In this document: positions 1-64,000 of the stretch, piece after piece
Layout: each line of letters opens with the position of its first letter
How positions within the stretch are numbered: the stretch's first letter is position 1
Source of the DNA: Candidatus Woesearchaeota archaeon
GTDB taxonomy: Archaea > Nanobdellota > Nanobdellia > Woesearchaeales > GW2011-AR4
DNA: 64,000 nucleotides
Reading direction: 5' to 3'
Assembly: GCA_016177615.1 (NCBI GenBank)
Contig: JACOUX010000012.1
Coordinates: forward strand, 17,104-81,103
Program-made: the position numbers and the translations under genes
The notes under the pieces: model-generated
The model's database searches: none
The model's input: only the letters and a program-made list of their open reading frames with translations
What the model was told of the DNA's origin: nothing

Positions 1-1
1 G

Positions 2-898
2 TCCGACAGGGGATTTGACATTTATTCAGTGGAGATAAAAGGCCAAGAGAGGAAAATATCGCCAAGCCTGGTGCCTGAAGCTGTTCATGTCAAAAGCGGG
101 CAGATAAACAGACTGTTCGGAGTAGATATCAAGGAAAATGAGATAAAACAGCTTCTGGAAAAGATGCAGTACAATTTCAAGGACTCTAAGATTGAAGTCC
201 CCCCTTACAGAAAGGACATCCTGCACCCGTGCGATATTATAGAAGATATAGGAATTGCCTACGGCTATGAGAACATCAAAGAAAATCAGCTTGCCACATA
301 CACGGTCGGCGCTGCGCTGAAGCTAAACGAATTTATTGACAAGATAAGGGAAATTATTGTTGGCATCGGATATCAGGAAATAATGAGTCCTGTCCTTACA
401 AGCAAGGAATCGCTTTATGGCAAAATGAACATTGAAGATGCAGGGACAATAGAGATAGATGACTATATGTCAGAAACTTATTCTGCTGTGAGAAGCTGGA
501 TTACGCCAAATCTTATGGAGGTCTTTTCAAAAAACAAGCATGTCGAGTTTCCGCAGAAAATATTCGAGGAAGGCATTGCCAGCACAAGAAAAGGAGAGCA
601 AATAAATGAGTTCAACAGGATCGCAATCGCAAGCTCCCATGAAGGCGCGAATTACACTGAAGTAAGGCAGGCCATGGATTACATGATGAAATGCCTAGGA
701 TTGCACTGCGATTACGAGGAAGCAGAGCACGGCTCTTTCATAGCAGGAAGGTGCGCAAGGGCAATTGCCAAAGGGAAGAAAGTTGCATATTTGGGGGATA
801 TTTCGCCAGAAGTCCTGGCAAGATGGAACCTTGAGATGCCTGTTGCTGCATTTGAATTGAATTTGACGGAGTTGTTTGAAATGATAGAGAAGAAATGA
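2..898 (+). CDS. pheT: Phenylalanine--tRNA ligase beta subunit, C-terminal part (5' end lies outside the window)
   Basis: The frame is open to the window edge upstream of the GTG at 29. The sequence RKDILHPCDIIEDIGIAYGYENI and the following catalytic-like core are typical of archaeal/eukaryal PheRS beta. Confidence 0.85.
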   Translation, partial: SDRGFDIYSVEIKGQERKISPSLVPEAVHVKSGQINRLFGVDIKENEIKQLLEKMQYNFKDSKIEVPPYRKDILHPCDIIEDIGIAYGYENIKENQLATYTVGAALKLNEFIDKIREIIVGIGYQEIMSPVLTSKESLYGKMNIEDAGTIEIDDYMSETYSAVRSWITPNLMEVFSKNKHVEFPQKIFEEGIASTRKGEQINEFNRIAIASSHEGANYTEVRQAMDYMMKCLGLHCDYEEAEHGSFIAGRCARAIAKGKKVAYLGDISPEVLARWNLEMPVAAFELNLTELFEMIEKK

Positions 899-1633
899 TC
901 AATAAATTACTTTCCTTCCCAATCCCCATAAAAATATAAAATATTTTCTGAACCCGTCGGTTATCTCTTTATTTGATATTAACGTGGCGATAGGCTCTTC
1001 TGCCCAAATTGCCACGGCAGATTTATTGCCGTAAATGAAGATTTGCGTTGGGGTTACGAAAGTTTTTGGAAGAATTTTAACATTTCCATACTTATAATTT
1101 TTATAATGCTCTTTTGGTGCGTTATAGTTAAGCAAAACTTTGATATTTATTTTCGCCTTATTTATTCTCCTGTCCCAGTTTGCCATATAATAAGGCATTC
1201 TCGCATAAGCTTTAGCTGTAGCAAACATCATGATAATCTCTTTTTTGGAATTGGCCATATCATCAAAAAATGTTTTCATACCGCCTAACCCTTCAAAAAC
1301 TTCTACTCTTTGTTTCAATTTTACTGAATTATATTTCAAGGTAAGTTCTGATAATATAGAGGATAGTAAGTTTTGTCTCTCCTTAATTATCAACATTATT
1401 TTATTTGGATGCGTTGCCGCCCAGTATTTTTTATTATTTGAGATAGTATAAGAAACTAAGCCGTATTGTAGTAATTGCTCTAGTGCATCATAAGTATTTC
1501 TTCTATGAATTTGAGCTTTTTCAGCAATCGCTCCAGCAAGTGCTTTTCCTATCTCCAATAGTGCTAAGTAAATTTTTGTTTCTGTTGCAGTTAAGCCTAG
1601 AGTTTGCAGGATTTTAATATGTTCTGGTTTCAT
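899..1633 (-). CDS. TrmB-family transcriptional regulator
   Basis: N-terminal winged HTH (LGLTATETKIYLALLEIGKALAGAIAEKAQIHRRNTYDALEQLLQYGLV) plus a TrmB-type C-terminal domain. Divergent from the ABC operon. Confidence 0.75.
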   Translation of the reverse strand: MKPEHIKILQTLGLTATETKIYLALLEIGKALAGAIAEKAQIHRRNTYDALEQLLQYGLVSYTISNNKKYWAATHPNKIMLIIKERQNLLSSILSELTLKYNSVKLKQRVEVFEGLGGMKTFFDDMANSKKEIIMMFATAKAYARMPYYMANWDRRINKAKINIKVLLNYNAPKEHYKNYKYGNVKILPKTFVTPTQIFIYGNKSAVAIWAEEPIATLISNKEITDGFRKYFIFLWGLGRKVIY

Positions 1634-1654
1634 ATTATATCGAAAGCTTAAAAG

Positions 1655-1662
1655 TTTATAAA
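1655..1662 (-). promoter_or_regulatory. TATA-like box for the TrmB gene (leaderless)
   Basis: TTTATAAA centred ~25 nt upstream of the ATG at 1633. Confidence 0.45.
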
Positions 1663-1695
1663 TTTATCTAAAATGGTTGCTTTTACTACCACTTA

Positions 1696-1703
1696 ATTAT
1701 AAA
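1696..1703 (+). promoter_or_regulatory. TATA-like box for the ABC transporter operon
   Basis: ATTATAAA centred ~22-28 nt upstream of the ATGs at 1722 and 1728. Confidence 0.4.
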
Positions 1704-1721
1704 TAGCAGTTTTGACGCCTA

Positions 1722-2495
1722 ATGGTTATGATTAACAAAAAAACTATTATATTGAAGGTACTGAGTGTGCTATTCGTTGTCATAATTTGGCAGATATTAA
1801 GTTCTAGTCAGATTATTAATGCTCATTTTATTCCACCACCTTTAGAGATTGCCAAGTCTTTTATTTTGACTATACAAAGTACAGAAATCTTTAAGGATAT
1901 ATATGTTAGTATAAGTAGAGTTTTTGTAGGATTTTTAATGGGTGCTGTGATAGGTTTAATTTTTGGAGTAATTACTTCCTATTCTGCTGTTTTAAGGTAT
2001 TTGCTTTCAATCTGGATAGAATTTATTAGGCCTATTCCTCCGCTTGCTTGGATACCTTTAGCAATTCTCTGGTTTGGTCTTGGCAATAAATCTGCTATTT
2101 TCTTAGTTGCGCTTGGATCATTTTTTCCAGTATATTCCAATACATTTGAGGGAGTTATTGCCCTGCCAAAAAAATTTGTTGATACGGCAAAAACTTTAGG
2201 AGCTGATTCAAAACTAATTTTTTTGGAGGTTGTAATACCTGCAATTTTGCCTTATATTATAACGGGCCTCAAGATAGGTTTAGGAGTTTCGTGGATGATT
2301 GTAGTAACTGCTGAACTTGTTGGTACAACTTCCGGATTGGGGTATTTTATTCAATTAAATAGAATACTTTTGCAAGTTGATAAGGTAATTGTAGGGATGA
2401 TAGTAATAGGATTAATAGGATTGGTCATGAATTATTTTATTAGTCTTTTAGAAAAATACTTCTCACATTGGAAAATAATTAACACGGATTTATAA
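1722..2495 (+). CDS. ABC transporter permease, NitT/TauT (SsuC/TauC-like) family
   Basis: About 6 TM helices with a BPD-transport type loop (TAKTLGADSKLIFLEVVIPAILPYIITG). First gene of a 3-gene operon. Confidence 0.8.
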   Translation: MVMINKKTIILKVLSVLFVVIIWQILSSSQIINAHFIPPPLEIAKSFILTIQSTEIFKDIYVSISRVFVGFLMGAVIGLIFGVITSYSAVLRYLLSIWIEFIRPIPPLAWIPLAILWFGLGNKSAIFLVALGSFFPVYSNTFEGVIALPKKFVDTAKTLGADSKLIFLEVVIPAILPYIITGLKIGLGVSWMIVVTAELVGTTSGLGYFIQLNRILLQVDKVIVGMIVIGLIGLVMNYFISLLEKYFSHWKIINTDL

Positions 2496-2496
2496 G

Positions 2497-3258
2497 ATGA
2501 CAAAGACACTTGAAATTTCAAATATATCAAAATCGTTCTTATCTAATTATAGGAGAAAGAATGTTTTGAACAAAGTAAGTTTTTCTGTAAATTACGGAGA
2601 GATTGTAGCTATACTTGGTCCAAATGGTTGTGGAAAAACAACACTGCTAAATATAATTGCAGGAATTCTAAAGCCTGATGATGGGAGCGTTATATTCAAT
2701 AACGAAGAAATTATTCATCCTAGCTGGCAAAGGACTATGATTTTTCAGGAATTGAATTTATTTCCATGGAAAACTTCATTGGAGAATATAGTGTTTGGCT
2801 TAAGGGCAAAAGGATTGCCTAAAAAAGAAGCAATTTTCTTAGCTAAGAGCCAGTTAAAATTACTTGGGATTGAAAATTTCTCAAATTACTACCCTAATCA
2901 ATTATCTGTTGGCACAAAACAAAAAGTTGCAATTGCAAGAGCTTTGGCATTAGAGCCAGATATTCTATTATTAGACGAGCCATTTAGCTCGTTAGATATG
3001 CAATCTCGAGAGTTGTTTCAAGAAGACTTGATAAATATTGCTAAGCAAAGAAAACAAACAATGCTGATAGTAACTCATAGCATTGATGAAGCTTTATTCA
3101 TGTCCGATAGAATCATAATATTAAATGGCAGCCCAGCAAAAGTAAATGCAGTAATTAACTTAGCTGCATCACCAAATCGCACGCCTAGATACAGAAACAC
3201 CCAGCAATTTTCAAAATTAAAAAATGAAATTTGGGAGATTTTAAGGAGTAAAGATTGA
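2497..3258 (+). CDS. ABC transporter ATP-binding protein (SsuB/TauB-like)
   Basis: Walker A GPNGCGKTT, signature LSVGTKQKVAIARAL, Walker B LLLDEPFSSLD and the H-loop in VTHSIDEA. Confidence 0.9.
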   Translation: MTKTLEISNISKSFLSNYRRKNVLNKVSFSVNYGEIVAILGPNGCGKTTLLNIIAGILKPDDGSVIFNNEEIIHPSWQRTMIFQELNLFPWKTSLENIVFGLRAKGLPKKEAIFLAKSQLKLLGIENFSNYYPNQLSVGTKQKVAIARALALEPDILLLDEPFSSLDMQSRELFQEDLINIAKQRKQTMLIVTHSIDEALFMSDRIIILNGSPAKVNAVINLAASPNRTPRYRNTQQFSKLKNEIWEILRSKD

Positions 3259-3260
3259 AA

Positions 3261-4241
3261 ATGACAAACAAAAAAATTTATGTAATTATCCTAATAATAT
3301 TTTTTGTAGTGATTTCTTGGATTTTATTTAAATCAAATACTAGTACACCAAAAAAAGATATAATTCATATTGGTTGGCAACCGCCTTGGGTTAATCAAGG
3401 TCAAATAGCAGCTGTATTACAAAATACCAATATTCTAGCAAAAAACAACATAACTGCAGATTTCATAGGATTTTCGTTTGGGCCTCCTATGACAGAAGCG
3501 GCATTATCTGGCAGATTGGATATTTTATTTGCTGGTGACCAGCCTGCTTTTAATTTAATTTTGAAAGATTCTTCATGGAAGATTATAGCGCCCCTTACTC
3601 ATTATCGCTCTGGTATTTTAGTTCCACTAAACTCTAAGATTAAGGGCGTTAAAGACTTAAAGGGCAAAACTATTGCAACGGGAATTGGTTCTACAACATA
3701 TCGTGATACATTGCAATTGCTTGAAAAAAATGGCCTAAGCCAAAGCGATGTAAAAATAGTGAACCTCGATGTTGGAGAGCATTTGGCTTTTTTAGAAAGA
3801 GGTACAAAATCATGGCAGGATATAGATGCATTAGCTACTTATGATCCTACATTAACGTTAGCTGAACATAAAGGTATTGTTAGATTACTTATAGATTATA
3901 GAAGTTTAGGTGTGGTTATAATAAATCAAAAATTTTACGAAAAACATCCAGAGACTGTTAAAAGATTTCTCAAAGCGCTTGTTGAAGCATTTAACTATTA
4001 TTCTGCTAATAAGATTCAAGCAAACAAATGGTATTCAAAAGCAGCGCGTTATACAATTCCAGAAGAATTATTTGATAAAATGGGTGGTGTTGAGCCCAGA
4101 TTAGAGAGGTATAATAGCACAAGCATGGATTTTGATAAGGCAACTTTGAGAGAACTTGAAAGTCATTTAGATACGGCAATCAAGCTTAAGTTAATAAAAG
4201 ATAAAAAAATTGAGGATATATTAATAAAGATTGATGATTAG
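3261..4241 (+). CDS. ABC substrate-binding protein, NMT1/THI5-SsuA-like, membrane anchored
   Basis: N-terminal TM anchor followed by a periplasmic-binding fold typical of the NitT/TauT family. ATG at 3261 lies just after the ATPase stop; the track start 3255 is a TTG. Confidence 0.7.
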   Translation: MTNKKIYVIILIIFFVVISWILFKSNTSTPKKDIIHIGWQPPWVNQGQIAAVLQNTNILAKNNITADFIGFSFGPPMTEAALSGRLDILFAGDQPAFNLILKDSSWKIIAPLTHYRSGILVPLNSKIKGVKDLKGKTIATGIGSTTYRDTLQLLEKNGLSQSDVKIVNLDVGEHLAFLERGTKSWQDIDALATYDPTLTLAEHKGIVRLLIDYRSLGVVIINQKFYEKHPETVKRFLKALVEAFNYYSANKIQANKWYSKAARYTIPEELFDKMGGVEPRLERYNSTSMDFDKATLRELESHLDTAIKLKLIKDKKIEDILIKIDD

Positions 4242-4394
4242 ATATATAATAATTTCAACTTTGCCAATCATTCTAGTTTATTGGTTTCTCTGGACAAGAT
4301 ACATAAAATCCAAACACTTTAAAAAAGATATAAAAAATAAAAACCCCAATCGCAGCAAGCTGTGGAGTTTTAGACTCAATTTAAACAATAAAAA

Positions 4395-4925
4395 TTACTC
4401 CTTCTCCCCAACAGCTTTCTTTGCTTTAGGCTTTTCCTCTTTCTTTTCAGCAGGCTTTGCTTTTTTTTCTTTGATCTCTGCTTCACTCGGATTAATTTCT
4501 TCCTTCTTCTCTTCCATTAGACCAGCCTTAGCTTCAAGTGTACTTTCTTTTTTCTCTCCTATTTTTTCTTCCTTTTTCTTCGGCCTGAATATATCCCTTA
4601 ATTTTCTTTTCTCCTCTTTCTGCACTCTTAACTGCTCAGGAGTCTTTCTTTTGGGCTTGGGCCTTTCTGTCTTCTGCTTCGGCTTTGTCTGCCTTGTCTC
4701 AATTCCAAGCTCTTTAAGGGCATTTGCAACATCTCCGTGAGAAGCGTTCTTTTCTATTTTTATTACCTGATTCAAAGGCTCAATGTGAAAAACGTTGACT
4801 TTCCTTCTTCTTGTTTGTCCGTCAAGCACGACAAACTTGTCATCAAGAACATCTATTATAACTGCTTTTTTTCCTGCATCGCGCCCTGCAATCTTTATGC
4901 ATAATCTCCCTATTTCTATTGTCAT
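4395..4925 (-). CDS. rpl14e: Ribosomal protein L14e (eL14) with a long Lys/Glu-rich C-terminal extension
   Basis: KOW-like N-terminus (IEIGRLCIKIAGRDAGKKAVIIDVLDDKFVVLDG...RRRKVNVFHIEP). The last ~90-100 aa are a K/E/P-rich low-complexity tail. Confidence 0.85.
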   Translation of the reverse strand: MTIEIGRLCIKIAGRDAGKKAVIIDVLDDKFVVLDGQTRRRKVNVFHIEPLNQVIKIEKNASHGDVANALKELGIETRQTKPKQKTERPKPKRKTPEQLRVQKEEKRKLRDIFRPKKKEEKIGEKKESTLEAKAGLMEEKKEEINPSEAEIKEKKAKPAEKKEEKPKAKKAVGEKE

Positions 4926-4994
4926 TTTTCCTCCTCACTTATAATAAGGGTGGTGTCGCCATCCACTCAAGTGAATAAAAATATTTTAAAATTT

Positions 4995-5261
4995 TTATTG
5001 CCTTATCTTATTTACAATTTCTTGTCTCATACATCTGCTACACAATACCCCTCCATAAGGCCTTTCCGGCCTTCTCTTGGTCTTTGGAAGTGATTTCATT
5101 TGAAACGGAAGCGCTCTTGGAGCGCCGTGCAAAACATTACCGCAACTGCCGCATCTTGCTGCCTTGTGCTTCCTTCTTTTATACTGAAGGCTAACCCTGT
5201 TTCCAGGGACTTTCCTGAACACTTTCCTCAGGCTCCTTGACCTCAATCTTGGCGCTGGCAT
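4995..5261 (-). CDS. rpl34e: Ribosomal protein L34e (eL34)
   Basis: RLRSRSLRKVFRKVPGNRVSLQYKRRK...CGSCG...CSRC zinc-ribbon pattern typical of eL34. Confidence 0.9.
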   Translation of the reverse strand: MPAPRLRSRSLRKVFRKVPGNRVSLQYKRRKHKAARCGSCGNVLHGAPRALPFQMKSLPKTKRRPERPYGGVLCSRCMRQEIVNKIRQ

Positions 5262-5284
5262 AATCCATTTGGAATAAAACCCAA

Positions 5285-5292
5285 TTTATAAA
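5285..5292 (-). promoter_or_regulatory. TATA box for rpl34e-rpl14e (leaderless)
   Basis: TTTATAAA centred ~27 nt upstream of the ATG at 5261. Part of a 15-mer also found at 20824-20838. Confidence 0.5.
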
Positions 5293-5364
5293 GGTTAGCA
5301 TAGACAAATCTAATTCTGATTTCGACATCTTTAAATACCCGTTCTTTCAATCAACCAAAGAATT

Positions 5365-5853
5365 ATGCACAGCATTTTGTATTCAAAAAATGGTGTATCT
5401 CCTCTTATAGCCACTATCCTGCTTATTTCTTTTGCCGTCGCCTTGGGCTCTGTGGTGATGAACTGGGGACTTAACCTGAACTTGGGAAAGGAAGACTCAT
5501 GCACTGGAGTTGAGATCAAAATAAGAAGCCTTGGAGCTGATGAAGCATGCTATGGGGGCTTTGGCGCAAATGGATATGTTAACTTCATTCTGGACAATAC
5601 GGGAAGCACCGATATAACTGGCCTGGCGATATGGGTCATAGGGGAAAAAGGCACAAGGCTGTTTGACCTGGATAAGTTAATAATCAAAAAGGGCTCGCTC
5701 TTTGAAAAAGACGACAAGGAAGTCTCTTATGACTTCAACACGTACGGGAGCGTCAAGCAGGTCCAGTTCATACCAAAAATCGCGGCAAAAGATTCAACAG
5801 ACATCTGCCCAAAAAATGCCGTCAAGGCTGAAAAGATTGGAATATGTGCTTAG
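5365..5853 (+). CDS. Archaeal type IV pilin-like protein (class III signal peptide)
   Basis: N-terminus KNG/VSPLIATILLISFAVALGSVV matches the prepilin-peptidase (PibD/FlaK-type) site plus a hydrophobic helix. The remainder looks beta-rich. Confidence 0.7.
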   Translation: MHSILYSKNGVSPLIATILLISFAVALGSVVMNWGLNLNLGKEDSCTGVEIKIRSLGADEACYGGFGANGYVNFILDNTGSTDITGLAIWVIGEKGTRLFDLDKLIIKKGSLFEKDDKEVSYDFNTYGSVKQVQFIPKIAAKDSTDICPKNAVKAEKIGICA

Positions 5854-5882
5854 TAATTTACAGCTTTCTGCAGTCTGAGCAA

Positions 5883-6656
5883 CTAATATATCTTAAATGC
5901 CTTCCTCAATGCCATTGTGAATATCAAAGATGACAATATATATGTTCCAAGCCACCCAAGCCAGTCCCTGATTCCTACAGGTATAAGTATCCTTTTCTTG
6001 TATTCAACCCCTATTGATTTGATGTTTCCATCAAACTCGCTCGGCTGCGTATACTTATTTTCATTTGTTATCAACACTATGTGCTGCTGGGCCTCGTCCT
6101 TATAAGAAACTTCTATTGTGTGCCCTCCTTCATTTCCTTTCAATATCCATTTTGCCGATTTTGGGTAGGATTTTTTATTTATGACTGCAGGGACTATGCT
6201 TGCATTTTTATCCCCGATAACCTGCAGCTCATCAGGCACTTCAATCTGCGCATTTCCGCTAACACTGTCATCAAATGCAGCATAGACGCTGAACTCCTGC
6301 TGCGGCCTGATGTTCTCGTAGGCAAATACAGAGCCCATCCATGTAAAAATAATTATGATTGGTATAAATGTTATAAGAGTTGGCTTAAGTGAGTGTTTGA
6401 ACTGCTCCATAGTCATCTCCATCTGCTTTTTCTGCAGCTCCACCATCTTCTGCGGATTGTTTTTTGATTCTTTTAGCTGGCTCTGAAGCTGCTTAGTATC
6501 CTCTTTAAGCTTTTTCATAAGCTCCTGGTTAGTCAAATATTTTGTTGCCACGGTTATAATAATGGAAACAATAAAAGAGATAATTATTACTGCCCATACA
6601 GGAGGAAGCTTCAGCAATGGAGCAAATACAATGTTTAAAAAATCGTAGTATGCCAT
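5883..6656 (-). CDS. DUF106 / EMC3-TMCO1-like membrane protein (archaeal YidC/Oxa1-like insertase) with an inserted domain
   Basis: TM1, then a cytoplasmic coiled coil (KKLKEDTKQLQSQLKE...QKKQMEMTMEQFK), TM2, and a C-terminal DWLGWLGTYILSSLIFTMALRK. Occupies the conserved position next to secY. Carries an extra ~115-aa segment between TM2 and TM3. Confidence 0.7.
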   Translation of the reverse strand: MAYYDFLNIVFAPLLKLPPVWAVIIISFIVSIIITVATKYLTNQELMKKLKEDTKQLQSQLKESKNNPQKMVELQKKQMEMTMEQFKHSLKPTLITFIPIIIIFTWMGSVFAYENIRPQQEFSVYAAFDDSVSGNAQIEVPDELQVIGDKNASIVPAVINKKSYPKSAKWILKGNEGGHTIEVSYKDEAQQHIVLITNENKYTQPSEFDGNIKSIGVEYKKRILIPVGIRDWLGWLGTYILSSLIFTMALRKAFKIY

Positions 6657-6702
6657 CTGTTCACCAGTTTTTTTTGAAAAAAGAGTGGTTAATCTCCTTC
6701 AT

Positions 6703-8118
6703 TTAGCCACCCATAAACTTTCTCAGCATCGGATTCATGTCCATCATGTGCTGCTTTGCAATATCTTCATACAGCCTGTAGACTATCATAACAGTAAGCA
6801 GCAGCCCTGTTCCACTCGTCAATGCCCCTGTCAAGTCAGCCAGTGCAGCCAAAAATCCGATTGCGATTCCGCCCATGATGGTCAGCGGCCATATATATCT
6901 TGTCAAAAGCCTTTCGAGAACCCTTTCATCCTTCCTGAAGCCGGGAATCTGCAGCCCGCTTGAGATCATCTGCTGCGCCTGGCTCTTTGCGTCCATCCCA
7001 GATGTCTGCACCCAGAAAATGCTGAATACCACGCTTCCTATCACGAAGAAGAGCATGAAAACAAGGGCCTGCAAATAAGGGGCTCCTCCTATAAACAAAG
7101 TGTGCTGCTGGATAATGCTTTGCATCAAATTAGGTCCCTGTAGCCAATAGACAAATCCGGAAATAGGCTGGCCGGTTGACGAGCTGAAAACTCCAAAGAG
7201 CGGATAGCCTGCATTCTGCAGCAAGCGCCCCCAAAGCTGGAAATTTGCTATCAGGGCAGCAACAAGTATTACAGGTATGTTTGAAGTGTACATGAATGAT
7301 AAAGGCCATCTTATGCCATGACCCCTTATCATGCCAAATGACAATGGAATTTCAACCTTCATTGACTGGGCATAAACAGCGATAACAAATACAAGAATTG
7401 TTGAGAGTATGGCAGATATCATTATTAGCGCAGTTGTAACGTCCCCATTCACAAGGCTCTGGAAGAATGCGGGAATTGCTCCAGGAGGATAGCTGGTGCC
7501 CTGCGGCACAATCCAGTTGAAAGCCCTCAAAAAAAGGCTCTTGCTTACATTGGCAGCGATAAAAAGGCTTATCCCAGAGCCAAAGCCCCACTTGCTTACC
7601 ACTTCGTCCATAAATAATACAAGCAGCCCGCCAAGGAAGAGCTGGAAAATCAGCACCAGCTCCAGGGGAAAAAATGCCGGATGCGCCCTTGTGACAACTC
7701 CCCCAAAGCCATCAGGGCTCAAGCCTCCAAGAAAAACGTAAATCGATGCCTCAAAAAGTATGAAGAACAGCGAAAGAAATTTTTGTGTGCCCTGGAACGA
7801 TTTTTTCCCTTCAGGAGTCTGCAGGTTAAATTTCCAGATTCCTGAGCCATTAAGAAGCTGCAGGACTATGGAAGCGGTGACTATCGGGCCTATGCCAAGC
7901 GAAATTATTGAGCCGAATTCCGCTCCCAAGATTATTGACAATGTCTCGAAGCGCTGCAAGGCATTGGTTCCTAGACCGAACAACGGCATGATGCCAAGAA
8001 CGAAAAATATCACCAGTATTATAGCCGTCCACTTGAGCTTCTCGCGAAAAGAAAGGGACTTTTGAGTAGGCCCTTCAACCTCAGGGAGATTGGAGATTAT
8101 TGTTTGCCAGAGAGACAT
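6703..8118 (-). CDS. secY: Preprotein translocase subunit SecY
   Basis: 10-TM SecY/Sec61alpha pattern. Conserved position downstream of L15. Confidence 0.95.
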   Translation of the reverse strand: MSLWQTIISNLPEVEGPTQKSLSFREKLKWTAIILVIFFVLGIMPLFGLGTNALQRFETLSIILGAEFGSIISLGIGPIVTASIVLQLLNGSGIWKFNLQTPEGKKSFQGTQKFLSLFFILFEASIYVFLGGLSPDGFGGVVTRAHPAFFPLELVLIFQLFLGGLLVLFMDEVVSKWGFGSGISLFIAANVSKSLFLRAFNWIVPQGTSYPPGAIPAFFQSLVNGDVTTALIMISAILSTILVFVIAVYAQSMKVEIPLSFGMIRGHGIRWPLSFMYTSNIPVILVAALIANFQLWGRLLQNAGYPLFGVFSSSTGQPISGFVYWLQGPNLMQSIIQQHTLFIGGAPYLQALVFMLFFVIGSVVFSIFWVQTSGMDAKSQAQQMISSGLQIPGFRKDERVLERLLTRYIWPLTIMGGIAIGFLAALADLTGALTSGTGLLLTVMIVYRLYEDIAKQHMMDMNPMLRKFMGG

Positions 8119-8138
8119 TTTTTTGGTTAATTTGTTAT

Positions 8139-8606
8139 TTAATTCTCTTTTTCTTTAAGCTTGGCAAGCCCTGTGACATCCCCGCCTGCCTCCTTGACCT
8201 TCTGAACTGCAGCTTTTGAAGCATATGGCACTTTTATCCTGAATTTCGCTGAAACTCTTCCATCGCCAAGAAGCTTGTTGTACCCAAGCTTTTCCAGCTC
8301 GACAGAATAAACCTCATTTTCTTTTTTTATTAAATTTTCTAAAAGAAACTTATTCAAATGCTGCTCAAGGTAGCTTATATTTACGGGATTTATTTTCACT
8401 TTCGGAGTCTTGCTCACAAATCCGTGCTTCCCGAAATAATTTTTGTCTTTCCATATGCTTGGCTTCTTAGAGTCAGCTCTTTTTCCGCTGCCGGCCATTC
8501 CTGCCCCTCCTTGATGGCCCTTTCCCCTGTGCTTCTTCTTCGAGCCCCAGCCATGGGTGCTATGCCCGCGCTGCCTTGTGTTTTTCTTGCGCTTGTTGAA
8601 TGTCAT
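8139..8606 (-). CDS. rpl15: Ribosomal protein L15 (uL15)
   Basis: Gly/basic-rich N-terminus (RGHSTHGWGSKKKHRGKGHQGGAGMAG). Sits between L30 and SecY. Confidence 0.92.
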   Translation of the reverse strand: MTFNKRKKNTRQRGHSTHGWGSKKKHRGKGHQGGAGMAGSGKRADSKKPSIWKDKNYFGKHGFVSKTPKVKINPVNISYLEQHLNKFLLENLIKKENEVYSVELEKLGYNKLLGDGRVSAKFRIKVPYASKAAVQKVKEAGGDVTGLAKLKEKEN

Positions 8607-8607
8607 T
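8579..8607 (-). repeat. Direct repeat copy 2 (rpl15 start codon plus first 9 codons)
   Basis: tgtttttcttgcgcttgttgaatgtcat(t) is identical to 8943-8971. Confidence 0.9.
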
Positions 8608-8631
8608 TTATTTACAGTTTAATCTTTTTCT

Positions 8632-8970
8632 TTAGCCATATAGAATTACGCCTTTTTCAATTATATTTTTCATAAAATCATCTTCCATCTCTAGCCTCTC
8701 ATTAACTTCTTGAGGAGTGTAAATCAAAGGTTCTAAAGCAAACATACTATTTTCTTCTCTAAGTATTTCGCGTATCTTAACTGCCCTGTCAATATGTTTT
8801 GCATTCGTTTTTTTGATAATTAGCAAATCTATGTCGCTATCTCTCTTCGGACTGCCATAAGCGTATGAGCCAAATAGGATTATTTTTTGGGGATTATATC
8901 TGTCTATAATCTTTTTAGTAATACTAACCAATGTTTTCTCTATGTTTTTCTTGCGCTTGTTGAATGTCAT
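8632..8970 (-). CDS. Pol-beta-superfamily minimal nucleotidyltransferase (MNT-type, antitoxin-like)
   Basis: Hallmark ILFGSYAYGSPKRDSDIDLLII (GS...DxD). The first 9 codons are identical to those of rpl15. Confidence 0.8.
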   Translation of the reverse strand: MTFNKRKKNIEKTLVSITKKIIDRYNPQKIILFGSYAYGSPKRDSDIDLLIIKKTNAKHIDRAVKIREILREENSMFALEPLIYTPQEVNERLEMEDDFMKNIIEKGVILYG

Positions 8971-8971
8971 T
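8943..8971 (-). repeat. Direct repeat copy 1 (start of the nucleotidyltransferase gene)
   Basis: A 28-29 nt perfect match to 8579-8607, 364 bp away. Confidence 0.9.
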
Positions 8972-9007
8972 ATTGCCCCTTCTCCTCATACATTCTGACT
9001 AAGAGTC

Positions 9008-9256
9008 CTAAATCATCCTTGGAAGTATTCTCCAATTCTCAAAAATCTGCCTTGTTGTTTCAATGTGATGCATGATAAATGGTGTGACATCATCAGCGGA
9101 TAATATCCCTTCCAAGTAATTTTTTAGATATTTGTATAGCCTGTCACCATGATTAGTTTTTGGTGGTTCAGGACTTTGAACAGCTGCATTCATCTCCCTA
9201 ACCAAGACTACAGCTACTTGTGATGGGTTTTTTCTTCTTGGACTCTTCTTTGCCAT
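9008..9256 (-). CDS. Hypothetical small protein embedded in the r-protein operon
   Basis: The ATG lies 1 nt after the L30 stop, on the same strand as the operon. I recognise no motif, and no HEPN Rx4-6H. Confidence 0.4.
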   Translation of the reverse strand: MAKKSPRRKNPSQVAVVLVREMNAAVQSPEPPKTNHGDRLYKYLKNYLEGILSADDVTPFIMHHIETTRQIFENWRILPRMI

Positions 9257-9257
9257 T

Positions 9258-9704
9258 CTAAACCATCCTCTTTATCAAATCATTTATCTTTTCTCCGCGA
9301 TAGCCCAAAGCGCCGCCTTGCTTGAAGCTGTGCTTTAAGCCTTTTCTTCCGAGCCCTTTTCTCGGTGCATTCAGCCTAAAGAACTTTTTTATTTTCTTGT
9401 TGTTTACGACCATAAAATCATTGCGTCTTATCTTCCCCTTTGAATCTGATTCAGTTCCTTTAAACTCCTCTCCCCTCTTGCTGACCAGCTCATTGAAAGT
9501 TTCATCATCCACCTCGCCCCATGTAATGTAGTCTTTGGCCTTGCTCAGCATTCCTTCATTTATGGGTGTTTTTGGAATAATGATGCAGTAATTGCTCTTG
9601 TAAAGCCTGAGTATATCCAAAGTTTTTGCTATTCCCGGCTTGATTCCGGTAACTCCCCTTATCCGGACAGCTGCAATCTTCCTATTCATTTCTGTATTGC
9701 TCAT
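9258..9704 (-). CDS. rpl30: Ribosomal protein L30 (uL30)
   Basis: AAVRIRGVTGIKPGIAKTLDILRLYKSNYCIIIP. ATGA overlap with the S5 stop. Confidence 0.92.
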   Translation of the reverse strand: MSNTEMNRKIAAVRIRGVTGIKPGIAKTLDILRLYKSNYCIIIPKTPINEGMLSKAKDYITWGEVDDETFNELVSKRGEEFKGTESDSKGKIRRNDFMVVNNKKIKKFFRLNAPRKGLGRKGLKHSFKQGGALGYRGEKINDLIKRMV

Positions 9705-10567
9705 CTTGCAACAGCACCTTCTACAATGCTCAATGTATGAGACGTCTTTTCATCAATCTTGAACTGGACAAGATTCTGCAGCGCATCAAAACAGGCATAA
9801 AGAACATTCAGCTTGCTTCTCGTCTGGCCTTCTGTTCTTGACCAGATGTCCTTGATGCCTGCCAGCTTCAGCATTTTCTGGCACTCTTTCTCTATTTTCA
9901 GGCCTGTGCCTTTTGGCGCAGGCATAAGCATGACTTCTACCGAGCCGGCTTTTCCCCTTACCTTGAAAGGAACTGTATGCGGGCTCCCGCATCCGCATCC
10001 CCAGTCGCCGCAGCCCCTTCTTATTTTTATGACATTAAGCTTTGCGTGCCTTATCGCCTTTTCCCTTGCCGGCACAGTCTCTCTTGACTTGCCGTAGCCT
10101 ATTCCAATGTACCCGTCTTCATTTCCAACAATCGCGAAAGTTGCAAAATTCGGCTTATTGCCCTCCTGTGTTTTTTTCTGGGTCTGCTTGAAAACCCTTT
10201 TCTGGCCGCCGCCGAATTTTCCCTTTGATTGGCCAATCATCAAAAGGTCAGTTACAAGATTCGGGAGCAAAGCATCAACAATTTCAGGCTCAAGCATCCT
10301 TATTCTTTTGTCAAGGGCAAAGTCTATGCTTGTGACATCTCCGCTTTTCACCTTGATGCCAAGCGATGTTTTCGGCTTCCATGCTTCCTTTTCGAAAAGG
10401 CCTTTTTGCTTTGCCTCCTCAACCATGACTTCTTCTATCTCTTTTATCTCGCCAAGCTCTGTCGCTAGGCCCTCTGCAGGCTTCTCAACAATTGGGGCAT
10501 CTCCCTGCACCTCTTTGGCTTCTTTCTTTTCAACTTCTGCCTTTATTGGAGTTTTTTTCTTAGCCAT
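9701..10567 (-). CDS. rps5: Ribosomal protein S5 (uS5) with an acidic/basic N-terminal extension
   Basis: FATFAIVGNEDGYIGIGYGKSRETVPAREKAIRHAKLN...GTGLKIEKECQKMLKLAGIKDIW. Confidence 0.93.
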   Translation of the reverse strand: MAKKKTPIKAEVEKKEAKEVQGDAPIVEKPAEGLATELGEIKEIEEVMVEEAKQKGLFEKEAWKPKTSLGIKVKSGDVTSIDFALDKRIRMLEPEIVDALLPNLVTDLLMIGQSKGKFGGGQKRVFKQTQKKTQEGNKPNFATFAIVGNEDGYIGIGYGKSRETVPAREKAIRHAKLNVIKIRRGCGDWGCGCGSPHTVPFKVRGKAGSVEVMLMPAPKGTGLKIEKECQKMLKLAGIKDIWSRTEGQTRSKLNVLYACFDALQNLVQFKIDEKTSHTLSIVEGAVAR

Positions 10568-11138
10568 TTATTCTAACCTTTACCTCATTGAAATGTTTTA
10601 TAATATCCTCTGGATTAAATCCGTTTTTCAGGTAAGCTGAAAATTGCCTTTCATATTTTTGCCTGTCTTCCTTAAGCATGCTGGCATATTTTGCAATATG
10701 CGCACCTTCTATTCTCTCTTTTGGCGGCAATATCTCCGCATTTACCGGAATCTTGAGCCCTGCGTCAATTGCACCTGCAATTGCCGCGTAAATCCTTGAT
10801 CCTTTAGTGGACTTGTTGAATCCAATGTCCAGTATCGCAGACTTGATTCCCTTTTCCAGCGCCTTTTTTCCAGCAGCAAATCCTGCCAGGTAGGCGCTTG
10901 CCATATTTCCGCTGCCGCCTTTCCAGCCGAATTTTCCCAGCATCTGGGAGTTCGCCGTTATGATCACTTTATCCCCAGTGGGAAAATATTCTACTATTGA
11001 AGCCCGCAGATTCCTTAATGATTTTCTGACAACGAACCTGTGCCTGCTTGTCTGAAGAAGCCTTATCCTTCTCTTGTAATAAGTTCTTCCTTCCCTTTTT
11101 CTTCTGAAAGGAACAGTAAAAATGTTATTTCTCAGCAT
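10560..11138 (-). CDS. rpl18: Ribosomal protein L18 (uL18)
   Basis: RRKREGRTYYKRRIRLL...SLRNLRASIVEY...ASAYLAGFAAGKKA. Confidence 0.92.
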   Translation of the reverse strand: MLRNNIFTVPFRRKREGRTYYKRRIRLLQTSRHRFVVRKSLRNLRASIVEYFPTGDKVIITANSQMLGKFGWKGGSGNMASAYLAGFAAGKKALEKGIKSAILDIGFNKSTKGSRIYAAIAGAIDAGLKIPVNAEILPPKERIEGAHIAKYASMLKEDRQKYERQFSAYLKNGFNPEDIIKHFNEVKVRING

Positions 11139-11577
11139 TGGTCATTGCCCTCTCTCTTGTGTAAAGCTTCAGGTGCCTTAGGCTTCTGAAAAAGCCCCCT
11201 TTGCTCTTCATGTAAAGCTCATGGTATGATGAAGCAGGTATGCTTTTTTTGTCCCTAAGCATCTTTAAATAGCTTCTTTGAAGCCTTATTTTGTTTATCC
11301 ACTTCCTTTTTTGGGGCGTTCTTGCAGTTTTCTTTCCTTTTCTTGATCCGAAACCTTTCTGCCTTCCAAGAACTTTCTGCCTTTTCCTATTCCTTGCCCA
11401 GAATCGCGACGCGCTTGCCGGAATTCCTTTTGAGATTGCGCCTTCTCCAATCAAAGCCTTGATATCCTTTTTTGTTATGGCTTCCTTTATTTCTGTAAGT
11501 CTATAGGGATCAAATCTTACCGCATTTCTGCCGCATTTTAGTATCTGCGCTGCCAATCTCTTCTGAACTTTCATCAC
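11125..11577 (-). CDS. rpl19e: Ribosomal protein L19e (eL19)
   Basis: KVQKRLAAQILKCGRNAVRFDP...SRKGKKTARTPQKRKWINKIRLQR. Confidence 0.93.
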   Translation of the reverse strand: MMKVQKRLAAQILKCGRNAVRFDPYRLTEIKEAITKKDIKALIGEGAISKGIPASASRFWARNRKRQKVLGRQKGFGSRKGKKTARTPQKRKWINKIRLQRSYLKMLRDKKSIPASSYHELYMKSKGGFFRSLRHLKLYTRERAMTNAEK

Positions 11578-12125
11578 TGCACCTTCTTGGTAAGCAGCTT
11601 GTCTTTTTCCTTCTTTTCTGCTTCTTTTTTCTGCTCGTCGGTAAGCTCTTTCTTCTCATCCTTGGATTTTTGCCCTTCGGGCTTATCTTTGGTCTTTTCA
11701 GCATTCTTTTTTGAGCTTACAAAATCCTCTATCTTTTTGAGCTGCTCATCAATATTAATATTAAGGACAGTGATGCCGAGCTCTTTGGCCTTCTTCAGGA
11801 TTTCAAGCCTCTTCCTGGTTCCTACGGCTCCTGCAATTATTATCCCTTCATTTTCCCTTTTTATTTTTCCGATTTCCCTAACCGAGAAAACAATTGTTAT
11901 CTTAAGGCCTGATGAATGAAGCCCCCTTGCCTTTGCCGGAGACTTGTATCCCGGAGACGGCAGCTTCATTCTTCCCTTAAAATGATGCCTCATCTTTGAA
12001 TGTATTCCCTTGGGCTTTTTATATTTCCATGGCAGCCTTTTTCTTCTATAGATGTCCTGCCTGACGAAGTCCGGCTTTTTATCCTTGATTTGGCTCCTCA
12101 ACTCCAGCAATTGGTTTTGTTCCAT
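11574..12125 (-). CDS. rpl32e: Ribosomal protein L32e (eL32) with a K/E-rich C-terminal tail
   Basis: KPDFVRQDIYRRKRLPWKYKKPKGIHSKMRHHFKGR core, followed by a ~50-aa charged tail. Confidence 0.9.
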   Translation of the reverse strand: MEQNQLLELRSQIKDKKPDFVRQDIYRRKRLPWKYKKPKGIHSKMRHHFKGRMKLPSPGYKSPAKARGLHSSGLKITIVFSVREIGKIKRENEGIIIAGAVGTRKRLEILKKAKELGITVLNINIDEQLKKIEDFVSSKKNAEKTKDKPEGQKSKDEKKELTDEQKKEAEKKEKDKLLTKKVQ

Positions 12126-12692
12126 TTATTTTAGCTCCTTGCCAGCTTTCATGATTATGTAGCAGCCATCTTGAAAAACGCGAGTATCATACCCTGGTCT
12201 TCTTGTGAGCTGCTCTATATCTGCACTTACTTGGCCTGCTAGCTCTTTGTTTGCGCTAGTTACGTGTATCAGCTCCCCCTCGACTTTTATGCTCGCTCCG
12301 CGCTTCAGCTCCAAAGTTCTTGGCACTTTCTCTCCAAGAAAATTTTTCACGACAAGCCTATTGTCGCTCAGGCTCACACTCATTGGAAAATGGCCCGAGC
12401 AGATTTTTAGTGTATAGACGTGGCTTTCCATGCATCCATTTATCATGTTGCTTATGCAGGCAGCCAGACTTCCAAGTATTTTCTTGTCTCTTTTTGTGCC
12501 TCTCGCAGTTGAAATAATTATTTTTTTATCACTTATTCTGACTGATGCATTACGCTTGTTTATCAGCTTGGCGACTTCTCCTTTAGGCCCCTTGATTGAT
12601 AAAAGATTGTCATTTATAGTTACTGCTATCTCATTTGGCAGCCCAATTTCTTTTGCCAATTCTGCAGCTTTTCCCGGCTTTTTCTTTACCAT
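12126..12692 (-). CDS. rpl6: Ribosomal protein L6 (uL6)
   Basis: Two-domain uL6 pattern. I prefer the ATG at 12692 (MVKKKPGK), which has AGGAG ~8 nt upstream and lies 11 nt after the S8 stop. The track start is 12713. Confidence 0.9.
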   Translation of the reverse strand: MVKKKPGKAAELAKEIGLPNEIAVTINDNLLSIKGPKGEVAKLINKRNASVRISDKKIIISTARGTKRDKKILGSLAACISNMINGCMESHVYTLKICSGHFPMSVSLSDNRLVVKNFLGEKVPRTLELKRGASIKVEGELIHVTSANKELAGQVSADIEQLTRRPGYDTRVFQDGCYIIMKAGKELK

Positions 12693-12703
12693 CTTAATAG
12701 CTC

Positions 12704-13093
12704 CTAATAGCAATAGGCTAAAAGCCTGCCTCCAAGCTTTTTTGACTTGGCTTCCTGGTGCGTCATGATTCCTTTTGGAGTTGAAACCAGCAAAATTCCG
12801 AGATCTTTGGCAGGAAGGTATCTTCTTTCAAATTTTTCAAACTCTCGGTTCTTCACGCTGTATCTTGGTTTCACAACGCCGCACTTGTTGATGTTTCCTA
12901 TCAAAGTCAGGTTGATGTAGTTGCCCCTGCTGTCCTCCACTTCCTTGAAATCGCCGACATAGTTATTTTCCTTCATGACTTTAAGCAGCTGCTTGGTTAT
13001 TCTCGAGACTGGCTTTATCAGGCAGGCAGGTCTGCCAATCCTCTCATTATTGAGCATGAGGGACATCATGTTGGCTAATGGGTCATTCAGCAT
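12704..13093 (-). CDS. rps8: Ribosomal protein S8 (uS8)
   Basis: MLNDPLANMMSLMLNNERIG...GILLVSTPKGIMTHQEAKSKKLGGRLLAYCY. Confidence 0.94.
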   Translation of the reverse strand: MLNDPLANMMSLMLNNERIGRPACLIKPVSRITKQLLKVMKENNYVGDFKEVEDSRGNYINLTLIGNINKCGVVKPRYSVKNREFEKFERRYLPAKDLGILLVSTPKGIMTHQEAKSKKLGGRLLAYCY

Positions 13094-13102
13094 TTTCTCA
13101 CC

Positions 13103-13333
13103 TTAACTGTATTTCTTGAATCCAAGGCTTATGGCTATCTCCCTAAAGCAAGTCCTGCACAAGTCAAGATTGTATTTTCCGATATGGCCGCCTGGCCTGC
13201 CGCATCTTTTGCATTTTTTTGTGAATCTTCCGTACTTCCTCGGCTTTGGCGCATTATTCTTTATGTATTTCTGCAGCTTTGGCGGCTTCGCCTTAAGCTG
13301 CTTGAAAACTTTCCTGTAGTCGCTGTATGTCAT
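13103..13333 (-). CDS. rps14: Ribosomal protein S14 (uS14), zinc-ribbon type
   Basis: [25 protein letters not shown] with an N-terminal basic extension. Confidence 0.9.
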
Positions 13334-13846
13334 TTATTCAGCACCAACTTTCACGTTGAATTCTTTTGAGATAAACTCTATTGCTTCCTGCTTTGATATT
13401 ACATGCCTTGCCGGTATTTTCCTGGACAGCAGCTTCCTTCTCTTTATCCTGTACCCTGGCCTTTCAAGGGTTACGCAGACTTCAAGGCCCATTACTCCTA
13501 TTTTGGGATCATATTTCACGCCTTGTATTCCTATATACTCATAAATTCCGAATGCAAAATTGCCATAGTTGTCAAACTGCCTTTCGTCTAGCTTGTAATC
13601 TACAGCGTCGAGCAGCCTTGGAAGTAGTTTCACTGCCCTATCTTTCCTCAAAGTCACCTTGCACCCAATTGGAAGCCCCGGCCTGAGGCCCCATTCCTGG
13701 ACTCTTTTGTTCGTTACTGTCTTGACTGGAGTCTCATTCGTTATCGTGTTTAGCAGTACAAGACCTTTCTCTAATTTGGACTGGTCCTTCCCTGCTCCAA
13801 TATTGAGGGTTACCTTCTCAACTCTTATGTTTTTCATCGGGTTCAT
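13334..13846 (-). CDS. rpl5: Ribosomal protein L5 (uL5)
   Basis: IRVEKVTLNIGAG...WGLRPGLPIGCKVTLR...FGIYEYIGI. ATGA overlap with the S4e stop. Confidence 0.94.
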   Translation of the reverse strand: MNPMKNIRVEKVTLNIGAGKDQSKLEKGLVLLNTITNETPVKTVTNKRVQEWGLRPGLPIGCKVTLRKDRAVKLLPRLLDAVDYKLDERQFDNYGNFAFGIYEYIGIQGVKYDPKIGVMGLEVCVTLERPGYRIKRRKLLSRKIPARHVISKQEAIEFISKEFNVKVGAE

Positions 13847-14535
13847 CTTGGCTTGATAGTGATTAATGGCTTGTTTTCACCTATTACAAATGCATGCTTC
13901 TTTGAGGTTTCTATAAGATTGCCTTTTTCGTCTTTGTAGACTATCTTATCGCTTCTTATATCCTCCACGCTTCCCATTTCCCCTACGTGCTTACCTCCTG
14001 TAAGGAAAACCAAAGATTTCTTTTCGAGTTTGAGGTGCTTGCTTATTTTGTTTCCTGGCAGATCCAAAAGCACTGTGTCTCCGGAATTGCACACATTCTT
14101 ATCGGCAATTATATTTTTTCCGTCATAAAGGTTCAGCTGAAGCTTGCCGTTTACCATGGTCTTTCCAATGACCTTGCATGGCTTTGTTGATGCCTCTTCT
14201 TTTGGTATTTTGGCAAGCTCTATCCTGCCGCCCCTGTTCAGCACAACCCTGTAATGCTCATTCAAGCTTGGAAACTCAATCGTATCAAATATTCCTATCG
14301 GAAACCTGAAGTTTTTTCTTTGCTTGCCGTCTACAATTATTTTATTCGCGCACATCAGCTTTTTTACTTCTTTTGTTGTTGCAGCATACTTTAAGGTGTC
14401 TTTGAGCAGGGCGCTTAGCGACAATCCCCTCTCCAGCGAGTGGGGGCCCGGCTTTGGCTTTGCCATGAATCTGAAATTTTTGCGCAATATTGGCCATGTC
14501 TTCGGCGCAGCCAGCCTTTTCAAGTGGGTTTTCAT
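13843..14535 (-). CDS. rps4e: Ribosomal protein S4e (eS4)
   Basis: MKTHLKRLAAPKTWPILRK... I prefer the ATG at 14535, directly after the L24 stop. The track start is 14550. Confidence 0.92.
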   Translation of the reverse strand: MKTHLKRLAAPKTWPILRKNFRFMAKPKPGPHSLERGLSLSALLKDTLKYAATTKEVKKLMCANKIIVDGKQRKNFRFPIGIFDTIEFPSLNEHYRVVLNRGGRIELAKIPKEEASTKPCKVIGKTMVNGKLQLNLYDGKNIIADKNVCNSGDTVLLDLPGNKISKHLKLEKKSLVFLTGGKHVGEMGSVEDIRSDKIVYKDEKGNLIETSKKHAFVIGENKPLITIKPR

Positions 14536-14536
14536 C

Positions 14537-14914
14537 TCATTTCCTCCCAAGGATGCCCTGCCTTAGCTTGTCGTCCATGTTCAATTCTAAAATCATCAGG
14601 TTCGAAGGGTGCAGCGGAACGTGCAGTTTAGAGCCGTCTTTTTTTGGCAACTCAACACCGCTGATGAATACCCTTAAGCTTTTCAGGTCTATATTTTCCA
14701 CTTTGCCTTCCTTTTTCCTGAATTTCCCGGCAATTATCATAACTTTATCGCCTTTCCTCAGGCCTATGCTCCTTTTGCCGTGTTTTTTCCTTAGCTCTTT
14801 TGAAAGGTGTGAATGTGCAAGCTTCTGCTTTATGTTGAGAGGTGATTTAAACCTGTATTTTCTTTGCTTCACGGGCTTCCTGCTGCTTTTCCAGTATTTT
14901 GAAAATTGTTTCAT
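14537..14914 (-). CDS. rpl24: Ribosomal protein L24 (uL24)
   Basis: KOW motif LRKGDKVMIIAGKFRKKEGKV. I prefer the ATG at 14914 (MKQFSKYW), 9 nt after the L14 stop. The track start 14971 would overlap L14 by 49 nt. Confidence 0.88.
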   Translation of the reverse strand: MKQFSKYWKSSRKPVKQRKYRFKSPLNIKQKLAHSHLSKELRKKHGKRSIGLRKGDKVMIIAGKFRKKEGKVENIDLKSLRVFISGVELPKKDGSKLHVPLHPSNLMILELNMDDKLRQGILGRK

Positions 14915-14922
14915 TTGATTGT

Positions 14923-15324
14923 CTAAACCACTACGCTGGCTATTTTTGCGATTCCGGGCCATCTTTCGCATGCTTCTTTTGCTATCGCGCCCTTGAATAT
15001 GGTGCCTTTTGGATTGCCCTTGTCGTCCTTTAAAACAACGGCAGAGTTGTCTTCAAACTTTATCCTTGTTCCATCTGGCCTTCTATATTCTTTCTTTTGC
15101 CTTACAATTATTGCATACACCACTTGTTTTCTCATATCGGGCCTTCCTCTTATGACAGACGCCTGGACCAAGTCAGCAACGCCGCAGCTTCCAATCCTTC
15201 CTTTTACCGTCTTGAGGCCTACTACAGTGAATACCTTGAGCACTTTTGCACCTGAATTGTCACAGGTCTCAATCTTGCATCCGACTGGAAGCCCTCTGGT
15301 TACTCTTGATTTTAGCGGCTGCAT
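14923..15324 (-). CDS. rpl14: Ribosomal protein L14 (uL14)
   Basis: LPVGCKIETCDNSGAKVLKVFTVVG...RRPDGTRIKFEDNSAVVL. Confidence 0.95.
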   Translation of the reverse strand: MQPLKSRVTRGLPVGCKIETCDNSGAKVLKVFTVVGLKTVKGRIGSCGVADLVQASVIRGRPDMRKQVVYAIIVRQKKEYRRPDGTRIKFEDNSAVVLKDDKGNPKGTIFKGAIAKEACERWPGIAKIASVVV

Positions 15325-15335
15325 TTTTATTCCAC

Positions 15336-15776
15336 TTACTCCGTTTCCCCTGTACTTATTTCCTCTTTAGGATGTACCTGCACCTTGGAAGCTTCCCTTG
15401 CCCCCATTCTTTCCTTGAATCCTTTTTCAAGGCCAACCTTTTTGACAATAACAAGGTTCTTTGTCTTGCTTAATGGCCTACACTCCATGGCCATGACAAT
15501 CTCGCCATCCTTGGCGCTGACGCAGTCAGGATTATGAGCCTTTAAATTAGTCCTTCTTTTTTCATACCTTTCATATTTTAGCAGGAAATGCAGCCTTTCA
15601 AACTCTATTACGGCTGTCCTTCTCATCTTTGTTGATATGACTACTCCAGTAAACTGTCTCCCCCTTACGCTCAATTTCCCGTGGAACGGGCAATTGCTGT
15701 CATGGCACTCCTGCCTTGGAGCCTCAACATTAACCCCTATGTTTCTTGCTTCTGTCACTTTCTTCTCGAGTTCCAA
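15336..15776 (-). CDS. rps17: Ribosomal protein S17 (uS17)
   Basis: CPFHGKLSVRGRQFTGVVISTKMRRTAVIE...ECRPLSKTKNLVIV. Confidence 0.93.
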   Translation of the reverse strand: MELEKKVTEARNIGVNVEAPRQECHDSNCPFHGKLSVRGRQFTGVVISTKMRRTAVIEFERLHFLLKYERYEKRRTNLKAHNPDCVSAKDGEIVMAMECRPLSKTKNLVIVKKVGLEKGFKERMGAREASKVQVHPKEEISTGETE

Positions 15777-15814
15777 AATACTTTATGCGATTGGCTCTGC
15801 AACATTCATGCAAA

Positions 15815-16123
15815 CTATTTCAATTCAATGCTGCCAGGCGCAAACCCGTAATCGACCAAAATTTTCTTTGTCCTCTGTTTGTGCTCACCCTGAAGCTCAA
15901 TCTTCCCGCCTTTTATCGTGCCGCCGCAGGCAAGCATGGACTTAAGCCTTTTTGCAAGGTCTTTAAGGTCGATTTCCTTGGAGTCGATGCCTTCAATAAT
16001 TGTATAGTTCTTGTTGAACTTCTTCCTCTCGATATACACCAGTATCTTCTGGCTCTCTTTGGCTATTGTCTCGCAAACGCACAGCTCTTTCACCAAGCCG
16101 CATACAGGGCATATTTCACTCAT
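15815..16123 (-). CDS. sui1: Translation initiation factor aIF1 / SUI1
   Basis: N-terminal CPVCG...CVC knuckle plus the SUI1 core (KILVYIERKKFNKNYTIIEGI...LKSMLACGGTIKGGKIELQG). Confidence 0.9.
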   Translation of the reverse strand: MSEICPVCGLVKELCVCETIAKESQKILVYIERKKFNKNYTIIEGIDSKEIDLKDLAKRLKSMLACGGTIKGGKIELQGEHKQRTKKILVDYGFAPGSIELK

Positions 16124-16128
16124 TCCTT

Positions 16129-16329
16129 TTATGTGCCTCCTTTTTGCTTTTCATTGCTGATTGTGATTATTCTTGCAATTGTGCGCTTTATCTCCCTTAC
16201 TTTCCCGGGGCTTTTAGGGGCTGTTCCAATGGCTATCTGTGAGTTGACCTTCATCAGCTCTTTCCTTAATTCCATTATCTTGTTTCCTAAATCAAGATCA
16301 TTCATTGCCCTAAGCTCTTTGGCCTTCAT
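16129..16329 (-). CDS. rpl29: Ribosomal protein L29 (uL29)
   Basis: MKAKELRAMNDLDLGNKIMELRKELMKVN. I prefer the internal ATG at 16329. The track start 16374 overlaps S3 by 65 nt. Confidence 0.88.
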   Translation of the reverse strand: MKAKELRAMNDLDLGNKIMELRKELMKVNSQIAIGTAPKSPGKVREIKRTIARIITISNEKQKGGT

Positions 16330-17029
16330 CTTTTTTCTTCCTCTTCCTCTTTGGTTTTTCTGAAGCTTTTCCATTATTCGCTCTGCTTTCGGCGCTTGGT
16401 TTGGATTCTTCTCTCTTCAATTCAGGCGAGTCCTTTCCGTCAACCAGCTCTATATCATCAGGCAGCCGAATGTCTGGCGGCATTATGCTTACCTTGACTC
16501 CAACGATGCCTGTTTTCAGCTGAGCCTGCAATCTGGCTCTTTTTACTCCCTCTGCCACATCTCCGCATTTCTTTAGATAGCCCTGGTAAAAGCGCCAAGA
16601 CTTGGCTCTTGCGCTCGGGACCTTTCCGCTGATTACAATCTCAATTCCCAAGGCTCCTGCCCTCATCACATCAGTCATTATTCTGTGACCTATTGCCTTG
16701 AATTTTTCTGAGCCAAATTTTTCGAGCGCGTCAACAATCTTCTCAGCGACAATATTTGCGTCAAGATTTGGAGTTTCCACTTCGCTTATCTCTATCTGGG
16801 GATTCTCAAGCTCAAACCTTTTCTTCAGGTTTCTTGTCAATTGCTTGATGTTCTGGCCTTTTCTTCCAACAATCAGCCCGGGCCTTGACGAGTATATAAC
16901 CACCTTCTCGCCAAGAGGAGTCTTGAGCATCTTTGTATGGCTATGGCCTACATTATCCAGGCTTTGCGTTATATATTCCTCTATCTGAAACTCTTTCATC
17001 TTTTGTGCGACGAACTTCCTCTCAATCAT
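16310..17029 (-). CDS. rps3: Ribosomal protein S3 (uS3) with a basic C-terminal tail
   Basis: KH domain GLIVGRKGQNIKQL. The C-terminus KPKRKRKKKDEGQRA forms an extension. Confidence 0.94.
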   Translation of the reverse strand: MIERKFVAQKMKEFQIEEYITQSLDNVGHSHTKMLKTPLGEKVVIYSSRPGLIVGRKGQNIKQLTRNLKKRFELENPQIEISEVETPNLDANIVAEKIVDALEKFGSEKFKAIGHRIMTDVMRAGALGIEIVISGKVPSARAKSWRFYQGYLKKCGDVAEGVKRARLQAQLKTGIVGVKVSIMPPDIRLPDDIELVDGKDSPELKREESKPSAESRANNGKASEKPKRKRKKKDEGQRA

Positions 17030-17463
17030 TTTTTATTTTCCTCGGCAATCAGCTCTATATTTGTCCTCTTCATCTTTCTTCTTGTCTTTCTCCCGTAATG
17101 CCATGCTTTTCCGCCTTTGTGCGCGCTTATGTGGGCTATGACAAGATTTGAGGTATTCAGCCCTTTGAACTGCGCATTTGCCTCTACAGATTCAAGAAGC
17201 TTGATGATGTAGCTTGACGCCTTTTCAGGATATCTTCCGGGACCGGTTTCCTTCTTATGGCCGAGGTCCCAGTTGTACCTCTTGAAGGGTATTGCAGTTT
17301 TTTTCTCGGAAACTCGCTGTAAAATTTTTTTTGCGTCGCTTATTTTCTTACTCTCTATAAAGCTGCATATCTCGACACTCTGCTTAAATGAGATCGGCAA
17401 TGCCATTCCGACTGCCCTTGCCATGTGCTCGCCATTGTATCCTTTGAAGGTGTAACCTTTCAT
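17026..17463 (-). CDS. rpl22: Ribosomal protein L22 (uL22)
   Basis: Position between S19 and S3. AHISAHKGGKAWHYGRKTRRKMKRTNIE. Confidence 0.92.
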   Translation of the reverse strand: MKGYTFKGYNGEHMARAVGMALPISFKQSVEICSFIESKKISDAKKILQRVSEKKTAIPFKRYNWDLGHKKETGPGRYPEKASSYIIKLLESVEANAQFKGLNTSNLVIAHISAHKGGKAWHYGRKTRRKMKRTNIELIAEENKK

Positions 17464-17464
17464 T

Positions 17465-17848
17465 TTACTTCACCGACAAGCTTGCGCTTGACCTTGTTGC
17501 GCCGATTCCTGGCGCGCTGTGCGCAACTTTCTTCCTCGTTAATGCAAACTCGCCAAGATAATGGCCGACCATTTCCGGCCCTATTGCCAAAAGGACAAAT
17601 TCCTTGCCCTGATGAACCTTTATCGAGGATCCTATCATCTCGGGCAGTATTATCATGTCCCTGCAATGAGTCTCTATATTTTTTTCATTGCCCCTTATTT
17701 TGCCGAGCAGTATTTTCTGCTGCTCAGTAAATCCTCTCTTCAGGCTTCTTCTTTGCCTTGCCGTGAGAAGCTGGGCAAGCTCATTCAGGCTCATGCTCTT
17801 CAGCTCTTCTGCTGTCTTTCCCTTGAATGTGAATTCCTTTTTTGCCAT
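17465..17848 (-). CDS. rps19: Ribosomal protein S19 (uS19)
   Basis: [39 protein letters not shown]. Confidence 0.94.
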
Positions 17849-17855
17849 TTTTTAT

Positions 17856-18575
17856 TTACCTTTTTCTCCTTCCGGACCTTTTTGGGGCTATGTTGCCGAC
17901 CTTTCTTCCTGGAGGCGAGTTTCTTGCAGACTGGGTTGGAATTCCCTTTGCGTGCGAGCTTCTGCCTCCAAACGGATGGCTCACCGAGTTCATTGAGGTG
18001 CCGCTTACATTCGGCCACACCTTGTTTCTTGCAGTCTTTGCATAAAACTTGTTGCCTGCTTTCAGGAATGGCTTATCAGTTCTGCCAGAGCCTGCAACGA
18101 CACCTATTGCGGCCCTGCACTCGGGCAAAAATGTGCGCCTTTTGCTTGATGGCAGCTCGACAAGTATTCCATTTTCCATTTTTGTAATGACCCTTGCAAA
18201 AGCGCCATTTGTCCTTGCAAACTTTCCCCCGTCTCCGGGACTTGATTCAATATTGTAAATTTGCGTGCCTTCCGGGATGCTCTTCAGCGGCAGAATATTT
18301 CCTGGCTTAAGCTCTGCATTATCGCTCATCTCTATCATATCGCCTGTTTTTATTCCTTCAGGCGCCTGGAGCAATCCAATTTCTCCATTACTGTACTTCA
18401 ATTCTATCAGTGGCGCAAAATGGCCGCTGCTGTGCACTATGTCCTTTACTTCTGCGCTCATAAGCTTGCCGCACTCCAATCTTGCAAAGCCTACTTCACC
18501 TTTATATCTGAAGCTTGGTGCCCTATATCTTGGGCCTCCTTTGCCCCTCTTCTGCTGAATTAAGCTTTTTCCCAT
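17856..18575 (-). CDS. rpl2: Ribosomal protein L2 (uL2)
   Basis: GTQIYNIESSPGDGGKFARTNGAFARV...MNSVSHPFGGRSSHAKG. Confidence 0.95.
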   Translation of the reverse strand: MGKSLIQQKRGKGGPRYRAPSFRYKGEVGFARLECGKLMSAEVKDIVHSSGHFAPLIELKYSNGEIGLLQAPEGIKTGDMIEMSDNAELKPGNILPLKSIPEGTQIYNIESSPGDGGKFARTNGAFARVITKMENGILVELPSSKRRTFLPECRAAIGVVAGSGRTDKPFLKAGNKFYAKTARNKVWPNVSGTSMNSVSHPFGGRSSHAKGIPTQSARNSPPGRKVGNIAPKRSGRRKR

Positions 18576-18599
18576 GAATAGTTCACCTTAAATACAAAA

Positions 18600-18872
18600 T
18601 CACATCAGACCAAGATTAGTAGCTATGTCAATAGCCGGATTCTTGGCTGAAAATTTGACATAAGCCCTTTTCTCGCCATCCTGGCTGACAAAAGTGTTTA
18701 CATCGTCAACTTCAACTTTAAACATGTCCTCTATCGCCTTCTTGATCTCCCTTTTGGTTGAGGCGCCGCTTACCACAAATACGAGCTTGTTCTCTGACTC
18801 CATAAGCCTTATCGATTTTTCCGTTGAAAGCGGGTGCTTGACGATTTTGTGTGGGTCCATATTAGCAACCAT
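18600..18872 (-). CDS. rpl23: Ribosomal protein L23 (uL23)
   Basis: KHPLSTEKSIRLMESENKLVFVVSGASTKREIKKAIEDMFKVEV. Confidence 0.93.
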   Translation of the reverse strand: MVANMDPHKIVKHPLSTEKSIRLMESENKLVFVVSGASTKREIKKAIEDMFKVEVDDVNTFVSQDGEKRAYVKFSAKNPAIDIATNLGLM

Positions 18873-18873
18873 A

Positions 18874-19680
18874 TCAGCAAAATAATTTTTTTTCTTTCAT
18901 GTCATTTAATGCGCTGCTGGTCCAAATTGTAATCCTTCCTGGCTTTCCGCCTGGAGCGAGCAGCTCTGCATTGAGGTTTTTGGCCTCGACAACGTCTATG
19001 CCCGGGATGTTTGAGGCTGAATATGCCATTTTCCCAAGCTCCGAGACCACTATCAAAGGCCCTTTTTTTTTCTTGTACTTCCTGCCTCTTGACTTGCCCT
19101 TTCCTGCGCGAACATTCTTGTGCGAAGCCCTATCAAGCTCGTGCTCAAACCCAAGCTTCACTAGGGCATCTATTACTTTTGCTGTCTTGTCCAAGGACTC
19201 GAATTTTTCATCCAATGCAAATGGATAATTTTCAGGCGGAATGTGTCCTCTTGCGGCAGCAGACTCCCTGGAAATGGTGGCTGCTATTGCGCTCCTTATT
19301 GATTTCATTCTTTCCTTGTCGTTTATTTTTTTAATCCATATCTTTTCTGATTTTGGAGGATGAGCTCTTCTGCCTCCCACAGTGCCAGGGGCAAAAGCCC
19401 CTACCCAGTTCATCCTTGTGCCTCTTCTTGTCATTATCTTTCTTGGCACCCTTGATATCCCTATTCCGTATGAGCCCCTGTATTTTCTTCTTCTCCTTGA
19501 AAGCTTTGCTGCAGGCCTTTTCCCTGCAAGCCTGCTTGCGGCATAAGGCTGCCTCTTGTTGCTTTGGACAGCCAGCACAGCCCTTTGTATGAGGTCTGGC
19601 CTGAATTCCTCGCTAAACTGGCTAGGCAATTCAACATCTCTGATTTTCTGCCCCGATAAGTCTAAAATACTTATTTTCAT
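18874..19680 (-). CDS. rpl4: Ribosomal protein L4 (uL4)
   Basis: RRGTRMNWVGAFAPGTVGGRRAHPPK. Position between L3 and L23. Confidence 0.94.
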   Translation of the reverse strand: MKISILDLSGQKIRDVELPSQFSEEFRPDLIQRAVLAVQSNKRQPYAASRLAGKRPAAKLSRRRRKYRGSYGIGISRVPRKIMTRRGTRMNWVGAFAPGTVGGRRAHPPKSEKIWIKKINDKERMKSIRSAIAATISRESAAARGHIPPENYPFALDEKFESLDKTAKVIDALVKLGFEHELDRASHKNVRAGKGKSRGRKYKKKKGPLIVVSELGKMAYSASNIPGIDVVEAKNLNAELLAPGGKPGRITIWTSSALNDMKEKKLFC

Positions 19681-20649
19681 TTACCTTCCCTGCTTTGACT
19701 CTAAGCTTGTATATGAAATTTGAGGAACCTGCATCTCGCTCTTCGGCCTGATAGGCTCTGTAATTCTGACAAGCATCTTTTTTGGGCCTGCAACTGATCC
19801 CTTGATGAGCACAAAAGTGTTTTTTACAGCTCCATAATTCAAATAGCCACCTTTTACATTTATGTCATTTGGGTTGCTGCCTATCTTTACAACCCACTTG
19901 TTGTACTCTGTCCTCAAATGGTTTCCCATCTTCCCCGCATGCGCTGTTCTCCACATGATATGTCCCTGGGCATTCCATGCCCCCAATGAGCCCGGGTTTC
20001 TCCTGCTTTTTTCTGATTTGTGGTGCCTCAATGTAACTCCAAATCTTCTTACAGGGCCCTGGAAGCCCTTGCCTTTTGTCACTGAATGAATGTCAACCTG
20101 GCTGCCTTCCCTGATAGATTCATTGACATTGATTTCTTTCCCCAGTTTTTCCTTTGCGTATAAAAGCTGCTGCTCCTTGCTGCCGCCTATTGCAAGCTCG
20201 AACATTTCAGGTTTTTTCTTGCCTATACCTGTCAGGCTTGGCTGCGTCGAGCACAAAATCCTTAAAAAATCAAAATCTTCAGGATGTGCACCTTTTTTCT
20301 TAGGAATTGTTATTTTCCTTTCAAGACTTTTATCGAGAGAATCAGAAAACAATTGAGAAACAAGCCTTGAGCCGAATTGGGTTTTTTTATAAAACATGAG
20401 GGAAATGGCCTTGACGGGAGGGCACTCCAGCACGGTAGTCGGGCAGAAAATGTCTGTGCCTTTTGTCATTGACGTTGCTTTGTTGTCGCTGATAAGCAGG
20501 TGGGTCATGCCGACCTTGTATCCTGCAAATCCCAATGGCTTTGCATCTTTGCTTGATGCCCATGTTCTTACCCTTGCATAGCTGTATCTGGACCTGGCTC
20601 TTGGCCAAAACTGCATGCTTCCTGCCCTTGGTGCTCTTGTTCTCGGCAT
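19681..20649 (-). CDS. rpl3: Ribosomal protein L3 (uL3); first gene of the supercluster
   Basis: PRAGSMQFWPRARS...GYKVGMTHL...TKGKGFQGPVRRFGV. Confidence 0.95.
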   Translation of the reverse strand: MPRTRAPRAGSMQFWPRARSRYSYARVRTWASSKDAKPLGFAGYKVGMTHLLISDNKATSMTKGTDIFCPTTVLECPPVKAISLMFYKKTQFGSRLVSQLFSDSLDKSLERKITIPKKKGAHPEDFDFLRILCSTQPSLTGIGKKKPEMFELAIGGSKEQQLLYAKEKLGKEINVNESIREGSQVDIHSVTKGKGFQGPVRRFGVTLRHHKSEKSRRNPGSLGAWNAQGHIMWRTAHAGKMGNHLRTEYNKWVVKIGSNPNDINVKGGYLNYGAVKNTFVLIKGSVAGPKKMLVRITEPIRPKSEMQVPQISYTSLESKQGR

Positions 20650-20823
20650 TTTTGATACTGACTGGTTTGGCTAGCTCTTTGCTGCAAAAAAAGCCTTTTA
20701 TTGAATGCCCTTTATAGAAAACAGTTTAATCAACTGTACTGAAAAGGCAGTCTTTTCAGGCTTGTCTTTTATTTGCTAAGATGCTTAAAACCTGTGCAAA
20801 TTTGCATTCCAAGAAACACTAGG

Positions 20824-20838
20824 CAATTTATAAAGGTT
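20824..20838. promoter_or_regulatory. TATA-containing 15-mer upstream of the r-protein supercluster
   Basis: caatttataaaggtt is identical to 5282-5296. Lies 175 nt from the rpl3 ATG. Confidence 0.35.
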
Positions 20839-20991
20839 GCGGTGAAGTCAGGCGAAGGTGGGTATACAGATTAAGTGATAAAAAGTGCAATAGTAAATCA
20901 AAAGAAAAAAATATTTATTTTGAATAGTTGAGTGGTGAAATTTATCCCAAAAGAATATATTTTTAAATATCTCCAGTTTCAAAATTCAAAA

Positions 20992-22359
20992 ATGAAAAAG
21001 AAGGCGATAATCTTCGGTGCAGGAGTCTCGGGATTGAGCATAGGCTATAACCTGCTGAAAAACAATGTCGATGTCGAGATATATGAGGAAACCGGAACAC
21101 TTGGAGGGATTGCAAGGTCAGAGAGCAGGAACGGCTACTTATTTGACTCAGGCCCGCATGGGTTTCATTCAAGAGATCCGAAAATAGTGGACTTCTTCAA
21201 GGAGATAATGGGCGATAATTACACGGGATTTGAGAAATATACAGAAATAAAATACAAGGGCCAGTATGTCACGTTTCCTTTGAAGCCGATGAACATACTC
21301 CTCACATTAAGCATAGGAGAATCCTTCAGGTGCATATCTTCTTTGATTTACAGCAAGATCAAGTCCAGAATAATAAAAAGCGAGGACAAAAATGCAGAAG
21401 AATGGCTCATAAGCAGGTATGGCGAGCCGCTTTACAGGGTTTTTTTTCTTGGGTATACTGCAAAAATATGGGGAATAAAACCAAAGGAGCTATCCGCAAA
21501 ATTCGCGCAGCACAGAATCCCTGTAATAAGCTTCACAGACTTGATTCTCAGGGGAACTCTTGGATTCAAGAAATGGTTTGGCAGGCAGCACAAATATGCT
21601 GAAACCGCAGTCACTCTTTACTATCCCAAGCATGGCGGCATAGGAGCGTTTTCAGAGGAGATGGCAAGGAAAATAAAAAAGATGGGCGGAAAAATAAACC
21701 TTAATTCAAGAGTCGCTTCAGTCAATGTTAAAGATGGCAAGGTTGGGTCAGTTGATGTGCTCAGCAGCGGAAAAACATCCAATGTGAAGGGGGATTTTTA
21801 CATTTCAACAATCCCGATAATTGTCTTGCCAAGGATAGTAAGGCCAATCCTGGGAAAAGATGTCTTGGAGGCTGCCTCAAAAATAAAGTTCAGGTCGCTT
21901 CTTGTCTTCTGCCTCCTTATAAAAAAAGACCAGGTTTTCAAGCCCCTGCACTATTATTATTATGACAAGTATTTCGGAAGGCTTACTGAGCTCAAGAACT
22001 GGAGCAGGGAGCTTTACCCAAAAGGCATCACGGGCCTGATTACGGAAAAGACATGCGATTTCAATGATGAATTATGGAATGCGGATGAAAACGAATTGTT
22101 CAGGAAAGTCATTGATGACATCAAGAGCGAGGGATTTATAGAGGACAAAGACATTCTGGACAAGTTCGTCATAAGGAAAAAATTTGCTTATCCCGTCTAT
22201 CTGATAGGGTTTGAGGAAAATGTGGAAAAGATTGAGAATGCGCTCGGCAAATTCAAGAACCTTTTCATGTCAGGAAGGCAGGCAAGATTCAGGTACATGG
22301 ACATGGACAACTGCGTCGAAGAAGGCTTAGAAGTTGTCAATGAGATAGTTAGAAGATAA
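20992..22359 (+). CDS. FAD/NAD(P)-binding oxidoreductase (amine-oxidase / HemY / UDP-galactopyranose-mutase-like fold)
   Basis: Rossmann dinucleotide motif KKKAIIFGAGVSGLSIGYNLL...EIYEETGTLGGIARS. I prefer the ATG at 20992, which has an A/T box ~29 nt upstream. The track start is a GTG at 20932. Confidence 0.65.
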   Translation: MKKKAIIFGAGVSGLSIGYNLLKNNVDVEIYEETGTLGGIARSESRNGYLFDSGPHGFHSRDPKIVDFFKEIMGDNYTGFEKYTEIKYKGQYVTFPLKPMNILLTLSIGESFRCISSLIYSKIKSRIIKSEDKNAEEWLISRYGEPLYRVFFLGYTAKIWGIKPKELSAKFAQHRIPVISFTDLILRGTLGFKKWFGRQHKYAETAVTLYYPKHGGIGAFSEEMARKIKKMGGKINLNSRVASVNVKDGKVGSVDVLSSGKTSNVKGDFYISTIPIIVLPRIVRPILGKDVLEAASKIKFRSLLVFCLLIKKDQVFKPLHYYYYDKYFGRLTELKNWSRELYPKGITGLITEKTCDFNDELWNADENELFRKVIDDIKSEGFIEDKDILDKFVIRKKFAYPVYLIGFEENVEKIENALGKFKNLFMSGRQARFRYMDMDNCVEEGLEVVNEIVRR

Positions 22360-22362
22360 TAT

Positions 22363-24543
22363 TTATTTCTTCTTGTAGTAGTTAATTATCTTTTTTACTG
22401 CGCCAATCGTGCTTGTCAGGTCCTGCACAGTCATTTTTGGGTATAATGGCAATGAAACAATTCTTTCCGACAAATAAGCCGCATTGGGAAAATCCTCTTT
22501 CCTGCATCCCAGTGATTTTTTATAATATTCGTGCATGTGCAATGATGTGAAATGAATGCCTGTCCCTATGTTCTCCTCCCTCATAAGCTCCATGAACTCG
22601 TCTCTTGAGATTTTCAGCCTGTCTGTGTCCAGCATCACGACAAAAAGGTGCCATGCATGCTTTATATTGCTGATTTGGGAAGGCAGGATTATCTCGTCCA
22701 TTTTTGAGAAAGCGTCTTTGTAAAATCTTACATACCTTTCCCTCTTGTATATGAACTCATCAAGCCTCTTGAGCTGGTGCATCCCGATTGATGCCTGTAT
22801 GTCAGTCATGTTGTATTTGTATCCCGCTGCGACTGTCTGCCAGTGCATTGATCCCTTTTCCGAATATCTCTGCCATGCGTCCTTGCTCATCCCGTGCAGT
22901 GAATACATCCTGGCAGCTGAAGCCAGCTCGTCATCGTCTGTTGCCAGCAACCCTCCTTCTCCAGTAGTCATGTTCTTTATGGGATAAAAGCTGAAGCAAG
23001 TGGCCTTGTTTAAAGTTCCAATCTTTTTGCCATTATATTCTGCCCCAATGGAATGCGCAGCATCCTCGACAACAGGAATGCCGTGCTTGTCTGCAATCTT
23101 TCGTATCTGGCCATACTCGCACGGCTGGCCTGCCATGTCCACGCTGATTATTGCCTTTGTTTTGCTTGTTATTTTTTCCTCTATTTTCGCTGGATCAATA
23201 TTAAGGGTGCTTTTATCAACGTCAACAAAAACAGGCGTTGCCCCCTGGTGGATTATGACGTTCGCGGTGGCTGGAAATGTTACAGGAGAGGTTATGACCT
23301 CATCTCCCTGTTTTACCCCAAGGGCAACCAAAGACAAGTGCAGCGCTGCTGTGCAGGAGCTTAATGCTATTGCATGCCTGCAACCGATATATTCTTTCAT
23401 CATGTCTTCAAACTTTTTTGTCTTTGGCCCTGTTGTCAGCCATCCTGACCTTAATGTGTCAACGACCTCTCTTATCTCGTCATCGCTTATCAATGGCAAT
23501 GCAAATGGAAGGAACGAGTGCCTTGTTTTCAAGCCTCCTTTTGCCGAAGGTATGCTTCTGAGCTCCATCAATTTTTTCAGGTTCACGTATCTTGTGCTTT
23601 CCAAATCATTCAAAGAGCCGTTTCTTATCGCTGCTGCAATCTCAGCCACTCCATCCTCGACCGTTTTTTTTGCCCTGAATCCAAGCACATTTATAATCTT
23701 GTCAAAGCAAACACGATACGATCTTGAATCCTTGTCAGAAGGAGCATATTCCACTTCAACTGAGGGAATTGTTTTTTTGACTATTGCTGCCACGTCCTTG
23801 ACTTGAAAATTTAGCTCATTGGCTCCGACGTTGAATATCTCCCCCTCAACCAATCCAAGAGGGGATTCAAGGCAGAGGATAAATGCGTCTGCAACATCCT
23901 CTACATGGATAAGAGGGCGCCAGTTAAGGCCCCCTCCAACAATGAAAATCTTGTTTTTGGCTATCGCGTATTTTGTCATTAGGTTAACGACAAGATCAAA
24001 CCGCATCCTTGGAGAAAGCCCGAATACAGTCCCGTTTCTCAATATTGTCGGGCTGAAATCCTTGTCAGTCATCTCAAGAAGCTTGTTCTCAAAATCTATC
24101 TTGCTTTTTGCATAAAGCGACACAGGCGCCTTCTCGGACTGCTCGTCAAGAATTAAGTCATCCCTTGCGCCGTACACGCTGCACGAAGAGGAAAAAATAA
24201 ATCTTCTGATCCTGCTTTTTTTGCAGGTTTCCGCCAATTTTAATGAGGATTCATAATTAATGTCCATAGTGTCCTGCGGGTCAATCTCGCAGGAAGGGTC
24301 GTTTGACAAGGATGCAAGGTGCATAACAGAGTCAACTCCATCCAAAAGACCTTGAAATTTCTCCAGGTTTCTCAAGTCTCCTCTCACAAGCTCAAATTTT
24401 GGATTCTGCAGCATATCCTTGACAGGCTCTTCCCCAAAAAACAAAGAATCAAAAATCCTTACTTCATATCCCTTGTCAAGCAGCTTTTTCGCTAACACGC
24501 ATCCGATGTATCCCGCGCCTCCTGTAACAAGAACTTTCCCCAT
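22363..24543 (-). CDS. Bifunctional fusion: N-terminal NAD-dependent sugar epimerase/dehydratase (extended SDR) plus C-terminal DegT/DnrJ/EryC1-type PLP aminotransferase
   Basis: N-terminal part: VLVTGGAGYIGCVLAKKLL, SSSCSVYG and YAKSK. C-terminal part (from ~aa 345): FALPLISDDEIREVVDTLRSGWLTTGPKTKKFE...SFYPIKNMTTGEGG, containing the PLP lysine. Confidence 0.8.
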   Translation of the reverse strand: MGKVLVTGGAGYIGCVLAKKLLDKGYEVRIFDSLFFGEEPVKDMLQNPKFELVRGDLRNLEKFQGLLDGVDSVMHLASLSNDPSCEIDPQDTMDINYESSLKLAETCKKSRIRRFIFSSSCSVYGARDDLILDEQSEKAPVSLYAKSKIDFENKLLEMTDKDFSPTILRNGTVFGLSPRMRFDLVVNLMTKYAIAKNKIFIVGGGLNWRPLIHVEDVADAFILCLESPLGLVEGEIFNVGANELNFQVKDVAAIVKKTIPSVEVEYAPSDKDSRSYRVCFDKIINVLGFRAKKTVEDGVAEIAAAIRNGSLNDLESTRYVNLKKLMELRSIPSAKGGLKTRHSFLPFALPLISDDEIREVVDTLRSGWLTTGPKTKKFEDMMKEYIGCRHAIALSSCTAALHLSLVALGVKQGDEVITSPVTFPATANVIIHQGATPVFVDVDKSTLNIDPAKIEEKITSKTKAIISVDMAGQPCEYGQIRKIADKHGIPVVEDAAHSIGAEYNGKKIGTLNKATCFSFYPIKNMTTGEGGLLATDDDELASAARMYSLHGMSKDAWQRYSEKGSMHWQTVAAGYKYNMTDIQASIGMHQLKRLDEFIYKRERYVRFYKDAFSKMDEIILPSQISNIKHAWHLFVVMLDTDRLKISRDEFMELMREENIGTGIHFTSLHMHEYYKKSLGCRKEDFPNAAYLSERIVSLPLYPKMTVQDLTSTIGAVKKIINYYKKK

Positions 24544-24602
24544 AGTCGATCAGCTGTTTTATCATCGCAGGAAATTAAGCCCGTTATTAAATATTGCTGT
24601 TA

Positions 24603-25274
24603 TTAACCGTGTTCTGATTTCTGGAAATACAGCCTTGTTCCATTTTTGCATACCACAAATGCATTTGGATATGGGTCTTGGAGCGCCCTTATCTTGTTAT
24701 GCAGCTGCAGGGCAGTAAAATTTTCAAAATCAGAAATCTTTATTTCGCTTTGGTCAGGCGTCCTCTGCTTGCAGTAAGTTGCCTTGCTCTCATCCTGAGG
24801 AGTTCCGATCGGCCTGCCGTTTTCAAGATAGGAATCTGTGACTGCGCTGAATCCAATTTTCGCCTTTTCAATGATGCGGCTGAACACCTCATGCAGGTCC
24901 CCCTCAAGCGAGAATTCCTCCTGCCATAATATCGGGCCCTTGTCGATATGCTCGTTCATTATGAATAGTGTGACAGCGCTTTTTGTCTCGCCGTTTATTA
25001 TCTGGTTTGGAATCGCGCTTCCGCCCCTGTATTTCGGCAGGGGAGTTGGATGAAGATTGATGCAAGTTACTTTGTTGACAATCTCCTTTTCAACGATCCA
25101 TATCCACCATATAAAGAATATCATGTCAGGAGCTGATTTTTTTATGCCTTCCCTTAATTCGCCTCTTGTCTTGATGAGGTGGAAGTCTGCCTTATCCTTG
25201 TACTTCTCCTTAAGGTAATCGTAAATCTGGAAAGTCCATTCCTTGTAGCTGCAGAAAAAAAATGTCTTTTTCAT
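24603..25274 (-). CDS. Formyltransferase (Fmt/PurN/ArnA-N-like), probable sugar N-formyltransferase
   Basis: INLHPTPLPKYRGGSAIPNQI and IMNEHIDKGPIL match the N-x-H ... D formyltransferase core. ATG at 25274 (MKKTFFF) has an A/T box ~29 nt upstream. Confidence 0.75.
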   Translation of the reverse strand: MKKTFFFCSYKEWTFQIYDYLKEKYKDKADFHLIKTRGELREGIKKSAPDMIFFIWWIWIVEKEIVNKVTCINLHPTPLPKYRGGSAIPNQIINGETKSAVTLFIMNEHIDKGPILWQEEFSLEGDLHEVFSRIIEKAKIGFSAVTDSYLENGRPIGTPQDESKATYCKQRTPDQSEIKISDFENFTALQLHNKIRALQDPYPNAFVVCKNGTRLYFQKSEHG

Positions 25275-25298
25275 CTTTGCAGATTGCTGCAGCAAACC

Positions 25299-25308
25299 AT
25301 ATTTAAAA
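25299..25308 (-). promoter_or_regulatory. TATA-like box for the formyltransferase / SDR-aminotransferase operon
   Basis: ATATTTAAAA centred ~29 nt upstream of the ATG at 25274. Confidence 0.45.
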
Positions 25309-25333
25309 CTTTCTTGATATTGGTATCAAAAAG

Positions 25334-25341
25334 TATTTTAA
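25334..25341 (+). promoter_or_regulatory. TATA-like box for the GT-C-like gene
   Basis: TATTTTAA centred ~27 nt upstream of the ATG at 25364. Confidence 0.45.
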
Positions 25342-25363
25342 CACGTGTAATAAGCAAAGCAAA

Positions 25364-27262
25364 ATGATAGAGTTGGCTTATCTTGCCCTGCTGCTTGTGA
25401 TTTCCATTGCGCTGGGCCGAAGAATCCTGAAATATATAGGGATTGGGTTTAATTCTAGTCTGGAAGGCATGGTTTTCTCCCTTCCATTGGGCCTTTCAGC
25501 AATAGCTTATGCAATGCTGTTCGCCGGGTTACTTGGCTACCTGTACAAATCTGTGCTTGTCATTATTTTGGCTTTGCTGTACATTGCTCTCTGGAAAGAT
25601 GTCGGAGAGCTATTGCGCATTATATTCAGTTCAATCAGGAATTTCAGCTTCAATAAATTTGTCAGGAAGCATGATATAGCGCTAAACTTTTATTCAATTG
25701 TTATCATCTTATTGCTGCTGTTTCCGCTTATGAATTTTTTTCTCAGCTTTTCCCCTCCGTGGCATTTCGATGTCATCGCATATCATCTGGCAATGGGCAA
25801 GATATACATAGCGGCGCATAAGGTTGTTTACATTCCCTACATGCTGTTCTCAAACTTTCCCTCCTTGATTGACACCATGTATATGGTTGGGCTGCTGCTT
25901 TCCAATGGAATACTGGCCAATCTGCTCGGGTATTCCCTTGGCATTGCATTCCTAGCTTCCATATACAAGTTCTGCCAGAGGTTTTTCAATGAAAGGATTG
26001 CCTTGCTTTCGTCCTTAATTTTCTACAGCTTTCCCCTCATCTTCATGCTCTCAAGAACCTCGCATATCGACGTTCAGCTTGCATTTTTTGTATTCCTGTC
26101 AGTCTATGCGATATGCGTATATTCCAAGTCCAAGGACAGCAAATGGCTTTTTTTAAGCGCGATATTTTCCGGTTTGGGGATTTCATCCAAGGTATTCGGG
26201 GCAGTTGCTGCAGCCGTCATTTTCGCCTTGCTTGTTTTGATATTAATTAGGGATGTGTCCAAAAAAAGAATGGATTATAAAAGCGCATTTGCAAAATCTG
26301 CAGCATTCTGCATTATTGCATTTGTCATTGTCATGCCCTGGCTCCTGAAAAGCTATTTTTTTACAGGCAACCCTGTATGGCCTGAGCTTAACGAGATATT
26401 TCATGGCAAATACTGGGATGAAAAACACCAGCAGGGCATTAATGTTATGCACAACCTGAGAAAGCCGAGCCTGTGCAATTATTTGCGCCTTCCATGGGAC
26501 ATAGTTACCCAGCAGGGAAAAAGGCTCGGAAACATTGACGAGGACTTGGAGATAGGTCCTTTTGTCCTGGCAATACTGCCGCTTTACTTTTTCGTTGGAA
26601 AGAAAGATAGAGTGATAAATTCATTCTTCATGCTTCTTTTCGTATACCTGACTGTCTGGTTTTTCCTGTCGCATATCTTTAGGTATGTAATTTACGCAGT
26701 TCCGCTCATAGCCATAATCTCAGGATACGTCATTCATGAGCTGCTTAAGATCAATCTACTGTCAAGGGCGCTGAAGCTTCTTCTGCTTTTTACTTTCGGC
26801 TTTAATCTCCTTTTCTTTATCGGCGCAAATGCAAAAGAATTTCCTGCTGCACTTGGGCTCGAGTCAGAAGACAATTTTCATTCAAAATATCCTGGCCCAA
26901 TATATGATGCTTCGAAGTTTGCAAACTCCAACCTGCCTGAAAGCGCAAAAATACTGCTTTTCAGGGATACAAGGGGCTATTTTATAGACAGGGGCTATGT
27001 CTGGGCTGACCCGCTGACGCAGGCTTATATTGACTATTCAAACATCAAAAGCGAGGACGATTATTACAAGGAGCTGAAAAGGCTGGGGATAACCCACATA
27101 CTGGTGAACAATAATTTTGGATGGAGAAACCCGTTGCATGACGTGATAACAAGCGATTACAGGTACACGCCTGAAATCCTGGAAATGAAAGACAGGTTCC
27201 TGGAAAAATACACAAGAAATTTGTACAATAATGGGGATATTTTGGTCAATGAACTGAAATGA
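25364..27262 (+). CDS. Polytopic membrane protein, GT-C-fold glycosyltransferase-like (ArnT/PMT-like) with a C-terminal soluble domain
   Basis: About 13 hydrophobic helices followed by a ~150-aa soluble C-terminus. Divergent from the formyltransferase/aminotransferase operon. Family assignment rests on architecture only. Confidence 0.45.
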   Translation: MIELAYLALLLVISIALGRRILKYIGIGFNSSLEGMVFSLPLGLSAIAYAMLFAGLLGYLYKSVLVIILALLYIALWKDVGELLRIIFSSIRNFSFNKFVRKHDIALNFYSIVIILLLLFPLMNFFLSFSPPWHFDVIAYHLAMGKIYIAAHKVVYIPYMLFSNFPSLIDTMYMVGLLLSNGILANLLGYSLGIAFLASIYKFCQRFFNERIALLSSLIFYSFPLIFMLSRTSHIDVQLAFFVFLSVYAICVYSKSKDSKWLFLSAIFSGLGISSKVFGAVAAAVIFALLVLILIRDVSKKRMDYKSAFAKSAAFCIIAFVIVMPWLLKSYFFTGNPVWPELNEIFHGKYWDEKHQQGINVMHNLRKPSLCNYLRLPWDIVTQQGKRLGNIDEDLEIGPFVLAILPLYFFVGKKDRVINSFFMLLFVYLTVWFFLSHIFRYVIYAVPLIAIISGYVIHELLKINLLSRALKLLLLFTFGFNLLFFIGANAKEFPAALGLESEDNFHSKYPGPIYDASKFANSNLPESAKILLFRDTRGYFIDRGYVWADPLTQAYIDYSNIKSEDDYYKELKRLGITHILVNNNFGWRNPLHDVITSDYRYTPEILEMKDRFLEKYTRNLYNNGDILVNELK

Positions 27263-27398
27263 GGAAAAAAACAAAGGCTGTTTTAATGTTGCTGTGGATA
27301 ATATTTTTTTACATAGCACACTATTATTTTGCCATAAAAAAATATCTCCCTATGGTAAGAAACTACATCCCATTCTTTTGGTGATAAGTCTTTTAATA

Positions 27399-27443
27399 TC
27401 GTAAATTGCGGTAATTGGTACAATAAATAGCCGCAATTTACGA
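27399..27443. repeat. Perfect 13-bp inverted repeat with a ~19-nt spacer in a convergent intergenic region
   Basis: tcgtaaattgcgg ... ccgcaatttacga. Further GCAATT(G) copies lie at ~27449-27458 and ~27478-27485. Confidence 0.75.
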
Positions 27444-27499
27444 GATAGGCAATTGCGTGTAAATATAATCAATTAACGCAATTGTCTATAATAAAGATA

Positions 27500-28492
27500 T
27501 TATTCCAGAATTCCATTTGATTTATAATATTCTATCGCCCTTAAGACAGATTCTTTCAGCTTGACCTTTGGCTTCCATCCAAGCTCTTTTCCTGCTTTTG
27601 CATTGTCAAAGTACTTGTAGTTGAAATGCCACCTGACAGCTTCTGAAGTTAGAGGCGGCTCTTCCATCGCAGCCTCAAATATTTTTCCAAGGGAATACAT
27701 TGGATAATACATCATTCTCGGCATCATCAGCCTTATTTTCGGCTTGCCCAATAATCCTGCAATCAGGTTGTAGAAGTCATAAATCCTTATGTTGTTGGCG
27801 CTCAATATGTACCTTTCTCCTGATTTTCCGTGCTGCATTGCCAGAGTCAAGCCATCAACAACATCCTCAACAGCAACATTGCCTCCCCCTCCCGGATATG
27901 TGAATTTGATCCTGCATCTTGAGATGCTCTGCCACAATCCATATCTCCTCTTGTCAACCTCCCCTGCCCCGATTACATAAGACGGGTTGGCTGTGACAGC
28001 GTTCAATCCTTTGCCTACATAATAATTAACCTTGTCTTCTGCCAATTTTTTTGACTGCGCATACAGGTTGTCCTTGAAATCTAAATTGTCTTTTTCGTCC
28101 AATAATGTTTTTTCGCTTCTTGAAAACCCAAACACAGCGCTTGAGCTGACATTTACAGTTTTTTTGACTTTTGACTTCAGGCAGGCTTTCATCACATTCT
28201 CTGTCCCAAGGACATTTGTGCCAAAAATCTCCTTTTTGTGCTTTTGGCTGCTTAATGTGCATGCAGCAAGATGATAAACATAGCCATTTCCTTTGACAGC
28301 GCTTAAGACAGAATCATAATCCTGCAAATCGCCTTTTATCCTTTTGATTCTCAAACCTTTCAGAAAAGCATGCTCCGTGTCTTTGGCAAATATGGTGATT
28401 CCATTCCCTTCATGGTAAAGCTTTCTGGCCAAATTTGAGCCTATGAAACCAGTGCCGCCTGTGATAAGTATCCTTGCTTTTGCTTTAGCCAT
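27500..28492 (-). CDS. NAD-dependent epimerase/dehydratase (extended SDR)
   Basis: ARILITGGTGFIGSNLARKL and YAQSK. I prefer the ATG at 28492 (MAKAKARILITGG). Confidence 0.8.
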   Translation of the reverse strand: MAKAKARILITGGTGFIGSNLARKLYHEGNGITIFAKDTEHAFLKGLRIKRIKGDLQDYDSVLSAVKGNGYVYHLAACTLSSQKHKKEIFGTNVLGTENVMKACLKSKVKKTVNVSSSAVFGFSRSEKTLLDEKDNLDFKDNLYAQSKKLAEDKVNYYVGKGLNAVTANPSYVIGAGEVDKRRYGLWQSISRCRIKFTYPGGGGNVAVEDVVDGLTLAMQHGKSGERYILSANNIRIYDFYNLIAGLLGKPKIRLMMPRMMYYPMYSLGKIFEAAMEEPPLTSEAVRWHFNYKYFDNAKAGKELGWKPKVKLKESVLRAIEYYKSNGILE

Positions 28493-28546
28493 ATTACAAA
28501 GCCGCACATTGCAGCGCATTGTTTAAAAAGATTGTGCATAAAAACA

Positions 28547-28553
28547 TTTAAAA
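28547..28553 (+). promoter_or_regulatory. TATA-like box for the GT9 gene
   Basis: TTTAAAA centred ~28 nt upstream of the ATG at 28578. Confidence 0.4.
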
Positions 28554-28577
28554 CATGCCGATAATCTTGCTCCAAAT

Positions 28578-29585
28578 ATGGGACTGAAAATAATATTCAT
28601 AGCCCTAAACGGGATAGGCAACACTATACTTCTGACTCCAGTTTTCATAAACTTAAAGAAAAATCTGCCAGATTCGGTTATCAGCGTGCTTGCCCTGAAT
28701 GACTCTGCAGAGGTTGTAAGGAACAGCCCGTATGTCGATGAAGTTATTGTGTACCAGTCAAAAGCCTCATTTTTCAGCAGATTGCTGTTCCTGCTTCGGC
28801 TCAGGAAAAAAAGGTATGATCTTAGCTTTTATCCTTATCCAAATGTTAGCATAATGAGCGCTCTGATGGGATTTGTGATTGGGGCAAAAAAGAGGGTAAA
28901 TTTTCAGTACAGGCTTTTTGGATCATGGAGAAGATTTTTTGACACGATAAGCGTTCCTGTGGATTTCAGCAGGCATGATGTGGAAAAAAATCTCGACTTG
29001 CTTAGGGCGCTTGGCATGAAAATCCATTCCAAAAGCCTTTTCATTCCAGTAAGTGAAAGCGACAAAAAATATGCCTGCAATCTTCTTAGTGGCATGGTAA
29101 AAAAGAATGATGCCCTTATAGGAATGCACATCGGCTCCAAGGAAGGCATGAGGATATGGCCGACTGAAAATTTCGCTTCACTGGCAAAAAAGCTTTTGGC
29201 AATCAATAAACTGAAGATAGCCATTGTCGGCACTAAAATCGAGAAAGGTTTGGTTAGGAATTTCCAGGAATTCCGCCAGCCCAATATCATTAATCTTATA
29301 GGAAAAACAAGCATACCGCAGACAACTGCCCTGATTGGGAAGTGCAGGCTTTTCATCTCGACAGATTCCGGGCCAATGCACATGGCGGCTGCAGCAGGAA
29401 CCAAAGTAATCTCCATCTACCTTGGGCCGCATATAAAGAGGACAGCTCCTTTTGGAGAGCAGCATATAGTATTCCTCACAAACAAGGCCACAATGAAGTC
29501 TGATAAGAACAAGAACCATATTTACGCTGATGAAATTACGCCTGAAATGGTTTTCAGGAAGGTAAAAGAGATAGTTAGTCCGTAA
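28578..29585 (+). CDS. Glycosyltransferase family 9 (heptosyltransferase-like)
   Basis: N-terminal KIIFIALNGIGNTILLTPVFINLKK and C-terminal LIGKCRLFISTDSGPMHMAAAAGTKVISIY are typical of the RfaF/WaaC family. Confidence 0.7.
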   Translation: MGLKIIFIALNGIGNTILLTPVFINLKKNLPDSVISVLALNDSAEVVRNSPYVDEVIVYQSKASFFSRLLFLLRLRKKRYDLSFYPYPNVSIMSALMGFVIGAKKRVNFQYRLFGSWRRFFDTISVPVDFSRHDVEKNLDLLRALGMKIHSKSLFIPVSESDKKYACNLLSGMVKKNDALIGMHIGSKEGMRIWPTENFASLAKKLLAINKLKIAIVGTKIEKGLVRNFQEFRQPNIINLIGKTSIPQTTALIGKCRLFISTDSGPMHMAAAAGTKVISIYLGPHIKRTAPFGEQHIVFLTNKATMKSDKNKNHIYADEITPEMVFRKVKEIVSP

Positions 29586-30711
29586 ATGACTTGTAGAACT
29601 TTTCTGCAACCTTTTCTATTGAAAATTTCTTCAAAATGAGCCTTCTTCCATTCGCAGCCATTCTTTTTGCCTCTTCTCTTTTGCCAAGCATCCTTTTAAT
29701 GCAGCCTGCCAAATCTTCAACATCGAATCTCCTGGCTACCAGCCCTGTAACTCCGTCTTTTACTACAAAATCCAAGCCGCCGCATTCCATTGCAACAACC
29801 GGAACACCGCATGCAAGCGCTTCATTGACGGCAGGGGTGATTTCCTGAAAATTTGCAAGTACAAATACTGATGATTGGTTGTAAATCATGGCAAGCTCAT
29901 CGTGTTTTTTTGCACCCAGAAATTTCACATTGCTGCTTATGCCAAGCCTATTTGCCAATCTTTCAATTGAATTTTTATAATACCCTTCTCCGACAATCCA
30001 CAGCTCTACATCATCGCCGTTATCAATAAGGATCTTTGCAGCTTTTATTATCAGATGGTGGCCTTTCAGCTTATATAAGCCCCCTACAGACAGTATTACT
30101 GGCTTAGAACGTTTTTCCGTTTTAAGCGGCCTGAAGCATTTGGTGTCAGTCGGATGCCCGATGACAATGCTTTTCTTTGCCCCTTTGTCAAGAAGACCAA
30201 GCCTAATGTACCTTTCTTCTGCCTCTGGATTTGCAAACAGGAAATGCCTCGCGAACCTGCAGGCTTTTCTTGCAAAATGCAATGCGATTGGCTTGGTAAT
30301 CCTGAACAGGAAGAAGCCCTCGACAGTCTGCGATGTCCTGTAAATAAGCCTGGAATTGTATTTTTTCGCTGCCAAGTAAGACTGGTACGCAAACCAATAG
30401 AATTCAGGATTGCTGGATTCAATGACGTCATACCCATTTAGCTTTTCCACAAGGTCAAAATAACAAAATCTTGGAAGCCCAATCACAAACAGGATTTTTT
30501 CGATAGGTGTCTTATAGTCAAGGCTTCTTATTTTTTCAATCCTGAAATTTGCATAAGAAAGCTCGTTCTTTCTGTCGGTGAATATTGTCGCCCTTACCCC
30601 ATATTTCTTGATCAAATATTCATAAACTTTCAGCAGGTTCTGCAGAGATGAATTTATGCTGGGCTGCGTCGGGATTACGATTGCAGCATTAATGGCGCTT
30701 GGTTTTTTCAT
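29575..30711 (-). CDS. Glycosyltransferase family 4 (GT-B, group 1)
   Basis: LSVGGLYKLKGHHLIIKAA...ELWIVGEG...EITPAVNEALACGVPVVA...GVTGLV. I prefer the ATG at 30711; the track start 30723 is a TTG. Confidence 0.8.
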   Translation of the reverse strand: MKKPSAINAAIVIPTQPSINSSLQNLLKVYEYLIKKYGVRATIFTDRKNELSYANFRIEKIRSLDYKTPIEKILFVIGLPRFCYFDLVEKLNGYDVIESSNPEFYWFAYQSYLAAKKYNSRLIYRTSQTVEGFFLFRITKPIALHFARKACRFARHFLFANPEAEERYIRLGLLDKGAKKSIVIGHPTDTKCFRPLKTEKRSKPVILSVGGLYKLKGHHLIIKAAKILIDNGDDVELWIVGEGYYKNSIERLANRLGISSNVKFLGAKKHDELAMIYNQSSVFVLANFQEITPAVNEALACGVPVVAMECGGLDFVVKDGVTGLVARRFDVEDLAGCIKRMLGKREEAKRMAANGRRLILKKFSIEKVAEKFYKSFTD

Positions 30712-30731
30712 CAATTTTCTCAACAGATAAC

Positions 30732-30741
30732 TATTTAAATA
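30732..30741. promoter_or_regulatory. Palindromic TATA box shared by the divergent GT4 and wecB genes
   Basis: TATTTAAATA is its own reverse complement. Its centre is ~26 nt from the ATG at 30711 (minus) and ~26 nt from the ATG at 30763 (plus). Confidence 0.5.
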
Positions 30742-30762
30742 ACTTTTTGTTTTTCAGACGAC

Positions 30763-31869
30763 ATGCTTAAGATAGCAAGCGTTGTGGGGACACGGCCGAA
30801 TTTCATCAAGATATCGCCGCTGGTCAATGAGATAAAAAGGCACAGAGATGTAAAGCATATCCTTATCCATACCGGCCAGCATTATGACAAGCAAATGTCA
30901 AAATCCTTTTTCGATGAGCTTGGAATACCGAAGCCAGATATTAATCTTGGTGTAGGCTCTGCTCATGATGCTGTGCAGACAGCCAGGATAATCCTTGAAC
31001 TGGAGAAAGTCCTTTCAAGGGAGAAGCCCGATTTAGTTATTGTGGTGGGAGATGTGAATTCCACGTTTGCAGCAGCCATAACAGCAAAGAAGTGCGGAAT
31101 CCCTGTTGCCCATGTGGAATCCGGGTTGAGAAGCTTTGACATGGGAATGCCCGAGGAAATAAACAGGATTTTGACCGACCATATATCTGACTTCCTTTTC
31201 ACCACAGAAGAAAGCGGTAATGAAAACCTGCTGAAGGAAGGTGTAGATAAGCGCAAGATTTTTTTTGTAGGCAATGTAATGATAGATACTCTGCTGCATC
31301 ACAGAAAAAAGGCTGAAAAGTCTGCCATTTTATCAAAATTAAGGCTGAAAAAGAATGAGTATTTTGTCTTGACACTGCACAGGCCAAGCAATGTTGATGA
31401 TCAAAAATCGCTTGAGAGAACTTTGGGAATCCTGGAGCCGCTGCTGCAAAAAATAAAAATTGTTTTTCCGGTGCATCCAAGGACATTAAAAAGCCTGAAG
31501 CGCTATAACCTGTTAAGCAGGATTAGCAGCAAGAAAAATATGGTGCTGACAGGCCCACTGGGCTACCTTGATTTTCTGCACCTGATGGCAAATGCTAAGC
31601 TTGTCATCACTGATTCAGGAGGCATACAGGAAGAAACCACTGTTCTTGGCGTTCCATGCATCACATTAAGGAAAAACACAGAAAGGCCTGTAACATGTAA
31701 GCAGGGGACAAATGTGCTGGTGAGCGCAGAAAAAAATGAAGTGGTTGATGCAGCCAGCAGAATTATCAGCGGGCAGAAGCCAACAGCCAGGATCCCAAAA
31801 TTCTGGGACGGAAAGGCTGCAGGCAGGATAGTGAAAACATTATTGCAGGCTAAAGGCAGGCAGGTTTAA
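30763..31869 (+). CDS. wecB: UDP-N-acetylglucosamine 2-epimerase (non-hydrolysing)
   Basis: KIASVVGTRPNFIKISPLVNEIK...HTGQHYDKQMSKSFFDELGIP...DSGGIQEETTVLGVPCITLR. Confidence 0.88.
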   Translation: MLKIASVVGTRPNFIKISPLVNEIKRHRDVKHILIHTGQHYDKQMSKSFFDELGIPKPDINLGVGSAHDAVQTARIILELEKVLSREKPDLVIVVGDVNSTFAAAITAKKCGIPVAHVESGLRSFDMGMPEEINRILTDHISDFLFTTEESGNENLLKEGVDKRKIFFVGNVMIDTLLHHRKKAEKSAILSKLRLKKNEYFVLTLHRPSNVDDQKSLERTLGILEPLLQKIKIVFPVHPRTLKSLKRYNLLSRISSKKNMVLTGPLGYLDFLHLMANAKLVITDSGGIQEETTVLGVPCITLRKNTERPVTCKQGTNVLVSAEKNEVVDAASRIISGQKPTARIPKFWDGKAAGRIVKTLLQAKGRQV

Positions 31870-31926
31870 GTATTAGTGGTATCGATATTTGTAATTATAA
31901 TTTGTAATTAAAAAATCAAGAACCCA

Positions 31927-33339
31927 ATGTCACTGCAGAAAAAGATATTAAGGAACTTAAGCTTCGTAACTATTGGGGAAATAGTATCCAATCTACTGTC
32001 CTATTTCCTTATAATACTGATTGCAAGGAAGCTTGGCACGGAAGGGCTGGGGATTTATTCTTTTGCGTTCGCATTTGTAGGGTTGTTTGCGGTGCTTAAT
32101 GACTTCGGGCTTTCAACATTTTTTGTGCGGGAAGTCGCAAAAAAAAAAGAGGATGTTGTGAATTATTTCGGCAATTATGCTGCCATGAGGCTTATATTGT
32201 GCATATTGTCCCTGCTTCTTCCTTTGGTGATTATTCTGTTTCTAAAAAGGTCTCATGAGGTTATTGTAGTAGTTTACCTTGCGTCATTCATCTTCTTTAT
32301 GCAAACATATTCCTACGTCCCGCGGAATGCTTTTCTTGCCTTCCAGGAAATGAAATATGATTCTATTGTGAAGGTAGCAGAGCGCGTATTTGCATTTATA
32401 TTAGGAATTTATGCATTGCTTGCCGGATACGGGCTGGTTGGCTTTCTTGCAGCGCTGGCAATATCAAACCTGATTGCGCTTGCCATATCGATATTGCTGC
32501 TGAAAAAAATATCTGTTGGCTTCAGATTAAGGTTTGATTACAAATTGTGGAAAAGCATGATTTATGCTTCATGGCCATTCTGGCTCACGTGGGTATTTCT
32601 GCAGATTTATTTCCAGATTGATACTGTTATGCTCTCTTTTATTAAAGGTTACGAGGCGACAGGAATATACAATGCAGCCTATAAGCTGATATTTGTTATA
32701 GACAAGATTCCATTGGCAGTTGGCATGGTATTGTTTCCGGTCATGTCGGAGCTGCATGCAAGCTCTAAAAAGCTTTTGAAGAGAACTCTGGAGAAAGGAA
32801 TGCACCTTCTTTCAATCATAAGCTTCCCAATTGCAGCAGGAATCACAGTTATATCAAGCAGGATAATCCTGTTCATATACAAGTCCGGGTTTGAAAAGTC
32901 AACAATTACTCTCCAGATACTGATATGGACAACTATTTTCATGTTTTTCAGCTATCTCATAGGATGGTTTTTGAATGCAATCGACAAGCAAAAGGTGTTT
33001 GCATATTCAACGGGATTTTGCCTTTTAATGAACGTAATCCTAAATGCCTTGCTTATCCCAAAATTTAGTTACATTGGGGCATCCGCAGCCACGCTTGCAA
33101 CCGCAGCCCTTAACTTTGCAGTCCTCTATTATTTCACAGTGAAAGCCGGTTATTTTGACAACATTCTGAGATTTGCCATAAGGCCTGTTATCGCATCGGC
33201 ATTGATGGCGCTCTTTATTGTATTTTTTGGAGGAAGCGTCCACATTATTGCCCTAATTCCGATAGCTGCCCTGATTTACCTGCTGCTGCTTGCCTTGATG
33301 GGCGATATTAAGAGGGAAGACTTCCAGAGCATCTTCTGA
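31927..33339 (+). CDS. Polysaccharide/oligosaccharide flippase (Wzx-like, MOP superfamily)
   Basis: A 470-aa protein with ~12-14 TM helices and the usual polysaccharide-biosynthesis-protein layout. Located in a glycan cluster. Confidence 0.7.
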   Translation: MSLQKKILRNLSFVTIGEIVSNLLSYFLIILIARKLGTEGLGIYSFAFAFVGLFAVLNDFGLSTFFVREVAKKKEDVVNYFGNYAAMRLILCILSLLLPLVIILFLKRSHEVIVVVYLASFIFFMQTYSYVPRNAFLAFQEMKYDSIVKVAERVFAFILGIYALLAGYGLVGFLAALAISNLIALAISILLLKKISVGFRLRFDYKLWKSMIYASWPFWLTWVFLQIYFQIDTVMLSFIKGYEATGIYNAAYKLIFVIDKIPLAVGMVLFPVMSELHASSKKLLKRTLEKGMHLLSIISFPIAAGITVISSRIILFIYKSGFEKSTITLQILIWTTIFMFFSYLIGWFLNAIDKQKVFAYSTGFCLLMNVILNALLIPKFSYIGASAATLATAALNFAVLYYFTVKAGYFDNILRFAIRPVIASALMALFIVFFGGSVHIIALIPIAALIYLLLLALMGDIKREDFQSIF

Positions 33340-33402
33340 TCGCTGGTTTATTTTTGACACATAAACCGAAAAAAAGAAAAAGAGGCGGAGTAGTGCATTC
33401 TT

Positions 33403-34605
33403 GTGAGCAATAAAAAATTTTGGGTGTCTCTGATATTTGCATTCTTTTTCCTAATTAATTATGTCTTTGCCGCGCAAATAAACAGCACTAATTATGAGCA
33501 GGTCGTCATTGTTTCTGCCGGCGGAGAAAATATCTCAAGCTCTTCTTATAACATGGGCATTGCAGCAGGAATAATAAGCAAAGTCGTGTCTTCCTCATCT
33601 TACATCAACAGGCTTGGATTTTTCAATCTGTTCCTTCTTGCAGATGGTCGGCCTTGCGCCTCAGCCAGCCAGTGCCAAGGGGGCTTTTGCTGCAGCAATC
33701 TCTGCTCAAGCTCTTCGTGCCCTGTGAGCACCACAACTAGTACTAGTGGCGGCGGAACCGGAGGGGGCGGAGGTGGTGGTGGAGGTGGTGGATCATTGCC
33801 GTCAGCAAAACCACCAATTCCTGTAAAAGAGTTTAGTGTCTCTCCAAGCTCGATAAAGGAAGAGTTGGCGCTGGGCGCTGCAAGCACAAGAACATTCAGG
33901 ATAAAGAATACCGGCAGCGAACCAATGAATTTTGATTTGGAGTTGATGGATATTGGAGGGTTTGTGGCTTTGTCTGATATAAGCTTCAGCATTGGACCAG
34001 GCGAGGAAAAAGTAGTTGAGGCTGGATTCATCGGAAAGAAGCTTGGATCCTACATCGGCAAGATTCTTGTGAGGAGTGATGAAGAGGAAAAATCCATTAT
34101 CGCTGTTGTTGACATATCATCTGACCAGGCGCTATTTGATGCAAAGCTTGACATTCCTCCTGCCTATAAGGAGGTTGAGCAGGGCGGAGAGCTTAAGGCC
34201 CAGATTACTTTGTTGAATGTGGGATCTCCAAAAAAGGTGGATGTTGCAGTAACATATCTTATTAAAGACACTCGCGGAAACGTAATCCATGAGTCTTCAG
34301 AGACATTCGCTGTGGAAAAGCAGACCTCATATGTAAAGTCTTTCAAGCTTGGTGAGAAGTTCGGGCCCGAAGACTATTTAGTCATTGCTGAAGTCAGGTA
34401 TGGAAATTTATTCGCAGTTTCCAGCGAGCTGTTCAAGATAATTCCAAAGCAAACCTCAATTAAAAAGTCACTGGGATCAAGCTCAACATTCAAATATATT
34501 TCTGCTCTGGCTCTGCTCATTGGAGTCTTATTGGTGTTGGCGCTCACGCCCCTTGACAGGTTCTTAAAAAGGATATTCAATCTAGGGGGCAAGGGCAGAA
34601 ACTGA
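33403..34605 (+). CDS. Secreted, C-terminally membrane-anchored surface protein (Cys-rich module, poly-Gly linker, two beta-sandwich-like domains)
   Basis: GTG start with GAGGCGGA upstream and a signal peptide ...NYVFA/AQ. C-x5-C-x4-CC-x3-C-x4-C module, then G15-type linker and a C-terminal TM (ALALLIGVLLVLAL). The ectodomain is paralogous to that of the next gene. Confidence 0.6.
   Translation: MSNKKFWVSLIFAFFFLINYVFAAQINSTNYEQVVIVSAGGENISSSSYNMGIAAGIISKVVSSSSYINRLGFFNLFLLADGRPCASASQCQGGFCCSNLCSSSSCPVSTTTSTSGGGTGGGGGGGGGGGSLPSAKPPIPVKEFSVSPSSIKEELALGAASTRTFRIKNTGSEPMNFDLELMDIGGFVALSDISFSIGPGEEKVVEAGFIGKKLGSYIGKILVRSDEEEKSIIAVVDISSDQALFDAKLDIPPAYKEVEQGGELKAQITLLNVGSPKKVDVAVTYLIKDTRGNVIHESSETFAVEKQTSYVKSFKLGEKFGPEDYLVIAEVRYGNLFAVSSELFKIIPKQTSIKKSLGSSSTFKYISALALLIGVLLVLALTPLDRFLKRIFNLGGKGRN
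33748..33792 (+). repeat. GGN simple repeat encoding a poly-glycine linker
   Basis: Encodes GGGTGGGGGGGGGGG. Confidence 0.9.
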
Positions 34606-34759
34606 AAAAAGAGTTGATAATTTCCGAAACCTATTTAAACATACAAATTTAGATTCTTAATCGCGTTACACTACAAAAAAAGAGGTGGATGTTATGTCTT
34701 ATGCATTCTTGCGCCATTTTTCTTGCCATGCATCTAATTCCTTTGCGGGGTGACCGGCT

Positions 34760-37700
34760 TTGGTATTTAAGAGATATATAAAAAAGCACGGCAAAAAGCT
34801 AGGGCCATACTACTACGAGAACGTCAGGGGTCATGACGGCAAAGTAAAATCTATTTATCTTGGGGTAAACCCGAATCACCATGTTAAGCATAAAGTCAGG
34901 AAGCCGTTGTTTTTTGTAATCCTAATTCTGGTATTGATCTTGATATTGGGCTCTGTTCTTTTTGTAATGCAAAATAAATCTTATCTCTTCAGTAAGGCAA
35001 GCGCACAGGAGCCGGATTTTGACATTGACCAGATCCTGCTGAAAGTGCTTGTAAGGAGCGGTGAATTCATAGATAAGCAGATAAGAATCATGAACACAGG
35101 AAATGAGCTTTCCAGCATAAAAGTCGAAGTTTCGGGCTTGTCTGATATAGTGAAGATTGATGATTCTTCCTTCTCCCTAAAACCCGGGCAGACTAAGGTT
35201 ATAAGCCTGAATTTCTCATCTTACCTGCCGCAGGACAAGATTGAGCAGCAGCCAGGAGTTTACATTGGCAAATTGATTGTTTCATCTGACAAGGCATCAA
35301 AGGAAATTCCGATAATCGCCGAGATTGAAACAAAGAACGTGCTTTTTGACATGAACTTGAATCCTGTTGCAATTGAGAGAAAGGTAAAGCAGGGCTCAGA
35401 CACAACAATTGAGGTGCGCCTTTTTAACCTGGAAAGTATAGAGTCCCAGAATGTTGATGTGGAATATTTTGTCAAAGACATCAACGGCAATACCATAGTT
35501 TCAGAAAGCGAAACTGTCGTTGTAAAAACCCAGGCATCCTTTTTCAAGACTCTTTCCATTCCAAAAAACCTGAAGCCGGGCCCATATATTTTTGCGGCAA
35601 TCACAAAATTCGGCAAATCAGTAGGGACTTCAAGCTATATGTTTGAGGTAATCGGGCCTGAGGAGAAGGGTTTCCTCCAGTTCTGCAAGAGCAGCATACT
35701 GTGCATGGGAATATCATTTACAACAATACTGCTGATGTTCGCATTGATGGCCTACCTATATTTCTTCTTTGGAGCCTATCTTTACGAAAAGTTCACTGGA
35801 GCGACAGCAAAAAAACCGAAGCCGAAAAGATTTGTGGATTATAAATTTAGGGAAGATGCAGCCGAACAAAGGGCAGGCTTCTTTAATAGGGTCCAAGACA
35901 GGATTGATCTGTGGAAAGAAAAGAGAAGGCAAAGAAGGGCTGAGAAGGACAAGCTGGAAATCAAGAAAGAATTGGAGCAGCTTAAAAGGCAAAGAAGGTT
36001 GGAGATTGAAAGGAAAAAGAGTGCATTAGAAGAGGAAAGAATAAGGCAGGAAGCATTAAGAAAGCTTGAAGAAGAGCAAAGGAAAAAGCAGCTGCAGGAT
36101 GCAAGGCTAAAGCTGCTGGAGCTTAGAAGGCAGGAAGAGCTCAGGAAAAAAGAGGAGCTGGAGAGAAAAAAAGCAGAAGAGGAAGAGGCAAAGCAGGAGC
36201 TTGAGGAGAAAAAGCTCAGGGAGATCGAGGAAAAACAAAAAGAGGAAGAAAAAAGGCAGAAGCGCCAGAAAAGAAAAAAGAAAATCAAAGACTTTTTGCG
36301 CAGGATTAGCCTTTACAAGGCTCCTGAAGAAAAAAAGCAGGCAGCATTGCAGAAAGAGAAAGAAAGGCTGGAAAGCCTGAAGAGGGAAAATGAGCTGCAG
36401 AGGCAAAGAAAGGCTGGACGAATTAAAATTGCCTTGAAGAAGTCAAAAAATCTCGATAAATTCCAATCCATATTAAGCGAAGCAAAAAAAGCTGTAGAAA
36501 CAGAAAATATTTCAAGGCTAGACAGGATTTATTTGAAGGCAAGCGAGCTCTATACGGCTTTGGATAACCGGGAAAAACAGTCGGTTTATGCTGACTTGAT
36601 GAAGCTATACGAGCAAAGAAACAGGCTTGCTAGGCAGCAGAAGATTGAGGAAGAGCTTCAAAAGAAAGAAGATGTGAAAAATAGAAAGGATGAAGAGGAA
36701 AGAAAAAAGCAGGAAGAAAGGTTGAAGAAGCAGGAAAAGCTTGAGAGAGCAAAGTTATGGAAAAAAAGGCGGGGAAAAGCCAAGGCATTCTTGCACAGGT
36801 TTGGCCTGTATAAGACTCCTGAAGAAAAAAAGCAGGCAGCATTGCAGAAAGAGAAAGAAAGGCTGGAAAGCCTGAAGAGGGAAAATGAGCTGCAGAGGCA
36901 AAAAGAGGCTGAGGAGAAAAGAAAGAAGGAAGAGGAGAGAAAAGAGCTAAAGGATGAAAAAGAAAGCAAGAAAAGGGAAGCAAGAAAACTGGAAGAGCAG
37001 AAAAAGCTGGCTTTGGAGGAGGAAAAGGGAAAGAGGGATGATATTGAAAGGGAGAAAAAGCAGAGAGAGCGAGAGGAGAAGCAAAAGGAATCACAAAGGC
37101 TGGCTGAAGAAAAGGCAAAAGCCATGCAGCTCGAGATTTCCAAGGAGATTGGGTCAAGGCTGGAAAAGAATAGGGCAGATAAAGAAATCCTTAGAAAAAA
37201 GCTGGAGGGGATTGAGGCTGACGAAAAATTATACGGCAGCAAATTTGGAGAGATTGAAGACAGGCTTGAAGGGATAGAACACGATATTATAACAAAGTCA
37301 AAAGCTCACAGCGACCTGAAGCTGCAGAAAAGCTCTTTGCTTGAAAAGCGCAATGCGCAAATTAAAGAATTTGAAAACAGGCTCAAAGAGGAAAAAAAGG
37401 CAATAAGCGCAAAAATCAAACAGGCAAAGGAAATGCTGGCCGAGAAAGAAATTGGTTTGATGAAAAAAGCCGAGGAGGAACTGGAAAAACTGGGCCCTGA
37501 AAAAAGGAAAACCTCGGAAAAATGGAAAAGGATGGAGGTCAGGGCAAAAATAAAGCTGGAAGAGCAGGCCTTGAAAGACGAGCTGAAGGTTGATGAGGGA
37601 AAAGAAGAGGACGAAACCAAAAAGTCAGAGGGTGAATACAAAAAAGCCGTCAAGGAACTGAACAGCAGGTTAAGCGGATTAAGGCAGGAGCTTGAAGAGC

Positions 37701-38080
37701 TAAAGAGCCGGAAAGAGCACTTGCTTGTTGAAAAGAAGCATTTGCCGGATATGCATTCCAGTATGGAAAGAAATGCTAAAAATATAAAAAATGAGATTTT
37801 AGCGCTTGATGCAGAGCATGAAAAGCTTGAATCAGAGCTGAAAAAATCCAAGCCAGCAACATTTGGGCTCTTTACCAAATTCAGGAAGCTAAAAAGCGGC
37901 AAAAGCATAGACAAATTCCGCGCAGCGCTTGAGGGAGCGCTTGAAGCGATAAAGAAGAATGACGTGCAAAAAGCAAAACAACTTTACATGGAAGCAAGAA
38001 ATATTTATGTTGATATGGAATATGATGAAAAGAAGGAAGTTTACAGCGACCTTATGGAGGTTTATAACAAGCTGCTGTGA
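34760..38080 (+). CDS. Giant bitopic membrane protein: N-terminal basic motif, TM1, two beta-sandwich-like ectodomains, TM2, ~750-aa K/E/R-rich coiled coil
   Basis: TTG start, forced by an in-frame TGA at 34751, with a GGGGTGA SD-like element 7 nt upstream. TM helices at aa ~50-70 and ~312-342. Contains internal repeats. I cannot name a family. Confidence 0.6.
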   Translation: MVFKRYIKKHGKKLGPYYYENVRGHDGKVKSIYLGVNPNHHVKHKVRKPLFFVILILVLILILGSVLFVMQNKSYLFSKASAQEPDFDIDQILLKVLVRSGEFIDKQIRIMNTGNELSSIKVEVSGLSDIVKIDDSSFSLKPGQTKVISLNFSSYLPQDKIEQQPGVYIGKLIVSSDKASKEIPIIAEIETKNVLFDMNLNPVAIERKVKQGSDTTIEVRLFNLESIESQNVDVEYFVKDINGNTIVSESETVVVKTQASFFKTLSIPKNLKPGPYIFAAITKFGKSVGTSSYMFEVIGPEEKGFLQFCKSSILCMGISFTTILLMFALMAYLYFFFGAYLYEKFTGATAKKPKPKRFVDYKFREDAAEQRAGFFNRVQDRIDLWKEKRRQRRAEKDKLEIKKELEQLKRQRRLEIERKKSALEEERIRQEALRKLEEEQRKKQLQDARLKLLELRRQEELRKKEELERKKAEEEEAKQELEEKKLREIEEKQKEEEKRQKRQKRKKKIKDFLRRISLYKAPEEKKQAALQKEKERLESLKRENELQRQRKAGRIKIALKKSKNLDKFQSILSEAKKAVETENISRLDRIYLKASELYTALDNREKQSVYADLMKLYEQRNRLARQQKIEEELQKKEDVKNRKDEEERKKQEERLKKQEKLERAKLWKKRRGKAKAFLHRFGLYKTPEEKKQAALQKEKERLESLKRENELQRQKEAEEKRKKEEERKELKDEKESKKREARKLEEQKKLALEEEKGKRDDIEREKKQREREEKQKESQRLAEEKAKAMQLEISKEIGSRLEKNRADKEILRKKLEGIEADEKLYGSKFGEIEDRLEGIEHDIITKSKAHSDLKLQKSSLLEKRNAQIKEFENRLKEEKKAISAKIKQAKEMLAEKEIGLMKKAEEELEKLGPEKRKTSEKWKRMEVRAKIKLEEQALKDELKVDEGKEEDETKKSEGEYKKAVKELNSRLSGLRQELEELKSRKEHLLVEKKHLPDMHSSMERNAKNIKNEILALDAEHEKLESELKKSKPATFGLFTKFRKLKSGKSIDKFRAALEGALEAIKKNDVQKAKQLYMEARNIYVDMEYDEKKEVYSDLMEVYNKLL
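36321..36407 (+). repeat. 87-bp perfect intragenic direct repeat, copy 1
   Basis: Identical to 36816-36902 at a 495-bp (165-codon, in-frame) offset. Encodes PEEKKQAALQKEKERLESLKRENELQRQ. Confidence 0.9.
36816..36902 (+). repeat. 87-bp perfect intragenic direct repeat, copy 2
   Basis: See copy 1. Confidence 0.9.
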
Positions 38081-38299
38081 TTACCTTAATGTATCCTCAA
38101 TAGGCCTTTTTGCATTGGCTTTTTGCGATTCTTTCTGAAGGTCAACTCCCAGGTCCTGCAGGCTCTTGATGTGCATTTGCATAAGCTGCTCTACAATTGA
38201 AAGTATCTTTAGCATCTCTTCCCTTTCCTTTGCAAGCGTTGTCAATGCGCCTTTGTGAAACCCGACCTGCTCGTCCTTGCTTATCTTGTCTTTTGGCAT
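38081..38299 (-). CDS. Small helical hypothetical protein
   Basis: A 72-75 aa heptad-like sequence. ATG at 38299 (MPKDK) lies ~27 nt from a TATATAAA box. Confidence 0.4.
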   Translation of the reverse strand: MPKDKISKDEQVGFHKGALTTLAKEREEMLKILSIVEQLMQMHIKSLQDLGVDLQKESQKANAKRPIEDTLR

Positions 38300-38322
38300 T
38301 GTGCGCAAAAAAAATGCATCAG

Positions 38323-38343
38323 TATATAAACATTTTTAAAATA
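38323..38343. promoter_or_regulatory. Back-to-back TATA-like boxes for divergent genes
   Basis: TATATAAA lies ~27 nt from the minus-strand ATG at 38299. TTTTAAAATA lies ~24 nt from the plus-strand ATG at 38362. Confidence 0.4.
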
Positions 38344-38361
38344 GGGCATTGTCAGCAGCTT

Positions 38362-39267
38362 ATGACGCAGGTATTAGGAATTGTAAAAGAAGGCAAGCTG
38401 ATTCCGGAAGAACTATGGATGAAGCTGATAAGCGGTATTGAAAATGAATTTGACTCGCTTGAGACAAACAATGAGCGGGCAAAGAGGGAGCTTGCAGAGG
38501 CAATAGTCCAAGCGATTAAAAAAAGAATTGTTCCAAAATTCGGCATTCTTTTTTCAGGAGGAGTGGACAGCGCCCTTATAGCATTTGTCGCAAAGCAGCT
38601 TAAGTGCAACTTCACCTGCTATACAGTCGGCATAGGGGGGTCTGACGATATTGCATGGGCGCAGAAAGCCGCGAATGAGTACGGATTTAATTTCAAATTC
38701 AGGATATTAAGCCTTCCTGAGCTAGAGAATGCCGTGAAAGAGGTTGTGAAAATATTGAATGATCCTGATATTATAAAAGTCAGCGTCGGGTCTGTCCTTT
38801 ATGTTGCCGGAAAGATGGCGCTTGCAGACGGGAATAATATAGTGTTCGGCGGCATTGGAAGCGAGGAGATATTTGCAGGATACCAAAGGCACGAGGAAGC
38901 GCTTGGAAAGAATAATTTTGAGGCGCTGCACAGGGAATGCTGGAATGGCCTGAAGAAAATGTGGGCAAGGGACTTGGCAAGGGACTTTGCGATTGCCAAA
39001 AAGCTAGGGCTTGACTTGAGAACTCCTTTTCTTGACAAAGATGTTATAAAGGTTGCAATGAATATCCATCCTATGTACAAACTTGATAAGGAAAATAAGA
39101 AGATAATTTTAAGGGAATCTGCCGAGCTTATAGGGCTGAAGAAGGAATTCGTATGGAGAAAAAAGCAGGCCGCGCAGTACGGGAGCAATTTTGTGAACGG
39201 GATTGAAAAGCTGGCAAAGCAGAACGGATTCAAGTACAAGAAGGATTATTTGCAGAGCTTGATTTGA
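38362..39267 (+). CDS. PP-loop ATP pyrophosphatase, asparagine-synthetase-B C-terminal-domain-like (no glutaminase domain)
   Basis: PP-loop FGILFSGGVDSALIAFVAKQL. I prefer the start at 38362 because an A/T box lies ~24 nt upstream. The track start 38197 overlaps the divergent gene. Confidence 0.7.
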   Translation: MTQVLGIVKEGKLIPEELWMKLISGIENEFDSLETNNERAKRELAEAIVQAIKKRIVPKFGILFSGGVDSALIAFVAKQLKCNFTCYTVGIGGSDDIAWAQKAANEYGFNFKFRILSLPELENAVKEVVKILNDPDIIKVSVGSVLYVAGKMALADGNNIVFGGIGSEEIFAGYQRHEEALGKNNFEALHRECWNGLKKMWARDLARDFAIAKKLGLDLRTPFLDKDVIKVAMNIHPMYKLDKENKKIILRESAELIGLKKEFVWRKKQAAQYGSNFVNGIEKLAKQNGFKYKKDYLQSLI

Positions 39268-39328
39268 AAAATGAATTTATTTTTAAATTTTGAATTTTAT
39301 TGAAAAAATTGAATTGATGGAATAAAAA

Positions 39329-39748
39329 ATGCAATACACCTTCCATGCATACGGCCATCCTGACATTCTCGGGACCCATAAAACAACACTGGAGTTCACG
39401 AAAGAAAAAGAGGTTACCCTGAATGGGAACTGCATCATCGGAGTTTGTGCAGATTTTGATTTTGATAAGCTGACGGAATTTATTAAAAAGGCCAGATCCA
39501 CAAAGATAACAATAAATGTCCATACAAGAGATAAAAAAATAAAAGAAATGATAAATGCAGAATTGAATCTGGATTTCAGCCATAACGAAGAGATTGTAAT
39601 AAGAAAGACTAATTTTATTTCTCAGAGGACTTTAGCAATAAAAGCAAACAAGGCTGCATTTGATTTAAACAGGCAGTTAATTGAGTTTTTAAAAGAAAAA
39701 CAGAATGTGATAGGTGTTGTAATGGTTTCTGAACGCCAATTTGAATGA
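39329..39748 (+). CDS. Conserved archaeal hypothetical protein (DUF371-like)
   Basis: A ~139-aa protein with HGHPDILGTHKTTLEFTKEKEVTLNGNCIIGV, which resembles my recollection of the DUF371 family. Confidence 0.5.
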   Translation: MQYTFHAYGHPDILGTHKTTLEFTKEKEVTLNGNCIIGVCADFDFDKLTEFIKKARSTKITINVHTRDKKIKEMINAELNLDFSHNEEIVIRKTNFISQRTLAIKANKAAFDLNRQLIEFLKEKQNVIGVVMVSERQFE

Positions 39749-39814
39749 TTGAACTTGATTAAAGCAACAGAGTCTCTGGCTTTTTATTCGGTCACGAGCT
39801 TTCGAGACGCATAG

Positions 39815-39824
39815 TTTTTTAAAT
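39815..39824 (+). promoter_or_regulatory. Candidate TATA-like box for the 39936-44312 cassette (would give a ~90-nt leader)
   Basis: TTTTTTAAAT follows a T-run after the DUF371 stop. Two strong SD-like elements lie downstream. Confidence 0.3.
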
Positions 39825-39935
39825 GAAGACCTCGTATATGGTCCGTTGGGTACTGGTCTGTTCTGTACAAAAAAGGAGGTGAAACTTATAGATTTGAGCC
39901 TGCATATGTAAGGCTTTAGGAGGAACGTAAAGGTC

Positions 39936-41369
39936 ATGGAGTTATTCGGATTTAGAAGCAGTTTGCCGCAGGATTATGAAGAGAAAGCTGCTCTTGGGAT
40001 TGTTGTTGAAAATGGAATTATTTCTAGGAATACGCCACAGCCGTCCCATATAGCAAAAGTATTAGGAGAGCCTGCTGTCGATTCATATTACTTTATGCAT
40101 GCCTTGTTTCATGCCTTGGAAGGCGGGTTTGGAAGAAACAGGGGCTTTTTTGACTACGCCAGAAGGGACCACATAGCCATACAAAAGCACTCATTCAGCG
40201 CAGCGTTCAAGCCATATTACAGGCTTAACCGTAAACCATTTCCATCAAGGTATGTGCTTACAACAAGAGGGGTTGTAGGCAATCTGATACATGATATTCC
40301 AGAAGAGCACGGCCAAACACCTATTGGAGCTCTGATAGACATAGCCATAATACGGTATCTGCTTGGGGATACTGCCGGGACTGACGCAGATTTGCATACA
40401 AAGCATGGAATTTTAATTGTGGATTCAATAGAAGATAGGCTCAAGGAATTCAGCCCAATCAATCACGAAAATGTCTCTAAGCTTTTGGATACACAGCGGG
40501 GTAAAGTAGATGTTAAGCAAGGTAGCGTCCGTTATCATTACAATCAAGTATTGGGTTCGTTGCTTAAGTTTAAGGATTACGTTGAATTGAATGTAAATCC
40601 CAAAACTGAAGGCGTGCCGTCTCCGCAAAGCATGCCGCCTCAGGAAAAAAAACTGTTAATGGATATCATAATGAAATTATACAGCGGCGTGAATATGCAA
40701 ATGAAAGCCCGAGAATTGCCGGATGCCGCAAGTTTGAAATGCACTTTAACTAAAAATTATGATGAGATATTAGATTTGATGGCAAGACATGACTACATAC
40801 CTGTTGATGAAAGCCTTCTCTTGAAAAGGGATCCGGTGTTTTTATTGACGCTTAAAAAAACGCTTTATTACGCTTCATTAAGAAAAATGGCGAAAAAGGC
40901 CATGGAAGACGCGAAGCTTGCATTAGCAGGATGCCAGGTCATCGAGGATTCTTACGATTCTACAATGGTACAGTCTATTTCAGAATCCATCGGAACTATC
41001 GCTACCATGGATGTCAATAATCTCCATCATGCAACAAGCATTTACAGAAAGGCAAGAGGAAAAATAAATGTTGGCATCGAATTAGTTAAGGAGTTAAGCG
41101 GGCTAGGGGTGCCATATGAAACATTGAGGCTTGCTGTTGACTATGAGTACAGGACTCTAGAAGACAGGATAAAAAGCAGCATTAGTACATTCAGGAGAGA
41201 TGCTAAAGGAGAAACTGATTGGAACATTTATCTTAATGCTTTTTCCTTAATGAGCAAGAAACTGAAAAAGATGAGGTCTGATGTAAAACGGATGAAACAT
41301 CTTAGCACTGGGGGGCCATCACGAAAAAGAGTTCGTGGAATAATCACAAGAATGTCACAATTCCTATGA
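39936..41369 (+). CDS. Hypothetical protein; the N-terminal ~180 aa carry SpoT/Rel-hydrolase (HD)-like motifs, the rest is helical and unknown
   Basis: ATG preceded by AGGAGG. Motifs are H79/H85 ... LIHDIPEEHG (117-126) ... IEDRLKEF (165-172), colinear with H...HDxxED...ADRxHN of RSH hydrolase domains. Confidence 0.55.
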   Translation: MELFGFRSSLPQDYEEKAALGIVVENGIISRNTPQPSHIAKVLGEPAVDSYYFMHALFHALEGGFGRNRGFFDYARRDHIAIQKHSFSAAFKPYYRLNRKPFPSRYVLTTRGVVGNLIHDIPEEHGQTPIGALIDIAIIRYLLGDTAGTDADLHTKHGILIVDSIEDRLKEFSPINHENVSKLLDTQRGKVDVKQGSVRYHYNQVLGSLLKFKDYVELNVNPKTEGVPSPQSMPPQEKKLLMDIIMKLYSGVNMQMKARELPDAASLKCTLTKNYDEILDLMARHDYIPVDESLLLKRDPVFLLTLKKTLYYASLRKMAKKAMEDAKLALAGCQVIEDSYDSTMVQSISESIGTIATMDVNNLHHATSIYRKARGKINVGIELVKELSGLGVPYETLRLAVDYEYRTLEDRIKSSISTFRRDAKGETDWNIYLNAFSLMSKKLKKMRSDVKRMKHLSTGGPSRKRVRGIITRMSQFL

Positions 41370-41388
41370 TTTGAGGAGCTTTAAAAAA

Positions 41389-43671
41389 ATGCTAGCGCCA
41401 TTTGCTTTGATCAGCGAGGATGCACAAAACTATCTTATTAGCTTCCATGTAGTAAGGGAAGCATTTAGAAGAGGGGAGCTTCCGCCTCAAGAGTTAATGG
41501 ATTTTCTTTATGAATGGAGAGAAGCAGGACTCCTTTCAGAAGCCTATGCAGAGGAAGCCAGGCACAGCGAAAAGAATCTTGAAAGGATAATACAGCTTGC
41601 CGTCAGCGCGGTGAGCCGTGATACAAAATCCAGGACTAAGAAAACTGTTTTGACTGCTGACGGTGAAAAAGAAGCTGATTCGTACGAGCATGGTCATACT
41701 TCAAACATATATTATATCTTAAAGAGGATAAAGGAAGAAGCTGATTTTTGGCTTAAATCCATCGCAACGATAAACGACCAGTCAGAAACGGGCGCATTTG
41801 ACCAGAAGGGCTTCAGAATAATTGTTGAAAGCCCTAAAGCAAGGGAGTTCCGGTCCAGGAGGGGCTTTGAAGATTTAAGCAAAGAAGAAAAAGAAAGGTT
41901 CAAAGCCTTATTTCATGGATTAAAATTCTCCGAGCTTTCATCTCATGAAAAGGAAAAATTTTACAAAGCTTTTACAGTTGAGTACATGGGCCTGACAGAT
42001 GGTGAAAAGAGAAAATACAAAGCCAATTTCCAGGAATCACACAGAAAAATGTGTTTGGATCTTGCTAGCAGGATTGCAAGAGCCAGAATGTACGACACTA
42101 TACCCATAAACCCGCATTACATGAGACTGGACAATCTTGAAATGAGAGTCCAAAGGCAGGTTATTGGTGATCCCAACGGAAAAATGCTTCTTGAATTTGA
42201 ATACTTATTGAACAGGGGTAAAGGCAGCGATATCGGGTTTTATGAAACTCTGCTCCATCTGCTCCAAAAAGCTTCCCAGCAGGTACTAAGCAAAAACGGG
42301 AGAACTGCAGAATATATTGATCTCGCAGGAAGAAAAGCATATCTTGTAAATCTTGGAAATCTTGTAGTAAATTTTCATTTTTACGAAAGCTCTGATTCAT
42401 TTTCAGGCTTGGATATAGAAAACTTATCAGAAATCATTGATAAACGCTACAGAACCGCATTGAAAAGATTTTCTGATAAAGATATGGGGAAAAGAGAAAC
42501 CAGAATAATGGAGTATACAAGAATTGGCATGGAGAATATTCCATTGGGGCTTTTTATTTTTCCTGAAACAACAACAACTGATCTTATGAGCAAGTATCCT
42601 GACATGAAATTTGACGAATCGCATACCTTCGATACTTTCATCAAAGATCGAATTGGGCCAAATGCCGAGTCAAATGGGTATGAAAATCTGAAGCTTTTCC
42701 TGTCTTTTAACTCAACTACAAAAGAGATAAGCGGGGAGTGCCAGATAAGAGACACGATAATGGATTATGATGCCGAATTTGGAGTGGCATCCAAGTTCAG
42801 GACAGTGGAAGGCCACATATCCGAAAAGATACGAAGGTCAAAAAGAGGCGTTGCGGTTATTAGCGATAAGGATATTGAATTTGGCAATGCTTTTTTTCTC
42901 TCTGGGGAAGAAAACAATCAAATGTTTTCCCGAATTTATTCTGATTTCTACGCGAGATCTATTTTGGAGATTGCAGAAGAGATTGCAAAAATAGAGGTTA
43001 TAACAAAAGAGCAAAAGAAATTTAAAGATTTGTTTGAAAGAATCATATGTTTATACGCCGAGGCCAAAGACCGGGTAAACCCAAATGATTTTGAGTTAGT
43101 ATCTTCGTCCATAAACTCAGTTTTTGTTAAATATGTAAGGGAGCGTGGCATTGGCATACTTTCTTACCATGACAGCCTTTGGGAGATCAATGAAAAATTC
43201 AGGAAAGTTGCAGATCTTGGCGCTAAGCTTAATGTTTTTGCTGCCATAACAGATTTGGACGAGGTTATGCACAGAAGGCATATCGACATGCTGTATAATT
43301 CTTTCATTCAGATGTCCGCAAGTGCGAGCGAGCACAATGCCGTTACCTCGCTTGCTTTGGAAACACTGATTATGAATTATAATAAACGTTATGGAAATCA
43401 TGTTCCTACAAGCGTGCAAAACGCATATAGGCAAAGGATGCAGGAATTTTTCGAATCGGCAGGATGGAGGCTTTTGAAATTTGGAGGCAAGAATGTGGGG
43501 CATTTGCCACATAAACTTCATAAAAATATGAGCCCTCAGAAGACCAGGCAATTGATTTCTGAAGGCGGAATTGATGTCTCAGCAGAGAGCCCTTTGATGC
43601 AGTTTGATGCTGAGACTATTGGAAATATGGAGAGGATATATCGGATATTCCAAGGATACTTGAAGAAGTAA
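41389..43671 (+). CDS. Hypothetical large protein with a divergent RelA/SpoT-type (RSH) nucleotide pyrophosphokinase-like core split by a ~285-aa insertion
   Basis: ATG at 41389 with GAGGAG ~9 nt upstream; the track start is a TTG at 41371. Four colinear RSH synthetase motifs, described in the findings. Confidence 0.6.
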   Translation: MLAPFALISEDAQNYLISFHVVREAFRRGELPPQELMDFLYEWREAGLLSEAYAEEARHSEKNLERIIQLAVSAVSRDTKSRTKKTVLTADGEKEADSYEHGHTSNIYYILKRIKEEADFWLKSIATINDQSETGAFDQKGFRIIVESPKAREFRSRRGFEDLSKEEKERFKALFHGLKFSELSSHEKEKFYKAFTVEYMGLTDGEKRKYKANFQESHRKMCLDLASRIARARMYDTIPINPHYMRLDNLEMRVQRQVIGDPNGKMLLEFEYLLNRGKGSDIGFYETLLHLLQKASQQVLSKNGRTAEYIDLAGRKAYLVNLGNLVVNFHFYESSDSFSGLDIENLSEIIDKRYRTALKRFSDKDMGKRETRIMEYTRIGMENIPLGLFIFPETTTTDLMSKYPDMKFDESHTFDTFIKDRIGPNAESNGYENLKLFLSFNSTTKEISGECQIRDTIMDYDAEFGVASKFRTVEGHISEKIRRSKRGVAVISDKDIEFGNAFFLSGEENNQMFSRIYSDFYARSILEIAEEIAKIEVITKEQKKFKDLFERIICLYAEAKDRVNPNDFELVSSSINSVFVKYVRERGIGILSYHDSLWEINEKFRKVADLGAKLNVFAAITDLDEVMHRRHIDMLYNSFIQMSASASEHNAVTSLALETLIMNYNKRYGNHVPTSVQNAYRQRMQEFFESAGWRLLKFGGKNVGHLPHKLHKNMSPQKTRQLISEGGIDVSAESPLMQFDAETIGNMERIYRIFQGYLKK

Positions 43672-43697
43672 GCTTAATTTTTATCATTCAAAATAAA

Positions 43698-44312
43698 ATG
43701 AAATTAATAATAACTTCCAATTCATCTATAGACATGATTGCTGCTGAGCTAAATGGAAATGAGCCAGGGCTAGTGGTGTTGCCAGAAGGCTGTTGGGATG
43801 GAAATGAAAGGGTTCCTGATGAATTTATAGATGCAACACGTGAGCGTCGTGTGAGCATAATTGGAACCATGTGCACTGGGCAAGGCTATGATGTTGCTTA
43901 TTTGTTGAAGGGCGGCTCAGTAAAACCTGTGGCTATATACTTCCAAGGGCTGGGAGAAACTACAAAATCCGGCATATTAAGAATGCATGCAGAATTTGAA
44001 GCGCCGCATGATGTCTCTCCCACCAATGACCCAATTCTGGCAATCATCAGGCAGTGCAGCGAAATCTATAGCGGCTCTGCTCCCAGCAACCGCAAAGTAG
44101 ACTTGCTTTGTGTGCCTTCCTCGATAGACCATGCGCTGCATGATGGCACAAGAAAAATAATAGTAGACAATCATAGAGCAAGCGTTTCCGAAAGAACCCT
44201 GATGTTGCAGCCAGTGTTGTCTGACATTTACGGAAGCGGAATTTTCAGGCTTCCGGATTTTAAGAGATTTGGAGAGCAAAAAGACCAGTATATAGTGCAT
44301 AGTTATAGTTAA
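43698..44312 (+). CDS. Hypothetical protein with weak carbon-nitrogen hydrolase (nitrilase-superfamily)-like motif order
   Basis: GLVVLPEG (Glu motif), YDVAYLLKGGSVKPVAIY (Lys-region analogue), ILAIIRQCSEIY (Cys motif) and VDLLCVPSS follow the order and spacing of the CN-hydrolase fold. The protein is short (204 aa) and the Lys is uncertain. Confidence 0.45.
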   Translation: MKLIITSNSSIDMIAAELNGNEPGLVVLPEGCWDGNERVPDEFIDATRERRVSIIGTMCTGQGYDVAYLLKGGSVKPVAIYFQGLGETTKSGILRMHAEFEAPHDVSPTNDPILAIIRQCSEIYSGSAPSNRKVDLLCVPSSIDHALHDGTRKIIVDNHRASVSERTLMLQPVLSDIYGSGIFRLPDFKRFGEQKDQYIVHSYS

Positions 44313-44761
44313 ACCATAATCCTTCTAGTCTTGCTCACATAATTCAATATCCTCCCATTGGAATATTTCCCGCTTCCAAGAAAATCATTCTTGTTTTTAA
44401 GGATTACAAAGCCGCTACAATCATTGCATTCCTTCTCCAAATTCTCACCTTTAAACCATCTTTTAGCTTCTTCTTCGTCAAGCTCAACTATATTTTTCGT
44501 CGCATGAAGTCCGATAATCTGGCTGCCTTCAATGCTTAGCCTTATTCCAAGCTTGTCCATCTCGCAGAAGTACATGCCTGCAGAGTTCAAACGAAGTTTT
44601 GAAGTGTCTATTTTTGAGATGTCTTTGCTTACTATAAAAACCCTGTTCTTATTGTTTTGAAGAAACCCGCAATCCAGCTTTATTTTTGTGCCCCACTGCT
44701 CCTCGATTAATTCATAAATTTCTTTTATATCCTTATTGTTCAGTATTTTTAATTCAGGCAT
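44309..44761 (-). CDS. NIP7-like / PUA-domain ribosome-biogenesis protein (UPF0113-like)
   Basis: About 150 aa. The N-terminal domain is followed by a PUA-like C-terminus (GFVILKNKNDFLGSGKYSNGRILNYV). Lies downstream of aIF5B. Confidence 0.55.
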   Translation of the reverse strand: MPELKILNNKDIKEIYELIEEQWGTKIKLDCGFLQNNKNRVFIVSKDISKIDTSKLRLNSAGMYFCEMDKLGIRLSIEGSQIIGLHATKNIVELDEEEAKRWFKGENLEKECNDCSGFVILKNKNDFLGSGKYSNGRILNYVSKTRRIMV

Positions 44762-44798
44762 TTTATCAACGCTTTGTCAATTAATATAAATCAGTTTT

Positions 44799-46565
44799 TC
44801 AGACTCCCCACATCGGGTTTTGCTTTCGCATGATCTCAGCAACCTCTTTCAGTATTTCAATCTCGTCATGTGACAAAAGGTTTTTGTGCTCCTTGAATTT
44901 CCTGAAATGTTCCTCGGGGATAGCCGAATACAATACATCATCCTCATGGATTTGCCTTCCGACAGTCACATTCGGCAATGATACTGCTACCTGTTTGCCC
45001 TTCTCCGCTTTTTCGATGGTTTCCTGCTCGTGCTGGATGCTCTTGGCTTCTGTCGTGGCAGAACCGTCTTGCTTTATCAAAGGGGTTCCTGCCTTCAGGG
45101 TGCCTGCCAAAACCTCAACGCCGACTACAGCAGGATTGCTCTGCCTGAAAACGTATCCTCTCAATATCTTTAGCCTGCATGGCCTGTAAAGATTTTCAAG
45201 CTCTTTGCCCTCCATTTTTTCCTTCTCATCAAGCTGCCATTTTTCGAAATCGTCTATAAGCTGGTAGATTACGTTGTGGCATATAACCTTAACATTTTCA
45301 GGGGCTTTGACATAGGGAATAAGCTGCACATTGAATCCAAGGATAGCGCTCTGAAGTGGATTTTTTTCATAATTGATCTCAGCGTCCGAGACGTCATTTT
45401 TTGATATGTCTCCTATGGAAGCCTTTTTTATCTCTATCCCTCTTTCCTTGAGCATTTTAATCAGCGCCTCCAAGGACCCAAGCGAATCTGCCTTGATTAC
45501 GATGCCCTGCCTGTCAGTCTCTATCAGCACCTCCCCAACTTCTTTCTTGATCTCTTCCTTTGTTTTATCAATATCCTCGGGCAGGCATCCCCTCAAAGGC
45601 ATGCCTGCAACTGCATTTTCAAGCTCGGGTGCCGATATTTTCACCCCAGATGCCGCATTTACCTCTTTTACGGGCATGAATTTCGCCTTTTTGTCCCGCA
45701 TCTCCGCAAGCGGGTCTGGCATGAAAAGCGCTTTTATCTTTGTTGCAATCGGCTGTCCAAGTGACCCTATAACTATAGTCTCGTTTTGTTTTAAAGAGCC
45801 GTCGTAAATGATGGCGTCCACAGTCATTCCGAGCCCTTTTTCCTCTTTAACTTCCAGAACAGTCCCTTTTGCAAACCCAGTTACGTCAAATTTCAGGCTT
45901 TCTTCCAGAAACCTCTGGGAAAGGCCTGCAAGCACCATCAGCAGCTCAGGAAGCCCCTCGGCTGTTTTTGCCGAGGCCGGAATTATGGCTATCTGCTTTG
46001 TGTAATCCTCAATCCTGTCAAACCTCTCTGCATTAAAGCCCTGCTCGCTTATCTTTCCGACAGTCTCATAAAGCCTTTTCTCAAGGAGAAGCATAACATT
46101 TTCATTTTGCTTCTGTATGCAGTCGAGAATGCCTTCTTTCGGATTAGAACTCCAGCCGGGCAGCAGGTCGATTTTGTTCACGGCTATTATAAACGGGGTC
46201 TTGTACTGCTTCAGTATCTCGATGCATTCAACAGTCTGCTGCTTCACGCCCTCGTTGATGTCTATGACAAGGACTGCGATGTCAGCAAGGTTTCCGCCTC
46301 TTTTCCTGAGGTTGGTGAAGGCAGCATGGCCAGGAGTGTCAATAATCACAAAACCCGGTATCTTGATGTCTATCTTCCGCTTTTCAAGCAGGGTTCCGCA
46401 CACCTTTTTTATCGTTTCAAGAGGTATGAAAGAGCAACCGATGCACTGAGTTATCTTTCCCGGCTCTGACTCAACTATAGCGGTGCTTCTAATCGTATCA
46501 AGAAGCTGTGTTTTGCCGCTATCGACGTTGCCCATAACCGTAACAATTAAACTTCTGAGTTCCAT
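44799..46565 (-). CDS. infB: Translation initiation factor aIF5B (IF2-type GTPase)
   Basis: G1 VMGNVDSGKTQLLD, G3 IIDTPGHAAF, G4 AVNKIDL, then domains II-IV. G1 deviates from the usual GHVDHGKT. Confidence 0.92.
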   Translation of the reverse strand: MELRSLIVTVMGNVDSGKTQLLDTIRSTAIVESEPGKITQCIGCSFIPLETIKKVCGTLLEKRKIDIKIPGFVIIDTPGHAAFTNLRKRGGNLADIAVLVIDINEGVKQQTVECIEILKQYKTPFIIAVNKIDLLPGWSSNPKEGILDCIQKQNENVMLLLEKRLYETVGKISEQGFNAERFDRIEDYTKQIAIIPASAKTAEGLPELLMVLAGLSQRFLEESLKFDVTGFAKGTVLEVKEEKGLGMTVDAIIYDGSLKQNETIVIGSLGQPIATKIKALFMPDPLAEMRDKKAKFMPVKEVNAASGVKISAPELENAVAGMPLRGCLPEDIDKTKEEIKKEVGEVLIETDRQGIVIKADSLGSLEALIKMLKERGIEIKKASIGDISKNDVSDAEINYEKNPLQSAILGFNVQLIPYVKAPENVKVICHNVIYQLIDDFEKWQLDEKEKMEGKELENLYRPCRLKILRGYVFRQSNPAVVGVEVLAGTLKAGTPLIKQDGSATTEAKSIQHEQETIEKAEKGKQVAVSLPNVTVGRQIHEDDVLYSAIPEEHFRKFKEHKNLLSHDEIEILKEVAEIMRKQNPMWGV

Positions 46566-46597
46566 ATCAATCTTCCAGTAAGAAGTTATGATGATTT

Positions 46598-48007
46598 TTA
46601 AATATTGTTATCTTTGATTTCTCTTTCTATACTGTTATAGAAGTCCAACAATTTCTTCCCTTTTTCAGAAAGCGAATAGTGAATTCTATGTATTTGACCA
46701 GTAGTCTTAATTTTTGTTTTTAATAATCCGATTTTTCTATGTTTTGATAGAATTGTAATAACTGTAACTAAAGAAAGTTGTAGATGCTCAGATATTTTTT
46801 GATTAGTATCATAACCCATATAAACCGCCTTAAGGTATTTCAGAGGCACACGACATCCCCTACATTTAAGGAATTTGGAATAAAAGTAAAATTTCCTTCT
46901 TTTGTGAGTGATGGCGTTAAGAGCTACTATTTTTTCAAAACTGTTAAAATCGTGAATTAAAGCAGACCAACAGCCTTTTTTAGCTCTCTTGTCTTCTATT
47001 ATTTTGCTTGTCCTTATATTCAGATTGTTACAGATTTTCTTAAAAAATGCAATATTATTCTTGCTGTTGTTAGTGAAACTAATAGTATTTCCGGTATTAT
47101 TGATGCTAACGCCCATATCGCCTCTCGATAACCCCCTGAAAAATTTTAAGGAATTTTCCTTGCTCCTGAGAGCCATTCGCTTACTATGAAGAAATAGTTC
47201 ATACACTGTTTCTGCTAAAGCTGAATTGTATATATTTACAAGGCAAACTCCAAATTTATCATTAACCAACTTGTTATTTATTATCTTAATTTTTTCTTTT
47301 TTAAGCCCAGAATCTGCCCAATATTTGATTAGACTATCGCGATTTTTCTCATTGTAATTACGAACTAATACCTGTGCAGTCCATTCTGATTTTTCAATCT
47401 TAAAAAGATTTTCCACGGAATTAATAAACCATATAATTTGGTCTATTTCTGAACTGGAATATGATAACCTGTCCAAATGATTTCTGATTTTTCTTGCCTT
47501 AAATCCTTCGCAAAAATAACCACCAAATAATTCTAAGAAATCATAATCATTCCTAGCTAATGGTATACACTTAGGTAATATGCACCATTTGTTACCAGTA
47601 GAGTATATCCAAATTAATACTTTATCACCTAATTCAAACACATAGAAATTTTTATCTCTGATGGTCTTTTGAGGTAAAATATTAGGCAAATTTATTTCTC
47701 CATTGATTTCTCCAATTTCCAGTTTTAAATTAAATGTTAAAAACTCAAAATCTATATCAGATTTGATTTGCAAATTTTTACCAATAGTTTGCGGAATAGG
47801 AAAACCATACATAAATCTATTATGACTTGTATGTAATATTCTGATTATGGTTGGAAATATGTGTCCATTAATTCTTAATAAAATAGCACTGCTCTCTTTT
47901 AATTTTAAAAGCTTAGACTCATTTTGTTTCATAGTTGCAAAATAAGAGTGATACTGCTTATTTTTATTCATAATATACACTCTTGCTTTAAATTTCATCT
48001 TAATCAA
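46598..48007 (-). CDS. Free-standing LAGLIDADG-type homing-endonuclease-like protein with a C-terminal winged-helix domain
   Basis: Two degenerate LAGLIDADG-like motifs (FLELFGGYFCEGF and LKFFRGLSRGDMGV) separated by ~120 aa. C-terminal MarR-like wHTH (ISEHLQLSLVTVITILSKHRKIGLL...YSLSEKGKKLL). The gene is strongly AT-rich. Confidence 0.55.
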   Translation of the reverse strand: MIKMKFKARVYIMNKNKQYHSYFATMKQNESKLLKLKESSAILLRINGHIFPTIIRILHTSHNRFMYGFPIPQTIGKNLQIKSDIDFEFLTFNLKLEIGEINGEINLPNILPQKTIRDKNFYVFELGDKVLIWIYSTGNKWCILPKCIPLARNDYDFLELFGGYFCEGFKARKIRNHLDRLSYSSSEIDQIIWFINSVENLFKIEKSEWTAQVLVRNYNEKNRDSLIKYWADSGLKKEKIKIINNKLVNDKFGVCLVNIYNSALAETVYELFLHSKRMALRSKENSLKFFRGLSRGDMGVSINNTGNTISFTNNSKNNIAFFKKICNNLNIRTSKIIEDKRAKKGCWSALIHDFNSFEKIVALNAITHKRRKFYFYSKFLKCRGCRVPLKYLKAVYMGYDTNQKISEHLQLSLVTVITILSKHRKIGLLKTKIKTTGQIHRIHYSLSEKGKKLLDFYNSIEREIKDNNI

Positions 48008-48199
48008 TCTCCCAAAATTTTATCAAGATTTTGAAATAAAAGAAAAAAGAGAATTTAAAGCGTATCCTCTTTTTCAGTTTTACAAGAAGTTTTACTTTAT
48101 ATATTTTAGGCAGGGATGTCCAGTGCTTATTTTCAATATAGAAAAATAAATGTTTTGCGCAGCACAAGTTTTTTAATTAAACTGGCATTTACAGCTTTA

Positions 48200-49261
48200 A
48201 TGAAATTAATTATCAATGAATGCTTGGCAAGAATAAGGGCAGAAAGCCCGAAAATAGTCTCCAAAGAGATGGGCGTTTTCTACAATCATGTCATGAGCCT
48301 GAACAGGGACATATCAATCCTCCTATTGAATTCCATAAACAAAAGTGATATGCAGATAGCAGACCCTTTGGCTGCAAGCGGCGTAAGAAGCATAAGATTC
48401 CTTAAAGAGCTAAAGAAAGGCAAGTTGAAAAAAATATTCATCAATGACCATAATAAAGCTGCTGTCAGATCAATAAAAGAAAATTTATCTTTGAATAATA
48501 TAAATGTTAAAAATAATAAAATTGAAATAAAAGACCAGGATGCAAACCTGTTTTTGCTAAACTCAAAAGGGTTTGACTACATTGATATAGACCCATTTGG
48601 GAGCCCGAATTTCCTCCTTAACAATGCCATTGTCAGGCTTGCCAGGAACGGGATTCTTGCTGTGACTGCGACAGACACTTCTGCCTTGTGCGGCACTTTT
48701 CCAAATGCCTGCGTCAGAAAATACTGGGCTGTTCCGAAAAAAGGCGCATTGATGCACGAAATCGGGCTGAGAATCCTTATCAGGAAAGTCCAGCTGGTTG
48801 CCGCGCAGTTTGACAAGGCGCTGGTGCCGATATTCTCCTATGCAAAGGAGCACTACATGAGGGTTTTTTTGAAAAATAACAAGGGAAAAAATAAGGCTGA
48901 TGAAATCCTAAAACTGCATGGAATGCTTGGCGATGCGGGCCCTATGTGGCTCGGCAGATTGTGGTATGATAAATTGGCATCGGAAATCTGCAGCCAAGCA
49001 TTAAAAAATGAGCTTTTTAATAAGGACAAAGAGTTGATAAAATTCCTGAAAATAATAAAAGAAGAGTCAAAAATAGATGCAGTCGGGTTCTATGATGCCC
49101 ATGATATATGCGAAAAAAATAAAATAGGAAATCTTCAAAAAAAATCAGCCATTATTGAGGGGATAAGGAAATTGAGGTATTCTGCAAGCGAAACTCATTT
49201 CAAAGGAGAGGGGATAAGGAGCAATATCCCATATCAAAAGCTTTTAAGGATTATGAAATGA
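48200..49261 (+). CDS. trm1: tRNA (guanine26-N2)-dimethyltransferase Trm1
   Basis: VFYNHVMSLNRDISI, DPLAASGVRSIRF and DIDPFGSPNFLLNNAIVRLARNGILAVTATDTSALCG. I prefer the ATG at 48200, with an A/T box ~25 nt upstream. Confidence 0.88.
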   Translation: MKLIINECLARIRAESPKIVSKEMGVFYNHVMSLNRDISILLLNSINKSDMQIADPLAASGVRSIRFLKELKKGKLKKIFINDHNKAAVRSIKENLSLNNINVKNNKIEIKDQDANLFLLNSKGFDYIDIDPFGSPNFLLNNAIVRLARNGILAVTATDTSALCGTFPNACVRKYWAVPKKGALMHEIGLRILIRKVQLVAAQFDKALVPIFSYAKEHYMRVFLKNNKGKNKADEILKLHGMLGDAGPMWLGRLWYDKLASEICSQALKNELFNKDKELIKFLKIIKEESKIDAVGFYDAHDICEKNKIGNLQKKSAIIEGIRKLRYSASETHFKGEGIRSNIPYQKLLRIMK

Positions 49262-49325
49262 TCAAGATTTTTCATTGTAATTTGCTTATTAGGAAATAAT
49301 AGAGATATAGAGAACTTCGAAAAAG

Positions 49326-50459
49326 CTATTTCAGATGTATCTCCACAACATCATTGTCCTGCAAAACATGGTCGAGCCTCCTTACAGGCATTGCGGGAAA
49401 CTTTGCTGACTTCCCCCAGAGCCTGGCAAACTTGAACTTTGAAGCGAAATCCTTGTGCAGCTTCAGGCACATGTCTTTCATAGTGCCCCCGTTTCTCATT
49501 ATCAGAGGTATTTCCTTATCTGCCCTTTTTCCGGATTCCTTGCAGAACACCCTCATAAATCCAAGCTTCTGGAAGATAAGCTCTTTAAGCTTCTCTGTGT
49601 TTACCTTGCGCTCTGCTGAAACGCATATGTCCGGGTTAACTATTGACTTTACCCTTTCAAGCTCTTTTTCATCAACCATGTCTATCTTATTCAGGACTAT
49701 TATTCCAGGCACATACCTCTTGTTTCCCTCTATTGCATCAATAAGCTGGTCGTCATTAATGTCCTCCCTTATAACAACGCTGGAATTTTCCAGCCTGAAC
49801 TCCTTCAGGATTGCCTTTATTGTGTCTTCATTTATTTTTGTAAGCCTGACAGTATATCCAATATCTATTCCTCCTTTCATCTTCTTGCTTATCTTCACCT
49901 GAGGCGGCTTTTGGTTTAGCCTCAAGCCAGTCTCAAATATTTCTTTTTCTACAACTTCGAGGTGTTCCGGGCTGAAGACATCAAGCAGTATTATCACCAA
50001 ATCAGCGCTCTGTGCGCAGGCAAGAACTTCTTTGCCCCTTCCTCTTCCTGTTGCAGCGCCTTCAACTATTCCGGGAACGTCAAGAACCTGTATCTTTGCA
50101 TGATTTATTTCCAACAAGCCTGGAATGCATGTTAATGTTGTGAACGCATAAGCGCCAACAGGGGAGTTTGCGTTTGTAATTGCATTAAGCAAAGTGGATT
50201 TTCCCACTGACGGAAAGCCGACCATTATAGCTGTTGCATCGCCTGTCCTTCTTACGCTGAATCCCTGGCCTCCGCCTTTTGACGCGGCTTTTCTTTGGTA
50301 ATCCTCCTTCAGCTTTGCAAGTTTGGCTTTTACCAAGCCTATGTGTCCTTGGGTTTTCTTGTTGTATTTCGTAGTTGAAAGCTCTTCTTCCAGCTCGTTT
50401 ACTTTTCTGTCATAAGAGGATTCGTGCTTTTTCGCGTCTTTGAGATTAAGCTGCTGCAT
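49326..50459 (-). CDS. DRG-family (Obg-like) GTPase with a C-terminal TGS domain
   Basis: MVGFPSVGKSTLLNAITN, VLDVPGIVEGA and LNKIDM, then a C-terminal TGS-like segment (LQDNDVVEIHLK). Confidence 0.88.
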   Translation of the reverse strand: MQQLNLKDAKKHESSYDRKVNELEEELSTTKYNKKTQGHIGLVKAKLAKLKEDYQRKAASKGGGQGFSVRRTGDATAIMVGFPSVGKSTLLNAITNANSPVGAYAFTTLTCIPGLLEINHAKIQVLDVPGIVEGAATGRGRGKEVLACAQSADLVIILLDVFSPEHLEVVEKEIFETGLRLNQKPPQVKISKKMKGGIDIGYTVRLTKINEDTIKAILKEFRLENSSVVIREDINDDQLIDAIEGNKRYVPGIIVLNKIDMVDEKELERVKSIVNPDICVSAERKVNTEKLKELIFQKLGFMRVFCKESGKRADKEIPLIMRNGGTMKDMCLKLHKDFASKFKFARLWGKSAKFPAMPVRRLDHVLQDNDVVEIHLK

Positions 50460-50482
50460 AACGATAAAGTTAAGGAAAAGTG

Positions 50483-50490
50483 TATAAAAA
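50483..50490 (-). promoter_or_regulatory. TATA-like box for the DRG GTPase gene (leaderless)
   Basis: TTTTTATA on the minus strand, centred ~27 nt upstream of the ATG at 50459. Confidence 0.45.
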
Positions 50491-50518
50491 GGTTTGTGGT
50501 TGGCGTTTGACGGGAAAG

Positions 50519-50526
50519 TTTTATTA
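50519..50526 (+). promoter_or_regulatory. TATA-like box for the NucS-like gene (leaderless)
   Basis: TTTTATTA centred ~27 nt upstream of the ATG at 50550. Confidence 0.45.
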
Positions 50527-50549
50527 ACACACTATTATTTTTTAATTAA

Positions 50550-51641
50550 ATGTCAATTATCATTTCAAAAAATGGAAGAGAAGCGAAAAGAATCGATAAA
50601 TCGGATTTTGGTCAAGAGGACAAACTTCAAAAGTATATTTATGATAATCCTGAAAGCATACCTCTTTACAATATAAAAGAGAATATACGTCTTCTGATTT
50701 TGGCGCGCGAAGTTTCCACAAAAAGCGGACCTATAGATGCTTTGGGTGTGGATAAAGACGGAACTATTTATATCATAGAAACAAAACTTTACAAAAACAG
50801 CGACAAGCGTTTAGTTGTAGCACAAGTACTTGACTATGGGGCTTCAATATGGCATACCTATACGGATTTCAGTGAATTTTTAAGGATTCTAGACCAACAT
50901 GTAAATAAGCAGTTTAAAATCAGTTTAAACCAAAAATTAAGCGAATTTTTTAGTATTGATGATGACCAAAGCCAATTGCTTTTAGATAATGTAAAGAAAA
51001 ATCTCAACACAGGTAACTTTAAGTTTGTTGTACTAATGGATAAATTGCATGATCAATTAAAAGATTTGATACTTTTCTTAAACCAAAACAGCCAATTTGA
51101 TATTTTTGCTGTGGAAATGGAATATTATAAATATCAAGATTATGAAATAATTATTCCTAGGTTATATGGAACTGAGGTTAAGAAAGAAGTAAGTGTATCT
51201 TCAAGAACTACTAAAGTGTGGGACGAAGAAAGTTTTTTTGAACAAGCAAAAAGTATCTTAAATGAAAGCGAACTGGAAATCTTAAAAGATATCTATAACT
51301 TTGCTAAAAAAATGGGAGATGTGACTTTTGGAACAGGAATTACTGCCACATTTAGGATGGAGGAAAAGTCTTTTGAAAAGAACTTGTTCACTATTTTTTC
51401 TAGCGGAAGAGCATGGGTTGGGGTTGGTTGGATAAGTCAAATAAACCTAGAGGTAGGGAAATGGTTGGCTCATGAAATTGGAAGGATTGGTATTAACATC
51501 CCACAAGGTAAAAATTTGGAATCTGCTTACCCAGAATTTAACATTATTAGATTAAATCCAGAACAAATAGAAGTGTTTAAGAAAATTTTTGAAAGCATTT
51601 GCCAAAAAATGGAAAATAATAATTTACAACAAACACAATAA
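50550..51641 (+). CDS. PD-(D/E)xK nuclease-fold protein (NucS/DUF91-like N-terminal domain) with an unknown C-terminal domain
   Basis: FGQEDKLQKYIYDNPESI ... GPIDALGVDKDGTIYIIETKLYKNSDKRLVVAQVLDYG gives the D...E-x-K...Q pattern. AT-rich gene. Confidence 0.6.
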   Translation: MSIIISKNGREAKRIDKSDFGQEDKLQKYIYDNPESIPLYNIKENIRLLILAREVSTKSGPIDALGVDKDGTIYIIETKLYKNSDKRLVVAQVLDYGASIWHTYTDFSEFLRILDQHVNKQFKISLNQKLSEFFSIDDDQSQLLLDNVKKNLNTGNFKFVVLMDKLHDQLKDLILFLNQNSQFDIFAVEMEYYKYQDYEIIIPRLYGTEVKKEVSVSSRTTKVWDEESFFEQAKSILNESELEILKDIYNFAKKMGDVTFGTGITATFRMEEKSFEKNLFTIFSSGRAWVGVGWISQINLEVGKWLAHEIGRIGINIPQGKNLESAYPEFNIIRLNPEQIEVFKKIFESICQKMENNNLQQTQ

Positions 51642-51643
51642 AC

Positions 51644-52294
51644 TCACTTCTTCTTCGGAACCTTTTTCCAGTCTTCCAGGAACTTCTTAATCCCGACATC
51701 TGTCAATGTATGCTTAAATAATTGCTCAAAGACAGAATAAGGCATTGTCGCTATCTCTGCGCCTATCTTTGCAGCTTCAAAAACGTGAATCGGGTTTCTT
51801 ATTGAAGCGACAAGTATCTGGGTTGTGAACTTGTAATTGTTGTAAATCAGCCTTATGTCTTTGATTAAGTCCATTCCTACTTCACCTATGTCATCTAATC
51901 TTCCTACAAAAGGACTTACAATGAAAGCTCCTGATTTTGCCGCCAGCAATGCCTGGTTTGCTGAAAACACAAGGGTTACATTGACTTTTATTCCTTTCTT
52001 AGTTAGTTTCTGGCATGCCTTCATTCCCTCAACTGTCATCGGGACTTTCACGACAATGTTCTTTGCAATCTTTGAGAATTCTATTCCTTCTTTCACCATC
52101 CCTTCTGCATCCAGTGAAACTGTCTCTGCGCTTACAGGACCTTTTATTATTGAGCAGATTTCCTTTAAAACTTCATTGTATTCTCTTCCAGCCTTGGCAG
52201 CCAAGGATGGATTGGTTGTGCAGCCGTCGCATGCAGATGTCTCTGCTGCTCTTTTTATCTCCGAAGTATCCGCGGAATCAATGAAAAGTTGCAT
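51644..52294 (-). CDS. tal: Transaldolase / fructose-6-phosphate aldolase (TalC/FSA type)
   Basis: [14 protein letters not shown]...GCTTNPSL...VVKVPMT...VNVTLVFS...SPFVGRLDD. Confidence 0.92.
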
Positions 52295-52335
52295 TTTTTA
52301 TCACCTTAGTAGTTCATTTAGAAAAGAATTCTTGT

Positions 52336-52848
52336 TTATAAGATTTGCCCTTTATCCTGATTGCCATGGCTCTTTTTGCATTTGGAATATCCAGTCTGTT
52401 TTGGGCACTCACCAGAGTCTATATAGCCCCTCATCTTCCCCATTGTTTTTATTAAAAATATTTTCTTTTCTTCGGTATAAGGGATATAAAAAGGATTTCC
52501 ATTTCGGTACTGCAAAAACCCATACCTTGGTTTTGTGCCTTTGGTTTCTTCTATAAGCAAACAGTAGGAAATTAGTTGCATCACATGGGAAGGATATGGT
52601 TGATGGGGTTTCCTTGAGTGTTTTATTTCCAAAGGCAGAAGACCATCTTTTGTATGTAATATAAAATCTGGTTTCCCGACAAGCCCGTATTTTGAAGAAA
52701 AAAGAGCTTCTATGGGCTTTTCCTTATGGTCAAAATAAACTGATTTATTTTTATAAACTTGGGTTGGGACTCTTGTTAATCGCAGTAATAAAAATAAAAT
52801 TAATAATATTGCGCCAGCCCCTACAATCAGTATATCAATAGTGTTCAT
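52336..52848 (-). CDS. Cas4/RecB-like PD-(D/E)xK nuclease core (DUF83-like), N-terminally membrane anchored
   Basis: TM helix, then GLVGKPDFIL...LPLEIKHS...QLISYCLLIEE...GFLQY... and C-terminal Cys residues (GECP...KCKK). Confidence 0.6.
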   Translation of the reverse strand: MNTIDILIVGAGAILLILFLLLRLTRVPTQVYKNKSVYFDHKEKPIEALFSSKYGLVGKPDFILHTKDGLLPLEIKHSRKPHQPYPSHVMQLISYCLLIEETKGTKPRYGFLQYRNGNPFYIPYTEEKKIFLIKTMGKMRGYIDSGECPKQTGYSKCKKSHGNQDKGQIL

Positions 52849-53081
52849 CTTAAAAATCTATAAATAATTAGAGTTGCAATTATGAAGATTGTAATTCTTA
52901 TACAAAAATAGATAGTTCTGGCCTTTGATTGGTTTCTTGCGATATCCTGATGGAACGCCTCCCCCTTGCTTATTGCAGGAGTTACTTTAACCCCAGTAGT
53001 TCTTTCAGTCCACCAGCAAACGGGGCAGAAAATATAAGATGCTATCTCACTTGATTTTATTGTTTTCAAAGATATTGTCAT
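52845..53081 (-). CDS. Cas4-like N-terminal segment (Cys motif) fused to a TM helix; ATGA-coupled to the downstream nuclease core
   Basis: SSEIASYIFCPVCWW...GEAFH resembles the Cas4/DUF83 N-terminus. C-terminal TM helix IRITIFIIATLIIY. The stop overlaps the next ATG. Confidence 0.5.
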   Translation of the reverse strand: MTISLKTIKSSEIASYIFCPVCWWTERTTGVKVTPAISKGEAFHQDIARNQSKARTIYFCIRITIFIIATLIIYRFLR

Positions 53082-53094
53082 TTTAGGTTGCCAA

Positions 53095-53529
53095 TCAAAC
53101 GCTCACCAGCACAGCCCCTATTACAATCATCACAGCGCCTGAAATCACTCTCCACATCTGAGAAACATCAGGAATCTCCTTAAGGAAAATTATTCCCAGC
53201 ACTACAGCAATCAAGGTATTAGTGTTATATATTGGCGCAAGCCTTGCAACATCTGCCTTTTGCGCAATGGCAACTGCAACTGCAATAAATCCAACAGCCC
53301 ATATTATCCCTGAAACAAACAGCAGGCTGCTTGACTTCCATTCAAACTGAACATTCGGCTTGAAGAGCAAAAAAGCCGCGTAAGTTAAAACAATGCCGAG
53401 CGCAAAGACAAAGGCAGCATAATAAGGAGTGGAGCTGCTTTTCTGGTAGGCATATTTGTAGATGATTGTCTGTATTCCAAAGCAGAAAGATGCTATCAAC
53501 CCGTAAATGACCCAGTTTTCCATTTTCAT
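53095..53529 (-). CDS. EamA-domain small membrane transporter (DMT superfamily, single EamA repeat)
   Basis: A 144-aa protein with 4-5 TM helices and an EamA-like pattern. Confidence 0.6.
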   Translation of the reverse strand: MKMENWVIYGLIASFCFGIQTIIYKYAYQKSSSTPYYAAFVFALGIVLTYAAFLLFKPNVQFEWKSSSLLFVSGIIWAVGFIAVAVAIAQKADVARLAPIYNTNTLIAVVLGIIFLKEIPDVSQMWRVISGAVMIVIGAVLVSV

Positions 53530-54467
53530 TTCTTCTTGACGAACTTCATCGCTTCTTCAGCTATAGATTCTGCGTCCAGCCCATATTTTTTGTACAATTC
53601 TTCAGGCTTTCCAGACTCTCCAAATTTATCCTGCATTCCGATTCTTTTCATAATGCAAGGATAATTCTCCCCTAATACTTCTGCAACAGCGCTTCCCAAT
53701 CCGCCAATCACATTGTGATCTTCTGCTGTTATTACACAATTTGTTTTCCTTGCCAGCTCAATTATTAATTTTTCATCAATCGGCTTTATGGTATGGATAT
53801 TGGCAACATAAGCATCTATATTTTCATTTTTTAGGATTGCGGCAGCTTTCAGGGATTCGTGAACCATAGTCCCAGACGCAAATATGGCTGCGTCTTTTCC
53901 CTGCCTCAAAACTTCTCCTTTTCCCATTTCAAATTTATAGTCTGAACCGTGAATGACCGGAAATGCCGTCCTGTGCACCCTCATATAAGAAGGCCCGTGA
54001 TAGCCAGCAAGGGCAAAGACCATTTTCTCGCATTCAACTGCATCAGATGGCTGCAGCACGACCATATTTGGCAAAGACCTGTATATTGCAATGTCCTCGA
54101 TTGCCTGAGCTGACTTGCCATCTTCTCCTGTTGTTATGCCGGCATGGCTTCCTGTAATCTTAACGTTAAGCTTGTTTCTTGCAACAACATTCCTCACGAA
54201 TTCAAATGCCCTCTCACTGAAAATTGCGAATGTGCTTGCATATGGAATCTTTCCTGAAACAGAAAGTCCAGCAGCAATCCCTATCATATCCTGCTCCGCT
54301 ATTCCAGCTGTAAAAAACCTTTCAGGAAACTGCTTTCCAAAATGCTCTGCCTTTGTAGAATCTCCAAGATCGGCATCTACGACGACAACATTAGGGTTTA
54401 TCTTTCCAAGGTCGAGCAGCGCTTTTCCGTAGCCTTCCCTTGTTGCTATTTTTTGGCTTGTTTCCAT
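53526..54467 (-). CDS. tkt: Transketolase, C-terminal (pyrimidine-binding) subunit
   Basis: ATREGYGKALLDLG...VVDADLGDSTK...FFTAGIAEQDMIG. I prefer the ATG at 54467, just after the upstream stop. Confidence 0.9.
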   Translation of the reverse strand: METSQKIATREGYGKALLDLGKINPNVVVVDADLGDSTKAEHFGKQFPERFFTAGIAEQDMIGIAAGLSVSGKIPYASTFAIFSERAFEFVRNVVARNKLNVKITGSHAGITTGEDGKSAQAIEDIAIYRSLPNMVVLQPSDAVECEKMVFALAGYHGPSYMRVHRTAFPVIHGSDYKFEMGKGEVLRQGKDAAIFASGTMVHESLKAAAILKNENIDAYVANIHTIKPIDEKLIIELARKTNCVITAEDHNVIGGLGSAVAEVLGENYPCIMKRIGMQDKFGESGKPEELYKKYGLDAESIAEEAMKFVKKK

Positions 54468-54468
54468 T

Positions 54469-55314
54469 TTATTTAAACTTCTTAACATCAATCTTTTCAA
54501 TCTCTTCCATTGCCTTTTTGTATTCTTCCTCATTCGGCGCTTTGCCGTGGAACTTGTAATTTAATTCCATGAACGAAACTCCTTTGCCCTTTATAGTGTT
54601 TGAAACTATCATTGTCGGCTTTCCGTTTCTATTCTTGGACGATTTATCTAAAGCGCCAACAATCTGCCCCATATCATGACCATTGATTTCAATCACGTTC
54701 CATCCAAACGCTTTCCATTTACCAACAACATCGCCAATGTCCATAACATCTTTCGTCTTTCCTGTTTCCTGAACCTGGTTTTTGTCAAGAATTGCAATAA
54801 GATTGTCCAATTTATGAAATGCTGCTGCCATTGAAGCTTCCCATATTGCGCCTTCCTGTGACTCGCCATCCCCTATCATTGCATACACTCTGGAATTTTT
54901 CTTGTCCAATTTTAATGCCAGTGCAATTCCAACCGCAAAACTTAATCCCTGTCCCAGTGAGCCTCCTGCAAAGTCAATTCCTGGCGTGCTTAATTCAGGA
55001 TGGCCTTGGAGCATCCTGTTTATTTTTCTGAACCCGTCAAGCTCTGATTTTGGGAAGTATCCTTTGTCAGCAAGAACAACATATAATCCCGGGCTTGCAT
55101 GCCCCTTGCTCAGAATAAATCTGTCCCTGTCTTCCCATTTTGGATTTTTAGGATCAATTTTCAGCCTGTGGAAATAAAGGGCAGTGAGCATGTCAATTTC
55201 GCTTAATGACCCTCCTGGATGCCCAGACTGCGCTTTGAAGACTAAGTCAATTATTTCCTTCCTGAAACCCTTAGCTTTCTGCTTCAATTCATGGATTAAA
55301 TCCTTCTTCGGCAT
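54469..55314 (-). CDS. tkt: Transketolase, N-terminal (thiamine-diphosphate-binding) subunit
   Basis: GHPGGSLS...FILSKGHASP...GSLGQGLS...MIGDGESQEG. Confidence 0.92.
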   Translation of the reverse strand: MPKKDLIHELKQKAKGFRKEIIDLVFKAQSGHPGGSLSEIDMLTALYFHRLKIDPKNPKWEDRDRFILSKGHASPGLYVVLADKGYFPKSELDGFRKINRMLQGHPELSTPGIDFAGGSLGQGLSFAVGIALALKLDKKNSRVYAMIGDGESQEGAIWEASMAAAFHKLDNLIAILDKNQVQETGKTKDVMDIGDVVGKWKAFGWNVIEINGHDMGQIVGALDKSSKNRNGKPTMIVSNTIKGKGVSFMELNYKFHGKAPNEEEYKKAMEEIEKIDVKKFK

Positions 55315-55378
55315 TTTGGATTGTATAGAATATATTGCTTTTTATATCTTTGGTTAAAAATAATAAAAAATAGAAGAA

Positions 55379-56197
55379 TTATCTCTTTACAACTTCTGCT
55401 GCAGGCTTCATTCCTTTCCAGGCAAGCTCGAACAGGTTTTCAAGGGCGCTTGCAAAGAATGGCGTGTTAACCCAGATGCCAACATCATAGGTCGGATGGA
55501 CTTCATTGTCATCCAAGACCATAAAAATGATTTCTTTGCCGTCCACAATGCAGAACCTTGCCTTGTTGTCTGTGTGCCTTACTTCAACAAGCCCCTGGAC
55601 ATCCTTCAATGCAGACACTGCCTCTTTTGTGATTGGAGCTGCGATCCTTATCTTGACTCCTCTCTTTTTCAGTTTCTCGAATGTAGGCTTAAGGCCCTCC
55701 ATTTTCCTTATGAACCCTTGCGCAGTCGTCATCAAAGTGACGCTTTCCTCTGCATTCCTTATCGTCAGCTCAAGGTGGTTGTATAAATTATGCCTTCCCC
55801 TTAAAGACCCTGATAAGTCTGCCGGCTCTACAAGCTCAACTCCTTGTGTGTGCAAAGTGCTTAGCTCATCGATGATTTCGGTGTTTTTCAAATCGCTTAA
55901 TTTCTTGATCTCGTCCTTTGCGTATTCCTGAACATTTTTCTTGACTCTCTCGACAACCTCCTTTGGAGGGACTGCGATATACTTGATTGGCTTGCCAAGT
56001 TTCATTATTACAAACCCCTTCTTCTCCAAAGATTCCAGAACGTCGTAGCTTCTTGACCTGGGAACATTTGCTATGTCGCTTAATTCCCCTGCCGTGGAAA
56101 CACCCCTGCTCAAAAGAGCAGTCCATATCTTAACTTCGTACAGGTTCAATGAAAAAAACCTTCTCAATTTGCTCAAAAATTCTTCTTTAACTATCAT
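55379..56197 (-). CDS. TrmB-family transcriptional regulator
   Basis: LNLYEVKIWTALLSRGVSTAGELSDIANVPRSRSYDVLESLEKKGFV plus a TrmB C-terminal domain. I prefer the ATG at 56197; the track start is 56242. Confidence 0.75.
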   Translation of the reverse strand: MIVKEEFLSKLRRFFSLNLYEVKIWTALLSRGVSTAGELSDIANVPRSRSYDVLESLEKKGFVIMKLGKPIKYIAVPPKEVVERVKKNVQEYAKDEIKKLSDLKNTEIIDELSTLHTQGVELVEPADLSGSLRGRHNLYNHLELTIRNAEESVTLMTTAQGFIRKMEGLKPTFEKLKKRGVKIRIAAPITKEAVSALKDVQGLVEVRHTDNKARFCIVDGKEIIFMVLDDNEVHPTYDVGIWVNTPFFASALENLFELAWKGMKPAAEVVKR

Positions 56198-56389
56198 GCA
56201 AACACACCCCCCTTTTATTATTGAAAAGGGGATAAAAATCACTACTATTAAAATGTTGTTATTTTTTATCAGTAAGTGGTAATTCCATTACGAAATGGCA
56301 CCATCTTATTATAACTGACTAGTTAGAACAATATAATAAGTGCTGATATTTAAATGTTTTGGGAAAAATTGGAAAAATAGGCGTATTTG

Positions 56390-59300
56390 CTAGTTTACCC
56401 TTGTTTTTGCAATAATCTCTACCACACCCGGATCAGCCAATGTTGTTATATTCCCGTAATCTGTTTTTCCTTCTGCAATTGCTTTCAGTATCCTCCTCAT
56501 TATCTTCCCGCTTCTTGTCTTCGGCAGCTCATCTGCAAATTGGATCTTATCGGGCTTTGCGATTGGTCCAATGTGCTGCGCAACATACTTTCTCAACTCT
56601 TCTTTCAGTGCTTCATCCTTTGAAATGCCTTTTTTCAAAACGACAAATGCATAGATTGCTTGCCCTTTAACTTCATGCGGATATGGAACAACCGCTGCTT
56701 CTGCAACTGCCTCATGGCTAACCAAAGAGCTTTCAACTTCAGCGCTTCCTATCCTATGCCCGGCTACCTTAATGACGTCATCAATCCTTCCCATTACCCA
56801 GAAATAGCCATCTTCATCTATCTTTGCGCTGTCTCCGGTTAAGTAAACTCCGAATTTTTCAAAATAAGTTTTCTTGTACATGTCTGGGTTGTTCCAGATT
56901 GTCCTCAGCATCCCTGGCCATGGATTTTTTATGACAAGATAGCCGCCTTCATTGGAATTTGCCTTTGTTCCATCTTCCCTTAAGACTTCGGCAGCAATCC
57001 CGAAAAACGGCAATGTTGCAGAGCCTGGCTTCAATGGGGTTGCTCCTGGCAAGGGGCTTATTAAAATGCCCCCTGTTTCTGTCTGCCACCATGTGTCCAC
57101 AATCGGGCATTTTTTCTTTCCAATCACATTATGATACCACATCCACGCTTCCGGATTTATCGGTTCCCCAACCGTTCCCAGCAGTCTTAGCGGGCTTAAA
57201 TCACATTTATTTGGCCAGTCATCGCCCTCTTTTGCCAGTGCCCTTATTGCAGTAGGCGCAGTGTAAAAAATTGTAGCTTTATGCTTTTCAATTATTCTCC
57301 AAAACCTGTCTGGCTTGGGATAAGTCGGAGAGCCTTCATACATCACAACAGTTGCCCCATTTGATAAAGGGCCATAAACAATGTATGAATGCCCGGTAAT
57401 CCATCCAATGTCTGCAGTGCAGAAATAAATATCCTTGTCTTTAATGTCAAAAATATACTTAAATGTCTGGTTTGCATAAAGCAAATATCCTGCCTGTGTA
57501 TGTAAAATACCTTTTGGCTTTCCTGTTGTGTTATGGGTAATAAAACCATTAACTACATAATTATGATTTTTTCCTGCTGTTAAATCATAAACAAAATCAG
57601 AATCATTGCCGATCTCGTTAATTTCTAAAATCTTCTCTAAAACCATTCCTTTAATGCCAATTAATGCCTGAATTTTATTTCTAATTAATTCCAATTTTCT
57701 TGATGTATCCCCTTCTGCACTATTAATCTTAGCATCTAAGAAAGTCCTGATTGCTATTAATCCATTTTTATCGGTCTCATTATAATAAACAAATTTGATA
57801 ATTTTATTAAATTCGCCTTTCCAGTCTACTTTGATCACCTTAGTGACTTCTTTTAGTAAGGAAAAAATGGTAAATCTTTCTTTTGGGATTATTTTTCTTG
57901 ATAAGAGCTTGTCCATTAAATTCTTGAGCCTGACACCTTTATTAATATCAGAAAAATGAATTTCATTATAGAACACATGAAGAGATTCTCTCTGGGATAT
58001 AATCAAATCAAAATAGTTCGTTTCTTTTATTTTACGATTTCTTATTTGCCTTTCTCTGCTTTTTCCATGGTAAACATTGGACACAATACCAAAACGTCTA
58101 AGCAATAATTGCACTATCCTAATGAGTTCTTCGCTGGTATTTGACAATTTAACAAAGCTACGCCCTATTGTGCCCTCTGCATCAAATATTCCCCTCAAAA
58201 ACCCAGCAATACAAACATTCTCGCTTCTTTGAATTATTTTTGGCACGCCTCTGCTTCTGCTCTTACGAATAATTTCAGAAAAATTATATTTTATGTAATT
58301 CGCAAGGATAGAACTGTTAACCAGTAATCTTTGCCTTTCTATTTTTCTTATATTACCTGTTAGCTGTAACTCATTTTTTATTAAATCCCTATAAAACATT
58401 AGGTTGTTTTTATCCTTGTCAGTAAATATTATGCTTCTTTTATCGAGATGCCCATCACCCAAAAAATATCCGATAATCTGTGCAAAATTTGCTGTAAGGA
58501 AATTATTAATTTTTGGGATATTTTTTGGTCTATAGGTTGTTATGTTTCTGTAAGTCTTTTCTTGGTTGATATCAGGCAATTTTTGCATTTCTCCTTTTAT
58601 GTTTATCTTTGACACCACAAATACTTTATCTTCTTTATTCAGACTGCCAGCTTCCTTTTCTACTATGTTTCCATACTCATCTAAAGAAAATAATCTATGG
58701 TTAGGGGTAAAAATACCTTCGAATGAAGGTGTCCTCACCTTAATCAAAAGAGAGTTGCTAGGATATTTATGATGATGTGTAATACTATCTTCTGTTTGAA
58801 CAAAATGGTTTGGGTCTAAATTAATTATACTCGTTTTCAGGTTATTATCATTAATGTCTTTTATTTTTACAATTTCCCCATTTGATAGCTGTATTAAAGA
58901 ATTGGCGTGGCAACATCCGCTAGTGTAAAGTATAAATAAAGATTCTTCTGCATGCAGGAATTCAGGGGCGCATTCATCTAAAATATTTTTGTCATTTATC
59001 AATTCATGCCACCAATAATCTCTATCATTAACCATATTAATTTTGTTTTCCGCTCTTTTTACAACTATAACATTCCTTATGCTAGGGCATTCTTGCAATG
59101 CGGCATCTGCATTTTCCTTCAGCGGAAAGATTTTTCCGTTTCTAAAGCTTCCATCAGCAGTTATTAAAATTTCTGCATTGGAATCCTGTATCCTGTCTTT
59201 TAATGCGTCAGAGCTGAAGCCTGCAAAAACAACAGAGTGGATTGCGCCAATTCTCGCGCATGCAAGCATTGCAATCGGCAATTCTGGAATCATTGGAAGG

Positions 59301-59728
59301 TAAATCTCAACTATGTGCCCTTTTGAAATGCCCCTTCCTTTTAAGACATTAGCAAGCCTGCAGACTTCCTGAAGCAGCTGCTTATAGGTGTAATTCTTTA
59401 TTTCACCTGATTCTGATTCCCAGATAAAAGCCAGCTTGTCTTTTTTACCTGATTTTATTATCCTGTCAAGGCAGTTATATGAAACATTGAGGTACCCCCC
59501 TTCAAACCATTTGAAAAACCCCATGTCGTTCCTGAAAACAACATCCCACTTTTTGAACCATTCCAGCTCATTTGCTTTTCCTGCCCAAAATGCTTCTGGA
59601 TTCTCAATGGATTTTTTGTACAGCTTTGCATAAGACTGCATATTTTTGATATGGGAGCCTCTGCTGAACTCATGCGACGGATAAAAAACCCTGTTTTCCT
59701 TCAGAATTGAATCTATATAATCAGCCAT
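56390..59728 (-). CDS. acs: Acetyl-CoA synthetase (AMP-forming), interrupted by an intein
   Basis: The exteins (271 aa + 379 aa) give a normal ~650-aa Acs: ...LFILYTSG | TTGKPKGILHTQAGYL...WQTETGG...KTRSGKIMRR. Confidence 0.92.
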   Translation of the reverse strand: MADYIDSILKENRVFYPSHEFSRGSHIKNMQSYAKLYKKSIENPEAFWAGKANELEWFKKWDVVFRNDMGFFKWFEGGYLNVSYNCLDRIIKSGKKDKLAFIWESESGEIKNYTYKQLLQEVCRLANVLKGRGISKGHIVEIYLPMIPELPIAMLACARIGAIHSVVFAGFSSDALKDRIQDSNAEILITADGSFRNGKIFPLKENADAALQECPSIRNVIVVKRAENKINMVNDRDYWWHELINDKNILDECAPEFLHAEESLFILYTSGCCHANSLIQLSNGEIVKIKDINDNNLKTSIINLDPNHFVQTEDSITHHHKYPSNSLLIKVRTPSFEGIFTPNHRLFSLDEYGNIVEKEAGSLNKEDKVFVVSKINIKGEMQKLPDINQEKTYRNITTYRPKNIPKINNFLTANFAQIIGYFLGDGHLDKRSIIFTDKDKNNLMFYRDLIKNELQLTGNIRKIERQRLLVNSSILANYIKYNFSEIIRKSRSRGVPKIIQRSENVCIAGFLRGIFDAEGTIGRSFVKLSNTSEELIRIVQLLLRRFGIVSNVYHGKSRERQIRNRKIKETNYFDLIISQRESLHVFYNEIHFSDINKGVRLKNLMDKLLSRKIIPKERFTIFSLLKEVTKVIKVDWKGEFNKIIKFVYYNETDKNGLIAIRTFLDAKINSAEGDTSRKLELIRNKIQALIGIKGMVLEKILEINEIGNDSDFVYDLTAGKNHNYVVNGFITHNTTGKPKGILHTQAGYLLYANQTFKYIFDIKDKDIYFCTADIGWITGHSYIVYGPLSNGATVVMYEGSPTYPKPDRFWRIIEKHKATIFYTAPTAIRALAKEGDDWPNKCDLSPLRLLGTVGEPINPEAWMWYHNVIGKKKCPIVDTWWQTETGGILISPLPGATPLKPGSATLPFFGIAAEVLREDGTKANSNEGGYLVIKNPWPGMLRTIWNNPDMYKKTYFEKFGVYLTGDSAKIDEDGYFWVMGRIDDVIKVAGHRIGSAEVESSLVSHEAVAEAAVVPYPHEVKGQAIYAFVVLKKGISKDEALKEELRKYVAQHIGPIAKPDKIQFADELPKTRSGKIMRRILKAIAEGKTDYGNITTLADPGVVEIIAKTRVN
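57530..58915 (-). mobile_element. 462-aa intein with a LAGLIDADG homing-endonuclease domain, inserted in the Acs YTSG/TTGKPKG motif
   Basis: Starts with Cys (CCHANSLIQLSNGEIVKI). Block B is TPNHRLF. Endonuclease motifs are IIGYFLGDGHLD and IAGFLRGIFDAEGTI. Ends VYDLTAGKNHNYVVNGFITHN, followed by Thr+1. AT-rich relative to the exteins. Confidence 0.88.
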
Positions 59729-59802
59729 AATAACCTCTTTTTGCAGTTAAACTGGCTTTGCTGTTTAAAAAACTTTTTATATCCAAAAACAAATCCTAAG
59801 AT

Positions 59803-60210
59803 GTGGAAGAGATTACCTTATCAACCAGGAAAAAGCAGGAATTGATAGACATAACCACGCAAGTGAACTCTATAGTCAAGAAATCAAAAATAATGAATGG
59901 CATTTGCAATATATTCACGGCGCATGCCACAGGAGCAATAATCATAAATGAAAATTATGACCCGAATATTTGCCTTGACATGATTGATGCCTTAAACAAG
60001 CTTGTTCCGGCTGGAATCTGGCGGCATGACAGGATTGATGGAAATGCAGACGCACATATAAAATCTGCAATTCTGGGCCCTTCAGAAACAATACCTATAA
60101 ATAACGGCAAACTGGCATTGGGTCAATGGCAAGCGCTTCAATTTTGTGAATTGGACGGTCCTAGAAGGGATAGAAAAATAATCGTGACAGTAATGGGTGA
60201 TAAAGAATGA
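59803..60210 (+). CDS. YjbQ/UPF0047-family protein (secondary thiamine-phosphate synthase-like)
   Basis: ELIDITTQV...ICNIFTAHATGAIIINENYDPN...HDRIDGNADAHIKSAILG. GTG start with an A/T box ~25 nt upstream. Confidence 0.8.
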   Translation: MEEITLSTRKKQELIDITTQVNSIVKKSKIMNGICNIFTAHATGAIIINENYDPNICLDMIDALNKLVPAGIWRHDRIDGNADAHIKSAILGPSETIPINNGKLALGQWQALQFCELDGPRRDRKIIVTVMGDKE

Positions 60211-60653
60211 ATTGCGACTTGTGCGGCAAATCTGATGAAAGCCTGAAAAGGGCCGTAATAGAAAGTGTCGAGCTTAATGTGTGCCCAAGATGCAGCAAAT
60301 TTGGAAAAATTATTGGAAATCTGGCTAGCCATAAAATTGCGCCAAAGAAAGCTGCAGCCGCTCCAAAGGAAGAAAAAGTTGAGCTGCTGGTTGAGAATTA
60401 TGCTGAAATAATCAGGAATAAAAGAGAGTCAATGGGGCTAAGCCAGAAGGACTTTGCGCTTAGAATTAATGAAAAGGAATCTGTTGTTCACAAGATAGAA
60501 ACTGGCCATTTTGAGCCGCAGCTGGCAGTGGCAAAAAGGCTTGGGAAGATATTAGGAATCAAGCTTGTCGAGGAGCACGAAGAGGGACATTCGCCAGTCG
60601 AAAAGAAAAAATATGATGGGTTTACATTAGGCGACTTTATAAAGATAAAATAA
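60207..60653 (+). CDS. mbf1: Archaeal multiprotein-bridging factor 1 (aMBF1): zinc ribbon plus XRE-type HTH
   Basis: CDLCG...CPRC, then MGLSQKDFALRINEKESVVHKIETG. Confidence 0.85.
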   Translation: MNCDLCGKSDESLKRAVIESVELNVCPRCSKFGKIIGNLASHKIAPKKAAAAPKEEKVELLVENYAEIIRNKRESMGLSQKDFALRINEKESVVHKIETGHFEPQLAVAKRLGKILGIKLVEEHEEGHSPVEKKKYDGFTLGDFIKIK

Positions 60654-60672
60654 TGAATTCTAAATTCTTAGG

Positions 60673-60915
60673 CTATCTGCCAAAAATCAGGTATTCACAT
60701 CTGCCGGCATTTTCCCTATATAAAATTTTTAATCTGCTGTTCATCATGGCAACAAGCTTTTTTGTCTCCCCTATACAGCTGTCATCATGCAATGGGCACG
60801 GGAGCAAATCGCAGCTGTTGAACAGGACTGTGCCGGCATCATTAGATTTCGCCTGCAGCCCTTTTGATTTCCCTGAATCATATAAAGGATAATACATAAG
60901 CTCGTCCGCTTTCAT
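60673..60915 (-). CDS. Hypothetical small Cys-containing protein, ATGA-coupled to the upstream GT-C gene
   Basis: Its ATG overlaps the stop of the 60912-61973 gene (ATGA). I recognise no motif. A competing plus-strand ORF (60653-60892) lacks any such coupling. Confidence 0.35.
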   Translation of the reverse strand: MKADELMYYPLYDSGKSKGLQAKSNDAGTVLFNSCDLLPCPLHDDSCIGETKKLVAMMNSRLKILYRENAGRCEYLIFGR

Positions 60916-61973
60916 AACCTGTCAAATCTTAATTGAGGCGCAACCTGGAATATTGACAATGCAAGAATTATAGCCAAAGCTAAATTGATATGCTTTTTGA
61001 AAAGTTTGGCAAAATAAAGGAGCCCAATGCCTGCAGCTATGTAAAGAAACGGTAAAATCGGTATGAGGATCCTCATTTCCTTGTGGCTGGCCAAAATATA
61101 AGGCAGGAAGGGAAGCAATAGCATCAAAGCAAATGACTTCTTCATGGCATCCTTACTCCTGAAAATGGTTATTATTCCTATAATTGAAAAAATTGAAACG
61201 AAATTTTCTTTTGCGAGCCCGATGAAATAGAAATAAATGCCCTGATGGTAAATCCAGCCCGTATATTTTGTCATAAATGCCTGAAGCTGGAATGGGTAGA
61301 AAATGTTCCCATAGAGGTATAGGTTAAGTAAAAGGTAAGGAAGCACAGGAGCCAAAAATGAAGCTGCAAAAACAATAATGTTTTTTACAGAATATTTTTT
61401 CTTATACAGGCAGTATAGATAAGCAAAAATTACGGGAATTATTGAAAATATCTGGAAAAACCTTGTTATGAAGGATATTCCCAAAAATAGCCCGGCAAAC
61501 GCGTGCTTTCTTGCTACAAAAAAATATATTCCTGCCAGTAAAAAAAATGTTGATATTATTTCTGAATAGAGGATATTTCCGAAAAGAAAAAATGTTGGCG
61601 AAAAGGCCAAAAAAAGACCTGCAAAAAAAGCTGTTTTTCTGCCAAAAAGCTTTGAGGATATTAAATAAGTCAGTATGATGCACCCAAGGCTTGCCAAGCC
61701 CACTGTAATCTTCCCAAACAGAATCGGGTCTAAGCCTATTTTCCAGAAAAATCCAAGCATCAGGGGCCATCCCAACGGCCTTGAAGCTTCCCACAGCCCT
61801 GACTGGCCAAAAGAATAGATATGCTTGCCCATTCCGATGTAAACTGACGAGTCCCACCACATGTCGCTTTCAACCGAAAAAGAGAATATCCTCGATATGG
61901 CTGATAATATTGCTACAAGAATAAAAAGCCAGTCAAAATATTGTTCCTTTTTCCTGATAAATATCTTATTCAT
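60912..61973 (-). CDS. GT-C-fold membrane glycosyltransferase (PMT_2 / ArnT-like, GT39/83-like)
   Basis: The first loop has acidic residues (SVESDMWWDSSVYIGMG), followed by ~9-10 TM helices (KTAFFAGLFLAFSPTFFLFG...). Confidence 0.6.
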   Translation of the reverse strand: MNKIFIRKKEQYFDWLFILVAILSAISRIFSFSVESDMWWDSSVYIGMGKHIYSFGQSGLWEASRPLGWPLMLGFFWKIGLDPILFGKITVGLASLGCIILTYLISSKLFGRKTAFFAGLFLAFSPTFFLFGNILYSEIISTFFLLAGIYFFVARKHAFAGLFLGISFITRFFQIFSIIPVIFAYLYCLYKKKYSVKNIIVFAASFLAPVLPYLLLNLYLYGNIFYPFQLQAFMTKYTGWIYHQGIYFYFIGLAKENFVSIFSIIGIITIFRSKDAMKKSFALMLLLPFLPYILASHKEMRILIPILPFLYIAAGIGLLYFAKLFKKHINLALAIILALSIFQVAPQLRFDRL

Positions 61974-63234
61974 TCTTCTTCCAGATATTTGGCTGCCTCT
62001 TCCTAAAATATTCTGGCAGGCAGGTTATGTAGATGCACATTATAAGGAGCCAGAAGGGAAACATGAAAACAAATGGTATAAGGTGCCTAAAATCAAACTT
62101 CCTGTCAAACTTGAATATTGCCAAAAGAATCAACGGGTATGTCAAGAATGTTGAGGCAAGTCCTGCCATAACTGCAAGCGTCAATGGTGTTTGGCCTGAG
62201 AATACGCTTACTGTCCACCTTATAAAGCCAACGATTGAAAGCCACTCAAAAAAGAACCTGAGAACATAGATGTTAAAGTAAATACCCTTCGAGAAAAAGT
62301 ACGTGATGTATCCGGAAATTATTTGGTATAATGTGAATGATCCCATTACAACTGCCTGCACATAAGTAAAGAGGAATATAGGCAAAGTATAAAGGTCTAT
62401 TATTGTATTGTTCAGTTGAACATGCTTCTTAAGTATGTTTATCACGCCTCTTGCAAATCTTGTCCTCTGCCTGAAAAATCCCTTTAAGTCATACGGCATG
62501 TTGGTTTCTGAAACTGCGCCTTCTGCAAAGCTTATCCTGCTGCCTTTTCTTATCAGCCTTACAGCAACATCTATGTCTTCTGAAAATCCTTCTGCGCTGA
62601 ATCCCCCTATCTCAACCAAATTCTTTTTTACGTAGGCGCTTAATGGCCCGGGTGTGGTTATATTGGCGCCTATCTTCGAGAACAAAAGGCGCATGAGGGA
62701 ATTGTAGAGCTGCTCTATATGAACCCACATGCATACAAATTTGTCTCTGTTCCTGACTTTTACCACGCTGCAGACCCCTGCAACATTGTCTCGTGACAGC
62801 TCTTCTGCCACTTCTGCCAGGCCATTCTTGTTGATTGTGCTGTCTGCATCCACAATAGCTATTATCTCGCCTTTTGCAGCTGAAAGCGCCTTGTTTATGG
62901 AAGCTGACTTGCCGCTATGCGCTGTCCTTATAAGCCTGACGTTCCTGAATTCTCTGGCGATAGAAGAAGTCTTGTCTCTGCTGCCGTCATCAACTACTAT
63001 TATTTCCTTTTTGCCGCTAAAATCAGCTGAAATTACAGACTCAATGCATTCCCTTATGTAAGTTTCCTCATTGTGGGCGGGTATTATTATTGTTATGCTG
63101 GAAAATTTCTTCTTTTTTTCCGGCTTTTTTCTTTTTATGAAGAGCAAAACATAATAAGACACTACCACTATCAAAAATAAGACTGTTATAACATATGCTA
63201 ATTGTTCAAGAATTCCCATTTTCAATAATGCCAT
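61966..63234 (-). CDS. Membrane-bound family 2 glycosyltransferase (processive-synthase-like)
   Basis: N-terminal TM helix, then ITIIIPAHNEE...IIVVDDGSRDKT...IVDADS...FSEDIDV...RQRTRFARG (QxxRW-like) and C-terminal TM helices. Confidence 0.8.
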   Translation of the reverse strand: MALLKMGILEQLAYVITVLFLIVVVSYYVLLFIKRKKPEKKKKFSSITIIIPAHNEETYIRECIESVISADFSGKKEIIVVDDGSRDKTSSIAREFRNVRLIRTAHSGKSASINKALSAAKGEIIAIVDADSTINKNGLAEVAEELSRDNVAGVCSVVKVRNRDKFVCMWVHIEQLYNSLMRLLFSKIGANITTPGPLSAYVKKNLVEIGGFSAEGFSEDIDVAVRLIRKGSRISFAEGAVSETNMPYDLKGFFRQRTRFARGVINILKKHVQLNNTIIDLYTLPIFLFTYVQAVVMGSFTLYQIISGYITYFFSKGIYFNIYVLRFFFEWLSIVGFIRWTVSVFSGQTPLTLAVMAGLASTFLTYPLILLAIFKFDRKFDFRHLIPFVFMFPFWLLIMCIYITCLPEYFRKRQPNIWKKNE

Positions 63235-64000
63235 AGTTGGCTGCCTTTGGCGTGCAGAACCATCTGGGTTTGCTGTTTATGACTGCCCTGAAGAATGCCA
63301 TGCTGTTGGCTGCTGCCAGCACGATGCCCAAAGTTACTGAAGATAATAATAGGTATGGGAACTCGCTCAGCTGTCCTTTCCTGTATAAAGCAAGCATCCC
63401 GATAAGAAGGAAACCGGACGTGAAGAAAAGCCTTGATAACAGTGTTATGAAGTCGCTGATTGTGAACAGGTTCAAGTCGCCGATGAACCAGCCTGCAAGC
63501 CCGAACATGGTCATCAAAACGACTACTGGAGCTACTATATTTCCAAGTGTCAGGTATGCCACCATCATCTTCCTGCCAAATGAGAGTTTTTTCCCGAATA
63601 GTATGCTGAATGCATTGTCAAAGAACGCCCTTGCATTCCCATAGCACCATCTCATCTGCTGCTTGATAAATCCTTCAAAGGTTTCAGGCACCTCGCTTTG
63701 GGTCTCAAAATCAAGGTATACGGAATCCCATCCTTTCAGCAATAGGTTTATCGTCAAGTCTGAGTCTTCTGTCAGGCTCTCGGCATTCCATCCTCCTGCT
63801 TCCAGGAATGCAGATCTTCTTATTGCCCCTGCAGTGCCGCAAAAAAACACGCAACCAATCCTGTTGTTTATCGGCATTATTATTGAATGGTATATAGTAA
63901 GCAGGTACGCTCCAAATCTCGTAATGAGGTTTTTGTCCTTGTTGTAGAAGCCCTGGCCAGCCTGCACTATGGCCACTTTTGGGTCAGAAAACGGCCTTAC
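63206..64000 (-). CDS. Family 2 glycosyltransferase, processive type (5' end outside the window)
   Basis: The frame is open to the window edge. FCGTAGAIRRSAF...LTEDSDLT...KQQMRWCYG (QxxRW), followed by 4 TM helices. Overlaps the downstream GT2 by 29 nt. Confidence 0.8.
   Translation of the reverse strand, partial: VRPFSDPKVAIVQAGQGFYNKDKNLITRFGAYLLTIYHSIIMPINNRIGCVFFCGTAGAIRRSAFLEAGGWNAESLTEDSDLTINLLLKGWDSVYLDFETQSEVPETFEGFIKQQMRWCYGNARAFFDNAFSILFGKKLSFGRKMMVAYLTLGNIVAPVVVLMTMFGLAGWFIGDLNLFTISDFITLLSRLFFTSGFLLIGMLALYRKGQLSEFPYLLLSSVTLGIVLAAANSMAFFRAVINSKPRWFCTPKAANYGIIENGNS

Follow-up and report, generated by a model that had tools for sequence, protein, structure and literature searches.

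TolA of the Gram-negative Tol-Pal system consists of a membrane anchor, a long charged stalk that is largely a single helix, and a small terminal globular interaction domain, and acts as a tether coupling two cell layers. Long helical cytoplasmic parts are a feature of EzrA, MapZ and RodZ, which are bitopic scaffolds of cell division or shape. Single alpha-helices (SAH) of the ER/K type, such as those of myosin VI/X and caldesmon, have mostly been reported from eukaryotic cytoskeletal proteins. RbmA, a scaffold of the Vibrio cholerae biofilm matrix, is a secreted, soluble protein built of tandem FnIII domains. Here we describe a gene in a stretch of 64,000 nucleotides from a Candidatus Woesearchaeota MAG (the window) whose product can be compared in its separate parts with each of these systems; it is a membrane protein that Woesearchaeota-type DPANN archaea conserve and that has so far had no name.

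The sequence-only reading of the window had proposed a 1106-aa protein encoded at 34760-38080 and suspected a DPANN origin. This ORF lies on the + strand, starts with TTG and is a real gene; its product is 100% identical to GenBank MBI1935171.1, which is annotated as "hypothetical protein" and comes from a Candidatus Woesearchaeota MAG, and the suspected origin is thereby supported. TTG occupies the equivalent position in three loci, the window and the orthologous loci L006 and L007, and in L007 a conserved leader element (Table 1) lies 8 nt upstream of it. That no named family could be assigned is in agreement with searches of Pfam, NCBIfam and PDB sequences, which returned nothing at threshold.

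Table 1. Predicted features of the 1106-aa protein and its surroundings (window positions; aa numbers refer to the 1106-aa protein)
Feature	Position	Strand	Details
Tandem upstream paralogue	33403..34605	+	signal peptide, 6-Cys motif, poly-Gly linker, two-domain ectodomain, C-terminal TM anchor
Conserved 23-nt 5' leader/Shine-Dalgarno element, GTTACACTACAAAAAAAGAGGTG	34665..34687	+	identical 23 nt upstream of L006 and L007 orthologues
Proximal SD-like GGGGTGA (34747-53), 6-nt spacer and TTG start codon	34747..34762	+
Cytoplasmic basic N-terminal beta-meander, aa 1-35	34760..34864	+	motif KRYxxKxGKxxGPYYYxNxRxxxGKVKxxYLG
TM1, aa 47-71	34898..34972	+	hydropathy aa ~49-72; AlphaFold helix 47-71
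Extracellular beta-sandwich 1, aa 87-190, ASH/PapD/HYDIN-VesB-like	35018..35329	+	pLDDT >90 (AlphaFold)
Extracellular beta-sandwich 2, aa 196-298, Ig/FnIII-like	35345..35653	+	pLDDT >90 (AlphaFold)
Invariant Cys pair C309/C315, outer edge of TM2	35684..35704	+	invariant in 37 sequences
TM2, aa 313-343	35696..35788	+	hydropathy aa ~311-343; AlphaFold helix 313-349
Basic juxtamembrane linker, aa 344-373, predicted disordered	35789..35878	+	pLDDT <50 at aa 348-373 (AlphaFold)
ER/K segment 1, aa 374-505, hyper-charged helix	35879..36274	+	64% charged, heptad z 0.37
Motif X copy 1, aa 508-552, degenerate form: FLRRISLYKAPEEK	36281..36416	+	136-nt direct repeat, 90% identity
Module Y1, aa 560-622, three-helix	36437..36625	+	family HMM domain E 3e-25
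ER/K segment 2 and basic run, aa 623-672	36626..36775	+	66-71% charged; heptad z -1.6 (aa 619-676)
Motif X copy 2, aa 673-717, canonical form: FLHRFGLYKTPEEK	36776..36911	+	136-nt direct repeat
ER/K segment 3, aa 718-779	36912..37096	+	73% charged, 13% hydrophobic, heptad z 0.77 (aa 696-779)
Heptad-bearing conserved coiled-coil-like domain, aa 780-1040	37097..37879	+	heptad z 5.3
Module Y2, aa 1042-1106, C-terminal three-helix, MIT/TPR-like	37883..38077	+	family HMM domain E 2e-27

The protein is predicted to form a hairpin (in-out-in) of two TM helices with both termini inside the cell, the ectodomain outside and the tail in the cytoplasm. This topology is based on hydropathy, AlphaFold helices, flanking charge and the signal peptide of the paralogue encoded immediately upstream, and is the arrangement proposed by the earlier reading, whose basic N-terminus and placement of TM1 and TM2 were likewise recovered. 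The flanking net charge drops from +4 to 0 across TM1 and rises from -1 to +6 across TM2. The paralogue (31% identity over 222 aa, E 2e-30) carries the same two-domain ectodomain between a Sec-type signal peptide and its TM anchor, and it is because of this arrangement that the ectodomain of the target is placed outside; the tail module Y would be cytoplasmic because it is also found in proteins that have no TM segment. C309 and C315 are the only Cys residues of the protein. The N-terminal motif is modelled by AlphaFold as a three-stranded beta-meander at aa 2-33 (strands 2-9, 12-23 and 29-33) and has 11 invariant columns in 13 orthologues. In Pfam the motif of the window protein matches neither DUF1678 nor DUF6788; among the 13 orthologous N-termini, sub-threshold matches were found to DUF1678 in eight (best E 0.006) and to DUF6788 in four (best E 0.017), and one homologue (P0047) has a precomputed PF20586 match. 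Membership of either family was rejected, the Pfam gathering threshold being reached by none of the 13.

The two beta-rich domains noted earlier correspond to two beta-sandwiches in the AlphaFold model, and the ectodomain is predicted to be an Ig-like/FnIII tandem, as a fold class only (Foldseek E 2e-11 to 1e-9, probability 1.00). Its top fold matches include RbmA and WxLIP. Among two-domain matches RbmA of V. cholerae is the closest, and the pair superposes on it with TM-scores on target of 0.53-0.57 (0.56 at E 4e-11). Beta-sandwich 1 matches ASH/PapD-like Ig domains in Foldseek (E 1e-9 to 1e-10) and has sub-threshold Pfam matches to Cep192_D3, HYDIN_VesB and ASH. Domains of this class occur in HYDIN, CFAP65 and CEP192 SPD-2 (Pfam HYDIN_VesB_CFA65-like_Ig and Cep192_D3/D4); both the target and the paralogue in the window score below the Pfam gathering thresholds, while some homologues of the paralogue have precomputed PF22544/PF22073 matches. 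In functional terms the ASH/PapD-like fold class says no more than that this is an Ig-like domain for the surface or for interactions. Nowhere is the protein better conserved than in its ectodomain, with 23 invariant columns in 37 sequences and 65-75% identity between species.

The tail (~760 aa; K 20%, E 19%, L 11%, R 10%) is as highly charged as the sequence-only reading had stated, although its description as almost pure heptad-like sequence, a single coiled coil of ~750 aa, did not hold. When a/d hydrophobic periodicity was compared with shuffles, using a purpose-written script rather than Marcoil or DeepCoil, it was significant for aa 780-1040 alone (z 5.3), and the same test found no heptad signal at aa 374-505 (z 0.4), 619-676 (z -1.6) or 696-779 (z 0.8). 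These three segments are 64-73% charged and 13-24% hydrophobic with dense i/i+4 pairs of opposite charge, and the salt-bridge score reaches at most 0.63 per residue at aa 437-471 and 619-760, with the peak of 0.63 in segment 1, which AlphaFold models as a helix from aa 374. On a purpose-made score they have the sequence characteristics of ER/K SAH domains (above ~60-70% E/K/R, i/i+4 pairing and few hydrophobics). Since ~270 aa of ER/K-type hyper-charged helix carry no heptad signal, this part of the tail resembles single alpha-helices more than a coiled coil, a call that rests on purpose-made composition and salt-bridge scores and not on a validated predictor or biophysics. With significant heptad periodicity in one region only, the tail is therefore a mosaic, in which three segments are of ER/K type, motif X and the folded module Y are each present twice, and a single domain bears heptads. 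This heptad domain ends in an X-like FGLFTKF motif, is present in 11 GTDB loci and is conserved in the closer orthologues, with aa ~783-1018 (793-1106 in P0193) aligning with long orthologues at 31-40% identity (E 3e-9 to 1e-36).

Both recurring modules described earlier were found again, X twice in the tail (at aa 512 and 677, within the direct repeat) and Y in mid-protein and at the C-terminus. The X consensus, F[FL]HxIGL[YV]KTxEEK, is conserved family-wide, and X copies are 69% identical within one protein as against 41% between proteins. Hydrophobic-plus-basic patches in the tail coincide with X1, X2 and the stretches immediately preceding Y1 and Y2; the one exception is a window where Y1 ends. 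The helical hydrophobic moment of X2 is low, so that it is not clearly an amphipathic membrane-binding helix. Module Y is confidently predicted to be a three-helix bundle (Y2 model pLDDT 90; helices at model residues 10-29, 33-48 and 52-69; AlphaFold) and is a previously undescribed module, putatively for docking. The mid-protein copy is conserved in orthologues, and Y2 is 44% identical between orthologues whereas Y1 and Y2 are 32% identical within a protein; the duplication must therefore be old, with both copies retained. About 700 representative proteins or clusters carry Y at E <= 1e-3 (181 at E <= 1e-10) in several architectures. It forms the cytoplasmic end of surface proteins that are otherwise unrelated to this one, including a large one encoded beside the L003 orthologue, and occurs in TM-less proteins, some of them soluble with 3-4 tandem copies; the upstream paralogue bears its own Y in 12 loci.

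In Foldseek the top matches of Y2 are the MIT domains of VPS4A/B, SKD1 and MITD1 (TM-score 0.6-0.74, rmsd 1.8-2.7 A), but their E-values of 0.4-2 fall short of significance, and comparable scores are reached by ribosomal protein S20, TPR proteins and designed three-helix bundles. The same holds for the MIT domain of Sulfolobus solfataricus CdvC (2v6y), with a TM-score of 0.74 and an rmsd of 1.8 A at a non-significant E. Assignment of Y to MIT by sequence profile was rejected: none of 46 Y modules matches Pfam MIT (PF04212), and hhalign against Vps4/CdvC MIT aligned helices 1-2 only, at 29.7% probability. TPR was also rejected, with sub-threshold TPR matches in just 1-3 of the 46 and a unit of ~60 aa and three helices rather than 34 residues. 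PDB profile matches to SRP68, FKBP-TPR and STI1 had E >= 0.02. One Y module gave a match to EzrA at E 0.018, which was taken as noise.

All 54 homologues come from DPANN MAGs, and the 56 GTDB loci are almost all from Woesearchaeota or Nanoarchaeota. Each family protein has 1-4 X motifs and 1-3 Y modules. Among orthologues from Woesearchaeota/Nanoarchaeota MAGs, 41 are uncut; their lengths have a median of 1029 aa, 30 of them end in Y and 21 have two Y. The tail is no oddity of a single lineage. In the searches made here no contig yielded more than one target-type gene, and its surroundings were always the same conserved block, made up mainly of housekeeping genes: most loci have an AsnS-like gene and DUF371, and L001-L003 have a DRG-type GTPase. 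Linkage to the AsnS-like gene and DUF371 could simply be gene order kept within one archaeal order. The upstream paralogue is present and co-directional in 40 of 50 orthologous loci (42 assessable). The gene in the window also adjoins a glycan-biosynthesis cluster, which the other loci examined do not share.

We tentatively propose, at a little short of an even chance, that this is an envelope protein both core and lineage-specific to DPANN archaea of the Woesearchaeota type, a hairpin that would serve as a tether or scaffold linking a surface complex to cytoplasmic partners. The two paralogous ectodomains, of the target and of the upstream gene product, would associate on the cell surface and may bind glycan or surface-layer material, as their fold relative RbmA does. 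The tail would be an extended, evolutionarily stretchable spacer that keeps the X motifs and Y modules at a distance of tens of nanometres from TM2. At that distance they may recruit partners in the cytoplasm or link them together, and these partners could be the soluble multi-Y proteins or X and Y themselves. The outcome would be a mechanical link between envelope and interior, the protein acting as a tether or scaffold and not as an enzyme or classical signalling receptor. Orthologous tails range from about 95 aa in the minimal member (P0028, 438 aa, with its C-terminal Y retained) to >1000 aa while their ends stay fixed, and this wide range argues against a function that needs a defined reach.

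The earlier suggestion of an attachment apparatus deserves consideration, as the organism is a DPANN archaeon and an ectodomain of Ig-like units in tandem is a typical feature of adhesins and matrix proteins, RbmA and WxLIP being among the top folds. The ectodomain and the Cys-rich paralogue would then bind a host surface, the N-terminal 6-Cys module on its poly-Gly linker possibly forming a distal binding head, with the tail anchoring the contact site inside the symbiont. We regard this as unlikely. Host-specificity determinants usually diversify, whereas here the ectodomain is the most conserved part; the searches made here found the gene once per contig in its fixed block, and Pfam and NCBIfam scans matched no adhesin family. 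Because of this conservation of ectodomain and gene neighbourhood we lean towards a core envelope organiser over a host-specific adhesin. An alternative that is distinctly unlikely, and largely a more specific form of the tether, would have the tails run along the inner face of the membrane, where X-Y or Y-Y cross-links with soluble multi-Y proteins would build a lattice organising Y-tagged surface proteins. The multivalency of the family, the presence of Y both on other surface proteins and in soluble tandem arrays, the similarity of X copies within a protein and the placing of the hydrophobic-plus-basic patches all fit such a sub-membrane skeleton; the low hydrophobic moment of X2 does not.

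If Y were a true MIT domain binding MIM-like helices, the surface complex could be tied to division or membrane repair through an ESCRT-III/PspA-type link. The Foldseek ranking of VPS4A/B, SKD1, MITD1 and CdvC and the pairing of helices 1-2 by hhalign are in its favour, but with non-significant E-values, other helical bundles scoring alike and no Pfam match, we consider it very unlikely. According to a passage in one review-type introduction, three of the four archaeal superphyla include Cdv-bearing species, with Euryarchaeota and Asgard described (PMC8970359); DPANN would be the superphylum without Cdv, although the passage does not say so outright. No ESCRT-III or Vps4 was noticed in the scanned part of the window ORFs or among the Pfam labels listed for L001-L007. 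It is highly improbable that only the N-terminal ~345 aa matter and that the tail is mostly low-complexity sequence without function, expanded through replication slippage in purine-rich codons. Such an origin would suit the ER/K segments, which cannot be aligned between orthologues and vary greatly in length, as well as the recent internal 136-nt duplication and the extreme purine bias of the coding strand (GC skew 0.37, AT skew 0.51 at 36-38 kb). Against it, orthologues keep X, both Y modules and the heptad domain with conserved sequence and in the same order, Y is confidently folded in the AlphaFold models, even the minimal member keeps its terminal Y, and long tails persist in about 40 species.

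In comparison with described systems, the ectodomain superposes on RbmA as one two-domain unit, but with sequence identity of just 13-16%, and RbmA has neither TM segments nor a tail; the likeness may be merely that of a generic tandem Ig/FnIII arrangement. The MIT domains of Vps4/CdvC, MITD1 and USP8 are antiparallel three-helix bundles of ~60 residues, as Y is predicted to be, and share with it the TPR-like pattern N/DxxxAxxxYxxA in helices 1-2. MIT lies N-terminal to an AAA ATPase, whereas Y is C-terminal on membrane proteins or arranged in tandem, with a distinct signature of three conserved Tyr residues and EKKE[IV]Y. Composition, i/i+4 pairing and absence of heptads are common to ER/K SAH domains and the three tail segments, whose SAH behaviour is inferred from sequence; here they would belong to an archaeal membrane protein and are interleaved with folded modules. 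Tol families were absent from Pfam/NCBIfam scans of the window, and the protein has no sequence similarity to TolA, which lacks an Ig-like ectodomain and a second TM segment and whose stalk is periplasmic and Ala/Lys/Glu-rich where the tail is of ER/K type and predicted to be cytoplasmic. EzrA, MapZ and RodZ are unrelated to the window protein in sequence and fold, yet have in common with it an established logic, that of a membrane-anchored protein in which an outside or periplasmic domain is linked to cytoplasmic machinery.

The architecture that the sequence-only reading had proposed for the 1106-aa target protein, namely a basic N-terminus, a first transmembrane (TM) segment, two beta-sandwiches, a second TM segment and a tail in which a short motif (X) and a three-helix module (Y) each occur twice, was confirmed by hydropathy, AlphaFold2, repeat analysis and HMM searches. 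Both TM segments are strong in hydropathy plots, and the AlphaFold2 model, which covers aa 1-400 and was built with 36 homologues, has a mean pLDDT of 82. Net charge over 15 residues is +4 before TM1 and 0 after it, and -1 before and +6 after TM2. These flank charges, together with the exported ectodomain of the paralogue encoded upstream and the presence of Y in some proteins without any TM segment, argue that the Ig-like domains lie outside and that the N-terminus and tail are cytoplasmic; the three lines agree on a tail inside rather than outside the cell, as had been proposed. Two distant family members, P0045 and P0048 (loci L005 and L004), have extra TM segments after TM2, so this in-out-in topology is not universal in the family.

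Features of the window (nt) and of the target protein (aa)
Feature	Position	Basis or remark
Surface-glycan biosynthesis cluster	nt 20932-33339	upstream of paralogue and target gene
Paralogue	nt 33403-34605 (+)	
Leader region	nt 34665-34753	
Upstream ORF, 19 codons	nt 34694 (ATG) to 34751-53 (TGA)	
Target gene	nt 34760-38080 (+)	ORF listing
Purine-biased stretch	nt 36000-38000	
Antisense ORFs	nt 36630-37157, 36658-37242, 37306-37914 (-)	
Downstream block	nt 38081-41369	~75-aa gene (-), AsnS-like gene, DUF371 gene, unknown 477-aa gene; kept across loci
766-aa protein	nt 41371-43671 (+)	
Acetyl-CoA synthetase	nt 56390-59728 (-)	
Beta-meander, three-stranded	aa 2-33	AlphaFold2
Helix	aa 47-71	AlphaFold2
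TM1	aa ~49-72	hydropathy
Two beta-sandwiches	aa 87-190, 196-298	AlphaFold2, pLDDT above 90
TM2	aa ~311-343	hydropathy
Helix	aa 313-349	AlphaFold2
Disordered basic stretch	aa 348-373	AlphaFold2
Helix	aa 374 onward	AlphaFold2
Putative ER/K segment 1	aa 374-505	heptad z-score 0.4
X1	aa 512	
Y1	aa 560-622	family HMM, E 3e-25
Putative ER/K segment 2	aa 619-676	heptad z-score -1.6
X2	aa 677	
Putative ER/K segment 3	aa 696-779	heptad z-score 0.8
Heptad domain	aa 780-1040	heptad z-score 5.3
Y2	aa 1042-1106	family HMM, E 2e-27

Conservation is highest over the N-terminal 345 aa, where 23 columns are invariant in 37 sequences; these include C309 and C315, the sole cysteines of the target, at the outer edge of TM2. 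An N-terminal motif, KRY...GPYYY...GKVKxxYLG, has 11 invariant positions; it showed sub-threshold similarity only to DUF1678 and DUF6788 in Pfam, and gave nothing meaningful against PDB sequences. The ectodomain likewise had sub-threshold Pfam matches only. Since scans of the whole protein against Pfam and NCBIfam returned nothing at threshold, the earlier statement that no named family could be assigned still stands. The database names are all "hypothetical protein". The searchable literature on DUF6788, on DPANN archaea and the MIT domain, and on coiled-coil surface proteins of Woesearchaeota yielded nothing describing the target family.

With aa 1-385 as query, 54 homologous proteins were retrieved, many of them cut by contig ends, and the source names given were all Woese-, Pace- or Nanoarchaeota. 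The source MAGs are of groundwater origin. When one genome for each GTDB species was scanned by pattern and tblastn, 56 loci emerged; nearly all bear the title Candidatus Woesearchaeota, Nanoarchaeota or Nanoarchaeia. Some MAGs from co-assemblies go under "uncultured Methanosarcinales", a title treated with caution because their sequences share 50-75% identity with the rest. A target-type gene was present in 50 of the 56 loci and was uncut in 41, where its median length was 1029 aa (maximum 1389 aa); 30 of these 41 have a terminal Y and 21 have two. The target falls within these lengths and Y counts and is thus a typical member rather than an outlier.

The tail had been described as one long coiled coil, and this description held in part. 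When a/d hydrophobic periodicity was scored against residue shuffles, the heptad domain gave a clear signal and three other segments did not. In the latter, charged residues make up 64-73% and hydrophobic ones only 13-24%, and i/i+4 opposite-charge pairs are dense; this composition, with the lack of heptad signal, is the sequence signature of predicted ER/K single alpha-helices, not of coiled coils. The tail therefore runs as a mosaic: a basic disordered linker, ER/K segment 1, X1, Y1, ER/K segment 2, X2, ER/K segment 3, the heptad domain, an X-like FGLFTKF patch and Y2. Y1, Y2 and motif X are conserved across orthologues. Conservation of the heptad domain is seen in the closer ones, with which aa ~783-1018 (for the homologue P0193, aa 793-1106) show 31-40% identity and E-values of 3e-9 to 1e-36. 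The ER/K segments vary in length and do not align.

Module Y extends well beyond the target family. Among 1.84 billion representative proteins, an exhaustive profile search matched 700 at E <= 1e-3, of which 181 reach E <= 1e-10; a word-indexed search with the Y alignment gave no matches, which reflects a limit of that tool. Among the top matches were the target family itself (700-1670 aa), small proteins of ~190 aa with two TM segments and Y, ~340-aa soluble proteins in which three tandem Y modules follow a common N-terminal domain, and 720-850-aa proteins with four. P0070 and P0089 are examples of soluble multi-Y proteins. Y2 copies are 44% identical between orthologues whereas Y1 and Y2 are 32% identical within one protein, showing that the duplication is old and that both copies have been retained. 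At locus L003 the gene adjoining the orthologue (7503-9822) encodes a 710-aa surface protein whose ectodomain is unrelated to that of the target, with a distal TM segment and Y in another frame just beyond the annotated stop, an apparent frameshift; Y thus caps different surface proteins. In a subgroup of distant homologues (P0049, P0051 and P0052) Y is missing, and the shared ectodomain is joined instead to another C-terminal module, made up of repeats of EW(K/R)AKGYDTKVLEEKL.

AlphaFold2, run on 46 aligned modules, modelled Y as a three-helix bundle (pLDDT 90). The leading PDB fold matches in Foldseek were MIT domains (VPS4A/B, SKD1, MITD1) with E-values of 0.4-2, and the CdvC domain of S. 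solfataricus (2v6y) ranked 15 with a TM-score of 0.74 and an rmsd of 1.8 A; ribosomal protein S20, TPR proteins and designed bundles scored similarly to MIT. Pfam gave only scattered sub-threshold TPR, FliS and RapH_N matches, and the Y profile only weak TPR-like matches among PDB sequences. An MIT alignment verified against the PDB (E down to 5e-38) reached an hhalign probability of only 30% with the Y profile, over helices 1-2 only. Membership of the MIT family is thus unsupported by Pfam and hhalign, and on its modelled structure Y is described as MIT/TPR-like in fold and is not classed as an MIT domain.

The two copies of motif X lie in a 136-nt direct repeat of 90% identity, and the family consensus is F[FL]Hx[IL]GL[YV]KTxEEK. 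Copies are 69% identical within one protein compared with 41% between proteins, which indicates recent duplication or gene conversion. No matches to X were found among PDB sequences. An amphipathic membrane-targeting helix of the MinD/SepF kind is only a minor possibility: the hydrophobic moment is high for X1 (0.61) but not for the canonical X2 (0.16), and family-wide conservation of His, Gly and Thr is not what a simple amphipathic helix would lead one to expect. In the window copy, visual inspection suggested an MIM1-like motif (RLxxLKR) in the helix after X; it is not kept in the orthologues listed, and this reading was dropped.

The target is encoded by a single frame with a TTG start, and its protein sequence is identical to GenBank MBI1935171.1. 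The start is credible because an SD-like GGGGTGA lies 6 nt 5' of the TTG, the TTG occupies the same codon in both orthologous loci compared (L006 and L007), and a 23-nt leader, GTTACACTACAAAAAAAGAGGTG, is common to all three. The gap from leader to TTG is ~60 nt longer in the window and L006; in the window this insert is an upstream ORF in the frame of the main ORF, and its stop falls inside the SD-like element, making translational coupling of the two possible. The in-frame ATG of this ORF was rejected as the true start because its TGA intervenes and the orthologues keep the TTG position. In L006 an in-frame TAG (7741-7743) splits P0009, the closest syntenic orthologue, into parts of 581 and 558 aa; read through, it gives a ~1140-aa protein ending in Y2, and the TAG may reflect a sequencing error, a pseudogene or recoding. 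The coding strand shows extreme purine bias over much of the tail (GC skew 0.37, AT skew 0.51), and the antisense ORFs, an S/F/L-rich low-complexity mirror of this purine-rich strand, are not genes. Rfam and tRNA scans across the window were empty.

The paralogue begins with a Sec-type signal peptide, continues through a 6-Cys motif (C85-C106) and a 13-Gly linker into the two-domain ectodomain (aa ~134-350), and ends in a TM anchor; it shares 31% identity with the target ectodomain over 222 aa (E 2e-30). A co-directional paralogue lies immediately upstream in 40 of the 50 target-type loci, 42 of which have enough upstream sequence to judge; in 12 of the 40 it ends in its own Y, and in some lineages it exceeds 1700 aa with the same ectodomain at its end. 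In the downstream block the ~75-aa gene is divergently paired with the truncated asparagine-synthase-like gene, which lacks the glutaminase domain, and the pair flips as a unit between loci, always between the target gene and DUF371. Because the downstream genes switch strand relative to the target they do not form one operon with it. The glycan cluster encodes an amine oxidase, a fused 4,6-dehydratase/DegT aminotransferase (726 aa), a PMT-like glycosyltransferase, an epimerase, GT9 and GT4 enzymes, and a UDP-GlcNAc 2-epimerase and Wzx-like flippase that are co-directional with paralogue and target; it is not conserved beside orthologues, and a functional link to the target was rejected. Further downstream lie a 766-aa protein with a sub-threshold RelA/SpoT nucleotidyltransferase-like match (aa 424-477, E 1.4e-4) and no other family, and an acetyl-CoA synthetase (AMP-binding enzyme) interrupted by an intein (splicing domain aa 281-733) with a LAGLIDADG homing endonuclease (aa 506-590).

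The anatomy and distribution of the target are solid, and its function we infer. The conserved ends (ectodomain and Y2), the charged helical middle free in length and the reuse of Y on other surface proteins together point, tentatively and with a little under even confidence, to an envelope tether or scaffold. The ectodomain, probably paired with the paralogue, would engage surface material, and the tail would project or spread Y and X to tens of nanometres beyond TM2: at 0.15 nm per residue, ~270 ER/K residues would reach ~40 nm and the 260 heptad residues, at full extension, as much as ~38 nm. So far from the membrane, Y and X may bind cytoplasmic partners or each other. In a sharper version of the tether idea, X-Y contacts would build a sub-membrane lattice, which we regard as unlikely. 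An adhesin for host contact is rather unlikely, given how strongly the ectodomain is conserved and the housekeeping synteny of the gene. A true MIT/ESCRT-III link of Y is improbable. That the tail is mostly non-functional expansion seems most improbable of all: the retention of Y1/Y2, X and, in closer orthologues, the heptad domain bears out the conservation of the coil region over a mere lineage-specific expansion.

A bolder form of the tether or scaffold reading, which must be called unlikely, is that Y is a DPANN-specific adaptor, an MIT-like three-helix plug on the tails of many different surface proteins, with soluble proteins of 3-4 tandem Y modules and X as its ligands or partners in a sub-membrane skeleton whose ER/K struts would be tunable in length. 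If true, this skeleton would position the surface machinery of ultrasmall archaea without known cytoskeletal organisers, as a cytoplasmic adaptor system of a kind previously undescribed. Woesearchaeota and their DPANN relatives have yet to be cultured, and to our knowledge next to nothing is established about how their envelope is organised. Target and paralogue constitute a two-gene surface module kept in about 50 genomes at species level; Y, which is absent from Pfam, is a new folded domain in about 700 protein clusters, and X is a conserved linear motif; surface proteins with one common cytoplasmic end-module offer handles, in the form of domain profiles and candidate pairs, on how surface and interior are coupled in such tiny cells.

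In Foldseek the tandem beta-sandwiches of V. cholerae RbmA match those of the target (TM-score on target 0.53-0.57, E 4e-11), as do the ASH/PapD-like domains of ciliary proteins and CEP192, the C-terminal Ig domains of transglutaminase and WxLIP; all belong to a generic class of surface or interaction modules of the Ig/FnIII type. Tethers that are anchored in the membrane and bear an interaction domain at the end of a long helical spacer are in themselves a familiar kind of protein. What is new is the Y domain, the X motif, the arrangement of paired paralogues and, for a membrane protein of an archaeon, the ER/K single-helix-like spacers, of which, as judged from its composition, the target would be a clear prokaryotic case.

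Follow-up and report, generated by a model that had tools for sequence, protein, structure and literature searches.

ORF calling on the 64-kb window (the whole stretch of DNA analyzed, 64,000 nt), which comes from a tiny groundwater Woesearchaeote, a DPANN archaeon, identified three co-directional genes on the plus strand, here named A, B, and C, that lie between a DUF371 gene and a convergent PUA-domain gene (Table 1). The stop codon of gene A is at 41367–41369, and gene C and the PUA gene overlap at a common TTAA (44309–44312). An earlier sequence-only reading had reported these ORFs and coordinates, their tight packing, the 26-nt gap between B and C, the shared TTAA, and the upstream DUF371 gene, all of which were borne out by the sequence and by Pfam. 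The neighborhood is rich in translation-related genes (aIF5B, PUA/NIP7-like, Trm1, EF-1beta, aS21, and an RNA cyclase); no mobile-element genes or tRNAs were found near the cassette. NCBI names all three genes "hypothetical protein", and nine related proteins that were looked up are each either "hypothetical protein" or nameless.

Table 1. Features of the cassette and of its boundaries, in positions of the window.
Feature	Position	Strand	Basis
DUF371 gene, left hotspot boundary	39329–39748	+	Pfam 1.3e-34; 59–78% identity between loci
BRE/TATA-like archaeal promoter element ATAGTTTTTTAAAT, upstream of gene A	39811–39824	+	Putative function
Purine-rich conserved leader block GGAGGTGAAACTTATAGATTTGAGCCTGC, with first SD-like GGAGG	39875–39903	+	Primary sequence conserved at six loci
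Shine-Dalgarno-like AGGAGG, 12 nt 5′ of gene A ATG	39918–39923	+	Sequence reading
Gene A, 477 aa, HYS31_01935	39936–41369	+	ORF, homologues, synteny
HD-type signature block of A	40161–40307	+	R76-R77, H85, H119-D120, E123-E124 (RRx7H...x33...HDxxEE)
SD-like GAGGAG for gene B, within 19-nt A–B spacer	41373–41378	+	Sequence reading
Gene B, 760 aa, HYS31_01940 / MBI1935176.1	41389–43671	+	ORF, homologue-supported start, family, AF2 model
Synthetase domain, N-terminal half (B residues ~83–156)	41635–41856	+	Syn1 R113-x-K115...K123; Syn2 D138-QKGFR...E147
Domain-splitting insertion (B residues ~157–385)	41857–42543	+	Conservation and AF2 model
Synthetase domain, C-terminal half (B residues 386–482)	42544–42834	+	"IKDRIGPNAESNGYENLK" (Syn3), "E450-C-Q452-IRD" (Syn4), "AEFGVAS"
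C-terminal, mostly helical domain (B residues 493–760)	42865–43668	+	Conservation and AF2; beta-hairpin 694–706
Gene C, 204 aa, HYS31_01945	43698–44312	+	ORF; alternative third-slot occupant
PUA-domain (NIP7-like) gene, right hotspot boundary, convergent	44309–44761	-	Pfam PUA 4e-10; anchor for unbiased survey

The leader of gene A is 187 nt long, in agreement with the ~185-nt upstream region previously proposed, and contains the strong SD-like elements described there, GGAGG (39875–39879) and AGGAGG. The consensus of the putative promoter element (ATA.ATTTTTA.A) is near-invariant across six aligned DUF371–A intergenic regions, while the purine-rich leader block showed no consensus RNA structure across six loci and no Rfam match. 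We placed the start of gene B at the ATG at 41389, 10 nt from GAGGAG, and not at the TTG at 41371, since homologue alignments begin at the ATG methionine and the NCBI protein has 760 aa. The 26-nt B–C spacer is AT-rich and lacks a Shine-Dalgarno sequence, suggesting that gene C may have its own leaderless start. In one relative (L005), A and B overlap.

Judged by its sequence, gene B is a RelA/SpoT-type pyrophosphokinase with a catalytic domain split by an insertion of ~225–285 aa. It represents the long form of the B slot and belongs to a family of 25 proteins among 1.84 billion representatives. On its own, B scored 22.5 bits against Pfam PF04607 (profile positions 57–107; cut-off 27), the matched region being the beta3-beta4-alpha part of the fold with GYxSxH, ExQxRT, and AE...H, and four homologues scored above the gathering score of this profile; with hhalign, the B family aligned with residues 290–344 of E. 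coli SpoT (93% probability, E 2.8e-7) and with a bona fide RelA_SpoT protein, L002_B (E 2.3e-5). The N-terminal, ATP-binding half (RxKxxxSxxxK, DxxGxR) lies upstream in the correct order. Across 18 sequences that share 20–45% identity, K115, D138, E450, and Q452 do not vary, and K123 and E147 are at least 90% conserved; we take D138 and E450 to be the equivalents of the Rel catalytic acidic residues D264 and E323. The AF2 model of B (pLDDT 87.4, pTM 0.81) has the strand order beta-alpha-beta ... beta-beta-alpha, in agreement with the motif positions, with the N-terminal half formed by beta107–114, alpha117–130, and beta140–146. Profile matches, invariant residues, and the splice test described below thus uphold the earlier reading of core synthetase motifs in order around a large insertion.

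The distance from DxxGxR to GY is ~285 aa in B, as compared to a contiguous form of ~110–200 aa, so that the synthetase domain is not contiguous. When residues 161–385 were deleted in silico, eight of ten family members gave an end-to-end PF04607 match (from profile positions 1–4 to 107–112); for the B protein of the window, the deleted version scored 27.1 bits and its match started at R113, profile position 2. Seven of eight control splices were limited to the C-terminal half of PF04607 (~48–112), with lower scores, and none of the eight reached the start of the profile; the gain in score from removal of the insertion was modest (1–8 bits). The insertion consists of K/E-rich helices (165–231), an eight-stranded beta domain (236–331), and further helices (343–377). 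In its beta domain, Q257 is invariant and R253 at least 90% conserved ("RVQRQ"); the insertion had no Pfam match, and a whole-chain Foldseek search with B returned no match, including no RSH structure. The C-terminal domain, in which Y664 is invariant and Y582 and P707 are at least 90% conserved, had no match in any library searched and may be regulatory or partner-binding. Together, the extra domains of B comprise ~500 aa.

Gene A, which is always found directly upstream of a B-slot gene, represents one type of the A slot ("Afam") and is predicted to be all-helical. It had no Pfam, NCBIfam, PADLOC, PHROGs, or PDB-sequence match, hhalign against SpoT residues 1–200 gave a probability of 0.4–0.5%, and its AF2 model was unusable (pLDDT 39). 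The HD motifs ascribed to gene A in the sequence-only reading are present and invariant, but no profile method assigns the protein to an HD family; the profile and structure searches proposed at that time yielded a RelA_SpoT match for B, no HD match for A, and none by whole-chain Foldseek of B. H85, H119, D120, and E123 are among only ten invariant residues in 12 family members, with spacing like that of RSH hydrolases, R76 is at least 90% conserved, and position 124 is acidic throughout a six-sequence alignment; the composite HD motif occurred in 25 of 665 ORFs, all of them A-slot ORFs. A sister A-slot family, A9, aligned with the HD domain of SpoT (SpoT 13–81; 95.3% probability, E 2.1e-8), and 11 of its 12 PDB matches were Rel, SpoT, or Mesh1; at the level of sequence profiles, the commonest A-slot type is demonstrably homologous to the SpoT HD domain. 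The comparison of Afam with A9 by hhalign (E=P=0.0056, with an HH probability of only 6.5%) was collinear, with catalytic residues superimposed, pairing the A signature with RR/H118/H156-D157/E160 of the SpoT-like A9. The HD identity of A itself is suggested by this weak profile link (P=0.0056) and by the invariant motif, and is not a confident hit; we infer an enzymatic nature for A on these grounds. A candidate distal metal site, KLSESIDT (E350/T354; E/D in the family), was placed by no significant alignment.

Gene C had been read as nitrilase-like. It had no Pfam match even at E<=1, including none to CN_hydrolase, and none in the PDB. Only two homologues were found, one at a different place (L004) and one in the third slot (L048). 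E30 and C120 are invariant, K76, the middle residue of the proposed Glu-Lys-Cys order, is Glu in L048, and the sole invariant lysine (K133) comes after the cysteine; on this evidence, gene C is not a detectable member of the nitrilase superfamily (PF00795).

An unbiased survey of 46 related species, with the PUA gene as anchor, recovered both flanks on one contig in 33 species and revealed a hypervariable hotspot between DUF371 and PUA. In 5 of the 33 species this interval holds no gene, and DUF371 directly adjoins PUA. Elsewhere, genes of hydrolase type and of RelA_SpoT type occur in varying combinations, together with a third gene that is small and variable; the A+B pair is kept in ~24 species, and in about 24 the two genes are followed by a small one. 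In two species A stands alone, at one locus B stands alone and has Gly in place of its catalytic Glu, and some relatives carry decayed B genes (split/fragmented or catalytically dead). In the third slot, some loci have a methyltransferase-like gene, some another small gene, and some none; the conserved core is A–B, gene C is not a fixed partner, and the three-gene cassette initially proposed, with its expected A-B-C synteny, stands for A–B (~24/33 species) and not for C. All combinations of A-type and B-type occur, and the types look non-homologous. Identity between loci is 25–57% for A and 33–38% for B, as compared to 59–81% for the flanks (PUA 70–81% among closer loci, and 43–46% to the most distant locus, L014). 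The chromosomal position of the cassette is fixed, also in the distant genome L014. This setting, present or absent and mixed and matched from species to species, is one that a reading of a single sequence could not show.

Of the systems known, the three-gene faRel toxSAS operon of Cellulomonas marina comes closest. It has separate hydrolase and synthetase genes in one operon encoding the small alarmone hydrolase ATfaRel, the toxic small alarmone synthetase FaRel, and AT2faRel; SAH enzymes neutralise all toxSAS (Jimmy et al. 2020, PMC7229694). Separate genes for the two activities were thus already described, contrary to the sequence-only reading, while its suggestion of a toxSAS-like pair (B as toxin, A as hydrolase-type antitoxin) finds in this operon its closest analogue. 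As in faRel, the synthetase-fold gene is central in a tight co-directional three-gene operon, one flanking partner would be an RSH-type HD hydrolase, the third gene is small and without a known domain, and distribution among genomes is accessory and patchy; hydrolases acting on any synthetase would also fit the free A x B pairing observed here. In contrast to faRel, the cassette is in a DPANN archaeon, its proteins are 2–4 times larger (477 and 760 aa), the SYNTH domain of B is split by the ~225–285-aa insertion and followed by an extra C-terminal domain of ~270 aa, and A is too diverged for HD profiles. Moreover, the cassette is found at a single fixed hotspot of the chromosome and not on mobile elements, its third gene is exchangeable and often methyltransferase-like, and B and A are here a putative toxin and its putative neutraliser. 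No PADLOC or PHROGs match was found for the cassette and, by these, it fits no described defense-system model or toxSAS/SAS subfamily.

The order hydrolase-then-synthetase is that of long RSH proteins (Rel, SpoT, RelA), with which B shares RxKxxxSxxxK, DxxGxR, GYxSxH, and ExQxRT and the A slot shares RR...H...HDxxED; unlike in long RSH, the activities are on two polypeptides, an insertion breaks up the synthetase domain, the sequences have diverged to an extreme degree, and no TGS/ACT-type C-terminal regulatory domains were detected in the cassette proteins. Stand-alone RelQ/RelP, Mesh1, and PbcSpo likewise have synthetase and hydrolase as separate genes; few archaeal small alarmone enzymes have been listed, and these are thought to be bacterial in origin (Atkinson et al. 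2011, PMC3153485). Proteins of this stand-alone class are small, have a single domain, and are found by standard HMMs, whereas the cassette genes are large, multi-domain, and in an operon. Another possible analogy is the fused toxSAS CapRelSJ46, which reportedly has a RelA/SpoT toxin domain followed by a regulatory C-terminal domain in one polypeptide. That C-terminal domain recalls the helical one of B; however, B also has a partner encoded by its own gene upstream, its catalytic domain is split, and no sequence or fold similarity to CapRelSJ46 was found.

Sequence and profile evidence supports a locus family in which a gene for a SpoT-type HD hydrolase accompanies one for a RelA_SpoT synthetase, each encoding an unusually large protein of its own. 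We give about an even chance to the reading that this is an accessory, fast-evolving split-RSH module in which A counteracts B, with a conflict role favored over housekeeping signaling. As to chemistry, target, and biological role, we infer that B, whose active site is intact, would use ATP as pyrophosphate donor, the acceptor being either a nucleotide, which would yield an alarmone resembling (p)ppGpp or (p)ppApp, or the 3′ end of an RNA, and that its insertion and C-terminal helical domain probably serve target recognition or regulation. Protein A, translated just upstream and presumably from the same transcript, would be an HD protein of the SpoT/Mesh1 type, much altered in sequence, that degrades what B makes or restrains B in another way, so that B would be tolerated only alongside A; the small third gene would be an exchangeable accessory. 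Because this logic is shared with the three-gene faRel toxSAS, a conflict role (toxin–antitoxin or anti-virus) seems likelier than housekeeping signaling. Several observations count against this explanation. Nearly every occupied site has the same kind of pair at the same position, even in L014, which resembles a lineage-specific function passed down vertically for a long time and not a mobile defense island; neither nearby mobile-element genes or tRNAs nor PADLOC or PHROGs matches were found. A has no significant HD profile or structure match, no significant alignment places its distal metal ligand, and known toxSAS/SAH pairs consist of far smaller proteins than those of the cassette.

A physiological alarmone system is a rival explanation that we consider somewhat unlikely. 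Here A would be the hydrolase half and B the synthetase half of an RSH of bacterial origin, now on separate genes, and the two would jointly set the level of a (p)ppGpp-like messenger by which the symbiont adjusts its translation or growth. Such an RSH may have been split by fission of a long Rel-type gene, as the A-then-B gene order mirrors the HD-then-SYNTH domain order, and its fast divergence would reflect fast DPANN evolution. This explanation accommodates the fixed position across many species, one of them distant, the retention of the pair by about 24 of 33 species, and the translation-rich neighborhood. RelA/SpoT has in addition been annotated in 41.7% of Woesearchaeota MAGs (PMC8407392), a figure at odds, in this phylum, with the initial statement that RSH enzymes are rare in archaea, and in bacteria a synthetase always comes with a hydrolase (PMC3153485), which would explain the A–B pairing without conflict. 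Physiological signaling is, however, harder to reconcile with five empty sites, with A-only loci or decayed B in other species, with a variable third gene, with the shuffling of non-homologous-looking A and B types in all combinations, and with a cassette that evolves much faster than its flanks.

It is also conceivable, if improbable, that A is non-enzymatic, i.e., a helical binding partner (type II-like antitoxin, chaperone, or scaffold) whose "HD" residues are structural or serve binding, and that the fold of B is used for another transfer (to tRNA, rRNA, or protein), with the beta-rich insertion recognizing the substrate. The lack of an HD profile match and the size of A, ~2.5x that of known small alarmone hydrolases, would fit this, and most toxSAS antitoxins are non-enzymatic and cognate-specific (PMC7229694), which would explain co-diversification. 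For B, the products of several toxSAS enzymes are tRNAs pyrophosphorylated at their CCA end and not alarmones, no sequence signature tells these activities apart, and the ~500 aa of extra domains would be consistent with a different acceptor. Nonetheless, four of the ten residues that never vary in A make up precisely H...HD..E, after which comes a conserved acidic residue, the sister A-slot family that matches SpoT HD has this motif with the same spacing, and A types pair freely with different B types, which fits a product-degrading partner for any synthetase, as in the split-RSH reading, better than a binder of one cognate. That the ORFs are decaying or non-functional lineage-specific filler, with motif matches as remnants, is hardly credible: all are annotated "hypothetical protein" and split or catalytically dead B genes exist in some relatives, but long intact ORFs persist at 20–45% identity with invariant catalytic residues, the fold prediction for B is confident, and the promoter, the SD sequences, and the tight coupling or overlap of the genes are conserved.

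The three co-directional ORFs of the cassette (A, B, and C) of this Candidatus Woesearchaeota MAG lie between a DUF371 gene and a convergent PUA-domain gene, which is followed by an aIF5B-like gene, and agree with the description given in the sequence-only reading. The junctions also agreed with that reading: A ends with a stop codon at 41367–41369, a GAGGAG element lies 10 nt 5′ of the ATG at 41389, B and C are separated by an AT-rich spacer of 26 nt that lacks a Shine–Dalgarno sequence, and C and the PUA gene share a TTAA tail to tail (44309–44312). Of the two start candidates for B, the ATG is the true start: it is where the alignment with homologues begins, and the NCBI protein has the corresponding length of 760 aa.

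Coordinates of the cassette genes and their flanking genes in the window
Feature	Position	Strand	Description
DUF371 gene	39329–39748		left flank; Pfam match, E 1.3e-34
Gene A	39936–41369	+	477 aa; HYS31_01935; product name "hypothetical protein"
Gene B	41371 (TTG) or 41389 (ATG) to 43671	+	760 aa from the ATG; HYS31_01940; MBI1935176.1; "hypothetical protein"
Gene C	43698–44312	+	204 aa; HYS31_01945; "hypothetical protein"
PUA-domain, NIP7-like gene	44309–44761	−	right flank, convergent with the cassette

Gene A is preceded by a leader of 187 nt (approximately 185 nt had been proposed) with two GGAGG elements. The sequence ATA.ATTTTTA.A is nearly invariant in six aligned DUF371–A intergenic regions; the copy in the window (39811–39824) is a plausible archaeal BRE/TATA element. 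A purine-rich leader block (39875–39903; GAGG...A.AGAT...AG.CTG) is conserved in primary sequence across the leaders of the window and of L001, L002, L008, L015, and L018, although the A proteins of these loci are only 25–57% identical. No consensus RNA structure was predicted for the leader from the six-locus alignment, and no riboswitch or other known RNA was found in it among the Rfam families. A scan for σ70 promoters and terminators, a bacterial-type model that is uninformative for an archaeon, gave fewer matches than expected from shuffled sequence. A weak match to the C/D-box sRNA sR43 inside gene A (39971–40022, +; 19.2 bits, gathering score 45) most likely represents chance.

Gene B very probably encodes a RelA/SpoT-fold pyrophosphokinase whose active site is intact and which carries a large insertion as well as an additional domain at its C terminus. 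On its own, the window's B matched the Pfam RelA_SpoT profile (PF04607) only below threshold (22.5 bits, with the cut-off at 27), over residues 424–477 (numbered from the TTG start) and profile positions 57–107 of 113. The B family is very small: a word-indexed search of 5.8 billion proteins returned two relatives, and when 1.84 billion representatives were searched exhaustively with HMMER, 25 were returned, approximately 17 of them full length (740–883 aa). Four divergent members scored above the Pfam gathering score unaided (42.6, 34.7, 31.0, and 28.4 bits), each time through the C-terminal half of the profile only. A profile built from 18 B sequences matched residues 290–344 of E. coli SpoT (GYQSLH, VEVQIRT, AEMGVAAHW) with 93% probability (E 2.8e-7), as well as a bona fide RelA_SpoT protein of a sister locus (E 2.3e-5). 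Only seven columns of the family alignment are invariant, including K115, D138, E450, and Q452, while conservation is 90% or higher at K123 and E147; the conserved residues fall on the four motifs of the RelA/SpoT homologue (RSH) synthetase domain (SYNTH), namely R113-x-K115...K123, D138-xx-G-x-R, G430-Y-E-N-L-K, and E450-x-Q452-x-R. Family conservation and the SpoT match thus bear out the earlier proposal of a synthetase fold with all four motifs in order, and the second and third motifs are indeed separated by approximately 285 aa.

When residues 161–385 were deleted in silico from ten B members, eight matched PF04607 from profile position 1–4 to 107–112; the window's B then reached 27.1 bits, with a match starting at R113. 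In control splices, a segment of matching length from the insertion or the C-terminal domain stood in for the true N-terminal half; seven of eight controls were confined to profile positions ~48–112, and all scored lower than the true splice. These comparisons indicate that the gain from deleting the insertion is modest (1–8 bits) but specific. A confident AlphaFold2 model of B from the 18-sequence alignment (mean pLDDT 87.4, pTM 0.81) presents the first half of the domain as β(RxK), α(K123), and β(after D138), and the second half as β(GYENLK), β(ExQxR), and α, followed by a helical C-terminal domain of ~270 aa. Between the two halves, the modeled insertion comprises K/E-rich helices (165–231), an eight-stranded β domain (236–331) with a conserved RVQRQ sequence, and helices at 343–377. 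Foldseek searches of PDB and BFVD with the whole-chain model returned nothing at E ≤ 1e-3, which is unsurprising for an interrupted domain. In this previously unrecognized architecture, the catalytic SYNTH domain accommodates an insertion of ~225–285 aa, which explains why standard HMMs miss the B family. The RSH content of DPANN genomes is likely under-counted by domain annotation.

All contigs found through A or B homologues carried DUF371, A, B, an optional small gene, PUA (−), and aIF5B (−), in this order. Since loci chosen in this manner represent a biased sample, the survey was instead anchored on the conserved flanking PUA protein, with which GTDB species representatives were searched; 46 loci were annotated with HMMs, and the interval counts rest on the 33 of these with both flanks on one contig. 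Co-directional genes in an A slot (450–580 aa) and a B slot (330–450 or 765–795 aa), followed by a small third gene (100–280 aa), were found in approximately 24 of the 33 species. The interval was empty (10–63 bp) in five species (L024, L045, L046, L051, and L053); these PUA–DUF371 junctions represent clean empty-site references for the hotspot. Two species (L029 and L047) had an A gene without B, and tblastn detected no B remnants at either locus; both carry an ORF of ~100 aa between PUA and A (L029:~8440–8760 and L047:8464–8769; 46% identical). One species had a lone B-slot gene (L044:8481–9626, −), in which the catalytic Glu is replaced by Gly, and another had fragments only. One protein of a PUA–DUF371 interval (alignment A10; candidate L055:8440–9420) is a class I Trp/Tyr-tRNA synthetase (PF00579, 2.7e-53), so that the site can also hold an ordinary housekeeping gene. 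Several loci (L027, L030, L032, L034, L039, L042, L043, and others) are titled "uncultured Methanosarcinales archaeon", yet their PUA proteins are 70–80% identical to that of the window; these titles on Woesearchaeota-type loci are probably a taxonomic mislabel.

The A slot holds the family of the window's A (Afam), the L014 type, which is the commonest, or the L005 type, while the B slot holds a long insertion-bearing form, a short and plainly RelA_SpoT form, the L001 type, or one of a few others; nearly all combinations of A type and B type were found. PF04607 matched 8 of 19 B-slot proteins (best E 7e-18), and the long and short forms are homologous with 95% probability. L001-type proteins were weakly supported as RelA_SpoT homologues (HH probability 21%, E 1e-3, no Pfam match), and an N-terminal module common to the B-slot types was not supported. 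Among the short forms, some lack the catalytic Glu and others are broken into two ORFs. The catalytic Glu of the B-slot ORF is replaced by Ser in L036 and L039 and by Asp in L032, and the gene is in two ORFs in L023 and L042; together with the L044 gene, we read these replaced or split genes as signs of inactivation. Identity between loci was 59–81% for the flanks, 25–57% for A, and 33–38% for B.

For gene A, we lean towards a very diverged HD protein of the SpoT/Mesh1 type. The L014 and L005 types are mutually homologous (89% probability), and their joint consensus reads RRxxGxPxxxH...HDxxE...LTR...KxxDRIxN. This joint profile matched residues 13–81 of SpoT with 95.3% probability (E 2.1e-8), and 11 of its 12 PDB matches were Rel, RelA, SpoT, or MESH1 hydrolase domains (best E 0.004). 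Afam, with 12 members at 16–42% identity, has only ten invariant residues, including H85, H119, D120, and E123; conservation of R76 reaches 90% or more, and the six closer members all have an acidic residue at position 124. The best alignment of Afam with the L014/L005 profile is collinear and superimposes precisely these conserved residues, with weak significance (E = P = 0.0056 for one planned comparison; HH probability 6.5%). Among the 665 distinct ORFs (≥150 aa) of all fetched loci, the motif H-x26-42-HDxxE[DE] was present in 25, every one an A-slot protein of one or the other type, a count that speaks for specificity and not for an independent discovery, as the motif was derived from the A-slot families. 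A candidate for the distal metal ligand is E350 in KLSESIDT. Homology of the L005 type to Afam was not directly supported. The HD motifs that the sequence-only reading had seen in gene A therefore exist as invariant residues; a match of A's own to an HD family was lacking, since gene A, as a single sequence or as profiles of 3, 6, or 12, had no match in Pfam, NCBIfam, PADLOC, PHROGs, or PDB sequences, and no similarity to the hydrolase domain of E. coli SpoT. A profile search with the A alignment for related loci retrieved no relatives from the GTDB or JGI collections, and an AF2 prediction of A from three sequences was unusable (pLDDT 39).

A nitrilase identity, as had been proposed for C, was not upheld: C matched neither CN_hydrolase nor any other family, and the E-K-C order is broken, with K76 being a Glu in L048 and the only invariant Lys of the three known sequences following the Cys. 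E30 (VLPEG) and C120 (QCSEI) are invariant in this three-sequence family. The window's C has two homologues only, one (L004:476–1096) inserted between PUA and aIF5B, and the other (L048:8448–9074) filling the third slot next to A and B genes of other types; given these two different contexts, the C family behaves as an independently moving small gene. Third-slot occupants include two methyltransferase-like families, the C family, two further small families, and singletons. The conserved unit is hence A–B with an exchangeable third gene, rather than a fixed cassette of three. This module-swap series, in which a single site holds three types of A, four or more of B, and five or more of the third gene, could reveal which partners can replace one another and what is sensed by the extra domains.

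RelA/SpoT annotations are reported for 41.7% of Woesearchaeota MAGs (PMC8407392), so that RSH genes are not rare in this phylum, a correction to the initial view of RSH enzymes as rare in archaea; an operon with hydrolase and synthetase as separate genes is likewise known already (PMC7229694). In the closest described system, the faRel operon of Cellulomonas marina (a three-gene toxic small alarmone synthetase, or toxSAS, operon), the toxic synthetase is the central gene and is neutralized by either flanking gene, one of which encodes a small alarmone hydrolase (PMC7229694). What appears to be new here is a SYNTH domain that is split by an insertion and accompanied by additional domains, an arrangement through which the family escapes standard HMMs; a large and cryptic partner, putatively of HD type; and, in DPANN archaea, a hotspot where modules are mixed and matched at one site. 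The members that were looked up were all either named "hypothetical protein" or nameless. We found no papers describing these A or B families; literature coverage being incomplete, this is no more than an absence of evidence.

In bacteria, RSH enzymes have a central part in stress signaling, and recent work has shown that they can also be toxins and anti-phage effectors. In the most likely mechanism, B would transfer pyrophosphate from ATP either to a nucleotide (guanine or adenine) or to the 3′ end of tRNA, which is the acceptor of several toxSAS enzymes; a sequence signature that tells these activities apart is not known. A, presumably translated just upstream of B from the same transcript, would counteract B, most simply by hydrolyzing its product. 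Such a role fits the free pairing of A types with any B type and the dead active site of the only B without A (L044), and the pairing is in keeping with the rule in bacteria, where synthetases do not occur in the absence of a hydrolase (PMC3153485).

Whether such a pair would serve conflict or housekeeping is a matter on which the locus offers evidence of both kinds. A physiological alarmone pair is a serious rival, favored by the fixed location on the chromosome, by the large share of sites that this kind of gene pair occupies, and by the absence of mobility genes; presence and absence among species, module shuffling, rapid divergence, and decay favor conflict, which we consider somewhat likelier. 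A more specific reading seems rather unlikely as a whole: that the cassette represents the first RSH-based conflict system in archaea; that B, as an insertion-bearing pyrophosphokinase, would shut down translation or nucleotide metabolism through a toxic alarmone or RNA 3′-pyrophosphorylation; that it would be triggered when its inserted or C-terminal domains sense a viral or host cue; that A would be a cryptic HD hydrolase reversing the effect of B; and that hydrolase, synthetase, and accessory modules would be recombined at the DUF371–PUA site as a hotspot dedicated to diversification. The locus provides a concrete, testable archaeal pair of predicted synthetase and hydrolase and, if B does make (p)ppGpp or (p)ppApp, it would also open the first direct access to archaeal alarmone chemistry.

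Elsewhere in the window, no tRNA genes and no further RSH-like ORFs were found. An ORF of 1,106 aa (34760–38080, +) encodes an N-terminal membrane segment and a β-rich region, followed by a coiled coil of ~700 aa that is rich in Lys and Glu and contains internal repeats (e.g., YKTPEEKKQAALQKEKERLESLKRENELQRQ, present twice); this Lys/Glu-rich ORF accounts for the extreme purine skew at 36–38 kb (GC skew 0.37, AT skew 0.51). ORFs of comparable size (1,022–1,156 aa) occupy the same relative position in L005 and L008. A region of ~12 kb (~8000–20000) has uniformly strong negative GC skew (−0.17 to −0.23) and AT skew (−0.25 to −0.35), which suggests one or more giant minus-strand genes.

Follow-up and report, generated by a model that had tools for sequence, protein, structure and literature searches.

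The window analysed here is a 64,000-nt stretch of a Candidatus Woesearchaeota archaeon genome (GCA_016177615.1, contig JACOUX010000012.1, positions 17,104–81,103), in which a DUF371 gene, gene A and gene B follow one another on the same strand (Table 1). The product of gene B is deposited as MBI1935176.1 (Candidatus Woesearchaeota) under the GenBank label "hypothetical protein", the only annotation that its family has received so far. The mechanical open reading frame of gene B opens at TTG 41371. Because the product read from ATG 41389 matches MBI1935176.1 exactly and the homologue alignments begin at that Met, ATG 41389 is likely the true start; a GAGGAG sequence lies upstream of it, at 41373–41378. 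Residues are counted from this Met, and the numbering of an earlier note on this DNA is higher by six (its R119 is R113 here). The four peptide strings that the note had read as RelA/SpoT synthetase motifs are all present where it placed them in the plus-strand frame 41371/41389..43671, with FDQKGFRIIV at 41797–41826 and NGY from nt 42673. Judged by its sequence, gene B encodes a real RSH synthetase-domain protein, an unannotated DPANN relative of bacterial RelA/SpoT.

Table 1. Coordinates of the genes at the locus and of the domains and motifs of gene B (residues counted from ATG 41389).
Feature	Position in window	Strand	Basis or remark
DUF371 gene	39329..39748	+	PF04027, E=1.3e-34
Gene A, 477 aa	39936..41369	+	Conserved upstream partner of gene B; HDxxE[DE] signature
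Gene B CDS	41389..43671	+	760 aa + stop; exact match to MBI1935176.1
N-terminal helical region, residues 1–80, three helices	41389..41628	+	AlphaFold2 model
N-terminal half of RSH synthetase domain, residues 100–160	41686..41868	+	Spliced PF04607 match, positions 2–107
Syn1, R113-I-K115-EEADFWL-K123	41725..41757	+	Translation; aligned to RelP and E. coli RelA
Syn2, D138-QKGF-R143-IIV-E147	41800..41829	+	Aligned to DIAGVRII (RelP) and DVRAVRIV (RelA)
Family-specific insertion, residues 161–403	41869..42597	+	Alignment and AlphaFold2 model; in 18/18 members
C-terminal half of RSH synthetase domain, residues 404–480	42598..42828	+	PF04607, E=1.4e-4; family profile against PDB
Syn3, N429-G-Y431-E-N-L-K435	42673..42693	+	Canonical NGYxSxH; Ser to Asn, His to Lys
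Syn4, E450-C-Q452-I-R454-D, and Syn5-like A462-E-F-G-V-A-S-K469	42736..42795	+	Aligned to VEIQIRTKQMHEDAELGVAAHWKYKE of RelA
C-terminal all-helical domain, residues 485–760	42841..43668	+	AlphaFold2 model; one hairpin at 694–706

The native gene B protein matched PF04607 (RelA_SpoT) with E=1.4e-4, covering only profile positions 57–107 (motifs 3–4), and its score of 22.5 bits fell short of the curated (gathering) cut-off of 27 bits. Among the native sequences of 18 family members, 11 matched PF04607 at E<0.01 (best E=8.5e-11). The family profile retrieved solved RelA, Rel and SAS chains (E. coli RelA, RelSeq, RelP, and RelQ) at E-values from 1e-7 to 3e-5, and RSH chains were essentially its sole matches in the PDB. 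These profile comparisons put the resemblance beyond chance. A PDB sequence search with the single gene B protein or with a 2-sequence profile returned nothing relevant.

The native scan sees only the C-terminal half; homology of the N-terminal half becomes detectable when the insertion is excised. With the insertion removed in silico, the gene B protein scored 29.1 bits over positions 2–107, and 16 of the 18 members matched PF04607 (best E=9.3e-14). The alignment to PF04607 that the earlier note had called for covers the full domain in the spliced protein, while the native score stays under the cut-off. The spliced family profile matched RelP (6fgk) with E=1.8e-8 along the entire domain, RVK and DxxGxRII falling into register, and its matches to RelP, RelQ, and RelA (E=1.8e-8 to 1e-6) spanned the full domain with both halves colinear. 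When the N-terminal half of the gene B spliced construct was reversed as a control, the score dropped to 23.5 bits and the match shrank to positions 57–107. Reversal cost 4.4–9.3 bits and shortened the alignment in all five sequences compared. An N-half profile alone placed four RelP/RelQ-type SAS chains at the top of 177,635 PDB sequences (E 0.16–0.38). The profile comparisons establish that the N-terminal half of the RSH synthetase domain has its homologue in residues ~100–160 and the C-terminal half in residues ~404–480, and the PF04607, PDB, and spliced-construct matches support the original reading of a RelA/SpoT-type synthetase domain interrupted by a large insertion.

Four short motifs might have fallen into colinear order by accident in an unrelated helical protein, as a sub-threshold native score covering half of the PF04607 model could suggest. 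This explanation is extremely improbable. The family reaches E-values of 9.3e-14 against Pfam and 1.8e-8 against the PDB, its PDB matches are essentially confined to RSH chains, the N-half signal vanishes in the reversed-sequence control, and the secondary-structure order predicted by the model fits that of RSH proteins. The PDB profile matches, the spliced-domain matches, and the reversed N-half effectively refute it.

Syn1, the ATP-phosphate-binding motif of RSH proteins, aligns with RVKSFESIVNK of RelP and GRPKHIYSIWRK of E. coli RelA. It fits the RSH pattern R-x-K-x3-S-x3-K except that the Ser is replaced by Asp119. Across the 18 homologues on which the conservation counts rest, whose members share only ~20% identity, K115 is invariant and K123 nearly so. 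The earlier note had assigned this motif to GHTSNIYYILKRI, which sits 10 residues upstream of the true R-x-K...K (R119-I-K121...K129 in its numbering). The H-x-S replacement of R-x-K that it described was an error of register, and the profile alignments place a retained R-x-K-x7-K at R113/K115/K123. In Syn2, the Asp on strand β2 is the catalytic, Mg-binding residue of the fold; D138 is invariant, E147 nearly so, and the D-x4-R spacing proposed for this motif aligned to RelP, RelQ, and RelA once the insertion was excised.

The Tyr of Syn3, the acceptor-base motif (Y431), is kept in most family members. The His-to-Lys change noticed after NGY proved to be real (NGYxSxH to NGYENLK): the position is Lys in 11 of 18 members, which is typical of the clade near gene B, and His in three distant ones (P0010, P0012, and P0021). 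The canonical AExGxAxH of Syn5 is likewise altered, with AExGxA kept and the His replaced by Lys469, whereas distant members retain GYESVH in Syn3 and AxH in Syn5. In Syn4, E450 and Q452 are invariant, and the position of R454 is occupied by Met in four of the 18 (P0005, P0006, P0007, and P0009). The gene B protein has both Arg residues, R143 and R454, and the claim that D-x4-R and E-x-Q-I-R are retained stands, with D138, E450, and Q452 invariant. The Lys-for-His replacements in Syn3 and Syn5 suggest a modified acceptor site; the one after NGY may reflect changed substrate handling, as the earlier note proposed, or reduced activity.

Since gene B has lost the His of both Syn3 and Syn5 as well as the Ser of Syn1, and four relatives carry Met for the ExQIR Arg, its activity may possibly have been lost or changed. 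Taken to its end, this would make gene B a catalytically dead, RSH-derived scaffold that keeps the fold for a structural, binding, or regulatory role, such as binding of a nucleotide or a translation component without pyrophosphate transfer. The loss of the Syn3 Ser together with the residues above would fit such a scaffold, as would the conservation of large non-catalytic regions, with Q257 and Y664 invariant outside the RSH core. We nevertheless regard it as unlikely: the Syn2 Asp, the Syn4 Glu, and the Syn1 Lys, to which RSH catalysis is most directly linked, have remained invariant at only ~20% identity among members, the catalytic core is among the best-conserved regions of the protein, and synthesis of a real product would best explain why a hydrolase-like partner is conserved.

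A structural model of gene B was obtained with AlphaFold2 from the 18-sequence alignment (model m565ff092f7d8; pLDDT 87.6, pTM 0.81); a 2-sequence alignment gave a pLDDT of only 39. Strands 107–114, 140–146, 406–408, 434–439, and 448–455 and the Syn1 helix 117–130 follow the canonical RSH order in the secondary structure of the model, a comparison of order only. The first two strands and the Syn1 helix make up the N-terminal half, strand 140–146 carrying Syn2, and the last three strands, followed by helices, make up the C-terminal half. The whole model gave nothing at E<0.08 in Foldseek searches against the PDB or BFVD, and FaRel (8pu1_B) ranked only 20th with a non-significant E of 0.9. The probable reason is that a sequential comparison of the whole chain cannot cope with an interrupted core and long helical stretches.

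The insertion lies between the helix following strand β2 and strand β3. Its net length relative to canonical RSH proteins is ~240 aa in gene B and 226–340 aa across the 18 members; the spacing in the gene B alignment agrees with the ~280 aa noted earlier between motifs 2 and 3. In the model, it holds three L[ST]xxEKxx[FY]xxxF helices, a long helix at 204–231, helices at 343–377, and two β-sheets, one at 236–275 (a PHYM..LRVQRQ motif with the invariant Q257) and one at 298–331. The sheet region 233–280 is conserved like the catalytic core (33% vs 31–32% mean pairwise identity). The insertion had no match in the Pfam, PDB, and Foldseek searches.

At the N-terminus, the three helices are followed by a β-hairpin at residues 83–98 in the model. 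The helical region has a mean pairwise identity of 30% in the family and no Pfam or PDB match. The C-terminal domain is the least conserved part (21% mean pairwise identity), though it holds the invariant Y664, and neither TGS, ACT, nor any other Pfam family matched it. The earlier description of a helical C-terminal region of ~280 aa devoid of TGS and ACT was confirmed by the model and the Pfam scan. The flanking helical domains of gene B are novel, and TGS and ACT are absent.

An exhaustive HMM search recovered ~20 relatives of gene B, all of 740–810 aa and with the same architecture; ~17 of this length are full-length, and every one contains the insertion. The three extra regions, ~100 aa at the N-terminus, ~240 aa within the domain, and ~280 aa at the C-terminus, are kept in all relatives. 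The exhaustive search was needed, as word-indexed searches with the protein or alignments found only 2–3 relatives. The first scan of GTDB genomes found none; the GTDB pattern scan worked with a 6-sequence alignment, the 18-sequence alignment being too divergent. All taxon-labelled relatives are Woesearchaeota or Nanoarchaeota, and the family appears, as far as sampled, to be restricted to Woesearchaeota (DPANN archaea).

Gene A ends 19 bp upstream of gene B on the same strand. Its N-terminal region carries H84...H118-D119-IP-E122-E123, an RSH-hydrolase-like H...HDxxE[DE] signature whose H46, H80, D81, and E84 (alignment numbering) are invariant; gene A of the window has an ambiguous fourth metal ligand. 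Gene A of the window had no Pfam match, HD_4 included. Its N-terminal profile found only two PDB matches at E≤10, both of them Rel hydrolase domains and both sub-significant (E 0.14 and 1.6). The partner of a distant member (P0021, locus L017) significantly matched Rel/SAH hydrolase domains, including SAH 7QOC (E=3.1e-5), and its hhalign comparison with window-type gene A was weak (E 0.026 over 17 columns). We infer that gene A encodes a putative cognate HD-type 3'-pyrophosphohydrolase.

Homologues of gene A adjoin those of gene B in L003, L006, L008, L011, L020, and L022, and the A–B adjacency occurs in at least seven distinct loci; gene A matched its L003 counterpart with E=1e-33 in BLASTP. 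Two distant members (L007 and L018) have no recognisable A-like neighbour, and the 807-aa neighbour in L007 was ruled out as an A- or B-like protein, as it showed similarity to neither. In colinear loci the DUF371 gene is always directly upstream of gene A, and the conserved DUF371–A–B block lies near genes for a PUA protein, aIF5B, and Trm1. Solved structures of DUF371 exist, yet the literature offered nothing useful on function. Downstream gene C was rejected as part of the system: it is not conserved, and relatives have either no gene or unrelated ones in its place.

A tight same-strand pair with a 19-bp gap, kept across loci, is also what a toxSAS-type toxin–antitoxin or antiviral module would look like. 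Gene B would then be a growth-arresting RSH toxin making (pp)pApp or pyrophosphorylating tRNA CCA ends, and gene A would counter it as the antitoxin, by hydrolysing the product in type IV fashion, as ATfaRel does, or by binding the toxin directly. Both genes evolve far faster than their neighbours (identity between two genomes is 36% for gene B and 23% for gene A vs 74% for aIF5B), and the hydrolase-like partner recalls the FaRel/SAH arrangement, in which an alarmone hydrolase accompanies FaRel (bioRxiv 10.1101/575399). We consider such a module decidedly unlikely. Across diverged genomes the pair occupies one conserved position, in the DUF371–A–B block by the PUA protein, aIF5B, and Trm1 genes, which points to vertical inheritance and not to a mobile island. 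Searches of IMG/VR viral contigs and GenBank phages turned up no relatives, and at 760 and 477 aa the two proteins far exceed known toxSAS/antitoxin pairs in size. PADLOC returned no RSH, toxSAS, or toxin–antitoxin match and none on genes A or C; its two weak non-RSH matches on gene B (Cas9 PDLC01104, E 0.0016; a CARF model, E 0.018) leave a defence-system assignment unsupported.

We lean towards reading A and B as a split, strongly diverged hydrolase/synthetase pair, an explanation that seems rather probable. By analogy with RelSeq, RelP, and RelQ, R113, K115, and K123 would hold the ATP phosphates, Mg2+ would sit at D138 and E450, and Y431 would stack against the base of the acceptor. The 3'-OH of this acceptor would attack the β-phosphate of ATP, releasing AMP and a 3'-pyrophosphorylated product, for which a nucleotide resembling (p)ppGpp or (p)ppApp and a 3'-pyrophosphorylated RNA end are candidates. 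Gene A, as the cognate HD-type 3'-pyrophosphohydrolase, would remove the 3'-pyrophosphate from this product. The pair would thus behave like a Rel enzyme cut into two genes with the HD-then-SYNTH order kept, and the insertion and the helical domains may serve as sensor or targeting parts.

A broader form of this reading is possible, and we hold it tentatively. Woesearchaeota (DPANN) would vertically inherit a two-gene Rel-like alarmone system of their own, with A as hydrolase and B as a synthetase in whose catalytic domain a new insertion of ~240 residues acts as sensor and whose new helical domains serve regulation, the pair being encoded among translation genes. The whole lineage would then possess an archaeal equivalent of the stringent-response enzyme of bacteria, and the Lys-for-His site might give it another product or acceptor.

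Archaea have been reported to lack long RSHs and to have no more than small synthetases or hydrolases that occur sporadically and were acquired by horizontal transfer (PMC3153485). The gene B family departs from this picture in being multi-domain, syntenic, accompanied by a hydrolase-like partner, and apparently vertical in Woesearchaeota. These tiny archaea may carry a divergent alarmone-type system of their own, because an RSH-like gene B is found with a matching hydrolase-like gene directly upstream. If the enzyme is active, host-dependent, genome-reduced DPANN archaea would own a switch that works through a nucleotide alarmone or the modification of RNA ends, the RSH fold would tolerate a ~240-residue domain between strands β2 and β3, and the pair would offer a natural hydrolase/synthetase split in which to examine the coordination of the two activities. 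The family also illustrates that standard domain scans miss or half-detect interrupted domains, and that a Pfam match over the full length comes back when the insertion is removed.

Among known systems, SAH/Mesh1 hydrolases share the H...HDxxED metal and catalytic signature with gene A; gene A proteins differ in their size of 450–580 aa, with a long helical C-terminal extension and no Pfam HD_4 match. The toxSAS systems (FaRel/ATfaRel SAH, FaRel2, PhRel, and CapRel) are RSH folds able to make (pp)pApp or modify tRNA, and they place an RSH synthetase beside a partner gene, as B stands beside A. The A–B pair differs from them in its fixed synteny, its narrow lineage range, its lack of phage or viral relatives, and its much larger proteins, and the Foldseek similarity of gene B to FaRel is below significance.

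SASs are single-domain proteins of ~210–250 aa. RelP and RelQ (6FGK, 6EWZ, and 5DEC) gave the best full-domain matches to spliced gene B (E=1.8e-8), with RVK...K and D..G.RII aligned. Gene B, with its 760 aa, its three additional regions, and its changed residues in Syn3 and Syn5, is nevertheless not of the small single-domain type.

The long RSH proteins (Rel, RelA, and SpoT; RelSeq 1VJ7 and E. coli RelA 5IQR) have Syn1–Syn5 in the same colinear order as gene B, and their chains are the best PDB matches of its C-terminal half, including AExGxAxH..K. The ~240-aa insertion within the synthetase domain is peculiar to the gene B family, and the TGS, helical, ZFD, and ACT regulatory domains of long RSHs are replaced by unrelated helical N- and C-terminal domains; a Pfam scan of gene B gave no HD, TGS, or ACT match. 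Whereas a long RSH carries hydrolase and synthetase in one chain, the hydrolase-like domain is here encoded by the separate gene A, and the hydrolase-then-synthetase domain order of the long RSHs is mirrored in the gene order, A then B.

Gene B, the protein with a RelA/SpoT-homologue (RSH) synthetase domain, is encoded on the + strand in one ORF (41371/41389..43671), whose mechanical start is TTG 41371. This TTG had been taken as the start in the earlier note, which is probably wrong: GAGGAG stands upstream of ATG 41389, the homologues all align from the Met at this codon, and the protein translated from it, 760 aa long, is identical to GenBank MBI1935176.1. The true start is therefore probably ATG 41389, from which residues are numbered here; the numbering of the earlier note is higher by six. 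The window also encodes aIF5B, a PUA-domain protein, Trm1, a DRG-type GTPase, and a ribosomal-protein cluster, and the setting of gene B is an archaeal chromosome.

The four peptide strings that the earlier note had likened to RelA/SpoT motifs were all found in gene B where it had placed them. The native protein matched Pfam PF04607 (RelA_SpoT) with E=1.4e-4 and 22.5 bits, below the 27-bit cut-off, and only over profile positions 57-107, corresponding to the third and fourth strings; NCBIfam gave a weak RelA match over the same stretch. PF04607 was matched by 11 of the 18 family members (best E=8.5e-11). Searched against the PDB, the family profile matched E. coli RelA, RelSeq, other Rel chains, RelP, and RelQ (E=1e-7 to 3e-5), and no non-RSH protein except for one marginal, spurious match. 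The family consensus, ExQIRDPxMxxxAExGxAxHxxxK, corresponds to the Syn4-Syn5 signature known from RSH enzymes. The third and fourth strings thus reflect true RSH homology; a chance resemblance is excluded. K115, D138, Q257, E450, Q452, and Y664 were invariant in the 18-sequence alignment.

Since HMMER alone failed to bridge the long gap between the N-half (Syn1-2) and the C-half (Syn3-5), we cut out the insertion in silico, fusing residues 98-160 directly with residues 404-480 in each of the 18 sequences. The spliced gene B scored 29.1 bits against PF04607, over the cut-off, and covered profile positions 2-107 of 113; 16 of the 18 members now matched (best E=9.3e-14). The spliced family profile matched RelP (6fgk, E=1.8e-8), S. 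aureus RelP, RelQ, and RelA over the whole synthetase domain. Reversing the N-half in five sequences lowered the score in every case (by 4.4-9.3 bits) and returned the alignment to the C-half only. With the N-half profile alone, four SAS chains ranked first among 177,635 PDB sequences, each weakly (E 0.16-0.38) and in the correct register.

The Syn1 pattern R-x-K-x3-S-x3-K aligned to R113-I-K115-EEADFWL-K123 (nt 41725-41757). The first string of the earlier note, GHTSNIYYILKRI, is the beta strand preceding Syn1, and its placement as Syn1 was ruled out by the spliced and N-half profile alignments. The proposed replacement of R-x-K by H-x-S was thus an alignment error, as the profile alignments put Syn1 on R113, K115, and K123, with R-x-K...K retained. 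The second motif (D138...R143) was borne out by alignments to RSH synthetases. The change in Syn3, which reads NGYENLK, is real; the Syn5 His is also replaced by Lys in the window protein. Across the family, the Syn3 His position holds K in 11 members, H in three, Q in three, and Y in one, and GYESVH or GYSAIH is kept by the three members closest to the canonical form (P0010, P0012, and P0021). The Lys-for-His changes suggest an acceptor or an enzyme efficiency unlike that of canonical enzymes. The lost His and Ser residues, together with an Arg-to-Met change in four family members, could instead mark a pseudo-enzyme, which we consider unlikely given the invariant D, E, and K residues and the hydrolase-like partner, gene A.

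AlphaFold2 failed with a 2-sequence alignment (pLDDT 39) and, with the 18-sequence alignment, gave a model of pLDDT 87.6 and pTM 0.81, in which the predicted order of secondary-structure elements agrees with the RSH core (see the table). The insertion is well structured in the model, comprising three short helices, a long helix, two beta sheets, and two further helices. At its start (window 41872-42081, residues 162-231), the helix motif L[ST]xxEKxx[FY]xxxF occurs three times in tandem (LSKEEKERFKALF, LSSHEKEKFYKAF, and LTDGEKRKYKANF), and this triple repeat is kept across the family. DUF3106 matched weakly in one relative. The first sheet of the insertion (window 42094-42228, residues 236-280) carries the motif PHYMxLxxLxLRVQRQ, with the invariant Q257 and nearly invariant Pro239 and Arg253. 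As this sheet is as conserved as the catalytic core, the motif may have a role in the active site or a binding surface. Neither the N-terminus (three helices and a hairpin) nor the all-helical C-terminal ~280 residues had a known match in Pfam or the PDB. Whole-chain Foldseek searches of the PDB and BFVD were uninformative (best E 0.08 and 0.15), with the toxSAS FaRel at rank 20 (E 0.9). A PADLOC scan gave two weak non-RSH matches on gene B (Cas9, E 0.0016; CARF, E 0.018) and nothing on gene A or gene C, the downstream ORF.

Features of the gene B locus (window coordinates) and of the AlphaFold2 model of gene B (residues)
Feature	Position	Strand	Remark
DUF371 gene (PF04027)	39329-39748	+	structure solved
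Gene A, 477 aa, conserved partner of gene B	39936-41369	+	H...HDxxE[DE]xG signature
Gene C, 204-aa ORF	43698-44312	+	without Pfam, NCBIfam, or PADLOC match
Gene B core strand	residues 107-114		AlphaFold2 model
Gene B Syn1 helix	residues 117-130		AlphaFold2 model
Gene B Syn2 strand	residues 140-146		AlphaFold2 model
Gene B insertion	residues 161-403		AlphaFold2 model; between Syn2 strand and strand 406-408
Gene B core strand	residues 406-408		AlphaFold2 model
Gene B Syn3 strand	residues 434-439		AlphaFold2 model
Gene B Syn4 strand	residues 448-455		AlphaFold2 model
Gene B helices after Syn4 strand	residues 456-483		AlphaFold2 model

Six loci of relatives (L003, L006, L008, L011, L020, and L022) keep a DUF371 gene, a gene A homologue (450-580 aa), and a gene B homologue in this order, usually with the PUA gene and aIF5B coming next on the opposite strand; at L022 the block is intact despite rearranged surroundings. 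Because DUF371 always immediately precedes gene A, the three genes behave as a conserved triad, even with rearranged flanks. Gene C is not conserved, and the place that it takes between gene B and the PUA gene is variable: in relatives it is either empty or filled by unrelated genes, which encode a 281-aa protein, a GNAT acetyltransferase, or a 206-aa protein. Elsewhere in the window, aIF5B and Trm1 are separated by a 469-aa ORF (46598-48007, -) that has a LAGLIDADG_3 domain and lies in a stretch of low GC (0.34 vs ~0.41-0.44). The interval between aIF5B and Trm1 has no large gene in L003, L008, and L020, and since a LAGLIDADG ORF is absent from this position in every relative examined, the ORF seems to be a homing-endonuclease-like gene whose insertion is specific to the strain. 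A 1106-aa ORF (34760-38080, +), without Pfam match, combines a membrane segment at the N-terminus with a Lys/Glu-rich coiled-coil region that is extremely charged and contains internal duplications, e.g. KTPEEKKQAALQKEKERLESLKRENELQRQ twice; at L008 a similar long ORF lies upstream of an Asn-synthase-like gene.

Searching 1.84 billion representatives exhaustively with a profile yielded 25 relatives of gene B, ~17 of them full-length (740-810 aa); the named members are all "hypothetical protein" from Candidatus Woesearchaeota. One-genome-per-species scans found the family only in Woesearchaeota/Nanoarchaeota MAGs and one MAG labelled Methanosarcinales. Searches of IMG/VR viral contigs and GenBank phages gave no relatives. 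Identity between the window and L003 is 74% for aIF5B, 36% for gene B, and 23% for gene A; the gene A-gene B pair has a fixed position and evolves fast. Pairing and fast evolution would also fit a toxSAS-like toxin-antitoxin module, a quite improbable reading in view of the fixed synteny, the sizes of the two proteins, and the absence of relatives from the viral contigs and phages searched.

The gene A signature is invariant in all homologues (H84 and H118-D119-IP-E122-E123 in the window) and resembles that of the RSH (p)ppGpp-hydrolase domain (HP...HDxxED); the fourth metal ligand is ambiguous in the window protein. Pfam gave no match for gene A. A profile of five N-termini had only two PDB matches at E<=10, both to Rel hydrolase domains (E 0.14 and 1.6), with three motifs aligned. 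At L017, the locus of the distant family member P0021, which shares the aIF5B, PUA, and DUF371 neighbourhood, a 676-aa protein (8297-10327, -) lies convergent to the gene B homologue rather than upstream. It significantly matches Rel and small-alarmone-hydrolase structures (E=3.1e-5 to 2e-4), with the RxSGxPYxxHP, HDxxE, and KLADRxxN motifs (its own sequence being KLADRINN) all aligned, and is weakly linked to window-type gene A (hhalign E 0.026). A convergent 481-aa partner at L019 (8360-9805, -) shows motif-level similarity only (DYYAIHLIE, GHDNLE, and SDRLNQ), and no gene A-like neighbour was found at the loci of two other distant members, L007 and L018. Gene A is thus a probable, not proven, RSH-type hydrolase.

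The best-supported reading is that genes A and B make up an RSH system that has diverged strongly and is divided between two genes. On this reading, their order mirrors the domain order of Rel, the synthetase domain of gene B is interrupted by a lineage-specific, conserved insertion, and novel helical domains take the place of TGS and ACT. In RelSeq, RelP, and RelQ, Syn1 binds the ATP phosphates, and pyrophosphate goes to a 3'-OH. By analogy with these enzymes, Syn1 of gene B would contact the ATP phosphates, D138 and E450 would coordinate Mg2+, Y431 would stack on the acceptor base, and pyrophosphate would be transferred to a 3'-OH. Candidate acceptors are GDP/GTP, ADP/ATP, and RNA 3' ends, as in toxSAS enzymes.

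Our literature search turned up no account of the gene A-gene B pair, or of any RSH whose synthetase domain carries an insertion. According to Atkinson et al. 2011 (PMC3153485), archaea have no long RSHs, and SAS or SAH genes occur in them only sporadically and probably came from bacteria. Li et al. 2021 (PMC8407392) reported eggNOG "RelA/SpoT" calls in 41.7% of Woesearchaeota, ascribed them to bacterial transfer, and gave no architecture for them. The gene B system, as predicted here, would be of interest to RSH and DPANN specialists as a diverged form of a known system rather than as a new enzymatic principle.
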